A DNA stretch of 64,000 bases, taken from contig CP154954.1 in the NCBI GenBank assembly GCA_039621445.1, positions 45,673,847 to 45,737,846 of the forward strand, read 5' to 3'. This DNA is from Euglena gracilis (taxonomy: Eukaryota). Every line of letters starts with the position of its first letter. Positions within the stretch are counted from its first letter, which is position 1. The translations under genes and the position numbers were made by a program. Under the pieces are notes generated by a model. The model was not told where the DNA came from. It made no database searches and worked only from the letters and a program-made list of their open reading frames with translations. Shown in pieces: positions 1 to 64,000 of the stretch.

Positions 1-1056
1 CCCCTGTTTTGCCTATCAGGCCTCCTTGATGATGATGGTGTTGGTATCCATACCATAGGGGGGCCTCTGTGGGTCCCCCCCTTCTTGATTCCACTGGGGG
101 ATTTGAAGAATGATGAATAAATATTTGTGGGGGTCCTTCCCCTTCCCCCTGTTCCTCCTGGGGCTGGGCATGTGTTAAATACAAAGCCCCTGTGGGGCTG
201 CCCTTTAGCTTCTGGGGGGCCTCTGGAGGTCCACCCCTTGTATGGCTGCCATAGCCCTTGGATTGGCCTCCTGGGCCCAAGCCCCTTTTGCTCTGGCCTC
301 CATGGCCGGGGCTGTAAGTTCTGGCTTCTTGCCATGCCCAATTGAAATCTGGGGGAGCCCTGTTGGTGGGCCTCCCCCCTCCCCCCTGGAATGGGGTTGT
401 GGGCTGAATTTGAAAAGGATGGTTGGTACAGACCTCTTTTGCCCCTTCCTGTGGGCTGCCATAGCCCTTGGATTGGCCTTCTGCTCCAGACTGGGCCATC
501 TGCTGGCTTCCCATTGTTGTACTGGCCCCCTTGTCCCTTATTCCATCTTGATGGGTTGGGGGCATTTGCTCTGTGGGCTGGGGCTTTTGCTCTCTGGGCT
601 GGGTCTGCCAATTTTGAAGGTTTCCTGCACCCCAATTTGAAATGTAATGGGTCTTGACCCTGGGTACCCAATGTCTTCCGTCGTCGTCTGGGCTTTTTGC
701 CCACTGTCTGCCAGGGTCCATGGCCATCACTGTGTGTGGCTGTCTGCTGCTGAAAATTTTCTGTTGAGATGTGTGGGGGGGAAGTGATGGCCACGGTTCG
801 CCACGTTGAAACCGCATCTCCAAGTTTTCCAGCTGGCGTTTCTTGTTCTGCACTGTGTCCAGGTTGTCGACTTGATAATTCCAATTTGTTCTCCACATGC
901 TGCATTGACTTCAAATGTCAAAGTTGAAATATTTTCTTGAATTTGATATTCCTCAGGTTCTACAGGTTCTGAATATTGATATTGTATTGTCTTGGTCTCT
1001 TCCAACTCTGTTCTTCAAAACTTTCTGTCTTCTTCCGTGTCGAAGGGCAAGATTAG

Positions 1057-1321
1057 GAATCAGCCAACTCCGGCGAAGAAAGGCACTAAGCGGGACCTCC
1101 TAACCCAGCGCAGCAAACAATCACACAACAAACCGCCGGCGAGCAAGGCATGGCCTCACAATGGCAAAGTGCAGAGCCCGAGGTGTCGTTAAGAATCAGC
1201 CAACTTTGGCGAAAAAAGGCACTAAGCGGGGCCTCCTAATCCAGCGCATCAAACAATCACAGTAAACCGCCGCCGAGCAAGGCATGGCCTCACAATGGCA
1301 AAGTGCGGAGCCCGAGGTGTC
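1057..1321. repeat. Two tandem copies of a ~135-bp unit
   Basis: GAATCAGCCAACT...AAGGCACTAAGCGGG...GAGCAAGGCATGGCCTCACAATGGCAAAGTGC.GAGCCCGAGGTGTC at about 1057 and 1193. Confidence 0.8.
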
Positions 1322-1582
1322 AGAACTGCTCGATAAATCCTGTGCGACTCTAAAATTTTCTCGCCACCGCCATCCGCCAAATTTTGGCAGCCTCAATTTT
1401 TATCATTATCCTAAAGCATTTCATTTCGAAAGCATTTTCGAAAACTCCCATTGCCAGGCGGCGCAAGTTTAAATTTCCACCGGAGACCATACAAACAATA
1501 ACCCCCCAAAAAATAACGCCCATATTCACAAGGACACAGTAAGTGGATACCTTCATCTGGCGTAAATAACGAAAATATGCCG

Positions 1583-2044
1583 CACAGTGTCACCCTCATC
1601 AACCCCACCCTTGGGCAGCCAAAATACCTGAAATTTTGAGGGGGTAAGCTGTTTGGTGTTTTTTGGGGTTGACTGCGGATTTTAGCCTTGAAGATGATTG
1701 CCTTTGAAATCTTTGAAATTGTAAGCATAAGAAGAGCATGCAAAGTGCAAAAAATCCGTTTCTCAAGTGAGGGAAGTAGAGAATGGATGACACCCATAAC
1801 CATTTATGTTTCCTCTGCCATATTTGCAATTTGGCACTGAACTTGCAACTTTTTGGGGAAGAAAGATGGATTGACATCCACTTTTTGGGCTTGCACCCGT
1901 CATTCATGACCTTTGGGCTCTTTGGGCTCCCGAGTTGGGGAGGGAAATTATTCAGTGATTTCTGGACGGTGCCAGGATTCCAAAAAATGGGTGAAAATGG
2001 GGGGGCATCATTCGGGGGGGGGGGGAGATCGGGGTGACACTGTG
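1583..2044. mobile_element. Possible non-autonomous TIR element with CACAGTGTCACCC termini
   Basis: 13-bp inverted termini CACAGTGTCACCC / GGGTGACACTGTG; no convincing TSD. Confidence 0.4.
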
Positions 2045-2253
2045 CAATCACCATCCCATTTGAACGGGTTTCTTACACTTCAGACTCGTGCCACAGAATC
2101 CAAACACATCATAATCCCAGCACTGAACGTCAACAAAAACTCCTTTTGTGGCAATGGCAGCGTGACGTGAGGACGCCATAAGAGTGGAAAACGAAAGTGG
2201 GATTCTGGTTGTCAGAAGGAAAGTCGCAGTCTGCGAAATGTGCATGCTTGTGT

Positions 2254-2329
2254 TCACTTGAAATGCTTTGGCACACCCAAAGGAGACTTCGAAAACTGGA
2301 GGTGCAACAACTGCCCTCGCAACGGATAC
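2254..2329 (-). CDS. RRM gene last exon
   Basis: YPLRGQLLHLQFSKSPLGVPKHFK* matches the conserved xLSFSKNPLGV C-terminus of Scw1/Whi3-type RRMs. TGA at 2256..2254; 5' boundary approximate. Confidence 0.75.
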
Positions 2330-2689
2330 ATCTCAATTTGTGGTTCCAGACTCACTCCTTCAAAGTTAATGACAAAGGGGGGGGAAAGCAGTGCGGAAAG
2401 CATTTCTGAAAAAAGGCCAATGGAACTGCGTCGAAAGTGTCATAAAGAATAACTGGTTTACGACCCAGCCTTCTTTTCGCAAAGCCTCAAGAAAAATAGG
2501 AAACGCCAGCTTCGTTTTGGGGTAAGGGTCAAGCCCAGTCAAGCCCAGTGCGTCGCTGAAGACTGGAACCCACACCCCATTTTTGGGGTGTGTTCATTTC
2601 AGAGCCCCCCCCCCCAGGCGATTTGTGAATCGTTTTTGCACAGAAAGGTGGCGCCAAGGGTTGCCCAAAGACTGAGGGCCAGCCTGGGC

Positions 2690-2788
2690 GACATCGCCTG
2701 AGAGGCCAACGCCTCCGAGTCGAACTGCACCAACGCAAAGCACTTCTGGCCGTTGTTGACCAGGCGCAGGTCCTTGAAGCCCAGGAAC
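2690..2788 (-). CDS. RRM gene exon carrying the RRM2 core (RNP1)
   Basis: FLGFKDLRLVNNGQKCFALVQFDSEALASQAMS. The exon ends TC|GCCCAGG, a perfect Y|RnnCAG junction. Confidence 0.8.
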
Positions 2789-3013
2789 GGGGGCGGGGGC
2801 TGCCGCGGGAGGGCGGGCCCCAGCGAGGGCGCTGAGGCTCGGGCTCACTCCCCAGCCGGGAGCAACGGGGGGGGGTGGAACAAAGGTGCAAACATGGCCT
2901 CTGTTCAGGGGACCCCTTCCCGAGCAGGGGACGACGGTTTGAGTCAACAGGTACCCCCAAGCCCAATAAACACGAAATTTACTCTCCAGTGTCTGCCTGA
3001 CTGTCTGTCTGCC

Positions 3014-3046
<33 letters not shown>

Positions 3047-3324
3047 GGGCATTAAAAGGCGACAAACTAGATGGTCTGGGCACCTCCGATCCTTGGGCAA
3101 GAGGGTTGATTAGACATGGGGGCGGGGGCATTTCTGCACATGAAAGGGGAGAAAAGCTGAAAAGAACTCAAAAAAATCCGAGTCCAACGCTGAACTGGGT
3201 GAGCGAAGCTGGGGGGAAAAGTGAGGAAAAGTTGTCCTCTAAAAAAACCCCCGCCTCTGAAAGCGCCAGCTGAAAGAGGATAACGGTGTGGAGGGGGCTA
3301 GCAACCACCGGTCGAGGAGGCGTA

Positions 3325-3394
3325 CGTGCGAAGCTCCTCCTCTGTGACATTTGCAGGCAGGCCTGCCACATAAAGAGTGTCGCACGGTTGGGCC
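3325..3394 (-). CDS. RRM gene exon carrying the start of RRM2
   Basis: AQPCDTLYVAGLPANVTEEELR matches the PCNTLYVGNLP..xEEELR signature of Scw1/Whi3 RRMs. The 3' boundary is approximate, and a further micro-exon near 3255-3285 is likely but unresolved. Confidence 0.8.
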
Positions 3395-3399
3395 ACAGC

Positions 3400-3745
3400 C
3401 ACACCATTGCTTAGCGACCCCCGGGGGGGGAGGGGGGGGTCACTTTCCGCTCCGAAAAAACCAGTCAGTCATTTTTTTTTCGGCCAAGCCGGTCAGTCAT
3501 TTTACCCCCGGGGGGGGGGGGGTCGGCCACTCAGGAAAACCAGTCACTTTTTGGCCTTTCAACGCCATTTTTGGCCAAAAAATTCTCCGGCGCCTTCGGC
3601 GCCAGTTGGCCACTCAGCCACTTTTGGGTGATTTCTGGCCTACCCCACCCCCGGGAGGGGGGTCACGGCCAAAAAAACCAGTCAGTCACTCTGAAAAAAC
3701 CAGTCACCCCGGGGGGGGGGGGGACAGGTGTTAAGCAATGATCTG
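3400..3745. mobile_element. hAT-type MITE forming a nonconventional intron of the RRM gene
   Basis: Imperfect TIR CACACCATTGCTTA / TAAGCAATGATCTG; perfect 8-bp TSD GCCACAGC at 3392..3399 and 3746..3753. Confidence 0.85.
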
Positions 3746-3748
3746 GCC

Positions 3749-3768
3749 ACAGCAGGAGAAGAGGTGGG
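3749..3768 (-). CDS. RRM gene micro-exon (PTSSPAV) immediately before the MITE intron
   Basis: Reads in frame into the RRM2 exon once the MITE plus one TSD copy is removed. The upstream boundary (TAG| at 3769) is uncertain. Confidence 0.5.
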
Positions 3769-3817
3769 CTACTGTCGGCTGAGCTCAACAAGAAGTTGTT
3801 GCCACCTGGGACGACAA

Positions 3818-4041
3818 TGTGCATGCGCCCGTGCATACGCACGCACGCACACACACACGCATGCACGCACGCACGCACGCACGTGCGCGCGCACACACAG
3901 ACAAAAGCGCACATGCGCACATATGCAGGCACGCACGCGCTGACACATGCAGCACGCACGCGCACGCGCACGCACGCACGCATACATGCATCAGCAAGCA
4001 CGCGCGAATGATTGTATGCAAGTGCGCACGCACATGCACAC
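3818..4041. repeat. (GCAC/CA)n-like low-complexity tract
   Basis: Alternating purine-pyrimidine GCACGCAC/ACACAC run; similar sequence resumes at about 4974-5021. Confidence 0.8.
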
Positions 4042-5661
4042 CTCTCGGGGGGGGGGTCCGGAAAACTCTTCCAGTTGGTCGAAAACAGCATGGCCCGAAA
4101 TCATTTTTGCAGAACTGCGCAAAAAGCATGTTCGAAAGGACCATCCTTGCTGAAGTGTTATGACCATAGGTTCACTGAGTGATCCCAGGGGGGGCTTTCC
4201 CCTGCCACCCACCCCCGACCCCCACCCAGAACTCCCAGAAGAGGGGGGGGGGGGGTCAACCACCGACCCTCTCACCCAAAATCCAGCCAAAATCGGCTGA
4301 AACCCCTCCAAAAAAATTTCCAGCCAGTTTTTTTGAAAAAAAAGTTTGGACCCTGGGGGGGTAGGGTGAATGGGTTTGCTGGACCCCTCCTCCCCCAGGG
4401 GTGCCCCCAAAGGCTTTTTGGGTCCAAAGCGGAGGAGGGGCCATTTTTTGGCCTTTTTTGGCACGAAGGCCTGTTTTGACCCCAAAATTGACCCTCCAAA
4501 AATGGGTCCACTGAAATAAAGTTCGGCCACAAAAAGAACTGGACATTTTTTTTGCGGGTTTTTGGGGTTTCGGCTCCAAACTTTGGCTGAAAATGCCAAC
4601 CCGGCTGAATTTTTGTCGTTTTTGGGGGACCGCGCTGGGACCAACCTGCACGGTTTTCCCGGAGGCGTATGGGAATCTCCGAAACCCTATGGGTGGTGAG
4701 TGGGGTGTGTGTCGACAACCCCCATCCTGTGGTGGGTGGGGAGCATTTCCCACATTTCCGGGGGCGCCGGTTCTTTGTTGAAATCCTTCGGCACTGAAGG
4801 AATTTATCCTTGTGGAGTGGTGTTGCGGGTGAGGGGGTCATCAGCACCATCCTGGATCTGGTGGGAGGGTCGAAACCCCCCCACCAGACCTTTGCACACA
4901 GCCCTGGGGACACCCCCTGGGTGGGTTGAGGGACCCCACTTCCCAGTCGGTCTTTCAAAAATCCCTGACATTTACGCACATGCACGCATGCGCGCACACA
5001 CGCACGCGCGCATCATGTGCACGTCAGGCATTCATTTAGTGTGTTCGCGAAAGCCGTAGTGAATACAAATTTTATTCTGGGGAAAGCAGGATAAAACCAA
5101 AAAAAAATTGTGGACATGGCTGAACACACACAATTTTGGTGAACGCTGTTGAATGGGGGTAAATACAAGAATTTTCTCAAATTTTGAAGATACTAAAAAA
5201 AAATGTTTTGCACGTTTGAACACAATGTTTCATTCGGTGAACACAGATGAACAACAATTTTTGGGTAAACATGGGTGAACGCACACACATTTTTTTTCTT
5301 GGTGAACACATGAGAACAAAAAAATGGTGACTAAAGGAATGTCTAATACACAGATGCACAGCACCTGCACCAACCTAAAATGTGGCAAAGCTGGACTTGG
5401 GGACAACGTCTATGTAAACCCCCCTCCCAAATAACACCCCCCCAAATAACACCCCCCCCCCAAATAACACCCCCCCCTCGGGGGCCGATTTCGAGCGCCA
5501 AAATAACACACCCCCCTGTTTTCCTTTGGTTTTCCATGTAAAAATAATACACCCCCCAAATAACACCCCCCCTGGGGCCCCAGCTCAGGTGCCCAAATAA
5601 CACACCGGGGGGGGGGGGGGGGTTCTTTGGGGGGTTACTGCATAAACGTCCTCCAGCGTTC

Positions 5662-5740
5662 AGCCGGGAGGCCCAAGCTGCCCTGCTGCTGGAAGTTCTG
5701 GAACGCCACCAGTGCCTGGTACAGGTCCTGCGGAGCGTAC
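5662..5740 (-). CDS. RRM gene exon 4 (linker), probable
   Basis: YAPQDLYQALVAFQNFQQQGSLGLPA, in frame with exon 3 using the intron end ...GCCTGCGGGT|G (CTG at -8..-6). GC3-rich. 3' boundary uncertain. Confidence 0.55.
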
Positions 5741-7892
5741 ACCCGCAGGCACGGTCACGATGCGTCAACAAGCTCAAAAAAAGCATCAAAATTGTTGGCC
5801 ACAAACCTCGGTAGTTCAAAAAAAATCAATCTTTGCCCAAACTGGACAATACGACGCAATACTGGTGAGGTTGGTGTGTGGTCAGATGTGAGCGTTGTGA
5901 ATTTAACTTCTCTTAACCTTCCCCAGGCTACCTGAGAGATAAGGGCCCCCTTCGGTTGCATGAAAGATATTCCAACAGGAAATACCAAAAAAAACCTTTG
6001 GGGCTTCAACCCCCCCAATATTGTGTTTTCTGGAATTTCTTGGAAAACAGGCAAAAATGCGCGGGAAAAAACTTTACTTTTTGGACAAAAGCTGAAAGGA
6101 AAAGCTCCCTTTTCCCCTCCTCGCAGCCAAATTTATCTATTTTGTTGTTTAATTTTTTGCTGGTTGCCCCCTGGGAGGGGGGGGGTGCAAGGTAAACCTC
6201 CAAACACAAGGCTATGGTGTCTTAAATTGGGGATTCTGAAAACAGGCTTGGTATTCGGTGCCGGTCAGAAAATTCGAAAGGGTGTCTTGTTGGGGGGGGG
6301 GGCATTAAATGAGTGCCCTCTTGGGCAAGGTCTGCTGGGATCATTTTTGGGATTCAATCAACAAATTCTTTCCTCGTAAATACCCAGTGACCCAGAGTAG
6401 CCCCGGCCAGGAAGGCTGGAGCAGGTATTATTTTCTTAAGGAACCTTAAAAAACCTTTAAAAAAAAAACTTCAAAAAACCTCAAAAATTTCTGAACCAAA
6501 ATGCCTTAGAAAAACCTTAAAAAAATTGGAGTTGGAAAATTTTTCAAAACTTTTGATCAAAAAAGAAGTTGCATATCTCCGCAGAGCAAGTTAAACCCCG
6601 GGGGGAATGATTTCTGGCATCACTGGAACATTGTGTGTGTACCCAAAACTCAAAAAAATGGTTTGATTTTCAACCTGGACCGACGTTGGATCGATGTCCA
6701 GATGGCTCTTCGACCACCCATGACAAATAGACGCCTTAAAAATTATAAAAATTTGAAAATGCCTCAAAAACCCTTAAAAAAAGAAAGAAACGCCTTTAGA
6801 AACCATAAAATTTTTTTGAATTTTTTTTGTTTTAAAAATTTTCAAATTTTTTAATTTGAAGTAATTTCAAATTAAAAGGTTTTAAATGAATAATAATGCC
6901 TGGGCTGGAGCTTACTGGGTTGCAGGTGTGGTTTGTTGAAAGGTTAAATGGGCATTCACATCTCAAGAATTTCCTCTTTCAGCACCACCTCTTGAAAAAA
7001 TGCTGGCTTGGAAGCACGCAAAAAAATGACCGTCTTCCACAGCAATCACAACCGGAAGCAAACGTTTCTTGCTGCTGGTTAATGGGAAATAAATCCTGAT
7101 CCTGGCCATAGATTTTCACGGCAGTTTCCCCCAACTGTAAATGCTCAAGGATTATTCAACCATTCCTGAAGCAATCTGCCTGGAGATATTTGGTGGACTC
7201 AGTTACAGGGAGGACACAGTTTAGTGGCTGCAGTTAAACCCCATCAATGCTTCCCCTGGGAGCAGGCAGGCAAGGTGCAAAAAATCCAGCTGTTTCTTTT
7301 TTGCCTGTCAGCCACCCGCATCGACATAACAAGAAAGCAAACGGTGGGAAAAGAAAACCAATACCTGCAAGCCGACCCAACCCCCTCATTTATAACAATG
7401 AGGAGGTCATTACAAATGGGGGTCGAGAACATGAGGGTCGAGAAGACAAAAAAAAAATCATTTCCTTGACCAAAACGGTCAATTACAGTCAAAACTGGGT
7501 CAGCATGCCATCAAAAGGTCCCACATGAACCAAAATGGCCCCCAAAATGACCCTTAATTGCCCCAGAATGACAAAAGATGCGAAAGACCATACACTTGCT
7601 CTTGCAGGTTCAAAGTGGCCCAAAATTGCCCAAATCTGTGAAAAAAATGGTGTCCCAAAAATGTATGAAATGAATGCAAGAGGACCTTCTTTTTTCAGTC
7701 TCTGCATTTTTACCTCCAGAATTTTTTGGCAGGTGGTCAATATGTTCTCAAACTGGTGAAAGTTTCCTCAATGAACTATCAATGGGTGGTCATTATCCAA
7801 GGGGGCCGTTCCAACCAATGGACAATGCGAATATGACAGAGATGCAGGATTCCTTGCCACTCAACTGCATTCTCCCCCAAATGTGGCTGTGC

Positions 7893-8059
7893 CTGAGAGA
7901 CGCGGGCGAGGTCCGGGCCGCCTTCGAAACCGGCAGCGAGGCCCCCAACACGTCCCCGAAGGGCCTCTTAGCCACCGGGGGGCGGCTCGAGGGTTTGAGG
8001 TTCTTCTGAGCCATCATGCATTTGATGACGGCCCCGGACGCTGGGGCCAAAGCACCTCC
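7893..8059 (-). CDS. RRM gene exon 3 (end of RRM1 and linker)
   Basis: GGALAPASGAVIKCMMAQKNLKPSSRPP... matches the GAVLKAEMAKKNL-type RRM1 end; GC-rich codons. The next intron starts GCACAG. The 5' boundary is approximate. Confidence 0.7.
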
Positions 8060-10037
8060 GGGTGATAATCTCGCCAGGAGGCCCCCAGGGTTGTTGCACG
8101 CGGTACGCACGGGTGGGCGGGCGGGTGGGCCAACGTGTGCGTGTGTGGGTGTGAGATGGGCGGGCGGGGATGGGGAGGTGGCGGGGAATGCGATTGTTCT
8201 TGTGATTTCCAGCATGCAACTCAGAAAAAAAAATTATATACTCTCATTTAAAGAGGCTGTGCAGGTGGGATCCGACCACCCCTTCCCAACGCCCAGGGGG
8301 GAAGTTGGAATGAAAGCCATATGGGGGGGGGTGCTGTGGGTGTGGGTCTGGGTGGGGGTGTGCACTTAAGTAAAATACTTCTAAGCGACTTGCAACCATA
8401 AATACAGGAAGTGCTCAGATGGGTCCACAATCCGGCCATTGGCAATGAAACCTCTTCCAGCCGCTGATGACATATCAAACCCTGAACCTCCCTCTCCTCT
8501 AAAAACAACCACACCTGGCATCTGAAATGTCTGTCCATGGCTGGCAAAAACATTTGCCCCAACCTGTCAAGATTCTTGCCCAGCGCCGTCAAAAAAATTG
8601 CCCAGAGGTCTTAAAATTTTTGCACTTGTTCCGAAAAAAAATTGCCCTCCATCGTGTTATTTTGCACAATAAAAAAGCCTCACACTGCGCAATGGAAAAA
8701 GAGGCACTCCACTCCGGTGGAAGTTTCAAAGGGCGATAATGTAAAACTACCTATCCAAGTGCAAAAATTTTCGGAACGGAGGCAAATATTTTTGGGAAAA
8801 GGTGCAAACAGTTTTGAGATGAAGTGCAAACATTTTTGAGATAAAGGGCAAAAAAAATTGGCCGGAAGTGCAAAACCACATGGTGTGAAACGAAAAAAAT
8901 TCGGTCGCCGGGTGCAGTAATAAAACAAAGATAAATGACAATAGATGATGTAATGGGTGCAGGCAAAAAAAAGTGTGGAACCTGTGTTCAACCAAAACCA
9001 TGAAAGTCTATGTAAAACGCAGGACCCCCCTCGGGGGCCGATATCGAGCGCCCAAATAACACCCCCCCCCCCTGTGTTCCTTTGGTTTTCCACGTAAAAA
9101 TAACACCCCCCCCCCTGGGCCCCACTTCGGGTGCCCAAATAACACACCGGGGGAGGGGTTATTTGGGGGGGTTTAATGCACTGGTGTGCAAATGCATCAA
9201 ACGTTCATGAAAAGGGCATGGAACAAGTGCAAAAATGCGCGAATGTGTGAAAAAAATATGCAAAAAAATCCGCTTACCCTCACCCCCTCCCCTCAAAAAG
9301 CTCCCCCCCGGCCAAAGTGGCCAAAAATTATTGGCAAATTTTGGTTTATCCCCCCAAAGTGACGTTTTTCCTTCGGCACCAAAAGTGCCGAAGGCCAAAA
9401 TTGACCCCCCCCCCAGCACCTAGCACCCCCCCCTAGGCACCAGACAAAAAAGCCTGCCCCCCACAAAGTGTCCCCCCCAGTGCGGCCATTTTGGGGTCCA
9501 ACGGCGCCTAGAGGGGGGCCACTTTGGGTGGGAGGGTGAGGGTGTATGCGCACTTTTCTTGAGACTATTTTGAGGATTTAAAAAACTTTCAGGAAGTGCC
9601 TGGGACCCTTGGGACATTTCTTTGGCCATTTTGGGCCAAAAATGACCAAAAAGTGACTAAAAAAAAATGGTAAAAGCGGCCCCAAAAAAATGTCAAAAGA
9701 TGGCTTGAAATGACCTCAACTTGCCAAAAAAGTAAAAAAAAGTTGGCCCAGATGGCCAAGAAGGTCCACAGCACTGGGGGGGGGGGGTTCCCCCCAACCA
9801 CCCACCCCCTGGGGGGGGGGGGTCCCAGGGGACCCACTCTCGTTCCCCTGAAAATGGCCAAAAATCGCGAAAAATGCTAAAAATAGCACCTTTTCAAAAA
9901 ATTTCGGCGCCTTTGTGTATATCCCCCCAGGCCCAGGGGGTAGGCTGGGCCGGACCCACCTACCCTGCCCCCCCCCTCCCCCCCAGGGGTCCAAGACCAA
10001 CCCCCTGGCATTCAGCAAATTGTGGTGCACTCTCAAC

Positions 10038-10508
10038 CATACATCTCTCTAAGGACCCCGGGGGGGGGGGTTGCTGGGCTAGGGCTAGAAATTTGGGCTG
10101 GCTAGAAATTTGGGCTGGCTAGCCCGCCCCCCCCCCCGGGCGGGGGGGGGGGCTGGACCCCGGCTGGACCCGAACCGGGGCGAGCTGGACTGAAATCGGA
10201 AAAATGCCCAAAAATGACCTGCAGAACAAAGTTTTGAAAAAATGATGCATCTGAAACCCCCCAAAAATGCCCCAAACGCCCCCCAAACCCCATTTTTGGC
10301 CACTTTTGAACACAGTTTTTCAAAAAATTTCGGCGCTTCGCGCCGAAAAATTTTGGGCTGGACCCCCAAAAAAGGGGCTGGCTAGCTGGGCTAGCAGCAC
10401 CCCCCCCGGGGGGGGTGCTGCTGCGGCTGGGCTGGGCCCAAATCGGGGCTGGCTGCAGCCGCCCCCCCCGGGGGGGGGGGGGTTCGCAAAACCTTAGAGA
10501 GATGTATG
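10038..10508. mobile_element. hAT-type MITE inside an RRM gene intron
   Basis: 17-bp perfect TIR CATACATCTCTCTAAGG / CCTTAGAGAGATGTATG; 8-bp TSD CTCTCAAC at 10030..10037 and 10509..10516. Confidence 0.9.
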
Positions 10509-11780
10509 CTCTCAACCTACCTCTGGCTCAGGAACCAGAAACACTTTGACTGGACATTATGGCTGGAAAAGGAAAGAGAAAACAAGAAAAAAGAATTTTT
10601 CAGAGTGGCGAAAATTAACCTGGCCGGGGCGAAAGTGAAAAACTTTGTGGCAAAAAAGAATGGAACAGGGGCGGAAATGATTGCACGGGGGGCGGAAATA
10701 TTTGGACGGACTGGAGAAAATTCTGAGGACGGGCGGTGAAAACACTTGGGTTCGGGGCAAAATATACTCAAGGGTAGCTGTAAAAAAAACAGCATTTGAC
10801 AACGGTTTGCTTCTGAAAAAAGTGCTCCCTGGGTCCATTATTGGTATAAACCATTTTGCTGTCCATAAATCAGGTTTTGTTTGATTTTAATCCAACTGAG
10901 AAACGTTTTCTCAGGGTCCGGTGGGAGCAATAAAGACCCCTTTGGTGTCTTCATCTGCAAGCGCACCAGGGTTCCAAAAGGAAATCAACAAAAATTACAC
11001 AGGCGGTGGGGGTCTTCGGAAAAATTGTGTGCAGGGGGGGGGAGGGAGTGAATTGGTGGGTAGGGGGAATGAGTGGGAGGGTGATTGGGTGAATCCCCCC
11101 CACTTTTGCCTGAAAAAAAGGGAGAGCTGGACCAACATTTTTTTCGTTGAAAAGTTGCTTTCCCGACCTGAAAAATTGTAGAATGACCTTTTCACACATT
11201 TTCAAAATAAATGGCAAAAATTGGCCAGTGGCAAAGGTGCCGCCCTGGCCAGACCCCCCCCCAAACGGCACACACTGTGGTGCACCCCCCTGCCAAGTCT
11301 CTATTGGGCCGTGAAGAGCCTGGAACGGGAATAGTAGGGGGAGGGGGGTGCAACTTTCACTTGCTGCTTTGGATTTGCCAACTTGTGATGGTCGTGGCTG
11401 TAAATACAATTTCCCCATGAATAAATGAGGGGTTGTGTTCTCTTTCCCAAAAACAGCATTTAGTGAAAACGTATTCTTGCCTTGAGGGGGTGGAGCGGGT
11501 CACCGTGGGGGGGGGGTTACAGGGGGGGGGGGGAATGGCCTCTTTCGGGAACCGAAAAACGGGCAGTGGCTCAAAAAGGGCTTTTCTAAGTCATTTTCTT
11601 TTGGAAATTGTTTCCTCAACCTGCTGAGGCCCAATCTGCGGGTCACAGTGGGGCACCACGGGGACTGCGCCCCCTGAAATTATCACACTTGAAACCTCCG
11701 CAAAAAAAAATGTAACCGAAGAAGAATCCAAAAAGAAATGGCAAATCGAAACTGATGGTTGGATCACAAAGAGATTCCAC

Positions 11781-11862
11781 GCCCAAATATGCGGCACACT
11801 GCTCCGCTTGCTCAATGCTGTTAAACCGTGCAAACCCCATGAGATTTCCGCTGCTGGTGGTC
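11781..11862 (-). CDS. RRM gene exon 2 (RNP1 and helix of RRM1)
   Basis: (S)TTSSGNLMGFARFNSIEQAEQCAAYLG joins exon 1 in frame through the junction ...ACATCCCTGATGAT|GAC. The 3' boundary is approximate. Confidence 0.75.
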
Positions 11863-14800
11863 ATCATCAGGGATGTCTTATGCAGATCATTTTGGTGAAC
11901 TCGTGACTTTCAAATAAAAGTGGTGACTTGGGGAAATCATCCTGGTGGTTTCAGAATAACCTGCGCTCTGGGTCAAACAAAAATCAACTGCCACTGATGG
12001 TCAGGGGCGCCGGGCAGGCGCCCCTGCTAAAACCGTGAGTGCGGTCGATTTGTCAAAAACCTATTTTGCAGGGCCCGCACGCGTGTCTTGAGCAACGTTC
12101 GACGATAAGGATCCCGTACGATGGATTTTTTGACGCTTTTTTGTGGTTTTCATCAAAAAAAAACGGCACCCCTCTGAAAACTGTTTTCCCCAACAGTACC
12201 TATCTTGAAAACCGTTCGAAACGAACGGGCGCCTGTCTTGAAAACCGTTTGACATGAACGGGTGCCTGTCTTGAAAACCATCAAACATAAACGGCACCCT
12301 TGCCCGTTTATGTCAGTCGAATTTCAAGACAGGTGTCGGGCCCTGGAAATAGGTTTTAAAAAAACATGTTTTTCAGCAAATTGAGGTGCTTTTTTACACC
12401 CAATTTTTCAAAAAAATCTTAACAAAAATGTCAAATTAAAATTGGGGGGTAAAAACTTGCTTTATTCATGAGAATTTTGGGTGTAAAACCACACCGACAA
12501 TCTCGCATGTTTTCTTGCAAAATGTTTCCTGGGCATTCAAGGTATTTTGGGTGAGATGCAAGGAGACGGTGACGCCGAGTTGAAAAGTTTATTTCAAAAA
12601 AGGTGTGTATTTTCAAAATAAGAGATACAAAATGCCAGCTCTAACTTAAACGGGTGGGCCGGGTCACGGGGGCCATAGGGGGGTCACGGGGGAGATGTGG
12701 ACCGAGGACAGTGCGGGGCACAAAAAAAAAGATGGTCACGCCTCAAATTTCTCCACAGACCGAGGAATGTGATCACTGGTCAGTGGTTTTCTGGGCAGGG
12801 TTCAAATTTTCCAAAATAACCCCCCCCAAATTAGAAGCCCCCCGAGGCCACTATTCACTCTGCGGAAACCCCGAGGGTGGGGGTTTCTAATTGGGTACCC
12901 TTTGTCTAAAGGAAAACCTTCGGCCGGCGGCCAATCCGGGGATGGAACAGGCTCAAATTTCAAAGATGTGCAAGGCTCACTTTTTTGAGTTTTGGGTGGA
13001 TGGGCCGTGTTTCAAGGATACCAGCTATCAATTTTGTTCCTGATGTCGACCTGTTTTCGCAGAGATTTGTGGCCCTGGAGGCCCTCTATCGCCCCCCGTT
13101 CGCCGTTTTGGATGCCGACACACCTGGCCCGTGCTGCGGAACGATTTTGTGGCCCAAAACGGCCATTTTGGGGTGTTTTGGGGGCCCTTTTTTGGTGAAA
13201 AAAAATACATTTTTCAAAAAAAAAATGCCCGGAGAGCAAAAATGAAGCCCTTGAAGCCCTGGTCCCAGGTCCCGAGACGCTCTCCCCCCCCATGTACGTC
13301 TGGAAAAAACCAAAAAACCAGAAGGATCAGCGCACACCAATCAAGGCACTTTTTCATGAAAAATTTCGGCACCTTCGGCGCCGGACCCCCCCTCCCCCCC
13401 TCCCCCCCCCTCCGGGAAGTCAACATGTCCAGTTCAGTTCGGAAGTGGACAGGGGGGTCCCGCCCCCCTCTCCCCCCGTGTACCTGGGCTCCATGGCACC
13501 ATCACATACATAAAGAGCTCAGAATTGCACAAAACCTGATTGCCCTCACCCCCCCCTCAAAGTGGCCACCCTCCAGGCACCGTGGGACCCCAAAATGACC
13601 ACTCTGGGGAGGAACACTTTGGGGGGTGTCAAATGCGCCTTTGGCGCCAAAAGAAATCGAGGGGGGGGAGGTAAAGCCAAAGCTTTTGGCCACTTTGGGG
13701 GGGACACTTTGAGGGGGGGTGTATTTTGGGGGGGGGGGTCGTCCCCATGACCCCTGACCCCCCTTCACCCTGTCAAAATGGCAGAGTCGAAACTGGGGGG
13801 GGGAAGGGTGGCGAATCCCACCCAACGGGCCTGGCGGGGAGTTGGGGGGTCAAACGGAGGTGATTCGGAAACTCAGGAGCCAGTCGCTGGTGAGTGAAAA
13901 AAAAATTCTGGGATCCGGGCCGGGGTCATGGTGATAATCCGTGGTTTTCATTGGAGATCAAGCGGTGACTTTTGGGATTTTGGACCCCCCTCCCCTCCCC
14001 AGGTGAAGTTCACCGTTTGAAAGTTCACCGGGGGTCCCGGACCAGGCCGTTTTTTACCAACCCCGGGGGGAGGGGGGGTCCGGAGTGCCTATGAGTGCCT
14101 GCCTAGGCAGGCACAACCCCCCCACTTGGGGGGTGTCGGATTTCGGCCTGTGCCCAGGCACATTCCTTTGAAAAAAGGCCATTTTTGGCTCCCCGGCGCC
14201 TTTGGCGCCGGGTCTGTGCTAGGGCACTTTTGGCCGTGTGCCCCCCCCCCCGTGGGGTCAGATTTGGAGTGCCTTGGGGTGCCTGCCCAGGCAGGCCCTC
14301 CGGGGTGGGGTCGGCACCCGACTAAAATACAGCCTCTGCCTAACCCAACGGTGAACTTCACCAGTGAAGTTCACCACAAGCGCACTTTTTTGGCCAAAAA
14401 TGGCCAAAAATGACATTTTGGGCAAGTTTTCTGAAATTTCGATGACATTCCACGATAAAATTCCATTTTGAAAGGAAAAAGAGTAAAATTTTACCAAACA
14501 AATCACCCAACCATCAAAACGACCCCTGGCCATAACCTAGATCCCGAGCAAAATAAAAAAAAAACCAAGAGAACAGGGCTATCTCTAAGCTCGCCCAAAG
14601 GGTGCGGGCTAAAGGGTCCAAAGGGTGCTGGCTAGAAGAAACGTGCTGGCCAGTCCCAGCACGGTACCCCAAAACATCAAAATAGAGCTGGGTTGGCATA
14701 TTCTGCCAAAATTTGGAGGCGAAAACCCAAAACCCCGCAAAAAAAATAGCCCGTTTGCCCCCCTTTTTTAAAAAGGTCAATTCCTTTTGGTCCAAACTTT

Positions 14801-15045
14801 ATTTCAGCGGACCCCACGGGGGGGGGGGGGGACGATTGGAGTTGGTGGCTGGGAAAAAAAAAGGTGATAGTTGGCTGGACCCCTCCGGCTAAGAAAACCA
14901 AGTGCGGACCCCCAAAATCTTGGGAAGTCACAATCACTTGTGAACTCCAAGAAGAAGCGGGAGTTTTTCTTACCAATGTTGTGACAGCACAGCTTTCCAA
15001 GTTGATGCTTTGTTGCACATCCAGCTTTCAAATACACCCCTGTTT

Positions 15046-15161
15046 GAAAGAGATGTCTGTTCAAAACCATCTGCAAACTGGAAAAGATTGTAGAACTCCC
15101 GTTCTGTCATATCGCGTGGGAGTTCTGTGCAATAAATTGTGGTCACTGGCCCACCAGACAT
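15046..15161 (-). CDS. Host two-RRM RNA-binding protein (Scw1/Whi3/RBPMS-like), exon 1 (start of RRM1)
   Basis: MSGGPVTTIYCTELPRDMTEREFYNLFQFADGFEQTSL resembles the Scw1/Whi3-type RRM start (TIFVxGxPxDMxEREFxNxFxFxxGFE). The exon ends TC|AAACAGGGG, a nonconventional 5' junction. Confidence 0.8.
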
Positions 15162-15180
15162 TGTGAAGGTGGGAGAAGAC

Positions 15181-15197
15181 CTGCGACAAAAAAGGGA
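15181..15197 (-). promoter_or_regulatory. Probable trans-splice (outron) acceptor of the RRM gene
   Basis: Minus strand reads TCCCTTTTTTGTCGCAG| followed by 19 nt and the ATG at 15161: polypyrimidine tract plus CAG just upstream of the first exon. Confidence 0.5.
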
Positions 15198-16860
15198 CCA
15201 TGGTGAAATGGGGCATTGGGGTCTGAGGGGGCATGTGACTTACATGATGTCATGCATTGCTCCAAGTTTCGATCCCAAAGAGGAATTTGCACGCCACTGG
15301 GTCCAAAAATAGTTCCAATTAAGATTTTTTTTACATTTTGATGCCAAATTGAGGGGTAAATTTTAAATAATGTGGATTTTCGACTTTTTGGAGGGCTGAA
15401 TTTGGGTTCGGAACGGAGGTCGAGCGGGGGGGGGGGGTGATTGGGGAAAATACCCTCAATGAACAGGTTCGAAGGGAGGGTGGTCCCGTTGACTGGGTTT
15501 CCGGACTCCCCTCCCTGGTTCGGTGGACTTCGTTGGTCAACCGGGGGTCCCGGACCCTCTCCACTCTCACAGTTGGCGTTTTTTTTAAAAAAATGCCTTT
15601 TCTCTGAAATTACTACAAAGAAGGGGTGGCGGACGCCGGTTCTATCCAAAACTCGGCGTTCTGGACGCCGGTTCCGTCCGAAGGACGAAACCGGCGTCCG
15701 GAACGCCGGGTTTTGGACAGAACCGGCGTCCGCCACCCCTTGTTTAAACCGGCGTTTTAGAGACGCCGGGTTCAGGACAGAACCGGCGTCCCCACCCTTC
15801 GGTCAAAGGACACTCCCAGGACCAATCTCCGACCACTTACCTGCAATGTCACGCCACTTTGCATTTCAACAAATTCCGGCGATCGCGAGTGTATTTCTGG
15901 CTGTGTCAATCGTCCAGGTACAAAGTCACCCCTCGATCGAAAGCTCTTTGCATCAGACGACTGGCGATCACCACCAAATTCAGCCACGCCGCCCGGATCT
16001 CCTATTTTCTGTCAGTGTAAAATCCTAATTTCACAACTCTGGTGCCTCCTAGGACCCCTCAGGTGGTCGATTCGAAGAGAAAGAACGTTTCTGTAAGGTT
16101 TATTCAGCATCTTGAACCAAAAATCACTGAAAATTACCACGAATTTCGACTCAGATTCTGGCCGGTCCGACATCGCGAGCGTATCTTGGGCTGCGTGCAA
16201 CGTTAGGGTGCCAAGTTACCCCTCGATCGAAAGCTCTTTTCAACAGACGACCAGCGGTGCTCATCAGATCTTTCCACGCTGCACGGTACTCTATTTCCAA
16301 ATCTGGGTCAATTTTCACCAAATTTGGATATCCACCCCAGTGGTCCCAAGATGGCAAAATTCATTGTCCTAGATGGTTGAAACAGTCATACTAGCAACTT
16401 AGGGCCACTTTTGGGCACTTTTGGTGACATTTTTAGGAATGAAAATCGGACGCCGGGTTTTGGACAAAACCGGCGTTCCTAACGCCGGGTTTTAGGACAG
16501 AACCGGCGTCCGTAAAACCTGTGGGGGGGGGACGCCGGTTCTGTCCTGAACCCGGCGTCTCAAACGCCGGTTTAAACGGCAAAAAAAGGCAAAAAAACAA
16601 AAGTGACATTTCGTTGAAAAAAACTTGTTACGAAACACTCCACAAAAATGGAATATCTTTAAATATTTCCCCCCCCCCCGAGCTATTCCCGTCCCCGGGA
16701 CCCTTTACGGCCCAATGGGAACAGTACGGGGGGGGGGGGACAGCTCGGGGGGGGGGGGCCCTTGGTTCCCAACCCCAACCCTCGGGCATCCCAAAAGGGG
16801 TCGTTTTGGCAACTTTTTTGTGTGTTCGCAAAAAATGGTCAATTTTAAGGGCTCATAATT

Positions 16861-17658
16861 GGCTGTGGAAGTTTTGGTGGTCGCTAGCAACCGGTCGCTA
16901 GCGACCGTTGGCCATGGTCGACCGACCATTGGTGGTCAGACCGACCGGTCGCTGGCGACCACCAAAATTTCGACCCCCCCTCCGGGAAATTTTTCAGCCC
17001 CCCGCCCCATTGGGATGTAATGCAAAACCTCCGTTGTATTGCAAAACAATGCTACCATACTTTCGGCCAAAAGAAACTGCAGCAATGCCAATCTGGGCAG
17101 CCCCACTAGACGACCAAGGGCGCCGAAGGCGCCTTAGGAATTGTTTACGGTGCGCGTGGCATTTCATGCGCGCCTGGCCCTGGGTCGGCACCCCCCGGAG
17201 ATTATTGGAGGGTGGGGGGTGCGGGGGGGGGGGGGCGGCAGCCCCCCCCCCCCCGCTAGACGCGTGCACACACACACACACCTCAGCTGGGGGGGGGGGG
17301 CTGCCGCCCCCCGCCCCCCCCCCCGCCCTCCAATAACAAAATCCCCTGCCTGCCCTCGCGATACCCAAGCGCATGAGCGGCTTTCAAGTCCCCAATGCAG
17401 CTCATAGTAACGTAAACATTGTCTGACATCGTGCAAGATCCTAAAAGCAGAATCAGGAACTTTTGATATAAAAATTCATGGCTTTCTCAATTTTCCTCGC
17501 GGGGGGGGGGGGGGCTTGTAAATTTTTTGGGGGGGTTAACGCATTTTTGGTGGTCGCTAGCGACCGGTCGGGTTGACCACCAACGGTCGCTAGCGACTGG
17601 TCGCCAGAATTCGGTCGCTAGCGACCGGTCGCTAGCGACCACCAAAAGTTCCATGGCC
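16861..17658. mobile_element. Non-autonomous TIR element with a 4-bp AATT flank (Sola-like, superfamily uncertain)
   Basis: TIR GGCTGTGGAAGTTTTGGTGGTCGCTAGC / GCTAGCGACCACCAAAAGTTCCATGGCC; AATT on both sides; subterminal GGTCGCTAGCGACC palindromes. Confidence 0.65.
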
Positions 17659-18119
17659 AATTTCCCTCTCGGAGCCAGTTTTAAGCACATTTGCCAAAAA
17701 TCATTATTTGAAAACGTCCCAAAAACGTCGATTTGAGCACTTTTGGGGGAAGCTCTTTGTAAAAAGTGCTATGGGGGTGGTGCAGGTCACGGGGGGTCAC
17801 GGGGGGGGGGGTTCACGGGGGAAGTATACCACCTTGGAGGTAGTCACGAGCATCGGTGTCGGAAAAAATTTTACCTGGGAGGACGAGCATCCAGTGCAAG
17901 GTTGACCACTCTCATTGGGGAGATCCATGGGGGGATCCCCTATGGGGGGCTCCCCCTCAAGGGGGGGTCGGAGCCCAACCCCCATCAAGGGCTTTTTTCC
18001 ACAACCGCTCAAAGGGAGGCCCGACGGTGATGTTTTTTTTTACTTGCGGGGGTGCAAAAAATGGGTCGTATTTGGGCTCACCAATTCAAATTTGTTTTTT
18101 TTAAAATTCAAAGTCATTA

Positions 18120-18361
18120 CCACCACCCCCCCCCCCTAATTGACCGTGGGACCTCTCCACGGGACCCCCCTTTTGGTCAATTAGGGGGGGGGGTCAATTA
18201 GGGGGGGGGTACCGTCAATTAGGGGGGGGGGTACCATCAATTAGGGGGTGCTTCAGCACGGAATCCCCCCGGGTAGTCAATTAGGGGGGGGGGTCGAAAA
18301 AATTTTCCCCGGGGCGATCGGTCAATTAGGGGGGGGGGTCAATTAGGGGGGGGGGTGGTGG
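18120..18361. mobile_element. TA-flanked MITE (Tc1/mariner/pogo-type)
   Basis: TA|CCACCACCCC...CTAATTGACC and GGTCAATTAG...GGGGTGGTGG|TA. Confidence 0.75.
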
Positions 18362-18780
18362 TACCATGCCCCCCCCATATTGTACCCCCCATAATGTACA
18401 CCCCCAATTTCCTTATGAAGAAAATTAAAGGTCTTCTTTGACGGTTCACGGGTCTGTCCATATTATACCCCTCCCATAATGTAGGCTCCGTGCGGATGAT
18501 TGGCTACGACGATCCCGGAGGTCGTACCGACCATGGTCGGGCCGACCTAGGTCGGGCCGACCGTTGGCTATGGCCTATCGACCATTGGAGGTCGGGCCGA
18601 CCAGGTCGGCCCGACCTCCAATCATCCGCATTACCCCCCCCTTTTTTGATTTTTAAGCCCCCCCCCCCCGAAACTTGAAGCAGTATTCAGTAAAATTTGA
18701 CTCAAAATGCATGGAAAAGCATTAGAATGAGCTTGAAACTGGCAAAAAAACGTCCTATGTTAAAGAAAGAGACCCTAATG

Positions 18781-19972
18781 AACTTAGTCGGCCTACGGCC
18801 TCCTCCGGGGCGGGGATGCCGCCCCCCCCGGACCCCCCCCCGCCCAAAATAACAATATCCCCTTGTGTGTGCAAGGCAAGGGTGGACAGAAATCACATCC
18901 TAACAAAATCCTTTTGTGTGTGCAAGGCAAGGATGGCCAAAACGCGCCCCCCAACAAACTCCCTTTGTGCTAACTTAGTCGGCCTACGGCCTCCTCCGGG
19001 GGGGGCTGCCGCCCCCCCGGACCCCCCCCGCCCAAAATAACAATATCCCCTTGTGTGTGCAAGGCAAGGGTGGACAAAACGCGCATCCTAACAAAACTTT
19101 TTGTGTGTGCAAGGCAAGGATGGCCAAAACGCGCCCCCGAACAAACTCCCTGTGTGCTGACTTAGTCGGCCTACGGCCTCCTCCGGGGGTGGGGGGGGGC
19201 TGCCGCCCCCCCCCCCCGGACCCCCCCCCCGCCCAAAATAACAATATCCCCTTGTGTGTGCAAGGCAAGGGTGGACAAAACGCGCATCCTAACAAAACTT
19301 TTTTGTGTGTGCAAGGCAAGGATGGCCAAAACGCGCCCCCGAACAAACTCCCTTTGTGCTAACTTAGTCGGCCTACGGCCTCCTCCGGGAGGGCTGCCGC
19401 CCCCCCCCGGACCCCCCCCCCCGCCCAAAATAACAATATCCCCTTGTGTGTGCAAGGCAAGGGTGGACAAAACTCGCATTCTAACAAAATCCTTTTGTGT
19501 GTGCAAGGCAAGGATGGCCAAAACGCGCCCCCCAACAAACTCCCTTTGTGCTAACTTAGTCGGCCTAGGGCCTCCTCAGGGGGGGGGGGGGCTGCCGCCC
19601 CCCCCCCCCGGACCCCCCCGCCCAAAATAACAATATCCCCTTGTGTGTGCAAGGCAAGGGTGGACAAAACTCGCATCCTAACAAAATCCTTTTGTGTGTG
19701 CAAGGCAAGGATGGCCAAAACGCGCCCCCAACAAACTCCCTTTGTGCTAACTTAGTCGGCCTACGGCCTCCTCCGGGGGGGGCTGCCGCCCCCCCCGGAC
19801 CCCCCCCCGCCCAAAATAACAATATCCCCTTGTGTGTGCAAGGCAAGGGTGGACAAAACTCGCATCCTAACAAAATCCTTTTGTGTGTGCAAGGCAAGGA
19901 TGGCCAAAACGCGCCCCCAAAAAAACTCCCTTTGTACTAACTTAGTCGGCCTACGGCCTCCTCCGCGAGGGG

Positions 19973-20003
<31 letters not shown>

Positions 20004-20910
20004 GCCCAAAATAACAATATCCCCTTGTGTGTGCAAGGCAAGGGTGGACAAAAAGCGCATCCTAACAAAACCTTTTTGTGTGTGCAAGGCAAGGATGGCC
20101 AAAACACGCCCCCCACCAAACTCCCTTTGTGCTAACTTAGTGGGCCTCCGGCACCTCCCGGGGGGGGGGGGGCTGCCGCCCACCCCCCCGGACCCCACCC
20201 CGCCCAAAATAAAAATATCCCCTTGTGTGTGCAAGGCAAGGGTGGACAAAACTCGCATCCTAACAAAATCCTTTTGTGTGTGCAAGGCAAGGATGGCCAA
20301 AACGCGCCCCCCAACAAACTCCCTTTGTGCTAACTTAGTCGGCCTACGGCCTCCTCCGGGGGGGGGGGGGGGGGGGCTGCCGCCGCCCCCCCCGGACCCC
20401 CCCCCGCCCAAAATAACAAGAACCCCTTGTGTGTGCAAGGCAAGGGTGGACAAAACTCACATCCTAACAAAATCATTTTGTGTTGTGCAAGGCAAGGATG
20501 GTCAAAACGCGCCCCCCAACAAACTCCCTTTGTGCTAACTTAGTCGGCCTACGGCCTCCTCCGGGGGGGGGCTGCCGCCCCCCCCCCCCCCCGACCCCCC
20601 CCCGCCCCAAAAAACCATATCCCCTTGTGTGTGCAAGGCAAGGGTGGACAAAACGCGCATCCTAACAAAACCTTTTTGTGCGTGCAAGGCAAGGATGGCC
20701 AAAACGCGCCCCCCCAACAAAATCCCTTTGTGCTAACTTAGTCGGCCTACGGCCTCCTCCGGCGGGGGCTGCCGCCCCCCCCCCCGGACCCCCCCCGCCC
20801 AAAATAACAATATCCCCTTGTGTGTGCAAGGCAAGGATGGCCAAAACGCGCCCCCCAACAAACTCCCTTTGTGCTAACTTAGTCGGCCTCCACCCCCCGC
20901 CCAAAATAAC
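18781..20910. repeat. Tandem satellite, ~190-200-bp unit, about 11.5 copies
   Basis: Unit AACTTAGTCGGCCTACGGCCTCCTCC-(G/C tracts)-CCCAAAATAACAATATCCCCTTGTGTGTGCAAGGCAAGGG...; lengths vary mainly in the homopolymers. Confidence 0.95.
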
Positions 20911-22080
20911 CTAACTGTATCCCTAACCCTAACCCTAACCCTAACCGTATCCCTAACCCTAACCCTAATCCCCAGCCCTAACCGTATCCCTCACTCTAAC
21001 CCTAGCCCTGACCCTAACCCTAACCGTATCCCTAACCCAAACTCTAACCCTGACCCTAACCCTAACCGTATCCCTAACCCTAACCCTAATCCCCAGCCCT
21101 AACCGTATCCCTAACCCTAACTCTAACCCTAGCCCTAACCTTAACTCTAACCCTAACTCTAACCCTAACTGCATCCCTAACCCTAACCGTATCCCCAACC
21201 CAAACTCAAACCGTATCCGTGGCCCGAACTCTAACCCTAACCGTATCCCTAACCCTGACAATAACCGTAACACTAACCGTATCCCTAACCCTAACCCTAA
21301 TCCCTAACCCTAACCCTAACCCTAACCCTAACCCATCCCTAACCCTAACCGTATCCCTAACTCTAACCCTAACCCTAACCGAAACCCTAACCGTATCCCT
21401 AACCCTAACTCTAACCCTAGCCCTAACCCTAACCGTATCCCTAACCCTAACCCTAACCCGAACCCTATCCGTATCCCTAACCCTAACTGCATCCCTAACC
21501 CTAACCGTATCCCCAACCCAAACTCAAACCGTATCCCTGGCCCGAACCCTAACCCTAACCGTATCCCTAACCCTAACAATTACCACCCCCCCCCTTTATT
21601 TGACCCCCCCCCTTAATTGAGCATTTGGGTCCGGGGAAAGTTTTTTTTTTCATGCGCCGAAGGCGCCGAAATTTTTTTTTGCCCTCTTTCTAAAGGAATT
21701 TTTGACCCCCCCCCTTATTTGACCCCCCCCTTATTTGAGCATTTGGGGGGTCCGTTGGCCCGTAGGTGTGCTCAAATAAAGGGGGGGGGGGGTGGTACCG
21801 TAACACTGACCGTATCCCTAACCCTAACCCTAATCCCCAGCCCTAACCGTATCCCTAACCCTAACTCTAACCCTAGCCCTAACCCTAACCGTATCCCTAA
21901 CCCTAACTCTAACCCTAACCGAACCCTAACCCTAACTCTAACCCTAACCCTAACTCTAACCGTATCCCTAACCCTAACTCTAACCCTTACCGTATCCCTA
22001 ACCCTAACCCTAATCCCCAGCCCTAACCCTATCCGTTTCCCTAACCCTAACCCTAACTGTATCCCTAACCCTAACTCTAA
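20910..22080. repeat. Interstitial telomere-like (CCCTAA)n array with CCGTAT/CTCTAA variants
   Basis: Direct reading; interrupted at 21583..21795. Confidence 0.95.
21583..21795. mobile_element. TA-flanked MITE inserted in the telomere-like array
   Basis: TA|CCACCCCC..CTTTATTTGA ... TCAAATAAAGGG..GGTGG|TA. The empty-site equivalent ACAATAACCGTAACACT is present at about 21258. Confidence 0.85.
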
Positions 22081-22358
22081 TCGAATTTTTCAAAAATGGG
22101 ACGTTTTTTGCCAGTTTGGAGGTCATTCCAATGTGTTTTGATGCATTTTCAGCCAAATTAAGAGAATAAAATTTTGAGGGGGGGGGGGGGCTTAAATTTC
22201 AAAAAGGGGGGGGGTAATGCGGTTGATTGGAGGTCGGGCCGACCTGGTCGGCCCGACCTCCAGTGGTCGATAACGGCCAGGTCGGGCCGACCATGGTCAG
22301 TACGACCTCCGGGATCGTCGTAGCCAATCATCCGCCCGGGGCCCATAATGTACCTCCC

Positions 22359-22792
22359 CAGGGCTGGATAGAGGTAGAGGTAGAGGTCAAAGTCCTCTAC
22401 CTCTATCTGACCCACCTCTACCTCTACCTCTACCTCTATGTCACCTCTATGTCCATAAAATGGCATAAACTGGCACTAATAAGGGCCACAAAAGGCTCCA
22501 AATGCCTCAAATTTGGCAAATTAGCATCTCAGCGCATCTTATTTAGGTTAGGAATGAGAAAAAATATCTGGATGGGTGGTTTCAAAAATTGCCATAAGAG
22601 ATTTGTGACAAGAATGGCCAATTTCTGATTTTTTTCATAAAATTGCCTTTGTTCGGCAAAAATTCTCTTTGCTAAGCCACTTTCCTTAAAAAAAATTGAC
22701 AATGAGGTGACATAGAGGGATAGTAGAGGTAGAGGTGACCTCTACCTCTACCTCTACCTCTACCTCTATCCCTCTACCTCTATCCAGCCCTG
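22359..22792. mobile_element. hAT-like MITE with a 7-bp TSD and (TAGAGG)n subterminal repeats
   Basis: TIR CAGGGCTGGATAGAGGTAGAGG / CCTCTACCTCTATCCAGCCCTG; ACCTCCC at 22352..22358 and 22793..22799. A related end starts at 27098. Confidence 0.8.
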
Positions 22793-23207
22793 ACCTCCCC
22801 CCAGAAAATGGTTCCCAGGGGGGGGTACAATATGGGGGGGGGCATGGAACTGCCCAAAGGGCAGCAAGACAGTGTAACAAATTTTTGGGGTGGTCGCGGG
22901 GGGGGGGGACGTGGGGGGTGACACGGGGGGGGACACGAGGGAGGGAACTATGGCCGAACTACCCCCACACACTTTTTTTGGCGTCACCCAAATTTGTATG
23001 TTATTTTCCTTTGGTCGACCAAAAAACATTCCCGGCCAAAATCCAGGACGCGGGGGGGACGCGCGGGGGGGGGGGGGAACACCCCTTTGTTGTTGAAAAG
23101 GCGAAGATTGGCTGAAAATCATTAAAATTTCAGACAAAAAGTTGTTTTCTGAGATTAAAAAACGTGTTCAGCCCGCCAAATGCCTCCCCTGAAATTCGTG
23201 GTCATGA

Positions 23208-23333
23208 ACACGTTTTCATTAGGGCATTTGTGACAATAACACGTTTTCCATTAAGGCATCTGTGGCAATGACACGTTTTCCATTAGGGCATCTGTGGCAA
23301 TGACACGTTTTCCATTAGGGCATCTGTGGCAAT
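23208..23333. repeat. Minisatellite, ~31-bp unit, 4 copies
   Basis: ACACGTTTTCCATTAGGGCATCTGTGGCAATG repeated. Confidence 0.85.
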
Positions 23334-25482
23334 CAAAAATTGTTGTCATGAAAATTCGGCGACAGGTTGAGAGCTACCCTAGACTAGGTAGGTCTAGACT
23401 AGACTGGACTAGGCTAGGTAGGTCTAGGGGGGTACTCTACAACAGAAGAAACGTCTAGAGGTTGCCTTTGAGCAATACGACAGGGAGTGTTAGACGTCAC
23501 GGAAGACGACACGCTTTACACAAAAAAAGAGCCATACTTTGGTGGCCGCCGCAAATGATGGCAATGAAAATGGTACGCCAAACTGCAGGTGTCACACACC
23601 ACTTTCCTCAGCTCCACAGGATTTGTATTTTTGGGAATGGCAACAGCACAAAAAACACTTTTGTCCTGTTTTATAGGCAGTCGGGACACAACACGAGGCA
23701 GAGGGGGTTGGTCGGGGGGGGGGGGGGGGTGGGCGCATTGCAAAAAGGCAACACAACTCCCTTGGTCGTGGTTTTGCGGACTGCCCGAGCGACGGCATTC
23801 ACATATGCATGAAAAGAGGTTGCTGAACAATTCCCTGAAACGAACACACTTCTCGACTGCTGCGCACGTTGAGCCACACATTGTTCAATGACGCTCGCCT
23901 CATCGAACAACTGGCTGGGTTCCAGCTCCCATCCCGTCCAGGCAACAAAGAAAGCATCCAGCTCGGGATAAGATGCTTGCCGATGCTGACACAGTTTGGC
24001 GAACTCCAAACAGTTGGCAACAGCGGCAAGCTCAGCACCTACGGAGCTGGGCTTTTTCTTCGTGTTGCCCTGCAAGGTGCCATGTAGGGGGTCAACCTTC
24101 GGCTCCTTGGCATCTTGCTGGTATCCGCGAGAGCAGTCAGGAACAGCAGGGGGGGGGGATGCGCTGGACGGCCCTCGGAAAAAATGCGCAAATATGCGCA
24201 AAAAAATGCGAAAAAAAATGCGCTGAGTTTGTGGCATTCCTAAGGGAAAAAGGACTCAGAAAAATTTACAACACCCAAAATTAAACCAAAAGCAAACCCA
24301 AAATTAAACCAAAATCACCAAAAAGAGCTGAAATGAAGGCATTTTGCCAAAAAAAAATGCACGACCAAGGCGTCACTCTCCGTTCACCACAAGCCATGGT
24401 TGCCCCTTACTTGTGACCAGGGGAGTGGGATTCCCGCCTTGGTTACGTGTCAATGTGAAACCCCTGGTCTGTGAAACCCCTGGTGTCCTCATCGTCATTG
24501 GATGAGTACCCACACCTCATCACCCAAGGGTTTAAGGCGGGTCTCTTGGGTGGAAAAAAAATGCGAAAATGGGTTCGTTGGTCACAGAAATGGGTCAGTT
24601 GAACGTGGGCGAAATTTGGTGAGCATGTGATTTGGGTTGAAAATATGCAAAAATGGCAAAATGTGCAAAATTGGGTAAAAAATGCGCAAAAATGGAAAAT
24701 GTGCAAAATTGGCAAAAAAAATGCGCAAAAAAATGGAAAATGAAAATGTGCAAAAAAATGCGCAAAAATGCGCATTTCGAAAAATTGACAAAAATGCGCA
24801 AAAAAATGCGCAAAAATGCGGAAAAATGCGAAACGCATTCCCCCCCCCCTGGAACAGTTCCGTCCTGGGGGAGGTGGCAAAAGACCATTCACAAAGTTTG
24901 CCATGTGTTTAGCCATGGTTTGAATTGTATTGATTTCGATTGAATTTTTATGCGGTGACAAAATTTTCTCTTTGCCAAATCCACAAAAAGAAAAGCTGAA
25001 GTGATGAAGGCTCATTCATTGTATGAAAATTGAAAGTTCGATTCTCGGGTCATGTGGGGGTCACCGGGGGGGTCACGGGGGTTGCCCCCTATGACAGTGA
25101 GCTATTCCCATCCCCCAGCTCAGGGGGGGGGGACAGCTCGGGGGGCATGGTATTTTGGAATTCTTTTGACCATTTTTGGGCAGTCTTTGAACTCAGAAGC
25201 ACTCGAAGTGCTACTAAAGTTTTTCAACAAAATAAGAGTTCCTAAGAATGTTTGAAAATACCAATCCCCCCCTCTATTTGTCCCCCCCCCCCTAATGGCC
25301 AGAGCCCAGGTGGCCAATTGGGGGGGGGGGTACTCATTTCAAGGGAAAATGTCTTTATTCGGGTGTTTTATGGGGGTTCGCGACTGTAAAGGACGGGGTC
25401 CAGGTGGCCAATTGGGGGGGGGGAGGTTAGGGGTAACCCCTCTTGTCCCCCCCCCTAATTGGCCAGAAGGGGCGGTCCTAGG

Positions 25483-26879
25483 CGGTAGACTGGGGGGGGG
25501 GTCCTGGGTGGTCGGCCGACTAGTCGGTCGACCACCCAATTGGTCGGCCGACTAGGCCTGGTCGGCAGCTAGTCGGCGAGACAGGGGGGGGGGGGGGTGG
25601 GGGGACTAGTCGGCCGACCACCCACTCTAATGTAGTTACGGGCCAGTGTCGCCGACTTTTTATGAAGAAAATTGTATGCAAACTAGTCGGTGGCTAGTCG
25701 GTGGGCATAAAAATGGTCTGTGGCGGGTCCAAACCACCCAGAAATGGTCCGGATGGGGCCAAATAAGTGCCTTACACCAACAGGAACACCCTCAGATGGA
25801 AATTTTTGGTCAGTGGGGGGTCGGTGGGCCCTTGATGGGGTCCGGAGGGGTAAAAAACCAATGACGAAACAGGGATTACATGAAAATCCTTTAGAAATGC
25901 AAGCATTCTGCATCAGGACAGGCTGAAAACTCCCCCCTCCACCCCCACCCGAGCCCAGATAACAAAATCCCTTCTATGTTGGCAACATACTCGGGGGCTA
26001 AGTCGTTTTTGTGGCTCACTTTGGCATAGGCGGGGGGGGGGGGCTCCGCCCACCCCGCACCCCCCCCTCAAATACCGGTAACAAAATCCCTTCTATGTTG
26101 GCAACATACTCCGGGGCTAAGTCGTTTTTGTGGCTCACTTTGGCATACCATGCCCCCCCCATATAAGACCCCCCCTCGGGAGCCAAAATCCCAGGGGGGG
26201 GTCTTATATGGGGGGGGGGGTCTTGGGGGGGTGGGCCGGGGGCCGGCTTGGGGGGGGGGTCTTATATGGGGGGGGGGGTCTATATGGGGGGGGGGCGGTA
26301 GGTGGGGGGGCTCCGCCCACCCCGCACCCCCCCCCTCAAATAACAAAATCCCTTCTATGTTGGCAACATACTCCGGGGTTAAGTCGTTTTTGTGGCTCAC
26401 TTTGGCATAGGCGGGGGGGGCTCCGCCTCCCCCGCACCCCCCCCCAAATAACAAAATCCCTTCTATGTTGGCAATATACTTGGAGGGCTAAGTCCTTTTG
26501 TGCAAAATTTGACTTATATTGACTTATATACAACGGATAGAGGTGTTCTTTTGCCAAAAGTGGCCCAAAATGGACATTTTCCCCCATTTTTTTTGCATAT
26601 TCACCCCCGATTGGGGGGTTCTGGAGCCATTTGGGTGGGTTTTGACTGGTTTTGGGGTGATTTGGACAAAATTTTTTCTCAGGGGGGGGGCTTAAAAGTC
26701 GGCGAAACTGGCCCGTGACTACATTAGAGTGGGTGGTCGGCCGACTAGTCGGCCGACCACCCAGGACCCCCCCCCCTGTCTCGCCGACTAGCTGCCGACC
26801 AGGCCTAGTCGGCCGACCAATTGGGTGGTCGGCCGACTAGTCGGCCGACCACCCAGGACCCCCCCCCCCCAGTCTACCG
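25483..26879. mobile_element. Long-TIR non-autonomous element with an internal ~110-bp repeat
   Basis: ~170-bp inverted termini rich in GGCCGACTAGTCGG; internal AACAAAATCCCTTCTATGTTGGCAA x4; TSD not identified. Confidence 0.6.
26148..26298. mobile_element. TA-flanked MITE nested in the internal repeat
   Basis: TTGGCATA|CCATGCCCC..ATATA ... TATATGGGG..GCGG|TA. Neighbouring uninterrupted units read TTGGCATAGGCGG. Confidence 0.8.
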
Positions 26880-28057
26880 TTTGCCACTAGAAGGGGCGGC
26901 CAAATAGAGGGGGGGGGGGGGTTGGTATGGGGGTGATTCAGGACGCGGGGGGGGGGGGGGACGGAACTGTGGCCCAAATGCCCCCGTGTATTCTTTGGTC
27001 ACAACCGGACAGAGGTGGAGGCCGACATAAAAACCTCCACCTCTATCTGAACCACCTCTACCTCTACCTCTGCCTCTACCTCTATGTCACCTCTATGCAG
27101 GGCTGCATAGAGGAAGAGGTAGAGGTCAAAGGCCTCTACCTCTATGTCAACCACCTCTACCTCTACCTCTACCTCTATGTCACCTCTATGTCTGTAAAAT
27201 GTACCAAAATAGCCTCAAGAAGGGTCATAAAACACCCCATCTGCTCGGAAAATGGCAATTTTGCATGAAAACGCATGCAAAACGGCGAGGGGATGAGAAA
27301 CAATTTGTGGGTTGGTGGTTTTGAAAGTTGTTGGCGCAGTTATGTGACCACATTGAGCAATTCTGAAAACCTTTCATGTATTTCCCCTTTGCTTGCAAAA
27401 AAATTCCTTTATTGAAGGGGGCAGATTTTTTTCCATTTATGGGGGGGCTGACTTTTTTAAATATAGGGGGGGCTGACTTTCTAAATTTAGGGAGGGGGCT
27501 GGCTTTTTTTGTTTACGGGGGGGCTGACTTTTTTGTTTACGGGGGGGGGGGGCTGACTTTTTAAATATAGGGGGGAGGGCTGACTTTTTCTGGTTTACGG
27601 GGGGCTGACTTTTTTTTGGTTTACGGGGGGCTGAATTTTTTTGTTCACAGGGGGGGGGGCTGACTTTTTTAATATAGGGGGGGGGCTGACTTTTTCTGGT
27701 TTACGGGGGGGCTGACTTTTTAAATTTGGGGGGGGGGCTGACTGGCTGAATGGCTCCTCCTGGGGTTTTTGCAGCCAACTGGTGGGCAGCTGGTGGCCTA
27801 TGCGGCTGGCACGTTGGACTTGTGACACTTGGAAAGAGGGCTGCCCACAGCGTGATTTGCAGGCAAATTGGCGTTTATCTTCCGCTTCCTGGGGCGCAGT
27901 CAGGGATGACGTTTATTTGTCGGGAACCGGTTTCCGAGGTGTTTTATTGTCGAAGAGCAAAAATACATGTAGATTACGGTCGAAATGAGATCGCGAGTTA
28001 AGCTTTTGCAAAGCCTAATTTATATCTCTTTCTCTCTCTCTCTCTCATGTCTCCAAA

Positions 28058-28680
28058 ATGCCTTCGCTACATGGCGGGAGAAATTTACATTGTGTTTGGT
28101 CCTGCTACAATGATCCTATGAAAGTACCTGGTCGTCGTGGGATGTACCGCACCTGCAAGGGATGTGGCAAGGGAATACCGACCACTACGATGCATCGTGC
28201 ACTCGCCCACGCAGACCACTGCCAGGCCCTGAAGGCGATGGGATTGTGGGGTGGCGGCCACCAGCAGACTCTACTTGGTGTGGTTGTGCAGTCGCCCAAG
28301 AAGGAGAATGTGGAATTGAATGAGGTCATTGGGAAGTTCTTCTTCTCCCAGAACATACCCTTCGCCGCCATCGACAACCCGTACTTCCGGCAGCTGTTAG
28401 GTATCCTCCGACCTGGTTTTGTGCCATGCCGCAGAGAGACACTGGCTGGGAGTGTATTGGAAACACTTTATGAAAAGCAAGTTGAACGGTTGAGTTGGGA
28501 GTTGAAAGATCAGTGGGTCACCATGACAGTGGATGGCTGGTCTGGGCCTGTCCCTGTTGTGGGTGTGACACTGGCTGACCACCTGGTTGGAGTGGTGGAG
28601 ACCACTGGCCTCAGCCACACAGCCCAAACCCTGACCTCCCTGGTGGAGGAGTACCTGGAGCTGGCCACAGCCAAATTTTC
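28058..28680 (+). pseudogene. hAT-superfamily transposase, N-terminal fragment (BED finger to first catalytic Asp)
   Basis: CKGC...HADHC BED-like finger; FFFSQNIPFAAIDNPYFRQLL..LRPGF.P..R..L; TMTVDGWS. Similarity is lost after about 28680. Confidence 0.85.
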
Positions 28681-30404
28681 CAGAAACCATTTGTGGGTTC
28701 GATTGCGAGCACATTTTTTAATCAGAAATGTCAAACCCACCATGCCATTCAGATTTGTTCCTCCCCCCCCCCAGATGTGTGAACTGGAACTTTGAATTTT
28801 GAGCACATTTTTTTAAGCAGAAATGTCACAACCACCATGCCATTCAGATTTGGTCCAGCCCCCCCCCCAAGTTGTGAAGAAGAACTCTGCTCCCAGCAGA
28901 GCTGGCGCGGCTGGGTATGCGGCTGGGGGCCTGCCAGCCGGGGGGGGGTCCCGCGCCACCCTGGGTGGGTGGGGGGGACCCTCCCCCCCCCCCGGGGGTC
29001 TTGAAAAGAAGCCTGGTGGGTGGGTGGGTCCGGTCTGGCCTATCTCCCTCCGGCCTGTCCTTGGGCCTAGCGTATGACTTCAGCACATGCTGGCAAGCTG
29101 ACAGTGCTGAACATGGGTCTGAAGAAAGTTATGGGTTCACACTGAGACTTCTCCAGGTTCGGTTCGTGGTTTGAGTTATTTTTCTGCCCCCCCCCCGAGA
29201 ATTTTTCAAAAAAATTGCGTTTTCGTGGTTTTTCAGCCATTTTTTTGAGCGTCCCTGCCCCCCCCCCCCGAGACTGGCCGATTGGCTAGCCTGTCCCCCG
29301 GGGTCCTTAAGCAGAAGCCTGGCCCCCCCCACCAGAAAATTTTCAAATATTGCGTTTTCAGCTTTTAGTGGTTTTTCATCCATTTTTTTGTTGGTCCCCC
29401 GCCCCCCCCCCTCCAGGAGGCCCCAATTTTTGGAATATTTTTTAATTATTACGGTTTTTTTAAAAAAAACTTTGCCCCGATCTAAAACAAATCCCCCAAG
29501 AGAGGCCTTCTGTCAGTTTCCAGAAGATCGTTTTGCGGACGACTGGGACACCCTTCCGTGAGTTTCGTCCAGACGGACGGACTGTATAACCGTCATTTAT
29601 AACGTTCACGGACTTTCCCGCTCCGGTGCGGGTGGCTGTGGCATCCTCCACAGCCTGTCTATTCTGACTCGGTGGTTCTTCTTTTTTCACTGCCCCATTC
29701 ATCTTCAGTGGCTGTCGGTGTTGTATTGCAGAAAGCTCTTTTCACTCGTGACTTGAGGCCATTTTCACCCATTCCAATTCTTCAGTAGCATTTTCGGTGT
29801 CCAAATCAGGGTTTTTTTTTGTCTTGTCTCCTCCCGCCTTCAAAAAATGTGGTTCTGCGTGTTTCTGCATGAAACACAGGGGGCAAAGTAAACACGAAGA
29901 ACCGACCAGTTTGCAGTTCTGTGTCCATCGACACTTTGCCTCATCGGAACACCGCATTCCCAAACAAGCCAGTCAAAGGAAGTCCCTTCCTTCTGCATGC
30001 CACAATCCTGGAAAGGTAAAAAAGGCACTTTTCTGAGTTTGCATCATTGCGTCCTTTCTGGGCGAAGAAAAGGTTCCATAAAAAGTGCATCCATGGGGAG
30101 ACTGAGGCACCGGTCTCCAGTTTCTGCAGAGATGAAAAACATTTCTTTACACATCAGGAAGTCGAAGGTCAGGGGGGCGGTGTCGACGGGACTGCGGGAC
30201 GACGTCCAGACTGGTTTTCGGCGGTGGCTGTCGGCTCGCTGTCGGGAATGTCGGCCCGCCGCAATTCATTTTGTCGGCTTGAAGAAAAACGATGTATAAA
30301 AACGACCTGTTTAAAAAGGACCCGTCTACCCTGGGCGCAGTTATAGCGATTCTGACTCAGACTGATCCGCTCTTTTCATGCCTTTGACCTTGCGCGAGAG
30401 GGTG

Positions 30405-30561
30405 GGGGCGAAGGAAATTAAAAACAAAAAAACAACTTTTTTTTGAAAAAAATGGCGGGGGGCGGCGAAGGTAAAAAAGACAGGTTTTTTCAAAAAAACG
30501 GGTTTTTTTCGAAAAAAAACGTGTTTTAAAACGATCGGTTAGAAAACGAGGGCCATCCCTG
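30405..30561 (-). mobile_element. Terminus of the same hAT family as 52194..53453
   Basis: Reverse complement of CAGGGATGGCCCTCGTTTTCTAACCGATCGTTTTAAAACACG... Confidence 0.75.
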
Positions 30562-31016
30562 CCCCCAAGGGTGTGTTTTTGTGGACTGGACACACACACG
30601 GGGGGGTCGGCACGCCGTGGCGAGCCGTCCGGCTTGGGGGGGGGGGGGGAAGGGGGTTTTTTGGCGTGGCAAGGGGGTCCCGGATGGGGGGGGGAGGGGT
30701 GCGCGGGAGTTTTCCAAGAAAATTTTCTTTGGCGCAGCTGACATGGCGTGGCGAGGAGGGGGGGTAAAATGGCGCGGCGAGGGGGTCGGTGAGGGGGGGG
30801 GAGGGGTGTGCCGACCCCCCACGGATGTGAACACCCGTGCGAGAGAGTTGAAATAGCCCCGGAAGGCAGGTTTGCCTCGAAACTGAACGTCGTAACCCAC
30901 CAACCCTCAATTCAACGATAGTCATTCGAGCTGGGGGGGGTTGCAATCAGCGTGGGCCTCGTCTTTTATAGCATTTAAAAACACTCAAAACATTTTTGCA
31001 GACCTGGTTGTGCGAT

Positions 31017-31127
31017 GTGTGGCACAAATCTGGCCACCAGCTGTGGCACAAAACTGGCCACCAGCTGTGGCCCAAAGCTGGCCACCAGCTGTGGCACAAA
31101 ACTGGCCACCACATGTGGCCCAAAACT
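31017..31127. repeat. 24-bp tandem repeat
   Basis: TGTGGCACAAAACTGGCCACCAGC x~4.5. Related degenerate arrays at about 52550-52980, 59620-59690 and 62080-62150. Confidence 0.8.
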
Positions 31128-31597
31128 AGGGATTTTTTTGGACAAGGACATTTGTTGAACATCAGAAAAAGAAGGCAACAAACAAACAAAAACAAGACTC
31201 ACGCCAATTGAAGCGTGCTGACTGAATAAACATACTCCAGGTAACATGGATTCAGGCGATAAATATACTGGTCGTAGAAGTCCTTCAGCAGCACACCACA
31301 GCAAACACCAACCTTGACTTCAACTCAAAATTGTCCACTTAAAACCAGAAATCCAAACTTGTCCTTTCATGTGGGTTCTCTTACGTAAACCGTTCGTTTA
31401 GTCGGTGGCCGCCTGTCATTCCTGTCATATGGAGTATGTACCAGTAGGCTGCGCCACTGGTCGGTGGATTCGGTTCGCCCCACCACCGTTTTTTAACTGG
31501 TTGTCATATGGAGAGGGTGAAATTAGGGTTATAGCGTTCTTCGTTGTAATTCGCCCGCGGGGAATCCTTAATTGCCTGGTGGGAAGTGTTTTTCTGT

Positions 31598-31623
31598 TCT
31601 TTCTGAGTGTCTGTTTTTTTTCG
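31598..31623 (+). other. Euglenid spliced-leader exon copy at the 5' end of retroelement copy 1
   Basis: TCTTTCTGAGTGTCTGTTTTTTTTCG matches the Euglena gracilis SL (ACTTTCTGAGTGTCTATTTTTTTTCG, from memory) at 24/26. It is followed by TCTCC rather than a GT donor. Confidence 0.85.
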
Positions 31624-31855
31624 TCTCCACACGTGCTCATGGCCTGAAAGCCCCGAGTGGGGTCTGAAGTTCAGAAGTACAATTGCCATCAGCAAGCAAC
31701 CCCAAGGTTTGAAGAGTGGATTTGAACTACCTGAAGTTCCAACCTACAACTCAAAAGTGCAAATCCGAGATACAGTACAGTACATACAGACACTGGAGTG
31801 GTTCATCTCCTTGAGGATGCAGTAGCAGCACAACATCATCATCTGCACCAGTTGG

Positions 31856-34524
31856 ATGGAAGTATTATCCCTGTTTCACTATACTTTGCTGTACCACCTG
31901 TGCTGTAACATAGCGTTCACAGTTCCAACCTGCACTGTGGCCCCAGGGCCTTATAAACATTTCACAGAGTTGGCCCCAGGGCCCAAGACTTCAGCCATGA
32001 TGCTGTCCAATTTTGCCCCAGGGCTCAACACATTTCAAGCCAAAACTGGCACAGGAGAGTTTTTCACAAATGTGGCCCCAGGGCCCCAGACTTTTGCCAT
32101 GATGCTGTCAAATTTTGCCACAGGGATCAACACATTTCCAACCAAATGTGGCACAGAAAAGATTTTCACAAATGTCGCCCCAGGGCCCAAGGCTTTTGCC
32201 ATGATGCTGTCAAATTTTGCCACAGGGATCAACACACTTCCAACCAAATGTGGCACAGAAAATTTTTTCACAGATGTGGCCCAAGGGCCCAAGGCTCCAG
32301 CCAAGATGCTGTCCAATTCTGCCCCAGGGCTCAACACATTCCAAGCCAAAACTGGCACAGAAATGTTTTTCAGAGATGTGGCCAAAGGGCCCAAGGCTCC
32401 AGCCAAGACGCTGTCCAATTCTGCCCCAGGGCTCAACACTTTCCAAGCCAAAACTGGCACGGAAATGTTTTTCAGAGATGGGGCCCCAGGGCCCGAGGTT
32501 TCAGCCAAGATGCTGTCAAATTTTGCCCCAGGGCACATCATATTTCCAGCCAAAACAGGCACGGAAGCAGAAAAGTTTTTCAAAGGTGTGGCCCGAAGGC
32601 CCGAAGCTTTTGTCAGGATGCTGTGGAATGTGGCCCCAGGGCACGACAGCCACGGACGGCAACCAAACAGGCTGAATATCACAGCAAAAGACCAGGAAAA
32701 AACACGGTCTGAGTACAGTCCCCCCCGTCATGGCAGGGGCGAAAGCCTTGCCATTTGTGGGGATATTGAAAGCAACCCAGGGCCCACAGAAACCCGCCCT
32801 CCCCAGCAAGAGGACGTTGAAATGGCCTCCGCCTCGCAGAGCTCTGCGTCGCCGCCGACGGAGCAGCCACTCCTCGGATCTTGGTTTCCAATGCACTCGA
32901 CGCCGCTGTTCTCGCCTGCTTTGCCCCAGGCTATAATGCCGCTTCCCATTTTGAACGGGGGCCCCAGGACACCTTCAGCAGAAAAAACCATGGTCATTGA
33001 CGAACTAGAGTCCCGGGTGCGCTCAGCGATTTCCGAAATTCACGGGTGTGGGCCACAGGGCCACGGGTTAATCGGGAATTTTGCGCCATCTCCACCACAA
33101 GGGCAGGAGCAGGAGCGCCTAAATGGTCGAAGACAGCAGCCCCCCGTGGCTCCAGCACCAGCGCAATCCTCGACGAGCGCTGATCCGCTGCAAGTCACTC
33201 CCTTCTCGCAACCTTGCCCACCACTGCAACCATCCTAGGAAGAGATTTCCCAAGACACTCGGGGCACCTTGGTCCATATCCCACGGGGAGCTTTGCAAAA
33301 CGTTGGGCTCGCCTTTTGCGGCATCCTCAGTCGCTTTGTGTCAAAGCCAGGTTGGGAGACCCTGCACGCACTTTGATGCTTCCCAAAAGCTGTGCTTGCT
33401 CCATTGAAGCGGAGCGGGAAAAGCCATTGGGCTGCAGTTGGACGGAAAATTACCGACAGGGCCAATGCCTACCTCAACCGGTCCACAGAAGATTCGTGGA
33501 ATGAGACGCGCCAAATCCGCGCTGCACAAAACCCAAAGAAGAGAACACGAAGTCAGACAAAAAATTTCGACGCTGAAAGCCAAGAAAGGTTGTGCAACCG
33601 TGTTCAAAGCCTTGTCAGCCATGGGGCGGTCAGCAAAGCCTGCCGCATGCTGACTTCTGATGGAATCCAAGATGCAGATGACCCACTGATCTTGGAACGG
33701 TTGGCTGCCTTGCACCCTCCTGAACCCCAACCTGGAAGGCAAAATTTGCCTCCGGACTTCCCGCGCCTCGAATTCGACCTGAGTGAAGATGCAACCAGGG
33801 AGCGCTTAATTGAAATACGGAAAGCAGTCATGTCTTTCCCGAAGGAATCCTCGCCAGGACCGTCTGGACTTCGGCCAGATCATCTTAAAGACATGCTCTC
33901 TGATCCTCTGGGGACACAATCAGATCAACTCCTCACAATTCTGGACCAATTCGTCCGAACATGTTTGACCAACGGAATCCACAACTCTGCGGCTTGGATT
34001 TTCGCTGGTGCCCGTCTGACTCCTCTTCGAAAACCCTGCAATCCAAGCGAAAACCTCGATGAGCTTGGCAATACCAACGCCATTCCTGACCCAAAGAAGG
34101 ATGGCACGCGACCAATTGCAGCTGGGGAATGCCTGCGCCGATTGGTGGGCAAATATTTGATGAGACACCCCAAAATCGGGGACCGCCTAAAAGAACTGCA
34201 GCCACTACAATGCGGTGTAGGGGTCCAGGGGGCATGTGAACTCATTGCCATGGGACTGCAGCAAGAAGTAAATCACCTGCATATGCAACAAGACAACACC
34301 TGGGCTTTGCTACAGGTAGATTTCAGCAATGCTTTTAATTGCGTAAAAAGAAAGACAGTCCTTGCTGAAGTGGCCAAACGCTGCCCGGAGGCGTATGTTT
34401 GGTTCGAGAGCTGCTACGCCGAACACAGCCCGCTCTTTTGTGGGTCATCACACCTTCGCAGTGCTTCTGGTGAACAACAAGGTGACCCTTGTGGCCCAGC
34501 CGGATTCGCCTTGGCGTTACAATC
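31856..34524 (+). pseudogene. Copy 1 polyprotein, 5' part (34-aa repeats, 2A-like motif, RT N-terminal half)
   Basis: One reading frame with two nonsense codons; GRGESLAICGDIESNPGP at 32732..32785. Confidence 0.85.
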
Positions 34525-34714
34525 TGGACGTCTCAGAATATTCTTTTGTTTTTATTGAAATCCTCGGATTCCCAATTTTCCTTGATGTCCCAATTGTTCC
34601 CAAAGACGTAACACAATCAATGAAAAGACATAACCAGAGCCAGCAGTCTGCACAGAGGAAAGGTTCGAATTAGGAATACAAAGTTCGGTTCAGGCGGTTA
34701 GTAAATAGTCCGCA
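34525..34714 (-). repeat. 3' LTR
   Basis: Two substitutions versus 43412..43601 by eye (188/190). Confidence 0.95.
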
Positions 34715-35189
34715 CACGCCCCCCATGCCGGAGGACGCGGCGCCACAGGCACAGGACGAAACGGCATCACACCACAAACAAAATGGCTTTACTATGGTTC
34801 AAGCACGAATGAATGGTGTTCAACACGAATTGTCCACAAAAAAGGTGCAGAACGACAAATGTCAACACAAAGGAAGGTAAAAGAGGTTACTTCCGACGTT
34901 CACCGTGGTCCCTTCACTTCGTGGTTGGCTTGCCGTTCAAAGGTAACACAAACCTGGGCGAAACTCCTCACATCAATGGCAGGTTTGTGACTGAAAGCCT
35001 TCAAAGGTTAGACAACAATCCACCCATGGCGAGGCGGGTTGGTGTCTCCTGACCCGAAAAACCATCCAAAAGGCCCCCTGGGGGGCTTGACTTTCCTCCC
35101 GCGTGACTGAAAGCACGATCAAAACATTTGGGGGGAGGCCAGGCTGTCTCTTGAGATGCCAACCCCCATTCACATTCTGAAACGTCGCA

Positions 35190-38100
35190 AAACATTCTGA
35201 GCGCCTGGCGTAGGATCGATTGTAAATTGTGATCCACACAATAATTCTTGAAAACCTCATTCATTCTGCCTCCTGGTTGCACAAAGCAGGGATTTGTGCT
35301 TATCCTTTTTGGGGGGGTCAAATTCTTATCCGTAGTTATCCGTAGTTATCCGTAGTTATCCGTAGTTATCCGTAATTATCCTTATTTGCTAAAATAATAA
35401 TATCCTTCCTGACAGGGGGTATCCATCTAGAAATAGCTGTAATTGAAAGGATGAAGAGAGTTGATCATCATAAACCTCAGGAATGCCTAAACTTCGTGAA
35501 ATGTGACAATCTAAACAGAAAACGACAAGCATCCAAGGCAGATGGAAACGACAATGTCCGGTGTGGGTTTTTAATCTTTCATCCACCGTTGTTCACAATC
35601 ACCGTTGCAGAACATGCCAACCAGACATTCATTTAGTGTGTTCACAAATCCGATTGTGAACACAAATTTTTTTTTGGTGAACACAGGTGATACACAATTT
35701 TTTTTTTGGTGAACACACGTGATACACAAATTTTTTTTGGTGAACACAGGTGAACACAAATTTTTTTTTGGTGAACACAGGTGAAAATATTTTTTGTGAA
35801 CTGAAACGTCAAACTTTTGTGAATGTAAACATTTCTAAAAGTTGGTGTAGTTTACTTAAACTCGGATTCAACTTGTACGACGTTTTTGGTGAACACAGGT
35901 GAACACAAATTTTTTTTGGTGAACATTGGTGAACACAAATTTTTTTTTGGTGAACATAGGTGATACACAATTTTTTTTTTGGTGATACACATGATACACA
36001 AATATATTTTTTTGGTGAACACACTAACTGAATGTCTGATGCCAACGGCTGCCTGCCGGAGGTTAGACAACATCTTCTGTCAGTTTTTAACATCAATGAC
36101 ACCGGCCAAACTGAAAGCAGCCCATCCCTTTATAGGATGCACGCTGCCAAATGGAAAATTGTTGCGAAAATGGGTTGATATGCTGCTTTGAGCACAGAAG
36201 CTGCATCAGAGACAAATGCAACAACCCTGCCAGCAGAAATTCTCATGCTCCTTAAAACCTCATTGACCTCCTTAGCAAGTTCTTCGAAAAAAGACGACAT
36301 TACTTTTCTTCTTAGAAAACAAACTCGGTGCTCAACGCCATCGTTTGGCCCTTGACAAACCAGAGTGCGAGTTGCCACAACCCCCAAACTTGGGCCCAAC
36401 CAACCAAAATATTGATAATGGCATGCCCTGGTGAATCTGTCTATTCATCAGTTCCAATCCACACTTTTTTGCCAGAGATTGATTTTCGAATGCTTGCGAT
36501 GTGGGTTGAAAACACCCGGCCCACAGACCGATACAACTGACTGCCAACCTTCAGGCTGCCATGAACAGTTGTATACTTCCGATCCAAGGCACGGATCGAA
36601 GGGTGGCCATCATCTCACCCAATTTTAGTTGCACTCGATGGATGGTTGTGCAACAGAAGGGTTCGTGGGGCCTAATTGATACACAGATGCTTTATAACAC
36701 AAAACAACTTCATCTCCAGGTTCCTCCATCAACGCTGCACTGCTCCGGGCTTTTTAACCACCTTTGCCCCTTCCAATTTCAGGAGGGAAATCCATTGACA
36801 GAGAGAAAGAATAGAGCCTGTGGTTGAGGATGTGGATGTGCACTCAAGCTTCCAGTTCATGCATCCTCATTCGTCAAATTTTTTGTTATCCGTAGTTATC
36901 CGTAGTTATCCGTAATTATCCTTATTTGGACTTTTTAGCTCCGTAGTTATCCGTAGTTATCCGTATCCGTATTTGTTTTGGGCGGGCTTATCCGTAGTTA
37001 TCCGTAGTTATCCGTAGTTATCCATTTCAGGATAAGCACAAATCCCTGCACAAAGGAAGCCACAGGCTCCCATGTACTGCTGCTTGCCGGAAAATTCTCC
37101 CACCAAACCAAAAATTTCCATCCCCCTTGGTACTTGTGCTTCAAAATCTTGTAAACATTGTAAAAACCCAATTGAGCTTGTTCTTCTTCTGACATCTGAA
37201 GGGGGGGATCCCCTCCCTGGTCTGGCATGGGGGTGTCACCTCACTGGGTCTCCCACAACCGCTTCACCGGTCAAAAGGTCTGGGTCTTCTTCCAAAAGGC
37301 TTTCTTCATGCAAAGCAACCTCCCACTTTTTGCACAAACCCAAAGAAACATCAATGACCCCTCCCAAAGATGGACTGCTTGCAATTTGCACGGAATTGAA
37401 CCTCGATTTGAGAACCCGAAAAGGTCCTTGCCAGGGGGGGGGAAGCTTGGGCCATGATTTGTTTGGCCATCTTTTGTTGTGCACCAAAACATAGTCATCT
37501 TCTTCAATTTTTGCTGGTACCCTCCCTTTGTTGGCACTCTCAAAATCTTTTTTCCTCAATTCTTTCAATCTCTGGGAAGCTCTTTCTTGAATTTCCATCT
37601 GGGTCAAAAGCCAAGAATGGGTTTCTGGATTTGTCACCGGTTCTGGGTAATTCCAACCTCCAAGGGTCTGCCCAAAACATTTCATGGGGTGACAACATTG
37701 TTGTGGGGAAATCTGCGAGTTCACAAAAATGTGCAATACGGGATCAGCTGCACCCAATTTTTGTCCTTGGAAGACAGACTCAATGCTCGCATATTCTGCA
37801 AAATTTTATTGACATTTTAAAAACCCGTTTGATCGGGGGTTTTTCTTCACGAAATTTCACGTGAGAGCTTTCAGGGGTCTGGTAAAAACCACTCTGTCTG
37901 GCGCACGTCGTTGTCACCTCCACGGGTTTCCAAAAACCAATCACCGGTCAAAATAAGTCTCAAAACCTTCTGGTTACCTCTTTTGACAAAAATGGGACAA
38001 ATTGAGACAAAGCAGCACTAGTCAAAGATTTGCACAAAACCAAAAAAACTTCAGGGGGTCGGGGAACCCGATGTGTTTGGTCTTTTGTTTGAATCTTTTG

Positions 38101-38690
38101 TCATCACAACAAATTTTTTCTTTTTTGCTCATCTCTTCTTTCCTCTGGCTCTTTTCCATCTGGGTCAAAAGCCGGGGTGGGGTCACCGGTTGGGGGTAAT
38201 TCCAACCTCCAAGCTGGTCTGTTTCATGGGGGGTGAATTGTGTGGGGATCTGCGTCGTCATCAATACGGGATCAGCTGCCCAATTCCTTGGAAATCTTGC
38301 GGTACTCATTTTGCGGGGGGTTTCGGGGTAGAGAAAACGATTTCGAATTTTCAAAATCTGTCTGACCAAAGTTCAGCCACGCAGTTCCAAACAGACTTTC
38401 CGGTTATGTTTTCTTGTGTGGGGGATGAATTGGCAAAAATCCACAGTGTGGGGGTCTGTTTTGTCATCAAACACAAAACTTTGCTCATGTTGGAATCGGT
38501 AAAGAACCTACCTTTCCACGCACTGGGCGGGCGGTGCAAATTTCCAACATGTCTTTCTTGGAAACCTTGGACTGAAAATGGCTCAAAAAGAACAACAAAG
38601 TCCTTTCAGCACCAACATGGTTGCTTGCCTTGTGACATTCATCCAAACAAACTTTCAACAAATGAGATGGAACAACCAACTTTCCTTCAA
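35190..38690 (-). pseudogene. Decayed integrase and chromodomain
   Basis: HHCC start (CHKASNHVG) at about 38600; WQGPFRV motif at about 37420; chromodomain YNVYKILKHKYQGGWKFLVWWENFPASSSTWEP at about 37060-37165, split by a hAT insertion. The core is scrambled, with an internal duplication (about 37590-37750 versus 38150-38280). Confidence 0.8.
35287..37048 (-). mobile_element. hAT-like element with a 7-bp TSD, inserted in the chromodomain end
   Basis: 19-bp TIR CAGGGATTTGTGCTTATCC; TSD CACAAAG; subterminal (TTATCCGTAG)n; residual VVAFVSDAASVLKAA transposase-like motif at about 36185-36230. Confidence 0.85.
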
Positions 38691-41600
38691 TACATGGCCT
38701 TGGCAGATCTGAACCAAAACTCATTGTCAATGAAACAGGGTTTTGAAACCTCCACTTTTTCCCAAAAATCCTTCAGCTCTGAATTCAAATAATCCTTTTC
38801 TGACACTTGCACTCTGTGGGACAAACTGAAAATCTTCTGCAAAAACAGGTCAAGCTGCACATCCATTTTCTGAAAAGCGTTCCTTGCTTCTTCCTCAAAA
38901 TGAATTTCAAATTTGTTCTCAAAATCAGCACGAGACAAAAAATCACACAATTCATTTTTGCAACCTGCCACATGAACGATATTCAGTTTGAACTGGTGCA
39001 AAAACACATACATCCTTCTCAGTCTTTTGTTGAGGGGGGGTTCACCCTTCAGGAAAGAGGTGGCTGCCTCATTGTCTGTCATCCACACAATTGGCAGATT
39101 TTGCAAAATCCTCGTTTGTGAAGCAATGGTCAGCACACCACTCAAAATTTCCTTTTCCCAGGTAGTGTATTTTTTTCTTGCCTCACTCCATTTCCAGTTG
39201 TAGTGGCCCAAGGGCACCAACCTCATTTCACTGGGGTAGTTGTTTTTCAGGGTTCCATCCACCTTCACACCACTTGTTCGAAAATTCTCAGGAATTTGTG
39301 TTTGTTGGAGGGTTTGCCACTGAAACAATGCTGAACCACCTCCCAAATCCGAACTGTCAGTCACCAAAACAATCTCTCCTGAACTCCTGGGGGTACCCAA
39401 AACATCAAGAGAAGACAATTTCCTTTTCAATGCATTCAAACAACTCTCCTCCTTTTCAGTCCACCTCCATTTCACATTCTTTTTCAGAAGGTCTGTGAGC
39501 GGGGCTGAGTCAAAAGTAAAACCTTTCACGTGTCTGCGGTAGAAATTCATGGCTCCCAAAATTCGCCTCAAATCCCTTTGATTCTGAACTCGAAAACTCA
39601 GAATTGGTTCAATGTTTCTTTTGTTTGCCTGCCACATTCCCCATCCCAACGAGAAACCCAAATAGTCAATGGACTGATTCAGAAAGGAACATTTGCTCAA
39701 TTTGATTCTCACTTGGTTCTTTCTGCAAACTTCAAACCACTTTTCCAAAAGATACAAATGATCCTCCTCAGAGTTTGCACCAACCCCTGTGTCATCAAAA
39801 AAAGAAGCCAGGTGTCCATCCTTCAAAATCTCTCTCACCCTCAAATCCGTTTTGCATTGGGAGGTTAGAATTTCCATCAGCTCCTGAAAAATACCCGGTG
39901 CATTACTTAGGCCAAACATCATTCTTTTGGGACGAAAACACCTCCCAGAAGGAATGCAAAATGCAGACAAATTTGCTGCTCTTTTTGTGATTGGGATTTG
40001 CCAATACCCACTCCTCATGTCCAGGGTACTTTTCCAGCGACATTTGGCCAAACTTTCAATCAAAACCTCCATGCTTGGCAAATAACCTGCATGTGCCTTG
40101 CTTCTGGCATTCAATTTTCCATAATGGATGACCATCCTTCTGGTACTTGACCCTTTTTTGTCCACCAAAAATGTGGGGCTGCACACCTGGGGGATTTCAC
40201 CAACCGGGAATTGCTCAATCAACCCTGACTTTAGCAATTCTTCACACTGAAGGTCAATTTCTTTTTCATCCTCCTGAGGCATGGGCCAACACTTTTGCCT
40301 TAGGGGTTTTCCTTCCCACTCAGGCTTCAGCTCAATGTCCATCAAAACAGGCAGGGGGGAAGACTCAGAAATTGTGGGCAATGGTCCAAAAACATCAGAA
40401 AATTTCACCAAAAGCTCATACAACCTGGGGTGGTCTCTGAATTTCTCAACTTCTTTTTCAAACTCTCCACTCAGATTCTCAGTAAACAATTTGCTGCTTT
40501 TTTCATCAGCCTTTTTCTGGGCCTCCAAAGTCCAAATCTTTTCATGCAAAACTTGGGAAATGCTTTTGAGTTCATCCATCTTGATTGTTGCCTTGGGAGT
40601 TTTCACAGGTTTTGCAAACTGCACATCTTCCACAGGCTGGGCCAGCTGGAAAAACATCACCTCCACATCTTTTCTCACCTCTTGAAAAAGACTCAGCTCA
40701 CTTTCAATGTCCTTGGTCAACTCAGCCAAAAAATTGTTGTTTTCATGCTCATTCATTGGTTCAAACACCACCACATTGTCCAACCATTCTTTCACCTTTT
40801 CATCTGATTCCTTGGGGGGAACATTCTCCAAAGGAAAACTGGGACTTTCAAAAACTTGCTTGTCTGCAGGTGGACTGGCAGGCTGGGGTGCCTGTTGTTG
40901 GGGGGGGACATCAGGAAGAACTGGGAAATCCACTTGAATTCCATCATCCACTGTGGGATACTTCCTGATCTCACCTCTCAGTTCATCCAAACTCCAATTC
41001 CTTGAAACTTTTCTGAGCCAACTGACAATTTTGGGGTCCAAAAGCTCAAAATCCACTTTGAATTGCACAGTGTCCACCACACTCACAAAAGTGTTCACCT
41101 TTTTGCACCTGTCACCCACAAACAAGGGAACCCCACTTGAAATTTTCACCCTGGCCACTGTCACCCTTTCCAGCAGGGGGGACCAGTACTGGTCCACCCA
41201 GTCTGGGTGTACCAGGACCATTTTTGTTTCTTCAATGCACAACTTTGTCACCACTTTGCTTAGTTGGCTGAAGGGGGGGTTTGCCCACAGAAACTTGGAA
41301 GCACCAATGTCACACAACAACCTTTCCCATGAATACCTGTAGGCTGAATTCCCTTTTGTCATGTACAAAGACTGGGTGTGGTTCAGGTGGTTTGCAAAAA
41401 GATCAATGCAAATCTGACCCTCAGAAATCTTCAATTCATCCAAAGCTTTTGTCTTCACTGGCTTCACCAAAGTGTAGCTTTCTGTCTTGAAAAGTCTGAA
41501 AATTATTTTGATGGTGTGGTCCCCATCATGGCTCTGAAGTAAAAACTCCTCACCATCAACGATGATTCTGGGGGGTCTGGTCAGCAACCCACCAAAAAAT

Positions 41601-41710
41601 TCACTTTCAGTAAAGTCAGTCCCCAAAACTGCCTCGAAGGCATTTGTTTCAACAACAACCGCTTTAAGCTTTAGAACTTTTCGTCCCAACTCCAGGCTCA
41701 CCTCACACAC
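38687..41710 (-). CDS. pol: protease C-terminus, N6-adenine MTase-like domain, RT, RNase H
   Basis: VLGTDF; DLFA...WANPPF...LVHPDW...W; SPTFLVDK, TLDMRSGYWQI, MMFGLSNAP and FFDD; TDSS, EKE, TDN and DFLSR. Confidence 0.9.
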   Translation of the reverse strand: MCEVSLELGRKVLKLKAVVVETNAFEAVLGTDFTESEFFGGLLTRPPRIIVDGEEFLLQSHDGDHTIKIIFRLFKTESYTLVKPVKTKALDELKISEGQICIDLFANHLNHTQSLYMTKGNSAYRYSWERLLCDIGASKFLWANPPFSQLSKVVTKLCIEETKMVLVHPDWVDQYWSPLLERVTVARVKISSGVPLFVGDRCKKVNTFVSVVDTVQFKVDFELLDPKIVSWLRKVSRNWSLDELRGEIRKYPTVDDGIQVDFPVLPDVPPQQQAPQPASPPADKQVFESPSFPLENVPPKESDEKVKEWLDNVVVFEPMNEHENNNFLAELTKDIESELSLFQEVRKDVEVMFFQLAQPVEDVQFAKPVKTPKATIKMDELKSISQVLHEKIWTLEAQKKADEKSSKLFTENLSGEFEKEVEKFRDHPRLYELLVKFSDVFGPLPTISESSPLPVLMDIELKPEWEGKPLRQKCWPMPQEDEKEIDLQCEELLKSGLIEQFPVGEIPQVCSPTFLVDKKGSSTRRMVIHYGKLNARSKAHAGYLPSMEVLIESLAKCRWKSTLDMRSGYWQIPITKRAANLSAFCIPSGRCFRPKRMMFGLSNAPGIFQELMEILTSQCKTDLRVREILKDGHLASFFDDTGVGANSEEDHLYLLEKWFEVCRKNQVRIKLSKCSFLNQSIDYLGFSLGWGMWQANKRNIEPILSFRVQNQRDLRRILGAMNFYRRHVKGFTFDSAPLTDLLKKNVKWRWTEKEESCLNALKRKLSSLDVLGTPRSSGEIVLVTDSSDLGGGSALFQWQTLQQTQIPENFRTSGVKVDGTLKNNYPSEMRLVPLGHYNWKWSEARKKYTTWEKEILSGVLTIASQTRILQNLPIVWMTDNEAATSFLKGEPPLNKRLRRMYVFLHQFKLNIVHVAGCKNELCDFLSRADFENKFEIHFEEEARNAFQKMDVQLDLFLQKIFSLSHRVQVSEKDYLNSELKDFWEKVEVSKPCFIDNEFWFRSAKAMY

Positions 41711-41714
41711 TCCT

Positions 41715-42965
41715 CACCGTTGCCGATCTGCAGGGGTACCGCAGCACTACGTTGAATTTTATTCTCTGGAACACATTTCTTAGAAACTGCAGTTATGGTG
41801 GCCCCAGTGTCCAAAATGGCTTGAATTTCCTTTCCATAAACCCTCACTGGCAAAAGATAAGTTTTACACACCATCTGGAGCAATTGTAAAGCATCAGCCT
41901 TTCTCTTTTTGGGGTTCTCACCCTGGGGGGTAACCTGGGTTTGCACTCCCTGGGGTTGAACCGAAGGGGTCCCTTTGCCTGCCCCCTTCTGGGCTGCTGC
42001 CTTCTTAAACTTTTCTTTTGACCAACATCTGTCTTCATAATGCCCTTTTTTTGTGACAAAATCGACAGAAAATTGTGGCTCCAAATCGTGGGGCTGGGGT
42101 GTCATCAACTTTTCTTTCACCCTTGCCTTTGCCTTTTCCTTTGCCTTTTCCTTTTCCACCAGATTTTCCACCTTTTCCAGATTCTGGGACATTTTCACCA
42201 ACTTTTTCAGATTGATCAGGGGGTCATTCAATCAATGGTCTGAGATTTTCTTTTTTCAGCAAATTCCTCTCCAACCAATCTTCAGAACTTTTTTCCAAAA
42301 TCGTTTTTCTCAAATCTGTGAATGTCTCAGAACGATGTTTGTAAAATCTGTCTGCCCTGATGTCTGCATACATTCTGGGGTGTAATTTCCTCAGCAAAAC
42401 CAAAAACTTTTCCTGTTCACTCATGGCCTGGGGGCTCAACCTGGCCATCAAATTGTCCAACTCAATGAAAAGTTTTTTGATGTCTTGGGGTTCGGGGTTC
42501 TGGGAAAGTGCTGGCAATTTGTCAATGGCAGACCTCAAAGTCATGTCATTTTCCAGTGTTGGGAACAAATTTGCAATTTCCAACAGCACTTTTTCAAAAT
42601 CATCATTCTCATCCATCACTTTTTCAACCAGTTTTTTCACCTTGGGGGTGCAACATTCCAACAGCCAATCCTTTTTCTGGACATTTCCAAATGCAATTGC
42701 ACCAGTTAACCTCAACCATCTGCCAAAATCTTTCAAAAACTCAGGCCAATTTGCACCATCAAACTCTGGCAATTTCACAGGGGGTAATCTTGAACTTTGG
42801 GTTGAACTTTGGCTGGGGTTGCTGGAATTTGGTTCCACAATTTGCTTCAGAAAATGTTTCAACCTGGGTGATGGGGTTCACAGGGGTAAACACAGACTGA
42901 CTGTTGCTGGCTGATTTGATTTCCAATTCTTGCAACCTTCTTTCCAAATCTTCAATGGAGGACAT
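41715..42965 (-). pseudogene. gag, zinc knuckle and aspartic protease (frameshifted)
   Basis: PVKLPEFDGANWPEF gag motif; CRFCHKKGHYEDRC across a frameshift near 42045; AILDTGA protease motif. Confidence 0.85.
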
Positions 42966-43395
42966 TTCTGCAGATCACCTTCAAAAAAAACTCAACCACT
43001 GGCTCTGTAAACTGGGAGAAACAGAAACACTGGCCAACCCAAAAAGACAAACAAAAACTGAAGAAACCAGAACAGAAAACCAACCACTGGGTTCAGGACC
43101 AGGTCAGCAAGATGATGAAGAACTTGCCTCCACCAAGATCTTGTTCTGGACAGCAAGGTGAACAACACCACTTACAAACTTCCTCAACCAAATAACCAAT
43201 ACAACAACTGTTGACAAATTCTCCACTGTGAACTTGTTCACCACAACCTCAATGTCAACTTCCTGTTGAAGGTGTTGTTCTGTACCAGCAACTTGGTTAA
43301 CCTTGCCTTCTGGAAGTCCAACTTCTGGATCTTCAACAACCAGTGAAACAATGTTGAATCTCCTCGAAGACGTCTTGGACGATTGGAACAACAAA

Positions 43396-43407
43396 CCTCT
43401 GCGACCA
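43396..43407 (-). promoter_or_regulatory. Primer binding site, probably tRNA-iMet type
   Basis: TGGTCGCAGAGG, 4 nt inside the 5' LTR; one mismatch to the metazoan iMet-type PBS TGGTAGCAGAGG. Confidence 0.6.
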
Positions 43408-43411
43408 ACTT

Positions 43412-43601
43412 TGGACGTCTCAGAATATTCTTTTGTTTTTATTGAAATCCTCGGATTCCCAATTTTCCTTGATATCCCAATTGTTCCCAAAGATGTAACA
43501 CAATCAATGAAAAGACATAACCAGAGCCAGCAGTCTGCACAGAGGAAAGGTTCGAATTAGGAATACAAAGTTCGGTTCAGGCGGTTAGTAAATAGTCCGC
43601 A
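43412..43601 (-). repeat. 5' LTR
   Basis: Direct repeat of 34525..34714. Confidence 0.95.
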
Positions 43602-43606
43602 CAATC

Positions 43607-45248
43607 TCTCGTTGAGTCCTTGCAAGACGTGGTGCCACTCCAATTGTGGTATTTGGATGATGGACACATCCTGGGAACCCTCCCACAATTACATGCAGCA
43701 ATTACAGAAATCCAACGACAGGGGACGCTACTAGGCATACACCTCAACCCAAAAAAATGCCGCCTGTGGGGACCTGCAGCAACAGAAGCCAATCGTGCTG
43801 AAATGCCGCCAAACAGCCCACTTCGTGCAGTCCCAATCGTGAACTACTCCCCCGATTCTGGTATACGTGCCTTGGGAATCCCGGTTTGCCATCCACAAAG
43901 CGGTGACTTTGCGGGGGAAGTGTGGGCTGAACGTGCAACAGGTGTGCAGAAAGCTTGCCGGGCCCTTTTGAACCTGCCGCAAGCCCATATTCAGTTCTGC
44001 CTTTTGCGATCTTGCCTAGATGCATGCAAAGTTAACGACCTCATGCGTGCAACAGAACTGGGGCAGGCAAAAGACGCATGTGCACTGCTGACTAAAGAAA
44101 TCAGGAACACATTGAGCAACATTGTTGGATCCCCAATCGATGACAACCAATGGGCTCAGGCCACCCTGCCCGCGCGTCATGGCGGACTCGGAATTCGGGA
44201 CCCATCGTTGGAACGTCTCCCAGCACGCATGTCCGGCATTGTGACATTTGTCAGCAATGGCAGACGCACCTTGGGCCTGGCAGACCGAGGAGTACCGAAA
44301 GACACTGCGGAGTGCTTGTCCTCTGCCAACTCCATCCTCGAAGGAACGCCCCCAACGGAAACATGGGCCACGGATGTATCACTCCTGAACGAAGCCCAAA
44401 GCCCTCACATTCAACAGAAGTGGTGGGGTGAATGCTTTGCGAAACAACGACAAAAGGCATTATCTTCCAACCTTCACGGCCAAGACGCTGTCCGGTTCGC
44501 AAGCCAACAACGGCCCCACGCAATGGCCTGGGCTTCTGACACACCATCCTCTGGACTGAAAACATTGGTCGCATCTGCAGAATTCAAAGGCTTTCTAAAG
44601 TGGTCACTGGGAGCACCAGTATGTCCACCAACGGGATCTACGTGCCCACGCTGCTCCAAGCCAATGGACAACCTGGGTAATCACCTTGTATGCTGCAGCT
44701 CAAATGGCATCACGCGGCGACACGGTGCGATCCAGGACTTTGTGTTCCAATTGGCACATGATGCCGGGTTTACAGCAAAAAAAGAACAAGGTGGTTCAGA
44801 GAGAACACGCCCGGGCGATGTGCTCATCAGCAGACTTGACGCCAATGGTCCTGGAGCAGTGGACATCACAGTGAGACACACAGCAGCACCGTACAGACCG
44901 TTGCGTGACGCAGCTGAACTAACCGAATGGTATGAACGCCAAGAGAAGGAAAAGCATTCAAAATATGACGCCACCTGTAGGAGGCTGGGATGGACCTGCA
45001 TTCCATTTGTTGTCGACTGCTATGGCGGCCTAGGCCAAGAAGCGCTAACCCTAATGTCAACACTGATGAAGCTTCTCCTCGGTCAACAAGATGCATGGTC
45101 AAAACACAAAACTGAAGCCAACACATGGCAACTTCTATCAATAACTGTTGCGCGAGAGATCGCGCGACAAGTAATCTGGGGACGTTATGCAGGTAACGAC
45201 ACAGATCCAGAAGCAACCAACACCATACACCAGCCGTACTGTCTGTAA
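43607..45248 (+). pseudogene. Copy 1 polyprotein, 3' part (RT YLDD, zinc knuckle, RLE endonuclease)
   Basis: Continues in frame after removing the LTR element and one TSD (ALQSLVESLQDVVPLQLWYLDDG as in copy 2). Confidence 0.9.
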
Positions 45249-45814
45249 AGAAGACCATTGCGATCCCTGGTCCCAGAGTAAATAATTCACCTAAGACCAT
45301 CCACAACTCTTCATCAAGCAAACAACAGTACCCAATCATCCATAACCTGTGCCTCACATTGGCAAGACAAGTGGCCCGCCAGCCGGCATGGGGAACTATG
45401 GCGGTACCTACCTGGAGCGGTGGATCCCACCACCCAAAGCCAATACGAATTGGAGTGAGCAATTTGACCAACCGCTCTCCCACCCCATCCCTCCAAACAA
45501 AAACAAACAAAAACCACAAGCACACACACACCACACACACACACACACACACCAGCCACCACGCCCCCCGCCTCTCACCCCCAACGCACCTCACACAACA
45601 TCCGCCAAGCTACCCCTCGCCCCTCCGTCTTACCTGCTACCAAGGCCGCTCGTCTTTACACTCCCACACCTGTACCTCGGACAGGCCGCTGATTCCGCTT
45701 CTGTATATAGCCCTACCCCTGAACACTCAAATCCAGTAGGCTGTGCCACTGGTCGGTGGACTCGGCTCGCCCCACCACCGGACTGCTGTCGTTTTCAGAC
45801 GTAAAAAAAAGGGT

Positions 45815-47369
45815 TTTTTTGCCCGAGAGGTACAGGTCACGCTGCAAGGTGCGAACGCTTTCTGTGTGAATGCATCTCAATTCTCTATTGCCTCCATTCT
45901 TGAATTCAGCGTCTGAGTCAGTTTTGAAATTTTGTTCTTATTTCAGGTGGAAGGGTTGGGTGCATACCAGATGGACACAGGAATGATCATCCCTGGTAAC
46001 CCGCGCAGGGTTTTGAATTTGATCGAAGATTTGAAGGTTGCTGCAATGGGCCAGCGACACACCTCATCATCGCCAACTGGCGTATTACGAATGTTAATGT
46101 GTGAAAAACTTTGCCTGCAAGTTGCGGTCCTGCGGTTGTAATTCTCTCTTGCAGTGTTAAATGCCTTGCGCCTCTTGCAGTTTCTGTTGCTCTTCTTTTT
46201 TTGTTTTGGCGTGTGTCTCTGGCCAATTTGTCGGCCAGGAAAAAAAATTAAATTCTCGCAATTTCAATTTTTTTTTGCAATCAAATTGCTTAAAAAATCT
46301 GGAGTTGGAAACAAAATTTTTGTTTGCAAGACTTTCCCCTGAAAAGCACAAACTTTTTGCACATAGTCCGCCCAGGATTCACCTTCAGTGATATGAAGAA
46401 GGTTTTTCAGCCCCGGTTTGACTGTTTTTCTGTTTGACTTTTCCCGTGAGGGGAAACGGCGCTCCTCCTGGCACAGTAGAGCAGGGAAAGTGCTTTCCGC
46501 GAAGAAGTGAAAAAAAAGGAAAACCTGCCGACAACGCTGAGCGACCCAGGTGACAAAAAGCGATTGCAGCGTGAGGATTTTTTCGACTGCCGCCGCACGC
46601 AAAATATTACTTGTTCTCTATTTTGTCCAGTCGCATAAAACTTGACGTTTTGTGTATCGTGCCGAGTGGTGCTTTGAGGGTACTTTTTCACCCAAGCGAC
46701 TTCTGTTCGTAAAATCGCCCAGAGGGGAGGCTTGAGAGAGCAAAAAAGCTATTCGGATATTTTTGAAAATTTTGAAGAAAAAAAAATTCCGCAATTTTTC
46801 TTTCACAGCTTCCTCAAAAGGAAAAATAACACTCAGACGAAGAGGTGAGAAGGAATCAAAATGAGGCCACTGTGGCAGGTTGGAAATTCCTTTTTTTTTG
46901 AAAGAAAAACAATTTCCAAATTTTGATCATTTTTGCCAACAACATGAAACAAACTGTTCAAAGAAACAAAAGCAACCAGAACAGTCAAGCAAAGAAATTT
47001 GCAGGCGACAAAAGGCAGGGAAAAAACAGCAGTAAGATTCCCAATCCGCGGACAGTCAGAGGCTGACAGGCAAAGTTTTTCACACATTAACATTCGTAAT
47101 CCGCCAGTTGGCGATGATGAGGTGTGTCGCTGGCCCATTGCAGCAACCTTCAAATCTTCGATCAAATTCAAAACCCTGCGCGGGTTACCAGGGATGATCA
47201 TTCCTGTGTCCATCTGGTATGCACCCAACCCTTCCACCTGAAATAAGAACAAAATTTCAAAACTGACTCAGACGCTGAATTCAAGAATGGAGGCAATAGA
47301 GAATTGAGATGCATTCACACAGAAAGCGTTCGCACCTTGCAGCGTGACCTGTACCTCTCGGGCAAAAAA
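45815..47369. mobile_element. Foldback element with ~300-bp near-perfect inverted arms
   Basis: 45815..46117 is the reverse complement of 47067..47369, and the ORF track shows mirrored peptides. No clear TSD. Confidence 0.8.
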
Positions 47370-47482
47370 CACTTCCCACCAGGCAATTAAGGATTCCCCG
47401 CGGGCGAATTACAACGAAAAACGCAATAGCGTCGGTTAAGGACATGGGGCGAGTACTACCATCACTTTTAGGATTTGCGTTG

Positions 47483-47502
47483 TGAGTGTCTATTTTTTTT
47501 CG
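47483..47502 (+). other. Euglenid spliced-leader exon copy at the 5' end of retroelement copy 2
   Basis: TGAGTGTCTATTTTTTTTCG is a perfect match to the 3' 20 nt of the SL; ATG follows at 47517. Confidence 0.85.
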
Positions 47503-47516
47503 TCTGCATAATCACC

Positions 47517-48305
47517 ATGGCTGCAAAGGGGCCGGATGGCCCTCCAGAAGACCCCAAGACTCAAGACAATATACTCCTTGTCAACCAAGCTGCTACCACA
47601 ACCAACCCTTCAAGTACACCCACTGTTGCAGTGGACACTGGACAGTTGGAGCTGCTGGCCAAGATGTTGTTGCCGCTGTTGGTGCCGGTGCTAACCACTG
47701 CTGTGGCACAACGACTCATTGCTGACCGCCCTGTACATAGTGACAGAGAAAGTCAAGACAGCAGCTCACAGAGAAGGAAGAGGACATGGCAAGAGAGGGA
47801 AGAGCATGAAGAGTACCTACAGAGAAGGTTTGGAAGAGATTACAAGCCCCCATGGCAGAGAGGTCGACCCAGTTATCATATATCTCAACAGAGTTCTCCT
47901 CAGCCCCAGCTCCACCAGCAAGTGAGTCTGGGGCCCCCCTGTACAGCAAGCCCAACAGTGGGCATTCCACAGTCAGGCCCATCAGTGGGCATTCCAATGA
48001 ACAGCCCATTCCAATGCCCACCAGTGGGTAGAAGTCAAGTATGTCCATCTGTCACATCAATCATACAAATGTACATTCCATCACAGACCAACCTTTGGGG
48101 TGAACCCCAGCAATCTCAGCAACCACTGCAATCAAACTGGAGCAGAGAAGATGACCAGAGGAGGAATTGGACCAGAGAAGAAGAGCAGAGAAGGAGAGAG
48201 GTTGAACTCTTCAGAAGCCTCAGAGCCTTTCTCAGCACAGGCCAGAGTACACAAGTCCCCCCCCTCCCAACACCATTACACTACCTGGCCTGCCAGCACC
48301 CTTAA
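47517..48305 (+). CDS. First ORF after the SL in copy 2 (Pro/Gln/Arg-rich, unknown function, possibly gag-like)
   Basis: ATG 14 nt after the SL; 262 codons; no recognised domain. Confidence 0.5.
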   Translation: MAAKGPDGPPEDPKTQDNILLVNQAATTTNPSSTPTVAVDTGQLELLAKMLLPLLVPVLTTAVAQRLIADRPVHSDRESQDSSSQRRKRTWQEREEHEEYLQRRFGRDYKPPWQRGRPSYHISQQSSPQPQLHQQVSLGPPCTASPTVGIPQSGPSVGIPMNSPFQCPPVGRSQVCPSVTSIIQMYIPSQTNLWGEPQQSQQPLQSNWSREDDQRRNWTREEEQRRREVELFRSLRAFLSTGQSTQVPPLPTPLHYLACQHP

Positions 48306-49005
48306 TCCCAGATGTGGTACTGGCATCACCATCAGCCTTCCAATGTGCTTTTCTGCCTGCAGCTTTCCCTTTTGTCTCACAAAGTCCCCCCCAAAGAGGG
48401 GACAATTCAACACAATACCTTCACCCAGTAAAACAAATGGATCAACAATTTCTTCCAAAGGCAACTCCAAATCAAAAGGAGTCAGCAAAACAACCCCCCC
48501 CACCCAAAAGAGGAGGATCATCAACCCCAGCCAAATGCAACTCCAAAAAATCTCAGCACCAGCCCCCCAATATCAGCCCCCCCTGCAAAAGGGGGGGGGC
48601 CAGGCCCACCGTTTCGCATTTTTAAAATTCCAACAAAACCCACCATGTTTGATGGCACACAGTGGGCCAAACTGGGCACAGTGATCCTGCAGGAGGAACC
48701 CAGCCCCTTTCAAAGGCAAGACCCCCCCCAGGCAACAGATTTACCAGCCTCCCCACCCAACACCCCCCTGGAAGGAGTTCCAGTTTGGGAAAAACCAGAG
48801 TTTCGGTCCCCCAGGGAAGAATTTTTTTGGAGAAGGCGCATGAGACAGCAAGCAGGAGGCTTTTTATTTCACGAGATGGTCGCCAGAAAACTGGCCAACA
48901 TTCAGGAAAAGTGGGTCGACATTGGCAGAACAGTGGACATTCGGCAGTCACAAAAAATGGTGCACACAGACATGAAAATCACGTTGCCACTGGCAGCGCC
49001 AAACG

Positions 49006-52000
49006 TTGTGCAATCGCCCCCCCCCCCCACCAAAAAAGAACCTCATCCTGGAACGGATCAGAATCGCCCAAATTCTTCATCAATACCGACCAGAGGAACA
49101 ACGTGAGGAGGGAATGGACATGTCGCACATAGAAAAAGTACGCCGAGCTATTGCACAAAAAATCAAACAAAAAGTTCCTGCAGCAGAAGCCGTCTGCCCC
49201 CCGAGGACAAAGAAGAAGCGGCTGACACCCTCCCGAGAACCAACCCTGCCCATTGCCTGGCGATACTGCCCAAGAATTTGGCAGATGGATGACATGCCCA
49301 GACCGTTACAGTTTGCGTGTGAGGTTGGATTGGCTGATCGTCTTTCCCCGTCTGTATGGACTGCCAGCGATCTTGATGACTCCAATGACTCCCTGTCGGA
49401 CTATTACTCTTGTGCTGGCACAAAAAAATTCCACATGGCAGAAACAGTCGGCAACATACACCCCTGCTCTGCAAGCCCACATGGGCAGAAGAAGCCGGAA
49501 GACGCATATCTGAAGACGGGGCGAGGTGATTCCCTGACAACAATGGGGGATGTGGAAACCAATCCAGGCCCACCGACGGCATTTAATGGACCCTGTGGTG
49601 AAGTGATGGATCTATTGGACCAACTTGTTGCCATGAACATGACTGATTTCTTTCGGATCAAGGCCGAAATACCGTTGCGGCAAGGCCCCCGATGGCTCCT
49701 CCCAATCACTTCTTCCCAAAGCTACATACTGGCTGAAATGCACTTTGTGTGACATTGAAACCATCACTGCCTCGGCAGGTTGGTGCCTGCACCACAGGGA
49801 AACCTGCCCTGTTTTTTCAGCCACAGTATTTCCATCTACTGAGACAGCAAAAGTACACTCCGTAACAAGCCGAGGATACACGGTAGAACAAACCCGGGAA
49901 AAGTTTTCAGAAGGACACCAGCCGACTGGAAGGGGGGACGAATCACCACCCATGGTGACGTCCAAACACAACCAGGACCCATCTACTTCCGCCTGGCCAC
50001 CATGGAAAGACCGACAATCCCTGTCTCCAGGGGACTTCAAGAAAACTTCATTCGGCACAGATTGCTGGCGAGCCTTCAAGAGGTGGATGCAGAACTTCAA
50101 ACTTTCCGAGGCGCCTTCCCTTCCGATGTCCTGGTTGAGGACACTACCGTCCATGAGCTCACCGAATGTTGGGAAGTTTTGAGAGGAGTTCTGTTTGTGC
50201 TCATAGGGCTATGGCCACATCGACCACCACGTCACGACTCCCCATCGAGTGTGCATACCATTATGTGGTTGCTGACTTGTTTATGGTCCGAAGTATGCAA
50301 CATCGGCGAGGCCTTTCAATTCTACCTGCCCCCTATTCACCTAATGACACTACCCAACGTACTCCGGCCGAGAGGCACTTTCCCCAGAGTACCTCCAACA
50401 GAGCCCTCCTCGTCCGACCTCTCCCTATTGAATGTACACACCGTTGATATCCTGGACATCATGGCCTTCTTACGTCCGACAAGTTCAGTAGTCTCAGTTG
50501 ACCGTCACGTCCGGAGGGCACGACGGACAGCACAAAGACGACCAAACTACCAACGAGGTGACCAACACGGTGACATAAGCCCTAACGACGCTGTCATAAC
50601 CGAGAGGCCCAGACACCAAGATGTCACACTTTGTGGTGACGTTCAGCTCGAGCCGGGACCTATTCACCGGATAACCCCACGTGAAGGACCCCTATTCCTG
50701 CGACCTAGCACCAGGCCCCATTGCCGACGACCAACTTGCACTCTGGCCCCAGGGCCTTCTAAGTTGTCAAATGTGGCCCCAGGGCACGCCAACCACGTAC
50801 GGCAACTGATTGACCAGGAAAAAATGCGGTATGGGTACAGTCCCCCCCGTTGTGGCAGGGGCAAAAGCCTTGCCAGTTGTGGCGACATTGAAAGCAACCC
50901 AGGACCCACAGAAACCCGCCCTCCCCAGCAGGAGGACGTTGAAATGGCCTTCGCCGCACAGACCTCTGCTGGGCCGCCGACGGAGCGACCACTCCTTGGA
51001 TCTTGGTTTCCAATGCACTCGACGCCGCTGTTCTCACCTACTCTGTCCCAGGCTATAATGCCGTTTCCCAGTTTGAACGGGGTCCCCGGGGCACCGGCAG
51101 CTGAACAAATCATGGTCATTGACGAACTAGAGTCCCGGGTGCGCTCAGCGATTTCCGAAACTCACGGGCATGCGCCGCAGGGCCAGGGGTTGACTGACAA
51201 TTTTGTGCCGTCCTCACCACAAGGGCAAGAGCAAGAGTGCCAAAATGGTCGAAGGCCGCAGCCCCCCGTGGCTCCAGCACCAGCGCAATCCTCGATGAAC
51301 GCTGCTACGCTGCAAGTCACTCCTTTCTCGCAACCTTGCCCACCAATGCAGCCATCTTGGGAAGAAATTTCCCAAGACACTCGGGGCACGTTGGTCCATA
51401 TCCCACGGGGAGCGTTGCGAAACGTTGGGCTCGCCTTTTGGAGCACCCTCAGTCGCTTTGTGTCCAAGCCAGGATGGGAGACCCTACACGCACTTTGGTG
51501 CTTCCCAAAAGCTGTACTTGCTCCATTGAAGCGGAGCGGGAAAAGCCATTGGGCTGCAGTTGGACGGAAAATTACTGAGAGAGCCAATGCCTACCTCAAC
51601 CGGTCCACAGAAGATTCGTGGGATGAGACTCGCCAAATCCGCGCTGCACAAAACCCAAAGAAGAGAACACGAAGTCAAGGCAAAATCTGCCTCCGGACTT
51701 CCCTCGCCTCGAATTCGATCTCAGTGAAGATGCAACCAGGGAGCGCTTAATTGAAATACGGAAGGCAGTCATGTCTTTCCCGAAGGAGTCCTCACCAGGA
51801 CCGTCTGGACTTCGTCCAGATCATCTTAAGGACATGCTCTCTGATCCTCTCGGGACACAATCTGAACAACTCCTCACAATTTTGGACCAATTCATCCGAA
51901 CATGTTTGACAAACGGAATTCACAACTCAGTGGCATGGATTTTCGCGGGCGCCCGTTTGACTCCTCTTTGAAAACCCTGCAATCCAAGCGAAAACCTTGA

Positions 52001-55000
52001 TGAGCTTGGCAATGCCAACCCCATTCCTGACCCAAAGAAAGATGGCACGCGACCAATTGCAGCTGGGGAATGCCTGCACCGATTGGTGGGCAAATATTTG
52101 ATGAGGCACCCCAAAATCAGGGACCGCCTTAAAGAACTGCAGCCACTACAATGTGGTGTAGGGGTCCAGGGGGCATGTGAACTCATTGCTATGCAGGGAT
52201 GGCCCTCGTTTTCTAACCGATCGTTTTAAAACACGTTTTTTTCGAAAAAAACCCGTTTTTTTTGAAAAAAACGGGTTTTTTTACCTTCGCCGCCCCCCGT
52301 CGTTTTTTTCAAAAAAAAAATGTTTTTTTTTTGTTTTTTTATTTCCTTCGCCCCTCATGGCCGAAGGCGTGAGAAGAATGGCTCTGCCTGAGTTTTATAC
52401 TCTCCGTTACCCGGAAAATTTCATCTGGGGGACCCGAAAGTAAATGCCAGTTTCTCACTTTTTTTTTGCGCTCTTGGACGCACCCCCTGCCGAAGGGCCG
52501 TTTTCATGGACCCCGGGGAGAAAAAAAACCCTGGGACAGCACCCGCGCTGTGGTACAAAACTTTTCCCCCAAGATGGGGCACAAAACTGCCTCAAGATGG
52601 GGCACGAAACTCCCCAAAATGTTGGGGCCAAAGTTGTGCCAGAAAACTGGACCCAAAAAGTTTCCAAAATGTTGCCCCAACCTGTGGCACAAAACTCCCG
52701 CCATGTGGACACAACATGTGGCCCCTAACTGTCACAAAGATGTGGCCCACAGCTGTGCCCAAGATGTGCTAGAAAGCTAGACCCAAAAAGATGTGGCACC
52801 AAAATGTTGCCCACCTGTGGCACCAAATTGCCCCCAATGTGCACCAAGCTGGCCCCAAGATGTGCACCAAACTCTGACCACAAGATGTGCACTAAATTGT
52901 CCAAAATGTGGACAGCAGAATGGTCCCAAAATGCTTCCCCCAGCTGTGGCCAAGATGTGCCCAAAATGTGGCACCAAACTGGGGGTGAATGTTGAATGTG
53001 CTTGGGTGGACAAAAAACTGTTTAAGGAGCTTTTCCCAGGGCAAGGCAAAACACAGCTGAAACAGAAACAGCTGAAACATGGGACCGAATTACTTGAAGC
53101 ACATCACGACGAACTTCTGCAGCAGCGCCTTGTGAAGGTCTTCAAGTTCATTCATTATTCTTTTATCTCACTTGACCTTTAAGCAAATCACTTGGATCTT
53201 GAAACTTGTCAAATTGACGTGTCGCACTTGTTTTTATAACTTGAACCCCACCATGGACCTTCACCTGTCGGCCAAGCTGTATGAAAGAATGCATACCCAT
53301 TGCAACACACGATCCTCCACAGGCATCAGGACATATAAGGATTTAACCAGACACCGCGATTCCTAATCCAAAAAAACCAACGGTGGTTTTTTTTAAACAA
53401 AAAAACACAGTTTTTGGTTTTTTTCGAAAAAAACCAAAAAAACACCATCCCTGTTGCTATGGGACTGCAGCAAGAAGTAAATAACCTGCATATGCAACAG
53501 GACAGCAACTGGGCTTTGTTACAGGTAGATTTCAGCAATGCTTTTAATTGCGTAAAAAGAAAGACAGTCCTTGCTGAAGTGGCTAAACGCTGCCCGGAGG
53601 CGTACGTTTGGTTCGAGAGTTGCTACGCTGAACACAGCCCGCTCTTTTGTGGGTCATCACACCTTCGGAGTGCCTCTGGCGTACAACAAGGGGACCCTTG
53701 TGGCCCAGCCGGATTCGCCTTGGCGTTGCAATCTCTCGTTGAGTCCTTGCAAGACGTGGTGCCACTCCAATTGTGGTATTTGGATGATGGACACATCCTG
53801 GGAACCCTCCCACAATTACATGCAGCAATTACAGAAATTCAACGACAGGGGACGCTACTAGGCATACACCTCAACGCAAAAAAATGCCGCCTGTGGGGCC
53901 CTGCAGCAACAGAAGCCAATCGTGCTGAAATGCCGCAAAACAGCCCACTTCGTGCAGTCCCAATCGTGAACTACTCCCCCGATATACGGGCCCTGGGAAT
54001 CCCGGTATGCTATCCACAAAGCGGAGGCTTTGCGGGGGAAGTGTGGGCTGAACGTGCAACAGGTGTGCAGAAAGCTTGCCGGGCCCTTTTGAACCTGCCG
54101 CAGGCCCATATTCAGTTCTGCCTCTTACGAACCTGTCTAGATGCATGCAAAGTTAATGACCTCATGCGTGCAACAGAACTGGGGCAGGCAAATGACGCAT
54201 GTGCTTTGTTGACCAAAGAAATCAGGAACACAATGAGCAACATTGTTGGATCCCCCATCGATGACAACCAATGGGCTCAGGCCACCCTACATGTGCGTCA
54301 TGGCGGACTCGGAATTCGGGACCCATCACGGGAACGTCTCCCAGCACGGATATCCGGCATTGTGACGTTTGTCAGCAATGGAAGACGCACCCTGGGCCTG
54401 GCAGACCGAGGAGTGCCGAAAGACACTGCGGAGTGCCTGTCCTCTGCCAACTCCATCCTCGAAGGAACTCCCCCAACGCAAACATGGGCCGCGGATGTAT
54501 CACTCTTGAACGAAGCCCAAAGCCCTCATATTCAACAGAAGTGGTGGGGTGAATGCTTTGCGAAACAACGACAAAAGGTATTATCCTGCAACCTTCACGG
54601 TCAAGACGCCGTCCGGTTCGCAAGCCAACAGCGGCCCCACGCAATGGCCTGGGCTTCTGTCACACCATCCTCTGGACTGAAAACATTGGTCGCATCTGCC
54701 GAATTCAAAGGATTTCTAAAGTGGTCACTGGGAGCACCAGTTTGCCCACCAACGGGATCAACGTGCCCACGCTGCACCAAGCCAATGGACAACCTGGGTA
54801 ATCACCTTGTATGCTGCAGCTCAAATGGCTTCACGCGGCGACATGGTGCAATCCAGGACTTCGTGTTCCAACTGGCACATGATGCTGGGTTTACAGCAAA
54901 AAAAGAACAAGGAGGTCCAGAGAGAACACGCCCGGGCGATGTGCTCATCAGCAGACTTGACGCCAATGGTCCTGGAGCAGTGGACATCACAGTGAGACAC

Positions 55001-55368
55001 ACAGCAGCACCGTACAGACCGTTGCGTGACGCAGCTGAACTAACTGAATGGTATGAACGCCAAGAGAAGGAAAAACATTCAAAATATGACGCCACCTGTG
55101 GGAGGATGGGATGGACCTGCATTCCATTTGTTGTTGACTGCTATGGCGGCTTAGGCCAAGAAGCACTGACCTTAATGTCAACACTGATGAAGCTTCTCCT
55201 CGGTCAACAAGATGCATGGTCAAAACGCAAAACTGAAGCCGACACATGGCACTTCTATCAATAACTGTTGCGCGAGAGATCGCGCGACAAGTAATCTGGG
55301 GACGGTATGCAGGCAACGACACAGATCCAGACGTAACCAACACCATACACCAGCCGTATTGTCTGTAA
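49006..55368 (+). pseudogene. Copy 2 polyprotein with four 2A-like motifs, RT and RLE
   Basis: GDVETNPGP (49546), GDVQTQPGP (49954), GDVQLEPGP (50635) and GDIESNPGP (50881); GVQQGDP, WYLDDG and RPGD motifs. Confidence 0.85.
52194..53453. mobile_element. Non-autonomous hAT element inside the RT of copy 2
   Basis: Ac-like TIR CAGGGATGG / CCATCCCTG; 8-bp TSD TTGCTATG at 52186..52193 and 53454..53461. Copy 1 shows the empty site (CTCATTGCCATGGGA). Confidence 0.95.
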
Positions 55369-58300
55369 AGAAGACCACTACGACCCCTAGAGCCAGAACA
55401 AACAATCGTCCTTAAACCATTCACAACTTGTCAAAAAAGTAAGCAACGGTACCCAACCATCAGCAACCTGTGTCCCACATTGGCAGGAGAAGTGGCCGTC
55501 AATTAGCTTGAGGAACAGTGGTGGAGCCAACTGGAGCGGTGGATCCCACCACCCATTGCCCATATGAAACGGAGTAAGCAATTTGACCACAGGGTCAAAG
55601 ACTCCATGACACACCAACCGTACACATAACCAACCACAAGACTAATTAAACCAAAAAACAAGCAAATCACACCTTGCAACGAACGGACCAAGTCTACAAA
55701 CACGTCCAAACCCTTACCGCACTGAAAACAGAGCCTTCCCTGCGCCAACTCCCCTAAACCTAAACTTGTCGCTGCCACAACCTCAACACCCGACAGTCCC
55801 CATGGCCGTTCCATTGAACCTTCCCTGCCGCTGTACACTTTCCACTCACACTCGTTATCTCCCCTCCGTACTGTGCCCCTCACCGCCCTCCTACTTCACC
55901 CTCGACTCTCCCCCCTCCCACCTTTGTGAACTTGGTATATATGTGCATTACTCTCACCCGCACAGGACTTCGGCTCGGAGTGATCCTCCTAGGCCGCTTT
56001 GTCTGAGTTTCCTTTCTTTCTGCGTACTAGGTGTATGGAAAATGAAAGGAAAGGTTTCACAGATTTTATCTTTCTTTCAGAACGTTTTCCACGAACTGCC
56101 CCACCCTAACCGTGGGAAACCACTACATCTTTTTGCCCCCCTACTCGCCCATGTTGTACCCTGTACTGCTTTTTTTTTTCGTGTGCCATTGCAGGAGAAG
56201 AAAACGGTGGTGGGGCGAACCGAGTCCACCGACCAGTGGCACTGCCTACTGGATTATTCAGTCTGAGGATATGTAGAGATGGGCTGGGCCCATGGTCCAT
56301 GGTGGAGTACTGCTTTTCCACTTTCAAAAGCGGCACAAAGCAAGAGCTGGTCTTACGCCACACAGAAATCTGTGCAACTGACAATCTGCAACGTGGACAG
56401 AAGATAAGTGCCAGGGCGAGGATATTGAGGGATATTATGGAGAACAACATTGGACTAATCACCCAAGCGAAAGTGGTGCATTCTTATGCGCACGCCATGG
56501 ACTACATTCCAGCTTGCCTAAGTGGTGAAGATTTGCTTTGAAGGCCTCTGTGTTGCCTTGATTTCATTCCTGCTCTGCACAAAACATCACAAGAAAAAGG
56601 TGAGTCTTGGAATCAAAAGTACCTTAGAAAACGCTTCGAAATGTAAATGATGGTGAAATTAGGTTCAGGGGGCTCAGAAAGCCGGCGGATTGGTCGTTGG
56701 AATTCGGGGTTAATTTTATGCCGGGATCCTCTGGAGAAGCATCGGACCCTTTGCCTAACCATTCTGTGCCTTCCTCAAGGCCAAAAAGGGGCCGAAAATA
56801 AAAACAAATTATTGAGTGGCAGAAGCATTTGGAATTGATAGACATTCCTTCAAAACACCAAACCCCACTGTTTCCGGCTCTCTGGACGACCTGGGGCTCT
56901 GGGGCAAAAAAACACTTCCCACCAGGAAATTGAGGATTCCCCGGGCGAATCGAAAAACACTATAGATTTTGTGAGGCAAATTCCTAATTAGTGTGCCAAT
57001 TCCTAATTTTAGGGCAAATCCTTTTTTTCATGTGTGTATTCCTGATTTTTAGTGACAAATGCCTAATTTTAAGTGTAAAATACTGAAATTTGAGAGGTAA
57101 TCCCAAATTGGGTGTGTCGGTACCTAATTTTGAGTGGCAAACTCCTATTTACAACGGACAGGCACAATTGTTGGACCCGGTCGGACATTTTCGTTGGCCC
57201 TTGCCAGGCAAAAAATGGGAGAATGGAGGAAATTTCTATAGGGCCCCTGGAGACGTGAATAGTTGACCCTCTGACCCATGAAATTTAGGCAAAGCTAGCT
57301 CTCAAAATTTCACAAATGTGGGAGGTGAAGGATCATACAACAACTGCTCCAAAAGCTGTTCCTCAAAGTCTCGCATTGGAATGCCATCAATTCACATGGA
57401 TGGCCACACTTTACATTAGCTTCCAAAAATTTTCTCCGACGGCAACTCTAGGGTACAAGCAACCTCTTCTCAAGTCTTCCAAAGCAAAATTGTTCACTTT
57501 GGGTTGAAAAAAACAGCTTTGCCATCACTGTGCATCATGCAAAGCCAGAGGCAATAACAATGTGACGGGACGCACTGCTTTTCAAAAACATTTGGAGCTC
57601 TGCAATAACCTTCAAAAATCTACAAAGAATGAAAAAAGGTTCCCCTGTGACCTCTGGCTCCCTTGTGACCTCTGTGACCCCCTTGTGACCCCGGCAATCC
57701 AGGGTTTCGTCTCCCAACGCCCACAGGGGTCTTTTTGCAAAATGAACAATGCGCGGGACCCTCAAGCCATCAAATGCAAACATGAAGCCCAAAAAGAGAG
57801 GCGGCAACAAAAATGTGAATTTAGCAACGAAGTTTTCCCAAAGGATGAAGGACAGTTTATGAACTCCTTTTGCTTTGCCTTTTTTCACATTGTGGGCCAT
57901 TGCCTCCCATGTGACCTCCCCTGTGACCCCCTGTGACCCCCCTGTGACCGCGGCCCACCCCCTTTGGGTGGCCATATTGTACAATCAATATGCAGACTCT
58001 TGAAGACATTCCCACCAATTCCATTTGAATCTTAGCATCTGCTGTGAAATTTTAAGTTCCTTGGTTCAGATTCTTACAGACGGGTTTCACTGCAAAATTG
58101 TCTATCAGGGTGTTTTGGAGTTGCCAGTTGCGGAACCAGAAAAAATCATGCTTTCAACCCAAAAAAATGAATGTTGTAGAGATAAAAAATGCACTTTTTC
58201 CAAAAAAAAACATTGCAAAAATTTTTTCCCCCAAACCCTCCATGACGTTTTTTTTGTTTTTTTTTGAAAGAAACATATTTTTTTTAAAAAAAAACATGTT

Positions 58301-60377
58301 TTTTTTGTTTCAAAAAAAAACAAACCGTCAACCTTGGTGAAGGTCGTGACCTTGCATGTGTCCATTTGTTTCTTCCAGTTTGTTCGGCACAATCAATGCT
58401 AATCCTAGAATGTTCCCCCGCGACCATTACACACATTCCCCATTTGGTTCCTCTTATCTGGAAATTCTGATCATGGTGCAGGCTGGATGGAGGTAGAGGG
58501 ATATCCCTCTATGTCTAAGAAAATCGTGATGGGCCAACACTCGTTTGCGTTAAAGTGATGTGAAAGCTGTGAGAAGATGGTGGTTGGGGGTGAAATTCTG
58601 ATGAGAGAAATTTTGTTCTTTCTCATCTCAAAGGGGGTGTTTCCCCCGCGATCCCCCCGCGACCCCCCCCCCCGCGACCCCCCCGCGACCCCACCCTGAG
58701 CCCGATTTGGGTTTCCAAAAAATACAAAAAATTTGCATTAATTAGGAATTTGCCACCCAATTAGGAATCAAAAACACGAAAAATTGGTCCCAAATTCCTA
58801 ATTGGACCTATTTTCGGACCCAAATGGCGCGCAAATTCCTAATTGGGATCTAAAATTAGAGGGTAGGACGACGTCACACAAGGCACACATGACCTGCCGC
58901 GAAACCCATTTCCCCGGGGGCGGCTGGCCGTCCGTCCGTCCGAGCCGTCCGGACCTCTTCAGCCGGACCAATGCTGAACGCCCAGCCGTCCGTTCGGACG
59001 AAGCATTTTTTCGCCAGCCGTCCGTCCAGCCGGACCTATGTCTGTCTTGCCAGCCGGCCGGACCAAAAAATTTTTTTTCCTTGCTGTCTTTCGAAAAGCT
59101 GTCACGGCTCCCCTCCACTCTTCGCGTCAAATCAAGAAATGGCCGCGTCTGGGGCGCCTCCACCTTTTTTTTAGTGGCCTGAAAAATTTTATGGGGCACG
59201 ACGCAACCTCGGTTTCATCCACCGCGGCGGATTAGTCAACAGCACCAAAAGACGGCGCCGGAAGAACTGGAATAGGGGGTAAGTCGCCCCCCCCCCCCCT
59301 CCACACCCACCACAACGTTTTCACCGTTTTCGGGAAAACGGGGATTTTGCCCAGAAAGTTTTTGAAAAATAAAACCCAAAAACACGTGATTTTTGATGGA
59401 AAAAAACTTTTTTCACAAAAAACCTCAAAATTTTCCGTCCTAAAAACTCATACTTTTGAGGAGGGGGGTCAATAAAGTAAACAAACTTTTGGCACAGTCA
59501 AATTTCACTGACATTTTTCTCGTTGAACAACACATATTTTGCCAAAAAAAAGGAAACAAAACGCTTTTCTGCCCCCCCTTTCCAAGAGAATGGTACCCAA
59601 ACAACTCCTTTCTGAGAGAATCCTGTGGCTCAAAACTGGCCACCACATCTAGCCCAAAACTGGATGAACATCTGGCCCAATCTGGCCCAAAAAAAAAACC
59701 ATGACATCGCAAAAAATGTGAAATGGAAAATTTTGGCCCGTTTGCCAGATTGAAAAACTTCTCCCAACTTTGGTTTCCAAGAACATTTTTCGAACAGCAT
59801 AACAAGAACAATAAAGAACGCAAGAAACAAAAATGGAAGTTTCAGAAGAAAACCAGCATCTAAGGACAAAATGTCTGTGCAATCTCTCTTCAGACTTCTG
59901 ATCCAAGTAGCAAGTACCAAGCAGAAAATAAGTAGACCCACCAAGGGCCTGTCACCGTGTTGCAGGCAGGCCTCTGCTCGCTCGAATGTGTATTTGTTCA
60001 GAGCAAAGGCCTGCATGTGGTGATGTGCCCTTTCCACAAAGCAATAAGTTCCTGCAAATTCACTTCATTTCAGCACCCTGTACTATCATCATAACCATCC
60101 CACACCTCTTCCACCCGAAACGGCATTGTGACACTGAGTAGAACGATTGGGAATGGAAGCATTTTTTTGCGTGTGGTGATTCATAATTTCTTCAGAGGAA
60201 GCGTAGGCTGGGGATCTTTGATGTGCCCTATGAATCAAATTAACTAGAACAGAAGAAATTGGCATACTACAACATTCAAAATGTGGTATTTTTCGAGATT
60301 TGGTGTTCGAAGCTTTCTTCGTCCATCTTCATTTTATGGACTGGTCCTTTTCCACTTCTGATATTTCAATGTGTCGT

Positions 60378-60448
60378 GCACACAGTATAATTGGTGTGGC
60401 ATGCAGTTCGCAACCGTGAGCTCGCGGGTTCAAATCCCGCTGTGTGCA
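60378..60448 (+). tRNA. tRNA-like sequence or tRNA pseudogene (nominal anticodon CGC, identity uncertain)
   Basis: Perfect acceptor stem GCACACA/TGTGTGC and T-arm GCGGG-TTCAAAT-CCCGC; D and anticodon stems pair poorly. Confidence 0.55.
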
Positions 60449-61038
60449 AGTTTTCATCATTGTAAAATGTCTTTTTTTGCACCGAGCACCCAGAATTAGG
60501 ACTTGCCCAGTTCGCGACAACAACAAAAAAAGCCGGCAAGCGGGCCAGCCGGCCAGCGGGCCACCCGGCTAGCCGGCTAGCCGGCTAGCTGGACCAATTG
60601 CATTTTCTTCAGCCGTCTGGACCAAGGCCACAACTTCAGCCGTCCGTCCGGACCTTCGCTTTTTTCACCAGCCGTCCGTCCGTCCGTCCGTCCGCCTCCC
60701 CCCCGCGACCCCCACCCCGCGACCCCCCCGCGCCCGCCCCCGCGACCCCAACACCCCCAAAACGGTCGTTTTGAGGTTAATGGCTCATGGACTTCCATCG
60801 AAATTTCTGACAACTTGCCAAAAATGCCATTTTTAGTCATTTCTGACCATTTTTGGCCCAAAAAAAAAAAGCAAGGTTGGCCGTTCGTTTTTTTTTTTAA
60901 AACAAAAAAAACATGTTTTTTTAAAAAAAAAATGTTTTTTTAAAAAAACAAAAAAAACGCCATAGGGGGTTTGAGTGAAAATTTTATTTGGGAGAAGTAT
61001 TGTATAGTTTCCCCTTTTTGTGCAGCTTATTTCTTCAC

Positions 61039-61640
61039 ATGCCTGGAAGAAACGAAGATGGCGTTTGGAAGGCATTCGCAAAGTTCAAGCCACCTGGGAA
61101 GTCATATAACTGGGGAAGGTGCAATGGATGCTCTTCCTGGTGTGTTGGTGTTTGTTTGACTTTTTTGAATGATTGCATTCTTTCTTTCTTTCATTCTTTC
61201 TTTCTTTCAGGGTTGGTGGATCGCTTGCGTGAGCATGCGGATACCTGTGACGCTTTGCAAGGAAAGGGGATGTGGGAGAAGTCTTCTCAACCACCGACGA
61301 AAAAGGTCAAGCAAACCGTCCTCACCTTTGGAGCGACAACAATTGAGGTACTTTTTTTTAAGAGATATATTTTTGAAAATCAAAATGCAGGTCTTGGAGA
61401 GGCAAGAGGGGAGATTTGTTTTTGCGCCAAACAGCCCTTTCAAAATTGTTGAGCACCCGGAGTATGTGGAGATGATGAATGTGGCTCGTCCTGGTATAAA
61501 GTTGCCAAAGCGAAAAGTTGTGGGAGGGCGGATTCTCAACACCGTGTATGACGAAGAATGGAAAAAGTTTGCTGCTTCTTTGGATGGAAAACATTGCACT
61601 ATGTCAATGGATGGGTGGTCCACTTTGACAAAGCAGCCTT
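61039..61640 (+). pseudogene. hAT transposase N-terminal fragment with two GT-AG introns (61148..61210, 61348..61390)
   Basis: MPGRNEDGVWKAF..CNGC..HADTC BED finger; after splicing NSPFKIVEHPEY..ARPGIKLPKRK..MSMDGWS. Probable element end CAAGGTTGG at 60872. Confidence 0.8.
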
Positions 61641-63110
61641 ACATTGCAAGGGGAGAGCGGCCGTTTCCGCCCACATACAAGAAGTCTTGAATAAATTCCG
61701 TAACATGCACGCTCTGGCTGGCGCCTTGGTCCAAGACAAAATAACAAGGTCAGGCGAGGCACTCTAAATAGCAATGGGCGTTTCCGGCCCCTCGGTAAAT
61801 TTCACTATGTAATTTTCCATCAGGTCCCGGAAATTTTCCGTGGCGATTTCCATCCGGAAAAATAACCTCCTTGCGACTTGCGTAGGAAAGAAAATGGAAA
61901 ACGTTCCGCGCCTCGCAAAGACTTGTTCTTACCAGCGCAAGGAGTATTATTCAAGAGAAGCGGTCCCCCCCCTCGAAAAGTTGGACTGGAACGTTTTTTT
62001 TCACTGCTTGTGTTTGCCGAAAAAACAACAACTTCAAAACAAACAAGAAGACGAACCAGAATATGTGAAGTGACGGTTTTGGCCACCACCTGTGGCCCAG
62101 CCAAAACTGGCCACGACCTGTGGTCCAAAACTGGCCACCCCCTGTGGCCAGGGTGGGTCGTCGTCTTTTATTACTCGTTTAAAACATCGTTTAAAACCAG
62201 TTTAAAACCGTCGTCATAAACCAAAAAGACAGGTTTTCGACGTATGGAAAAAGACCTATTAAAGTTTGGCGAAGCGCCAGTACCGGCAACGACCGGCGTG
62301 TTCCCGCCAACGAGTGCAGTGTCATGCAAGATTGTTCATCGGCGCCGAAAAGTCCGTTCCGGAGCCCGTGGAAAACCTAAGGCAGGTATTTTATTCCCGC
62401 CCACCTCGGAACGGCAACAGTGGCCCTTTTTTTGTGTTTGTTTGGAGCTGTTGGAGGTAACCCTGTAAAATGCAACGCTGAAAACCCGTTTTGTGCGCCC
62501 GATTTTGGTATCAAATGCAACAGAAGACAACTTCAGAAACTTCTTTTTTTGCGATTTCTCAGTCCGGGGCGCGCGCCGCAGCAGACGGCGTGCGTGCAGA
62601 GGATACACGTGCCGAAAAACACGTGGGTGCACCCCGTGGCTGCTGTGCATCTGGAGGGGGGGGGGGGGGCTCAATCTGAAAAAGGGGGACCAAAGCCAAA
62701 GGGGTCAGGGGGGGGCCGAAGGTGGTCGAAGGCAGACCCATTTAGCGAGAAAGATGGTGGCCCTTTGCTGAAAACGGAGGGAAACCAGCAGTGCAGGTGG
62801 TAATAGCAAAGGGGGGGGGGGCAGCCAAGGGGTGAATGATGCCGGACACATTACGCACGATTGAAACGTAAAGGGAAGGGGAGGAGGTGGTTTAAACTGC
62901 CTCGTCCTCCTCGGCAGTATTCCAATGGGGAATGTTCCTGTTCAGCTCCCGTGACAGGAACGACAGCCGGTGCCAAGCTTCGTTTTAAGACTGTCAGGGG
63001 GGGGGACGAACCCCGGCCGGCCCTGGACCGCGCAACCGGGGGGGGATGAGGGTGCCTTCAGACTTAAAACGAAGGCTGGCCGGTGCGCCCTCTCCAAGCC
63101 AAGTCTGGGG

Positions 63111-63355
63111 CGTACATCTGTCTAAGCCCCGGGGGGGGGGGGGGGGGGTTCTGGGCTGGGGACAGAAAAGTGGGGTGGCTGAAAAATCGGGCTGGCAAAC
63201 CCGCCCCCACCCCCTCGTGCAGGCGGAACCACGCGGAACCTGAACTGCTGAGAGGTGGACGGAAAGCGGAAAAATGCCTAAAAAAAACACATTCCGGTCG
63301 CAACCTTGAAGAACTGATGCATGGGGGGAATCACTGGACCCTAAAGAGATGTACG
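63111..63355. mobile_element. hAT-type MITE related to 10038..10508
   Basis: TIR CGTACATCT / AGATGTACG; TSD GTCTGGGG / GTCTGGTG (one mismatch). Confidence 0.7.
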
Positions 63356-64000
63356 GTCTGGTGCGCAGCACCCCGTACGTCAGCTTCAGGGTGCTGAGCT
63401 GGCAGCATTCCGGTGCTCAAGGGGTCAGGGGGCCCGGGGGGGGGGGGCTGCCTTTTTTATAAAAAACCAGGCAGTCACGTGTTTTCGGGTAACAGGTGAG
63501 TCAGTCCCCCCCCTGGACGCATCAGAATTTGACTGGGAATATCGTCTTCTGTTGACAAACACCCGCAGGAGGGACAGTCAGAGCACAGGGTTGATTGCCG
63601 CTCCAATGTGGCGCTGGTCGCCGCCGCACCATGGAGGCGCAGAGCCAGGTCTGTCATCTTCGGGGGAAATCCATGACAGGTTCCCCGGCCAATTTTTTTT
63701 CCGAACCCCCCCGGCGATGGGGTCGGATCAGTTTGATGAAAACCGGACTGCCACTCACTTTCAGTAGAGCAATCAGACAAAAAAAATGTGCAACCCAGAC
63801 TGCCACTGGCCACTACCAACCAAAAAATAAGGTACACAGTTTAAACACCCCACCTGACTGCGAAACCTGGAACCAAACGCCTCCCCGCTGACCACCACGT
63901 ACACTCGTCAACGTCCGTCTCCATTCGATCTGCTGTGAACGGCGCGGCCTGCCCCAGCCACATGGTGATGGCCCCGTCCTCGACCCGTTCCCCGATCCAC

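What the first reader, a model, noticed from the sequence alone, without database searches (positions are those of the whole stretch)
31598..31641. Retrotransposon copy 1 begins with a spliced-leader exon
Seen: a 24/26 SL match followed by TCTCCACACGTGCTC-ATG with no GT donor, directly upstream of the CRE-like element. Known: CRE/SLACS/CZAR elements of trypanosomatids insert into SL RNA genes. Inference, three alternatives: the element RNA is trans-spliced and the SL is reverse-transcribed with it; the element inserted at the exon end of an SL gene or relic; or the element carries its own SL mimic for translation. No SL/5S array is recognisable here. A GTATATA motif occurs near both 3' ends (45703, 55935), but I cannot verify it as SL intron sequence.
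Basis: partly seen in the sequence, partly recalled or inferred. Interest (0 to 1): 0.75.

Follow-up and report, generated by a model that had tools for sequence, protein, structure and literature searches.

The report
Spliced leader heads Euglena retrotransposon copies
Two decayed copies of an R2-like jumping gene in a Euglena-type genome each start with the 26-base spliced leader that this organism normally adds to its messenger RNAs, and for one copy the flanks show that the leader arrived as part of the inserted element rather than lying there beforehand.

Summary
Window 31598-31623 matches the published Euglena gracilis spliced leader (SL) at 24 of 26 bases, is followed by TC rather than a GT donor, and sits 15 nt before an ATG.

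A second SL copy (23 of 26) heads copy 2 at 47477-47502, 14 nt before an intact 262-codon ORF. No other SL-like site exists in the window; about 0.01 is expected by chance.

The element is a non-LTR retrotransposon of the R2 kind, with a reverse transcriptase followed by a C-terminal zinc knuckle and restriction-like endonuclease. "CRE-like" was not tested.

Copy 1 is a discrete 14.2-kb insertion. Its two flanks are contiguous in two other copies of the flank. The insert starts 4 nt before the SL, ends in A8GGG, and duplicates a T run. So the SL came in on the RNA template, and no SL gene pre-existed at that site.

A distant database relative (P0139) also carries the SL, translated, directly before its first Met.

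The best reading is that the trans-spliced element mRNA was reverse-transcribed to its 5' end. Co-transcription from an SL RNA gene, or an element-encoded SL, cannot be excluded, because the SL RNA intron sequence was not obtainable.

The parts
31598..31623 (+). SL copy at the 5' end of element copy 1 (24 of 26; mismatches at SL positions 1 and 16)
31594..31597 (+). 4 extra bases (CTGT) between the target break and the SL; first bases of the insert
   Evidence: flank identity with the intact site ends at 31593
31624..31641 (+). 15-nt leader and ATG of copy 1; the ORF is broken here (ATG GCC TGA)
31594..45813 (+). element copy 1 as inserted (14,220 nt including a nested LTR element), from CTGT+SL to A8GGG
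31589..31593 (.). T5, left copy of the target-site duplication. The filled site holds 5+7 T; the intact sites hold 6 or 7
45814..45820 (.). T7, right copy of the target-site duplication
31530..31593 (+). left half of target sequence Y
   Evidence: (I8)
45815..46117 (+). right half of target sequence Y
   Evidence: (I1)
47067..47428 (-). uninterrupted copy of Y (the empty site): ...GGGAAGTGTTTTTTGCCCGAGAGG...
56888..56965 (-). third, 81-82% similar copy of Y, also uninterrupted at the insertion point
33377..34558 (+). copy 1 ORF2, N-terminal part up to the first half of the reverse transcriptase
43620..45248 (+). copy 1 ORF2, second half of the reverse transcriptase, linker, CCHC and restriction-like endonuclease
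45703..45813 (+). 3' tail of copy 1: GTATATA, motif M core (45730-45780, two hairpins), ...CAGACGT, A8 (45803-45810), GGG
47477..47502 (+). SL copy at the 5' end of element copy 2 (23 of 26; mismatches at positions 1, 3, 6)
47503..48305 (+). 14-nt leader, ATG at 47517 and an open 262-codon ORF1 of copy 2 (no homologue found)
47477..55589 (+). element copy 2, from the SL to the end of detectable homology with copy 1; the true 3' end is not defined
53414..55264 (+). copy 2 ORF2 C-terminal 616 aa (reverse transcriptase, linker, CCHC, restriction-like endonuclease); this was the query for searches and the fold

Best explanation
The window holds two old, broken copies of a non-LTR retrotransposon of the R2 kind, with a reverse transcriptase followed by a zinc knuckle and a restriction-like endonuclease (RLE). 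The host uses the Euglena gracilis spliced leader. Each copy carries one nearly complete 26-nt SL as its very first element sequence, 14-15 nt before the first ATG. SHOWN: the SL belongs to the mobile DNA. Copy 1 is an insert whose flanks are contiguous elsewhere. It starts 4 nt before the SL, ends in a short poly(A), and is bounded by a duplicated T run. It was therefore made by target-primed reverse transcription of an RNA that had the SL at its 5' terminus. INFERRED: that RNA was the element's mature mRNA, and it received the SL by ordinary SL trans-splicing at an acceptor just upstream of TCT(C/G)CA...ATG, as Euglena mRNAs do. A full-length cDNA then fixes the SL in the genome. Such daughters have CG, not AG, before the junction. 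They cannot regain the same junction by trans-splicing, so SL-less master copies with an AG acceptor should exist elsewhere in the genome.
For: There are 2 SL-like sites in 64 kb, both at the 5' ends of the 2 copies that have a 5' end, against 0.01 expected. Empty-site test: 31530-31593 plus 45815-46117 read through without interruption in 47067-47428 and in 56888-56965 (2 of 2 paralogues). The filled site gains 5-6 T, and the insert ends in A8GGG. The first 45 nt after the SL are alike in the two copies although the next 1-3 kb are not (38 of 2000 shuffles and 9 of 2000 random window places score as well). The SL therefore belongs to the same unit as the reverse transcriptase. The copies are true paralogues: each supplies the empty site for a transposon nested in the other. 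P0139, a 1751-aa relative with a restriction-like endonuclease (32% identity), starts MTGRRRK-FLSVYFFS-MPTG. FLSVYFFS is exactly SL nt 3-26 read in frame 3, and it lies directly before a Met. This is 1 of 240 fetched homologues; the other 239 start at a Met or inside the ORF and say nothing either way. Of the 5 SL mismatches, 4 lie in SL positions 1-6 (by hand, p about 0.01 if mismatches were spread evenly), as expected for errors at a capped RNA 5' end. The motif M tail of copy 1 recurs in two short insertions flanked by target-site duplications and without an SL (M1 31435-31501; M3 56306-56170 on the minus strand, with A10). This fits 5'-truncated copies sharing the element's 3' tail.
Against: No RNA data are available, so trans-splicing of this element is inferred from what Euglena does in general. 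No SL-less master copy with an AG acceptor is present in the window. Copy 2 has no recognisable target-site duplication, poly(A) or M tail, so the insert test rests on copy 1 alone. A target-site duplication inside a T run cannot be sized exactly. GGG after the A8 is not explained. The element's relatives with this endonuclease type are, as recalled, often specific for SL RNA genes, which raises the prior of the rival below. I could not compare the 3' tail with the SL RNA intron. In P0139 the SL is internal to the reading frame, so that record shows an SL written in the template but not how it got there.
Confidence: 0.55

Rival explanations
1. The SL comes from an SL RNA gene. The family inserts exactly at the exon/intron border of SL RNA genes or their dispersed copies, and is transcribed from the SL RNA promoter as SL exon-element-SL intron. 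Copy 1 is then either an ectopic retro-copy of such a co-transcript, or an insertion into an earlier SL RNA retro-pseudogene that had landed in Y.
For: The endonuclease is of the R2 type. As recalled, CRE/SLACS/CZAR and NeSL-1 elements of this type target SL genes, and SLACS is transcribed from the SL promoter. GT follows the putative 3' ends in both copies (45703, 55935), and GTATATA is rare in the window. From GTATATA to CCACCACCG is about 80 nt, near the roughly 75-nt introns reported for an SL RNA of a related group (Diplonema, PMC10161547 passage). M1 is followed by T6. Some Euglena SL RNA genes are dispersed (PMC2784804 passage). The Y target (AGTGTTTTTTG) loosely resembles the 3' half of the SL (direct reading; weak).
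Against: The empty site has no SL gene. The upstream flanks of the two SLs are unrelated, and no 5S rRNA or SL array is present. The sequences after GTATATA do not align between the copies. The two 3' regions share 39 7-mers, so one shared motif is not evidence. Between M2 and M3 the core is 96% conserved, but the supposed 5' part of the intron is not (118 of 500 shuffles score as well), which is the opposite of what a splice-donor region should show. M1 and M3 have no SL exon upstream. I see no A-U-run-G Sm-type site in the tail. The fold of the tail is not unusual (z = -1.28).
Confidence: 0.2
2. The SL is a heritable 5' module of the element, an SL mimic. After a first capture it is transcribed from an internal promoter starting at SL position 1, and it is kept by selection because an SL-headed RNA is translated or stabilised like a normal Euglena mRNA.
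For: The SL is present on two copies whose 5' kilobases and 3' untranslated regions have otherwise diverged beyond alignment, and on a relative at 32% identity. Daughters lack an AG acceptor, so a lineage that keeps the SL needs some way to avoid re-splicing. There are no tandem truncated relic SLs of the dinoflagellate kind.
Against: There is no evidence for a promoter. The SL-to-ATG spacing differs (15, 14 and 0 nt), which is more easily explained by different acceptors. The mismatches to the canonical SL differ between copies and cluster at the extreme 5' end, as expected for fresh canonical SLs that decayed after insertion. A cap with the SL-specific modifications would not come with mere transcription (recalled knowledge).
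Confidence: 0.15
3. Chance resemblance, or an assembly or cDNA contamination artefact.
For: The SL is T-rich and of low complexity. A perfect 303-bp inverted repeat next to copy 1 (I1) could point to assembly problems.
Against: 0 of 100 shuffles give 2 sites. Both sites lie at homologous positions of two diverged, stop-ridden copies that carry nested transposons with their own target-site duplications, which is not what cDNA contamination looks like. The junction is supported by a second, 81% diverged paralogue.
Confidence: 0.03

Closest known systems
Relic spliced leaders in retroposed dinoflagellate genes (mRNA recycling)
   Same: An SL that is normally added in trans is found written in genomic DNA at the 5' end of a retro-copied unit, which implies reverse transcription of a mature trans-spliced RNA (PMC3942190 passages; PMC5585692 seen in a search listing only).
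   Different: Here the carrier is the retrotransposon itself, not a host gene, and the host is a euglenid. Only one SL is present per copy, with no tandem truncated relics. One copy has a direct filled-site versus empty-site proof.
CRE1/CRE2, SLACS and CZAR of trypanosomatids, and NeSL-1 of C. elegans (SL-gene-specific retrotransposons with a restriction-like endonuclease)
   Same: Non-LTR elements with a C-terminal restriction-like endonuclease that are physically linked to SL sequence in SL-trans-splicing hosts. SLACS-type reverse transcriptases are annotated in the euglenozoan Diplonema (PMC10161547 passage).
   Different: As recalled, those elements interrupt the SL exon (after nt 11 in trypanosomatids) inside SL gene arrays, so only part of the SL lies 5' of them and the rest lies 3'. 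Here the whole SL heads the element, nothing SL-like follows it, the site is not an SL gene, and no array is present. Clade membership was not tested.
R2 retrotransposon
   Same: Closest solved relatives by profile (9nl3_A, E 1.6e-23) and by fold (top 7 of the fold hits, E 1.9e-15 to 4e-12, TM 0.51-0.58 over about 690 columns). Same order of reverse transcriptase, linker, CCHC and restriction-like endonuclease.
   Different: 13-16% identity. Not in rDNA. Has a poly(A) end. Has upstream ORF(s) with several 2A-like motifs. SL at the 5' end instead of a ribozyme-processed 5' end (the latter recalled).
L1Tc/ingi of trypanosomatids
   Same: LINEs of Euglenozoa that must get a translatable 5' end in an SL-dependent host; they use 2A peptides (recalled).
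   Different: They start with the Pr77 promoter and give unspliced transcripts (PMC1874656 and PMC8190864, titles and abstracts in the listing). They have an AP-type endonuclease (recalled). The Euglena element starts with the SL itself.

Membership tests
Non-LTR retrotransposon with restriction-like endonuclease (R2 superfamily) | Reverse transcriptase domain of the LINE type | tested here: met
   Pfam RVT_1 in both copies (E 2.2e-12 and 5.1e-06). The profile of 26 relatives hits R2 proteins at E 1.6e-23 and LINE-1 ORF2p at about 2e-11.
Non-LTR retrotransposon with restriction-like endonuclease (R2 superfamily) | C-terminal CCHC knuckle followed by a PD-(D/E)XK-type nuclease, with no N-terminal AP endonuclease | tested here: met
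   Nearly invariant C451, C454, H464, C468, R476-H477, E498, R506-P507-D509, D524 and K554 in 26 sequences. These align to the R2 C-terminus, though weakly on their own (domain i-E 27). The model (pLDDT 89.4) matches whole R2 proteins best. No Exo_endo_phos hit in the upstream ORFs.
Non-LTR retrotransposon with restriction-like endonuclease (R2 superfamily) | Insertion hallmarks of target-primed reverse transcription (target-site duplication, 3' A run, 5'-truncated copies) | tested here: met
   Copy 1: T5-6 duplication and A8. M3: 7-11-nt duplication and A10. M1: 12-nt duplication. Copy 2: not met.
CRE/SLACS/CZAR clade (SL-gene-specific) | Insertion inside the SL exon of SL RNA genes in tandem arrays | tested here: not met
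   The complete SL lies 5' of the element. The target Y has no SL gene. No 5S rRNA or second SL nearby.
CRE/SLACS/CZAR clade (SL-gene-specific) | Reverse transcriptase groups with CRE-clade references in a phylogeny | not testable with these tools
   No reference sequences of CRE, SLACS, CZAR or NeSL could be fetched. None of the 240 listed homologues bears such a name.
SL RNA gene | SL exon followed directly by a GT donor and an intron of about 75 nt with an Sm-type site | tested here: not met
   The SL is followed by TCTCC or TCTGC and, 14-15 nt later, an ATG. No Rfam hit.
SL RNA gene | The 3' tail of copy 1 (45703-45782) equals the SL RNA intron | not testable with these tools
   PMC452961 and PMC312261 are not held. 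A text search for a 16-nt piece of the tail found 0 papers.
Retro-copy of a trans-spliced mRNA (relic-SL type) | SL at the extreme 5' end of the inserted DNA, A run at the 3' end, flanking duplication | tested here: met
   Copy 1. Copy 2 shows the SL only.
Retro-copy of a trans-spliced mRNA (relic-SL type) | A source locus without the SL, with an AG acceptor at the junction, and transcripts that carry the SL | not testable with these tools

The most novel reading that the evidence does not exclude
The SL is not a passive scar but the element's way of getting a usable 5' end. Either the family inserts exactly behind the SL exon of SL RNA genes and rides their promoter and cap, or SL-headed copies are transcribed from SL position 1. 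Either way the element RNA passes as a trans-spliced mRNA without being trans-spliced. The conserved two-hairpin M tail would be the matching 3' recognition module, also used by short non-autonomous copies.
Probability: 0.2. Interest if true: 0.85.

Novelty: new variant of a known kind. Interest (0 to 1): 0.6.

Why it matters
If the reading holds, full-length copies of a Euglena LINE carry a built-in mark of having passed through a mature, SL-capped mRNA. That would link SL trans-splicing and retrotransposition directly in a euglenid. It would give a simple genomic marker for full-length insertions and for the trans-splice acceptor that the element uses. It would also extend the "relic SL" phenomenon from dinoflagellate host genes to a retrotransposon in Euglenozoa. 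The contrast with trypanosomatids is informative: there, SL-associated elements cut into SL genes, and L1Tc carries its own promoter. The finding further raises a testable question about how SL-headed daughters, which have lost the AG acceptor, are expressed at all. I found no description of this in three full-text searches. The 2019 draft-genome paper does not contain the words retrotransposon or transposable in its main text.

Tried and rejected
1. SL intron comparison. The Euglena SL RNA papers (PubMed 1868836 and 1579464; PMC452961 and PMC312261, ids confirmed from reference lists) are not held. A search for Euglena, SL RNA, Sm-binding and intron gave 3 papers, none with the sequence. A 16-nt piece of motif M is in 0 papers.

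2. Motif M as a known RNA. There is no Rfam match at E up to 10 in 45400-46000 except two chance snoRNA rows. No tRNA was found. The fold z-score is -1.28.

3. Target-site duplication or 3' end of copy 2. No repeat of 10 nt or more of its 5' flank occurs downstream. The tail is not alignable with copy 1.

4. Homologues of copy 2 ORF1, to look for SL-translated N-termini. None was found at E up to 0.001 among 733 candidates in the near-length range.

5. Clade assignment by names. No CRE, SLACS or NeSL names occur among the 120 plus 120 listed hits. The protein atlas gave only unnamed reverse transcriptase clusters. A single-sequence PDB search gave only a chance hit.

6. NCBIfam scan. It failed on a frame error of mine and was not repeated.

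7. Homology of the 57 nt upstream of the M core between M3 and copy 1. Not significant (118 of 500 shuffles).

8. SL complementarity in the tail (ACACTCA against SL 7-13). By hand, about 0.13 such 7-mers are expected, so I dropped it as evidence.

9. The genome-contig collection (bacteria and archaea) was not scanned because it is irrelevant. No supplements were read.

Full report
WHAT IS AT THE COORDINATES

Window 31598-31641 reads TCTTTCTGAGTGTCTGTTTTTTTTCG, then TCTCCACACGTGCTC, then ATG. The E. gracilis spliced leader is printed as ACTTTCTGAGTGTCTATTTTTTTTCG in PMC6242988 (passage). The SL primer in PMC5654406 agrees (passage). The window matches 24 of 26 bases, with mismatches at SL positions 1 and 16. 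The SL is followed by TC, so this is not an SL RNA gene.

The match is not chance. A 24-nt pattern with up to 3 mismatches hits two sites against 0.01 expected, and 0 of 100 shuffles reach two. A 19-nt core gives the same two sites.

The second site, 47477-47502, matches 23 of 26 bases (mismatches at positions 1, 3 and 6). It is followed by TCTGCATAATCACC and by an ATG at 47517 that opens a 262-codon ORF. The host is therefore a euglenid that uses the E. gracilis SL. Nothing else identifies the organism.

THE ELEMENT

Two copies share four blocks at 88-94% DNA identity:
- 32627-33562 with 50770-51685
- 33736-34252 with 51677-52193
- 34245-34525 with 53454-53734
- 43602-45470 with 53729-55589

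Both copies have Pfam RVT_1. A profile of the copy 2 C-terminal ORF with 24 database relatives hits R2 proteins best in the PDB (9nl3_A, E 1.6e-23). LINE-1 ORF2p follows at about 2e-11. The alignment shows nearly invariant C-x2-C...H...C, RH, E, RPxD, D-x-T-V and K positions after the reverse transcriptase. These line up, weakly on their own, with the R2 zinc knuckle and restriction-like endonuclease. An AlphaFold model (pLDDT 89.4) has R2 proteins as its seven best PDB matches (E 1.9e-15 to 4e-12, TM 0.51-0.58 over about 690 columns).

The element is therefore an R2-superfamily non-LTR retrotransposon with a restriction-like endonuclease. Whether it belongs to the CRE clade was not tested. 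No CRE, SLACS or NeSL names occur among the 240 listed homologues, and I had no reference sequences.

The two copies are genuine paralogues. Each provides the empty site for a transposon nested in the other:
- An LTR retrotransposon at 34525-43601 sits in copy 1. It has 192-bp LTRs with 2 mismatches, TG...CA ends and a 5-bp duplication CAATC.
- A 1260-bp element at 52194-53453 sits in copy 2. It has CAGGGATGG terminal inverted repeats and an 8-bp duplication.

THE SL BELONGS TO THE ELEMENT

Beyond the SL, the first 45 nt of the two copies are more alike than chance. Only 38 of 2000 shuffles and 9 of 2000 random window places reach the observed score. The following 1 kb of copy 1 and 3.3 kb of copy 2 are not alignable. 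Copy 1 looks like an internally deleted form with a 102-bp tandem array. In copy 2, 49471-49819 is homologous to the N-terminal part of full-length relatives (P0121). So the SL, the short leader and the ATG are the shared 5' terminus of the unit that carries the reverse transcriptase.

THE SL CAME IN WITH THE INSERT

The 64 nt before copy 1 (31530-31593) and the 303 nt after it (45815-46117) lie side by side in an inverted copy at 47067-47428. They also lie side by side in a third, 81-82% similar copy at 56888-56965.
- Intact site: GGGAAGTG-T6 or T7-GCCC.
- Filled site: GGGAAGTG-T5 | CTGT + SL ... CAGACGT A8 GGG | T7-GCCC.

Copy 1 is thus one 14,220-nt insertion (31594-45813). It starts 4 nt before the SL, ends in a short A run, and duplicates 5-6 T. 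These are the marks of target-primed reverse transcription of an RNA with the SL at its 5' end.

For copy 2 I found no target-site duplication, A run or defined 3' end. The test therefore rests on one copy.

A THIRD CASE FROM OUTSIDE THE WINDOW

Among the 240 homologues fetched, one begins MTGRRRK-FLSVYFFS-MPTGPP. This is P0139: 1751 aa, 32% identical, with the same C-terminal knuckle and nuclease motifs. FLSVYFFS is exactly SL nt 3-26 read in frame 3 (TTT CTG AGT GTC TAT TTT TTT TCG), and it lies directly before a Met.

The other 239 start at a Met or within the ORF, so they carry no information on their 5' ends and are not misses. I cannot see P0139's DNA. The codon before the SL peptide (K = AAR) implies a mismatch at SL position 2. 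The SL is internal to that record's reading frame, as it would be in a genomic copy.

Four of the five SL mismatches in the window copies lie in SL positions 1-6. By hand, p is about 0.01 if mismatches were spread evenly. This fits errors or added bases at a capped RNA 5' end. That reading is an inference.

THE 3' TAIL AND THE GTATATA QUESTION

GTATATA is at 45703 and 55935 as stated, and it is rare in the window (4 sites against 0.32 expected). However, the two 3' regions share 39 different 7-mers. What follows the motif does not align between the copies (140 of 1000 shuffles score as well).

In copy 1 the motif is followed by a 52-nt core "M" (45730-45780, two predicted hairpins), then about 22 nt, then A8. 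M occurs three times in the window and nowhere else, against 0 expected.
- M1 is a 67-nt insert at 31435-31501 between 12-nt direct repeats TGTCATATGGAG.
- M3 is a 137-nt insert on the minus strand (56306 to 56170). It ends in A10 and lies between GCAGTAC repeats.
- The copy 1 tail and M3 both end CA(G/C)ACG(T) plus an A run.

M1 and M3 have no SL upstream. The core is 94-96% conserved, whereas the stretch between GTATATA and the core is not (118 of 500 shuffles score as well).

I read M as the 3' tail module of this LINE group, shared with 5'-truncated or non-autonomous copies. It is not a known RNA family, and its fold is unremarkable (z = -1.28).

I could not compare it with the Euglena SL RNA intron. 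The two papers that print the gene are not held, and text searches found nothing. This is the main gap in the analysis.

HOW IT MOST LIKELY WORKS

Shown: the SL is the first sequence of the mobile unit, and it was present on the RNA that was copied into DNA.

Inferred: the element's pre-mRNA is trans-spliced like other Euglena mRNAs, at an acceptor just before TCT(C/G)CA. The mature SL-capped, polyadenylated mRNA serves both for translation and as the template. Its restriction-like endonuclease nicks the target, and a cDNA that reaches the 5' end writes the SL into the genome. The different SL-to-ATG spacings (15, 14 and 0 nt) fit different acceptors in different lineages.

Daughters have CG, not AG, before the junction. 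They cannot regain the same junction by trans-splicing, so SL-less masters are predicted. I give this reading 0.55.

RIVALS

- SL-gene origin (0.2). The family may target the exon/intron border of SL RNA genes and be co-transcribed from their promoter, with copy 1 an ectopic retro-copy of that co-transcript or an insertion into an SL RNA retro-pseudogene. The prior is raised by the known SL-gene specificity of CRE/SLACS/CZAR and NeSL-1 (recalled) and by dispersed SL RNA genes in Euglena (PMC2784804 passage). It is lowered by the unrelated upstream flanks, the lack of any array, the non-alignable sequences after GTATATA, and the poor conservation of the supposed donor-proximal part.
- Encoded SL mimic with an internal promoter (0.15). 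Nothing here excludes it. It would best explain how SL-headed copies stay active.
- Chance or artefact (0.03).

COMPARISON WITH WHAT IS KNOWN

The mechanism is closest to the relic SLs of retroposed dinoflagellate genes (PMC3942190 passages). Here, though, the carrier is the retrotransposon itself, the host is a euglenid, and there is a single SL with no tandem relics.

It is not the CRE/SLACS arrangement. The whole SL precedes the element and the site is not an SL gene.

Trypanosomatid L1Tc solves the 5'-end problem differently, with the Pr77 promoter and unspliced transcripts (abstracts in the listing).

Three full-text searches found no description of SL-headed retrotransposon copies in Euglena:
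- Euglena, retrotransposon, spliced leader (18 papers)
- E. gracilis, genome assembly, transposable elements, LINE (25 papers)
- non-LTR retrotransposon, spliced leader, trans-spliced, reverse transcribed (60 papers)
I read listings, plus passages of PMC10161547, PMC3942190 and PMC6366073. Subscription papers and supplements were not seen.

VERDICT

I rate the finding a new variant of a known kind, with interest 0.6.

Noticed in passing
49549-49572, 49957-49980, 50638-50661, 50884-50907 (copy 2); 32762-32785 (copy 1): Several 2A-like 'ribosome skipping' motifs, D(V/I)(E/Q)x(N/E/Q)PGP, lie upstream of the reverse transcriptase in one reading frame. The same motif occurs one to three times in 22 of the 240 fetched homologues. 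Multiple 2A sites appear to be a family trait of these elements with a restriction-like endonuclease.
   Followed up: partly
34525-43601 (minus-strand ORF 38687-41710): A young LTR retrotransposon is nested in copy 1. It has 192-bp LTRs with 2 mismatches, TG...CA ends and a 5-bp duplication CAATC; copy 2 is its empty site. Its ORF has reverse transcriptase, RNase H and a weak Dam adenine-methyltransferase hit (E 4.5e-4, below cut-off). This fits the 'Euglena DAM-LTR' elements described in bioRxiv 10.64898/2026.05.21.726589 (passages).
   Followed up: partly
41102-41482 (minus strand) versus P0122, P0136, P0141, P0143: The Dam-like part of the nested LTR element is homologous (26-36% identity) to a segment of four full-length relatives of the R2-like element. 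Three relatives (P0121, P0141, P0143) carry Pfam Dam. The same methyltransferase module therefore occurs in both LTR and LINE lineages. Copies 1 and 2 themselves show no such segment.
   Followed up: partly
52194-53453; related piece 30405-30562 (inverted): A 1260-bp non-autonomous DNA transposon sits in copy 2. It has CAGGGATGG terminal inverted repeats and an 8-bp duplication TTGCTATG (hAT-like by duplication length, recalled). Copy 1 is its empty site. A 91% similar end lies upstream of copy 1.
   Followed up: partly
45815-46117 and 47067-47369: A 303-bp inverted repeat, 99.7-100% identical, with a 949-bp spacer lies between the two element copies. One arm is the right half of the copy 1 target. 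It is either a recent inverted duplication or an assembly artefact.
   Followed up: no
31435-31501; 56170-56306 (minus strand): Two short insertions consist of little more than the 52-nt two-hairpin motif M of the copy 1 tail. Each is flanked by direct repeats (12 nt TGTCATATGGAG; 7-11 nt GCAGTAC), and one has A10. They are candidate SINE-like or extremely 5'-truncated copies.
   Followed up: partly
31858-32667: A 102-bp tandem repeat (6 units, 61-87% identity to the reference unit) lies in the copy 1 reading frame. It encodes 34-aa units with a degenerate ...VAPGP... motif and is related to 50731-50785 of copy 2.
   Followed up: no
18810-21600: Satellite-like arrays occur here: about 195-bp units (10 copies), then 12-bp units (42 or more overlapping copies). 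There is an extreme C-over-G skew (GC skew -0.43 at 20-22 kb).
   Followed up: no
27427-27762; 35656-36025: Short tandem arrays: about 26-bp units with G runs (...GGGGGGGCTGAC TTTTTT...), and 31-bp units (TTTTTTTTGGTGAACACAGGTGA...). The latter lies inside the nested LTR element.
   Followed up: no

Follow-up and report, generated by a model that had tools for sequence, protein, structure and literature searches.

The locus analyzed here, on the minus strand (34525-43601) of a 64,000-nt stretch of Euglena gracilis DNA (hereafter, the window), raises the question whether an LTR retrotransposon carries an adenine methyltransferase domain between its protease and its reverse transcriptase (RT), as proposed in a preliminary description made from the sequence alone. 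Very probably, it does: the stretch is best described as encoding a Dam-like (PF05869-type) methyltransferase (DAM) domain that belongs to a DAM-LTR, i.e., a Ty3/Gypsy, chromodomain-bearing element with a single gag-protease-DAM-RT-RNase H-integrase-chromodomain polyprotein.

The direct TG..CA LTRs with 2 differences in 190 positions and the 5-bp target-site duplication (TSD) that had been reported are both present in the sequence (Table 1). The TSD is confirmed by a paralogue without the insertion located in the same window (53700-53765), where CAATC occurs once. Sequences resembling a polypurine tract (PPT) and a primer-binding site (PBS) adjoin or lie close to the LTRs; given that the Rfam and tRNA scans yielded no matches, the PBS-like 12-mer is without a matching tRNA. 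The DAM-bearing element is nested within another retroelement, and in a tblastn search with pol across the window the element itself is the sole copy found.

Table 1. Features of the DAM-bearing element in the window
Feature	Position	Strand	Details
Target-site duplication CAATC, left copy	34520..34524	.	5 bp, adjoining 3' LTR
3' LTR	34525..34714	-	190 nt, TG..CA; 2 mismatches to the other LTR
PPT-like G run adjoining 3' LTR	34715..34726	-	Direct reading of the sequence
Pol tail after the chromodomain, last ~33 codons	35187..35285	-	tblastn, P0003 aa 1651-1683
Foreign insertion, 1769 bp	35278..37046	.	31-nt tandem repeats at 35669-36025; gap in the P0003 mapping
Chromodomain	37049..37162	-	Pfam Chromo, E 4e-6, 27.1 bits (cutoff 25.1)
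Integrase C-terminal region, two frames	37281..37816	-	tblastn, P0003 aa 1403-1584; frame changes near 37724 and 37255-37281
Rearranged stretch at the expected integrase catalytic core	37821..38442	-	Faint traces only, 38308-38520
Integrase zinc-finger (H2C2) remnant, other frame	38539..38673	-	Pfam Integrase_H2C2, E 0.024; tblastn, P0003 aa 1215-1295
RNase H	38990..39463	-	Pfam RT_RNaseH_2, 6.7e-11; RT_RNaseH, 5.1e-7
RT core	39650..40087	-	Pfam RVT_1, 2.1e-21; pol aa 543-688
Linker between DAM and RT, ~235 aa, poorly conserved	40304..41008	-	28-41% identity to relatives
Dam-like N6-adenine methyltransferase domain (P0002), predicted	41009..41506	-	DLFA 41404-41393; NPPF 41281-41270
Aspartic protease	41579..41856	-	Pfam RVP and related families, tblastn; halves in different frames, shift near 41700-41713
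gag ORF	42224..42877	-	Frame differs from that of the protease; resembles N-terminal parts of P0004/P0005 by eye; Pfam Ty3_capsid only E 0.13
PBS-like 12-mer, separated from 5' LTR by 4 nt; element strand reads TGG...	43396..43407	-	Direct reading of the sequence
5' LTR	43412..43601	-	190 nt, TG..CA
Target-site duplication CAATC, right copy	43602..43606	.	5 bp, adjoining 5' LTR

The order of the encoded parts is gag, protease, a DAM domain of ~165 aa, RT, RNase H, integrase remnants and chromodomain. The assignment to the LTR/Ty3 type, as opposed to DIRS, stands, in view of the direct LTRs, the TSD, the chromodomain and the integrase-type architecture of the relatives. Typical of Ty3/Gypsy elements are, in addition to the TG..CA LTRs with a TSD, the protease-RT-RNase H-integrase order, seen in the window and in P0003 and P0158, and the Ty3-like RT, which is classified here by its closest solved chains, 8r0s (5e-34) and the Ty3 RT 4ol8 (1.2e-28). 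The DDE integrase core (rve) is absent from the window copy in the Pfam scan, faint traces aside (E 0.007), but present in relatives, so that the family possesses a Ty3/Gypsy integrase and the window copy is defective. The chromodomain at the C-terminus of the integrase, the defining feature of chromoviruses, exceeds the Pfam cutoff as had been claimed, and is found also in P0003, P0158 and P0160. Pfam scans of the ORFs of the element identify no tyrosine recombinase family. Thus, the DAM domain is encoded inside a non-DIRS LTR retrotransposon, which is what distinguishes DAM-LTRs. The C5 methyltransferase of EpiLTRs (DAM, DNMT and chromodomain) has no counterpart here, with no Pfam DNA_methylase match in the window pol, P0003, P0158 or P0171; among the matches, DAM occurs together with a DNA_methylase similarity, itself weak (E 6e-4), only in the distant P0110.

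The motifs that first drew attention to the domain, IDLFA (41407-41393), SAYRYSW, LWANPPF and LVHPDWVDQYW, occur exactly in the minus-strand translation, all beyond the protease end (AVLGTDF) and ahead of the RT. Profiles of phage N6-adenine methyltransferases are the best or the sole match of the domain in all three libraries searched. Pfam Dam (PF05869) is matched with E 4.5e-4 when the search is started with the whole ORF and with E 3.6e-5 and 23.9 bits (gathering score 28.1) when it is started with the domain alone; TIGR01712, phage N6-adenine methyltransferase, with E 1e-4 and 21.9 bits (equivalog cutoff 97.05); and PHROG 111, DNA methyltransferase, with E 3.6e-6. All three matches are significant and those to Pfam and TIGR lie below the curated cutoffs, so that, as judged by sequence comparison, the domain represents a significant but distant branch of Dam-like N6-adenine methyltransferases. 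The nearest clusters in the protein atlas are eukaryotic, and in one of them PF05869 is annotated on 11% of the members. A chance match of motifs was considered and rejected given the Pfam Dam match of the isolated domain and its 396 homologues at E<=1e-3.

Searches of solved structures by sequence identify no relative: the domain alone yields no match at E<=10, and the single chain matched by the family profile (E 1.1) is unrelated. An AF2 model of the domain (pLDDT 93.3, pTM 0.89) has the predicted fold of class I methyltransferases, with N6-adenine methyltransferases as the top structural matches. The top Foldseek matches are to KsgA, with E 1e-4, and to the cap adenosine N6-methyltransferase, with E 2e-4, and the VIA-align Z scores are 9.4 for PCIF1, 8.3 for ErmC', 8.2 for KsgA, 7.5 for E. 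coli Dam, 7.2 for T4 Dam and 6.6 for M.TaqI; the best fold matches are, accordingly, RNA rather than DNA adenine methyltransferases. In the predicted topology, DLFA ends strand 1 (32-36) and NPPF directly follows strand 4 (72-75), and both the catalytic (D/N)PP(Y/F/W) signature and the motif-I-like loop are found in the model as well as in the relatives. Only ~35 residues separate strand 1 from strand 4, so that the SAM-binding half is minimal.

Homologues of the domain comprise 396 representatives at E<=1e-3, 117 of these at E<=1e-10. Pfam Dam is matched by 55 of 71 family members at E<=0.01 (best E 1.1e-11), and one of them, P0042, exceeds the gathering score with 29.9 bits. The conserved columns include, among aligned relatives, D35 (117/138), F37 (133/139) and A38 (122/139) in the motif-I-like loop; N76 (146/150), P77 (143/150), P78 (134/150) and F79 (129/150) in motif IV; and K88 (148/150), so that the NPPF signature is conserved well beyond this copy. 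The same protease-DAM(-RT) order is observed in P0003, P0004, P0005, P0006, P0158 and P0171, at 45-60% identity; e.g., P0158 is a single ORF of 1928 aa with protease, Dam, RVT_1, RNase H, H2C2, rve and Chromo, and P0003 and P0171 are similar. More broadly, the C-terminal motif of the protease is present in 24 of the 40 matches with >=70 aa upstream of the domain, and the Pfam protease and Dam are both detected in 8 of 20 longer representatives. In a quick, unrooted tree with SH-aLRT support, built from 103 rows (50%-identity cluster representatives, five relatives and the window), the window DAM sits among protease-linked domains, which account for at least 26 of the rows, most of these of metagenomic origin. 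Identity to relatives is 48-60% for DAM, 55-66% for RT (three full-length relatives and P0006) and 28-41% for the linker. Constraint has thus maintained DAM as an integral component of pol, and these comparisons are evidence that it is no less constrained than RT. The segment is not a copy-specific insertion, being shared by six diverged relatives, and a contig of sequencing run X15 (record 21, 41032-41653) reads on from DAM into the end of the protease.

The copy in the window is itself defective and cannot be autonomous: it has several frameshifts, carries 1769 bp of foreign insertion and lacks a recognizable integrase core. The pol frame had been described as uninterrupted; a frame of 1008 aa (38687-41713) is indeed open, but the change of frame near 41700-41713 leaves the DTGA half of the protease in another ORF (41698-42231), and gag sits in a third frame. 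Contig records 15 (X11) and 28 (X20) span the frame change at 41713, with 16 gapped letters relative to the window at unplaced positions; the change may be private to the window copy or an assembly error. Of the claimed integrase HHCC, a weak H2C2 remnant is detectable, no more, and the core is unrecognizable. Within the rearranged stretch where the core is expected, 38153-38293 is a 69% duplicate of 37592-37772, and contigs of other copies depart from the window sequence on both flanks, at 37801-37841 and 38468-38520. The rearrangement is judged by these edge-diverging contigs and not by depth (low in run X1, almost none in X11), absence of cover proving nothing. Contigs from all four of the sequencing runs contain the joint 35277->37047, without the foreign insertion. 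Run X20 is an RNA library with possible DNA carry-over, so that contig cover there cannot demonstrate transcription. The recent activity that the preliminary description read from the LTR similarity is therefore arguable for the family, but not for this non-autonomous copy, which is dead as well as nested and belongs to a family heavily represented in the contigs of one run.

The architecture of DAM within an LTR element is already known from a preprint (bioRxiv 10.64898/2026.05.21.726589, May 2026), which describes "DAM-LTRs", including chromodomain-bearing ones in E. gracilis. Like the window element, these are Ty3/Gypsy-type LTR elements with a prokaryote-like DAM, a conserved Asn-Pro-Pro pocket, a modelled five-strand sheet with flanking helices, and a chromodomain. 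They differ in that the protease-DAM-RT order is not stated in the main text, and one lineage has DAM between integrase and RT. The EpiLTRs of the same preprint share DAM and the chromodomain with the window element, their C5 methyltransferase being the difference. The methyltransferase domain of DIRS1-like elements (PMC3266345) belongs to the same domain family; in DIRS, however, it follows RNase H, in elements with a tyrosine recombinase, inverted or split repeats and no TSD, whereas in the window it follows the protease in an element with direct LTRs, a 5-bp TSD, an integrase-type architecture and a chromodomain. The DIRS order is echoed in two of the matches, P0156, with RT upstream of Dam, and P0063, with the end of RNase H upstream. 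The phage enzymes (PF05869, TIGR01712, PHROG 111) are likewise ~165 aa long (profile lengths 165-169), with motif I followed by an NPPF-type motif IV, whereas the window domain forms part of a retroelement polyprotein, scores below the curated cutoffs and is a methyltransferase by prediction. Chromoviruses and Ty3 share with the window element the LTRs, the TSD, PBS- and PPT-like sequences, the protease-RT-RNase H-integrase-chromodomain order and a similar RT; what the window element adds is the methyltransferase domain and the ~235-aa linker between protease and RT. In the available portions of the Chlamydomonas v6 and Ectocarpus transposable element papers, Dam domains in Gypsy elements are not reported.

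A retrotransposon with its own DNA-adenine "writer" beside a chromatin "reader" would be in a position to determine the epigenetic state in which its new copies are established, and few mobile elements in conflict with a host use a strategy of this kind. This idea is already in the preprint, so the window adds a well-dissected example and not a discovery; specific to this example are the exact insertion boundaries, verified with a paralogous site that lacks the insertion, the protease-DAM-RT order and the RT-like constraint on the domain. Following the cDNA-methylation model that the preprint proposes, the polyprotein would be translated and processed by the protease, so that DAM would travel with RT in the particle; DAM would then use SAM to place 6mA on the newly made cDNA (RNA:DNA hybrid or duplex); and the chromodomain would guide integration, after which a host 6mA maintenance enzyme could keep the new copy in permissive chromatin. 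We only infer the methylation of the element's own cDNA, and the mechanism as a whole is offered tentatively, at somewhat less than an even chance. According to the preprint, 6mA is higher on DAM-LTR DNA, eukaryotic DAMs expressed in dam-deficient E. coli cause no rise of 6mA, and the expression of DAM-LTRs is not raised in E. gracilis.

These observations also bear on two other roles for the domain. It could be an RNA adenine methyltransferase that deposits m6A or m6Am on the genomic RNA or mRNA of the element, affecting packaging, translation or stability instead of leaving a mark on DNA. Such a role would fit the negative E. coli assay, which concerned other eukaryotic DAMs, and the ranking of fold matches, headed by RNA N6-adenine methyltransferases, namely the cap-specific adenosine methyltransferase (Z 9.4), which also has NPPF, and then ErmC', KsgA and DIMT1. 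However, PDB seemingly contains no PF05869 structure, so that this ranking cannot discriminate between enzymes acting on DNA and on RNA; the fold is matched by E. coli Dam and T4 Dam, too; every sequence-profile match is to phage DNA N6-adenine methyltransferases; and the enrichment in the preprint is of 6mA on DNA. Taken together, an RNA substrate seems quite improbable. A non-catalytic domain, i.e., a structural or a SAM/nucleic-acid-binding module of the polyprotein that, for instance, recruits a host 6mA enzyme, is compatible with the same assay, with the compact SAM-binding half of the model and with the sub-threshold profile scores, but the phage family members are equally small, and the catalytic N-P-P-F loop as well as the motif-I-like D-L-F-A hardly vary over 396 diverged relatives, as expected of an active site and not of a scaffold; we consider this reading unlikely.

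It is scarcely credible that the DAM segment is an artefact, whether from the nesting of a DIRS fragment in a single Gypsy copy or from chimeric assembly. The preprint does warn that nested insertions and chimeras occur in E. gracilis, and the window element is nested in another retroelement. Nevertheless, the domain, the end of the protease and RT are all read in the same open frame, the identical order recurs in the six relatives named above, DAM divergence keeps step with that of RT, the X15 contig spans the domain into the protease end, and the scanned ORFs lack a tyrosine recombinase. As far as the present data go, the shared order, the X15 contig and the single frame refute a DIRS fragment or chimera.

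It can be suggested, as a doubtful conjecture, that the protease-DAM-RT chromoviruses form a lineage that was under-sampled or missed in the preprint: its DAM screen used hmmsearch at E<=1e-5, and members of this family score 20-28 bits against Pfam Dam. In such a lineage, DAM located just upstream of RT could mature as an N-terminal extension of the latter, which would physically couple adenine methylation to cDNA synthesis.

The host is most probably a Euglena: the spliced leader of E. gracilis, in the sequence printed in PMC6242988, has two near-matches in the window, where none is expected by chance.

The minus strand of positions 34525-43601 holds, as analysis of its repeats, flanks and ORFs reveals, a single LTR retrotransposon that carries an N6-adenine methyltransferase-like domain between protease and reverse transcriptase (RT), a reading put forward in the preliminary description and sustained here by profile matches, fold and conserved order; all motifs named there lie exactly where they were placed in the minus-strand translation. 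CAATC is found on either side of the LTR pair, and the window also contains an element-free copy of the landing sequence, 92-94% identical, in which the flanks join around one CAATC (53700-53765). Since this copy is uninterrupted and has a single CAATC, it shows directly where the element was inserted and that 5 bp of target were duplicated, a duplication also part of that description; repeat comparison bears out the direct TG..CA LTRs as well. The sequence hosting the element is itself a retroelement, and the insertion interrupts its RT ORF (33377-34558, Pfam RVT_1 with E 5.2e-6), which picks up again at 43596 with a YLDD box.

Features of the LTR retrotransposon and its surroundings
Feature	Position	Strand	Remarks
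LTR pair	34525-34714 and 43412-43601	minus	direct repeats, TG..CA ends, 190 nt, 2 mismatches
Primer-binding-like site	43396-43407	minus (element's strand)	12 nt, TGG..., adjoins LTR; read from sequence
gag	42224-42877	minus	ORF in different frame from protease
Aspartic protease	41579-41856	minus	directly before Dam-like domain in order
Dam-like domain	41009-41506	minus	after protease, before linker
Linker	between Dam-like domain and RT	minus	about 235 aa, poorly conserved
RT	after linker	minus	RVT_1, E 2.1e-21
RNase H	after RT	minus	
Integrase zinc-finger remnant	after RNase H	minus	weak, E 0.024
Integrase C-terminal region	after zinc-finger remnant	minus	
Chromodomain	37049-37162	minus	27.1 bits, cutoff 25.1
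Insertion inside element	35278-37046		1769 bp; 31-nt tandem repeats at 35669-36025
Polypurine-like tract	34715-34726	minus (element's strand)	G-run, adjoins LTR; read from sequence
Host retroelement	31826-34558 and 43596-45248	plus	long ORFs, sole Pfam match RVT_1
Host retroelement, second copy	47472-55589		
Inverted repeat pair	45815-46117 and 47067-47369		303 bp, 99.7% identity, between the two host-retroelement copies
Spliced-leader near-matches	31600-31623 and 47479-47502	plus	24-nt 3' part; 1 and 2 mismatches, respectively

The nearest solved chains to the RT are 8r0s, annotated 'Enzymatic polyprotein' (5e-34), and then Ty3 RT 4ol8 (1.2e-28). The chromodomain of the preliminary description is recovered over its cutoff; of the integrase HHCC, a zinc-finger remnant is found, and this only weakly.

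The presence of the domain and its homology to adenine methyltransferases are established by matches to Pfam Dam (PF05869, E 3.6e-5), NCBIfam TIGR01712, phage N6-adenine methyltransferase (E 1e-4), and PHROG 111, DNA methyltransferase (E 3.6e-6), which are significant, yet each under its curated cutoff; these three libraries yield nothing else of note. When 1.84 billion representatives are searched in full with HMMER, 396 relatives reach E<=1e-3, of which 117 reach E<=1e-10. Among 71 aligned members (the window's domain and 70 of 154 local hits, included if at least 115 query residues were covered and length was at most 420 aa), 55 match Pfam Dam individually, the best with 1.1e-11. The motifs are conserved too: over the aligned hits, the columns of DLFA (D 117/138, F 133/139, A 122/139) and NPPF (N 146/150, P 143/150, P 134/150, F 129/150) are near invariant, and K88 (148/150) and W103 (138/144), numbered along the domain, are further conserved positions.

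An AlphaFold2 model built from the alignment predicts a methyltransferase fold with confidence (pLDDT 93.3, pTM 0.89). In this model, DLFA lies at the end of the first strand and NPPF right after strand 72-75, where motifs I and IV canonically sit. The top Foldseek matches are KsgA (1e-4) and a cap adenosine N6-methyltransferase (2e-4); a search independent of Foldseek ranks PCIF1 (Z 9.4), ErmC' (8.3), and KsgA and DIMT1 (both 8.2) ahead of the DNA enzymes E. coli Dam (7.5), T4 Dam (7.2) and M.TaqI (6.6), Z of 7-9 being middling by the tool's own scale. The weight of this ranking lies in a list made up of adenine-N6 methyltransferases and in its agreement with the sequence profiles.

The domain belongs to the element and is no local accident. 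A word-indexed search finds four polyproteins with the domain at 45-57% identity among 269 candidates; these and two cluster mates were examined for architecture. P0003 (1684 aa, the closest full-length relative) and P0158 (1928 aa) have protease-Dam-RT-RNase H-H2C2-rve-Chromo, each in a single ORF, P0006 has protease-Dam-RT, P0171 Dam-RT-RNase H-integrase, and P0004 and P0005 protease-Dam. Thus, the protease-methyltransferase-RT order extends beyond the window (P0003, P0006 and P0158), and a copy-specific insertion is ruled out by this order in relatives and by a contig of sequencing run X15 (record 21, 41032-41653) that leads out of the domain and into the end of the protease. Scans of 20 longer representatives detect Pfam protease with Dam in eight, protease only in one, RT ahead of Dam (the DIRS order) in one, the domain beside a weak match to C5 methylase in one, Dam alone in three and nothing at E<=1e-3 in six. 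The protease C-terminal motif precedes the domain in 24 of the 40 hits with at least 70 upstream residues by a strict pattern, with variants in four more by eye. A quick, unrooted tree built from 103 segments of the domain places that of the window among 31 rows that form a supported group (SH-aLRT 97). The upstream context is readable for 14 of these rows, and 13 are protease-linked. A second supported group, of 28 rows, has none that are protease-linked and takes in the RNase-H-linked row together with five whose upstream context is of some other kind. The domain has co-evolved with pol: its identity to relatives is 48-60%, compared with 55-66% for RT (three full-length relatives and P0006), 56-71% for RNase H (P0003, P0158, P0171) and 28-41% for the linker, so that its conservation tracks RT and RNase H and is well above that of the linker. 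P0003 also contains, at aa 882-1015 in the RNase H region, an insertion of about 130 aa, low-complexity by eye, that is absent from the window's copy.

In DIRS elements, pol is described as RT-RNase H-methyltransferase, with the function of the methyltransferase part unknown (PMC3266345). A preprint dated 22 May 2026 (bioRxiv 10.64898/2026.05.21.726589), the one relevant work to come up in full-text literature searches, reports in its text 10,030 eukaryotic DAM proteins with a conserved Asn-Pro-Pro pocket, claims to be first in finding DAM domains in LTR elements other than DIRS (DAM-LTRs), puts chromodomain-bearing LTR elements at 30.9% of DAM-TEs, and defines five DAM-LTR lineages, one a Euglena group, and EpiLTRs, which have a cytosine methylase in addition. 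The window's element fits the DAM-LTR class as described in that text; this kind of element is already described, the family being matched by class description only. The protease-DAM-RT order is not stated in the preprint's main text, and its screen (hmmsearch E<=1e-5) is stricter than the scores of this family against Pfam Dam (20-28 bits). Pfam scans detect no cytosine methylase in the window's pol or in P0003, P0158 and P0171; the element is therefore no EpiLTR, and that identity was rejected. A distant relative of the domain, P0110 (959 aa, 34% identity), also matches C5 DNA_methylase, though weakly (E 6e-4), and, by sequence, looks like a fragment of the EpiLTR type.

The window's copy, a defective, nested member of this kind, is dead. 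Its reading frame changes relative to P0003 near 41713 (inside the protease), 38688, 37724 and 37255-37281, and the gag frame differs again from the remaining ones. Of the catalytic core of integrase (P0003 aa 1296-1402), the copy shows no more than faint traces (E 0.007), after which the region downstream is partly duplicated (69%). Contigs from other runs diverge from the window on entering 37801-37841 and 38468-38520, and those of all four runs compared lack the 1769-bp insertion, joining 35277 to 37047. Across the four runs, 6031 of 14958 contig pieces are at least 99% alike to the element, run X1 having the largest share of matching pieces. The largest ORF of the 1769-bp insertion (36130-36444) has no Pfam match; its repeat block shows length variants among X1 contigs, and the 1769-bp sequence is therefore itself a repeated one. 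Given the near-identical LTRs, insertion of the element is recent, yet the copy is unable to move by itself; of the recent activity proposed from the 2/190 differences, the recent insertion stands and an active copy does not.

As to function, we tentatively favor, at somewhat short of an even chance, a role in marking cDNA: the domain would travel with RT and methylate adenines of the nascent cDNA, the chromodomain would guide integration, and a host maintenance enzyme would then perpetuate the adenine mark. In the preprint's text (bioRxiv 10.64898/2026.05.21.726589), 6mA is higher on DAM-LTR copies in two ichthyosporeans and E. gracilis, and expression in dam-deficient E. coli gave no 6mA. 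The latter result suggests a non-catalytic module, which we consider unlikely, and the fold ranking points to an RNA adenine methyltransferase, a reading of still lower probability. An artefact of nested insertion is contradicted by the conserved order and is exceedingly improbable.

Several minor observations concern the surrounding sequence. The 550-aa part downstream of the host retroelement's RT matches no family in a Pfam scan and contains, by eye, a Cys/His cluster. The near-matches to the E. gracilis spliced leader (sequence from PMC6242988), of which none is expected by chance, point to a Euglena as the probable host. Each of them shortly precedes the ORFs in one member of a pair of related elements with an RT, which share 88-94% identity (32627-34524 and 43607-45470 vs 50770-55589), and neither is followed by GT. 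From sequence, they look like the result of reverse transcription and insertion of trans-spliced transcripts, or like part of an element family with the leader at its 5' end. Elsewhere, positions 20001-22000 show a strong local GC skew of -0.43, compared with about +/-0.1 in the rest of the window.

Follow-up and report, generated by a model that had tools for sequence, protein, structure and literature searches.

We report that the four 2A-like motifs at positions 49519-50907 of a 64,000-nucleotide stretch of the Euglena gracilis genome (the window, by which we mean the whole stretch of DNA analysed) are probably StopGo/2A sites in the single long open reading frame (ORF) of a high-copy LINE with a restriction-like endonuclease (RLE), where they would separate proteins co-translationally. 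The window holds two copies of the element, and the array belongs to the second, copy 2, which has the following parts.

47517-49518, + strand: putative N-terminal coding region, with an ATG at 47517, broken into several frames; its 5' boundary near 47430 is uncertain
49519-49572, + strand: 2A#1, canonical, GRGDSLTTMGDVETNPGP, core GDVETNPGP; aligns with the first 2A of the relative P0002, flanks included
49573-49927, + strand: small Cys/His module (GPCG...YWLKCTLC...CLHHRETC), in frame 0 to 49686 and then in frame +1
49927/49928-49980, + strand: 2A#2, degenerate, WKGGRITTHGDVQTQPGP, with GDVQTQPGP and reading (T)GRGE-ITTHGDVQTQPGP; Q replaces E at p14 and also N at p16
49981-50607, + strand: segment 3, an orphan of about 209 aa
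50608-50661, + strand: 2A#3, degenerate, PRHQDVTLCGDVQLEPGP, with GDVQLEPGP; Q replaces E at p14, E replaces N at p16, GRG gone
50662-50853, + strand: spacer segment of 64 aa, with one unit resembling the 34-aa repeat of copy 1
50854-50907, + strand: 2A#4, canonical, GRGKSLASCGDIESNPGP, core GDIESNPGP, immediately upstream of the RT-RLE protein
50908-52193, + strand: N-terminal part of the RT-RLE protein, matching P0001 and P0002 by tblastn
52194-53453, no strand assigned: foreign 1.26-kb insertion, outside the element proper, which interrupts the RT and has an 8-bp target duplication, TTGCTATG
53454-55264, + strand: RT and C-terminal endonuclease (Pfam RVT_1, E 1.2e-12)

All four motifs noticed in the sequence-only reading of this DNA are present, and all lie in + frame 0. 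The core octamer D(V/I)ExNPGP occurs in 2A#1 (DVETNPGP), in 2A#4 (DIESNPGP) and in the single site of copy 1, and is lost from 2A#2 (DVQTQPGP) and 2A#3 (DVQLEPGP). In the roughly 10 residues upstream, a region that contributes to 2A activity, the pattern GRG..L....G is found in 2A#1 and 2A#4; 2A#2 has GRG and HG, and 2A#3 has LCG only. We take the peptides to resemble the T2A type. The strict pattern [DG][VI]ExNPGP has three matches in the six-frame translation of the window, as compared to 0.0009 expected, and none in 300 shuffles, while a looser pattern (Q at p14; Q, E or H at p16) has five, as compared to 0.009 expected. The ORF at 49843-51750 spans 2A#2 to 2A#4, with coding sequence on both sides. 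A 1-nt frameshift within 2A#2 had also been claimed, and it is real, because TGRGDE is legible in frame +1 at 49925-49942; copy 2 lacks one nucleotide after 49937, which splits the motif.

Contigs from sequencing runs show how far copy 2 is typical of its family, for which 1519 contigs of run X1 fall on a 2.8-kb stretch. At 49686 copy 2 has 1 nt more than most copies do (the base is missing at a depth of 34533/40189 in X1), and some other copies have an extra A behind 49937 (12602/40111 in X1; 7.32/7.32 in X15, a run that is RNA only by guess). These two indels restore the reading frame across 2A#1 and 2A#2, and the frameshifts inside the array are, judged by the contigs, particular to copy 2 or to a minority of copies. 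The intact relative P0049, the only protein retrieved by a near-length search with the 635-aa ORF, aligns to copy 2 in one frame from about 48870 onward and carries the stretch from 2A#1 to 2A#2 in a single frame (TGRGERITTHGDVQTQPGP); its second site is degenerate too, and its first reads NPGL. The differences listed for other copies are synonymous in 2A#1 (49548 GGG>GGT, 49572 CCA>CCG), as are the substitutions listed in 2A#4, and none of those listed falls in 2A#3. Loose contig ends occur at 50731 and, in three runs, at 51677; some other copies share the copy 1-type 5' part with one 2A (the loose ends at 50731), and the full array is therefore dispensable, in that not every subfamily needs it for amplification. 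A leaf-litter metatranscriptome, run X20, contributes 14 contigs to the stretch, in 17 of 30 bins; transcription does not follow from this, and the empty bins carry no meaning.

The segments between the sites differ in how readily they can be recognised. The Cys/His module matches P0001 (245-286) and P0002 (188-233) by tblastn. Pfam has no match in the region 47517-49518 or in segment 3; the latter (taken as 49981-50661) aligns with P0006 and P0007 at 2A-like stretches only, and an Atlas search for look-alikes gave one match to it (0.78, low recognition), too poor to be of use. A possible fifth, decayed 2A relic, QRGDQHGDISPNDAV, lies within segment 3 at 50551-50595. Downstream of the array, copy 2 has lost about 173 nt near 51680 that copy 1 retains, and a stop codon interrupts its frame at 51969-51971; beyond the insertion it retains YLDD at 53777-53788 in the RT and, in the endonuclease, CPRC...H...CC from 54764, RPGD at 54929-54940 and VDITV at 54980-54994.

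By homology, and as had been suggested from the sequence, the element is an RLE-type non-LTR retrotransposon, its RT being accompanied by a C-terminal CCHC/PD-(D/E)xK endonuclease. A family profile searched against the PDB, where the class references are solved R2 structures, has R2Tg as its best match (5.8e-35), with R2 proteins matched in both RT and RLE; profile positions 942-1112 match residues 1186-1365 of R2Tg, the RLE domain (i-E 9.9e-6), and the near-invariant alignment columns include C440, H450, C454, H463, E484 and D510. P0001 alone had no match among PDB sequences. The APE domain (endonuclease/exonuclease/phosphatase family) is absent from Pfam scans of the window ORFs and of 24 relatives, so that the APE and RLE pairing of Dualen/RandI is not seen here. 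Nor does the window show insertion in spliced-leader RNA genes, a trait of the CRE clade (CRE1/2, SLACS, CZAR), of which the sequence-only reading made the element a putative relative: Rfam, which is blind to an undescribed spliced-leader gene, found no family at threshold in the whole window and neither a spliced-leader gene nor any other RNA gene at either insertion, and the dinoflagellate spliced-leader motif had no match with up to three mismatches.

Copy 1 provides an internal comparison, and the single canonical 2A previously noticed in it is confirmed.

31858-32667, + strand: tandem repeat of 102 nt in six copies, in frame with the 2A downstream, replacing the copy 2 array
32732-32785, + strand: single canonical 2A, GRGESLAICGDIESNPGP
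32786-34525, + strand: first part of RT-RLE, 88-94% identical to copy 2
43602-45470, + strand: second part of RT-RLE and 3' region

Homology between the copies starts at 50770 of copy 2 and stops near 45470 of copy 1 (55590 in copy 2); upstream of 50770 the two copies show no homology. Their flanks differ from each other, and neither copy is flanked by long direct repeats, the only repeat being one of 84 bp with 81% identity. The Ka/Ks ratio for RT-RLE is 0.08-0.13, by which measure this protein evolved under purifying selection, as compared to 0.85 over the 44 codons preceding 2A#4. The 2A#4 core itself, CGDIESNPGP, differs from that of copy 1 by three synonymous and no non-synonymous changes, and the 20 codons upstream of the site by 10 non-synonymous changes. 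Both copies are broken and inactive, and any function is therefore one of the family rather than of this locus. Only one Dam-like match occurs in the window, at 41404-41117 on the minus strand, and it is part of a DAM-LTR element nested in copy 1; the segments of copy 2 contain no Dam module, so that the presence of such a module inside the element, which marks DAM-carrying retrotransposons, does not apply to it.

The clade to which the element belongs carries such sites widely. They occur, one to four each, in 7 of 44 long RT homologues, also in 20 of 80 further proteins and, three to four each, in P0125-P0129, counts to be read with the enrichment for 2A that comes from retrieving some of these relatives with 2A-containing queries. 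Over 56 sites in 29 proteins, positions -17 to 0 read GRGxxLLSCGDVExNPGP. Conservation of NPGP is here by construction, since NPGP was the selection criterion; that of the upstream GRGxxLLSCG is independent of it (GRG about 0.7, L-12 0.85, G-8 0.96), as compared to top-residue frequencies of 0.11-0.25 in the flanks. Conservation relative to flanking residues, across copies, had been proposed as a test of the array; across these relatives the upstream pattern shows such conservation. In a quick RT tree with SH-aLRT support, a single clade of 24 rows (SH-aLRT 95) takes in all 17 that bear a 2A, and the 32 rows beyond it lack one; N-termini are short in the seven clade rows with no visible 2A (365-607 aa ahead of the RT match).

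Full-length relatives have up to four T2A-like sites, which divide an SLBP-like RNA-binding domain (SLBP_RNA_bind, 6.9e-22 in P0007 and 2e-13 in P0002), a small Cys/His module, a Dam-like methyltransferase and RT-RLE. The Cys/His module, of about 105 aa, is present in many relatives, always with a 2A at its end. The Dam-like module is found in P0001, P0002, P0007, P0058, P0074, P0096 and P0125-P0129; the Dam match in P0058 (33.9 bits) is above the curated cut-off, with NPPF/NPPY motifs present. Some relatives also have an N-terminal C2H2 finger after the last 2A, which the window family lacks, and in some, neighbouring 2A sites are only 23-39 aa apart with no module in between. Metagenome contigs, scanned once with the 635-aa ORF and once with P0049, yielded no confirmed relative, and an RT-RLE alignment query found none in a viral contig collection. 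The motifs make up a genuine 2A array in one long ORF upstream of RT-RLE, and the polyprotein with several 2A sites imagined in the sequence-only reading finds support in the relatives, where such sites divide recognisable modules.

The motifs, their common frame, the type of element, conservation across the clade and the modular layout are observed; that the sites skip, how efficiently they do so and what the products do, we infer. In active ancestors of the family, wherever an ...NPG|P site works, the ribosome would skip its Gly-Pro bond, freeing the upstream product while translation carried on downstream, so that one mRNA would give an N-terminal protein, a small Cys/His protein and an RT-endonuclease as separate chains, in amounts probably dropping toward the 3' end. 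By their motifs, 2A#1 and 2A#4 are most likely active and 2A#2 (QPGP) and 2A#3 (EPGP) most likely weak or dead relics; the stretch from 2A#1 to 2A#4 would therefore probably be made mostly as one chain. It had been suggested that the Q/E variants tune or abolish the skip. Tuning finds no support; loss or strong weakening is the likelier effect, because p16 is N in 59 of 62 GRG-anchored sites of relatives (H in two and Q in one, the Q being that of the window's own family) and because changing this N to A abolishes 2A activity in published assays (excerpts of PMC12846837 and PMC12338488).

Three other explanations can be weighed against co-translational separation. An unlikely one, though the best placed of the three, is that the sites serve mainly as translational attenuators that keep RT-RLE scarce, the separate upstream proteins being incidental. 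Most retrotransposon-associated 2A-like peptides lowered protein abundance according to excerpts of a 2026 preprint (PMC13405545), down-regulation of products downstream of a 2A has been proposed (Odon 2013, PMC3708506, in part), and the closely spaced sites of some relatives, with no module between them, fit such a role. However, attenuation does not readily explain why the relatives' sites bracket conserved SLBP-like, Cys/His and Dam-like modules, and the two roles are in any case compatible. We consider it quite improbable that the array is a fossil in the window family, four functionless leftovers in an element that spread as a single fused protein. The degeneracy of 2A#2 and 2A#3, repeated at the second site of P0049 along with its NPGL at the first, would suit a fossil, as would the existence of a subfamily with another 5' part; yet the cores of 2A#1 and 2A#4 show only synonymous changes, both among the variants listed and between copies, while their flanks vary freely, and RT-RLE bears the mark of purifying selection. 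That the 3.3 kb upstream (47430-50770) has nothing to do with the element, being for instance a captured virus-like or host sequence that lies beside a 5'-truncated LINE, is the least credible, for although the two copies share nothing upstream of 50770 and the N-terminal region and segment 3 match no known family, one frame runs from 2A#2 through 2A#4 into the RT protein, P0001 and P0002 have their parts in the same order (2A, Cys/His module, 2A ... 2A, RT), to which 2A#1 and the Cys/His module of copy 2 are directly homologous, summed contig depth is similar over 48900-51700, and no relative was found in viral contigs.

Beyond separation of proteins in the window family, we lean modestly towards a wider reading, in which this RLE-LINE clade, hitherto undescribed, acts like a small polyprotein virus: three to four T2A-like sites in one ORF would free SLBP-like, Cys/His, Dam-like and RT-RLE products, with modules shuffled, duplicated or replaced, and the window family would be a successful member in which two sites have decayed. 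Since the family is extremely abundant, a multi-2A strategy is compatible with massive amplification. If true, a clade that uses several StopGo sites for accessory proteins would represent a second, independent ORF1/ORF2 solution, and LINEs would be tied to adenine-methyltransferase capture. The clade would also offer natural T2A-like variants by the dozen, Q, E and H substitutions among them, for working out the sequence rules of StopGo.

Published 2A sequences in LINEs, as far as the excerpts extend, are confined to APE-type elements (L1Tc, Ingi, Rex1, L2, CR1 and Crack; Heras 2006; Odon 2013, PMC3708506), apart from single cases in ORF2p of algae and dinoflagellates. Like the window element, the APE-type LINEs carry D(V/I)ExNPGP in frame within the N-terminal part of a long ORF, before the enzymatic domains, and a discrete upstream product with a down-regulated downstream one has been proposed for them (PMC3708506, in part). 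They differ in having one site, located for all but one element in the N-terminal region of ORF2p according to the same excerpts, whereas the window clade has a C-terminal restriction-like endonuclease, up to four sites and, in the relatives, modules between them. The R2, CRE, NeSL, R4 and Hero elements likewise have an RT followed by a CCHC and PD-(D/E)xK endonuclease; RLE clades are described as having a single ORF for one multifunctional protein (PMC3708506, in part), no 2A is described for these types in the portions of the literature covered, and, in contrast to them, the window element shows no rRNA or spliced-leader target. Picornaviruses with several 2A-NPGP sites encode multi-2A polyproteins (excerpts of PMC11512398), and in multi-2A RNA viruses, as here, several NPGP sites in one ORF yield several products; the window element is instead a genomic retrotransposon with RT-RLE, and no relative of it was found in the viral contig collection. 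Dam modules have been assigned to DIRS and LTR elements (DIRS, DAM-LTR) and not to non-LTR/RLE elements in the available text of 10.64898/2026.05.21.726589; a Dam-like module with NPPF/NPPY is shared with these by relatives of the window element, but not by the window family. The nearest parallels among protists and algae are the ORF2p of Dualen/RandI (Haematococcus) and of Symbiodinium necroappetens, in which a 2A-like sequence accompanies deubiquitinase or repeat domains (excerpts of PMC13405545) and, as here, lies upstream of a non-LTR RT along with extra N-terminal domains; Dualen/RandI also has an APE domain (PMC3708506, in part), whereas in the window clade no APE was found, the sites are several and the modules are others. 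Set against the published APE-type elements and the single algal and dinoflagellate cases, multiple 2A sites in an RLE-type LINE would appear to be new.

Copy 2, a non-LTR retrotransposon copy, contains an array of four 2A (StopGo)-like motifs upstream of its reverse transcriptase (RT), and all four share one + frame in translation of the window; the observation is solid. The sequence-only reading had claimed these motifs, another in copy 1 (a second, nested-into copy) and a 1-nt frameshift across 2A#2; all were found where it had placed them, the frameshift as TGRGDE one frame off and a base missing after 49937.

49519-49572, + strand: 2A#1, GRGDSLTTMGDVETNPGP
49927-49980, + strand: 2A#2, WKGGRITTHGDVQTQPGP, with TGRGDE in the neighbouring frame at 49925-49942
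50608-50661, + strand: 2A#3, PRHQDVTLCGDVQLEPGP
50854-50907, + strand: 2A#4, GRGKSLASCGDIESNPGP
32732-32785: single 2A of copy 1, GRGESLAICGDIESNPGP
50551-50595: possible fifth 2A relic, decayed and shortened, within segment 3 (copy 2, between 2A#2 and 2A#3), QRGDQHGDISPNDAV

In six-frame translation of the whole window, the strict pattern [DG][VI]ExNPGP has 3 matches against 0.0009 expected, and none in 300 shuffles; a looser pattern that also admits the Q/E variants has 5 against 0.009 expected.

The ORF 3′ of 2A#4 contains RVT_1 with YLDD (Pfam) and, in its C-terminal stretch, CPRC...H...CC, RRH, RPGD and VDITV. A family profile (window protein plus 20 relatives), compared with the proteins of solved structures, matches R2 proteins best (9dou_A, R2Tg, 5.8e-35), including the R2Tg restriction-like endonuclease (RLE) region (i-E 9.9e-6); LINE-1 ORF2p is a far weaker match (about 4e-14). 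Because of these R2/RLE matches, and because the APE family is absent from all Pfam scans of window ORFs and relatives, the element is, as judged by homology, an RLE-type LINE. No spliced-leader or other RNA gene was found at either insertion site.

Both copies are damaged, and several other repeats lie around them.

~47430 to ~55590: copy 2
52194-53453: 1.26-kb insertion in copy 2 RT, 8-bp target duplication TTGCTATG
32627-34525 and 43602-45470: copy 1
31858-32667: 102-nt (34-aa) tandem repeat of copy 1, 6 units by the repeat tool
34526-43601, minus strand: 9-kb LTR-type retroelement splitting copy 1, target duplication ~6 bp (CAATCT)
41701-42231, minus strand: its protease ORF
38690-41713, minus strand: its 1008-aa ORF, with a Dam-like stretch at aa 98-163 (WANPPFS), then RVT_1 and RNase H

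From 50770 (copy 2) onward the two copies share 88-94% identity; they diverge 5′ of that point, where copy 2 has the array and copy 1 the 102-nt repeat, which is open in all three + frames and in frame with the single 2A and RT of copy 1. One lone unit similar to the 34-aa repeat precedes 2A#4 in copy 2. Copy 2 is dead: it has a surplus base at 49686, lacks one after 49937, is shorter than copy 1 by a deletion of ~173 nt near 51680, carries a stop codon in frame at 51969-51971 and is interrupted by the 1.26-kb insertion. This insertion has internal repeats of its own (~130 bp), and an inverted match to its first 160 bp (91% identity) lies at 30405-30562 on the minus strand. Copy 1 is interrupted by the 9-kb nested retroelement, which looks like the 'DAM-LTR' class of a 2026 preprint (10.64898/2026.05.21.726589). 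Between the LINE copies lies a 303-bp inverted repeat (45815-46117 / 47067-47369, 99.67% identity) with the same short ORF in both arms, which may be a foldback or long-TIR element. An ~80-bp repeat (47346-47429) adjoins the 5′ side of copy 2. A second occurrence (81% identity) lies at 56888-56965, 1.3 kb past the point where 3′ homology stops, and a third, reversed, lies upstream of copy 1 at 31530-31593 on the minus strand (97% identity); the repeat may be a preferred target or a piece of another repeat. At ~18800-20800, a periodic array of ~200-nt spacing, proline-rich in + frames (...LCANLVGLRPPPGG...PPPGPPP...), seems to be a tandem repeat with no relation to the LINE.

To view other genomic copies, contigs from four public runs were aligned onto 48900-51700; run X1 alone placed 1519 contigs there, and the family is therefore very abundant. 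The base at 49686 is absent in most copies (depth 34533/40189 in X1, 423.6/433.8 in X4, 4.73/4.73 in X20), and part of the copies have an A after 49937 (12602/40111 in X1, 686/1908 in X4, 7.32/7.32 in X15). With both changes the frame is open from 2A#1 via the Cys/His segment into 2A#2. Independently, the 444-aa JGI protein P0049 runs in one frame across 2A#1, the Cys/His segment and 2A#2 (...GDVETNPGL-LTAFNGPCG...TGRGERITTHGDVQTQPGP-IYFRL...). Among the differences listed from the four runs, those inside 2A#1 and 2A#4 (49548, 49572, 50904) are synonymous, and none falls inside 2A#2 or 2A#3. Ka/Ks between the two window copies is 0.08-0.13 for RT-RLE, 0.41 for the region 3′ of 2A#4 and 0.85 for the 44 codons 5′ of it. 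The comparison of motif with flank that the sequence-only reading had named as a possible refutation came out in favour of the motif at 2A#4: its core, CGDIESNPGP, has 3 synonymous and 0 non-synonymous changes, versus 10 non-synonymous changes in the 20 codons upstream.

Related proteins share the trait. Among 44 long RT-RLE homologues, 7 have 2A sites: four each in P0006 and P0007, three each in P0001 and P0002 (both 52% identical to the window protein), two in P0022 and one each in P0003 and P0021. The 635-aa ORF, searched against 1.84 billion representatives, gave 81 matches, and 2A-like sites occur in 20 of the 80 new proteins, several of which have 3-4. With the P0002 N-terminus (770 aa) as query, P0125-P0129 were added; each of these has RT, an NPPF/NPPY motif and 3-4 sites. 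Across 56 sites of 29 proteins, chosen by NPGP and not by GRG, LL, C or G, the consensus from -17 to 0 is GRGxxLLSCGDVExNPGP, with unconserved flanks. A quick maximum-likelihood tree was built from 56 RT-RLE rows, some of the added ones coming from 2A-containing queries, which enriches for the trait. It groups all 17 rows with 2A in a single clade of 24 (SH-aLRT 95), and no 2A occurs among the 32 rows outside; P0010, P0022, P0043 and P0044, partial or split matches, are omitted. The seven clade rows in which no 2A was seen have short N-termini, with only 365-607 residues ahead of the RT match, and one, P0130, is a short member of a 90% cluster shared with three-site proteins. Outside the clade, precomputed annotation assigns P0026 and P0029 to ubiquitin-hydrolase families (PF00443, PF13423), which recalls the deubiquitinase-LINE fusions mentioned in a 2026 preprint (PMC13405545).

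Between their sites, the relatives carry recurring modules: an SLBP-type RNA-binding domain (P0007 6.9e-22, P0002 2e-13), a Dam-like module containing NPPF/NPPY (33.9 bits in P0058, which exceeds the cut-off; slightly under it in others) and a ~105-aa module, GPSG...W..C..C...H...C, always with a 2A at its end. Module order varies, duplications occur, and some 2A sites are just 23-39 aa apart. The window family has the Cys/His module between 2A#1 and 2A#2, homologous to P0001 and P0002; no SLBP or Dam module was detected in it, and segment 3 is an orphan. The possible relic in segment 3 resembles P0006 522-539 (GRGDAPLSHGDVAPNPGP) and is followed, after 4 codons (12 nt), by the 2A#3 stretch; close tandem sites are seen in relatives too.

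StopGo is the best-supported reading of the array, and comparison with relatives supports it well. As PMC3708506 and PMC12846837 describe the mechanism, the peptidyl-tRNA bond is hydrolysed, the Gly-Pro bond is never formed and translation restarts with Pro. Skipping would occur at every working ...NPG|P, the downstream chain beginning with Pro, and one mRNA would yield several chains in amounts that likely fall. If so, an RLE-type LINE would gain the equivalent of accessory ORFs. The motifs, their common frame, the selection, the clade distribution and the modules are observed; activity, stoichiometry and what the modules do are inferred. 2A#2 and 2A#3 are most likely weak or dead, because in both, two core positions that are normally E and N are changed, p14 to Q and p16 to Q or E. 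Of 62 GRG-anchored sites in relatives, 59 have N at p16, 2 have H and 1 has Q (P0049, of the window element's own family); at p14, 54 have E and 2 have Q. The published assays consulted report that p16 N to A abolishes activity (PMC12846837, PMC12338488), and that N to H lowers it and E to Q by itself does not ablate it (PMC3708506); nothing was found there on a change of N to either Q or E. The family is at very high copy number despite these variant sites.

Library searches turned up no account of an RLE-type LINE with a multi-2A array, and supplements of the nearest papers may list clade members. Of these papers, Odon 2013 (PMC3708506) reports 2A in no elements but APE-type ones and treats the RLE clades as single-ORF; a 2026 preprint (PMC13405545) has 2A-like peptides in ORF2p, among them those of Haematococcus Dualen/RandI and of a Symbiodinium; a 2025 survey counts at most 3 2A instances in eukaryotic genes; and another 2026 preprint describes DAM in DIRS and LTR elements (10.64898/2026.05.21.726589). 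Set beside these, 2A in LINEs is already known, and the multi-2A array in an RLE-type LINE appears to be new.
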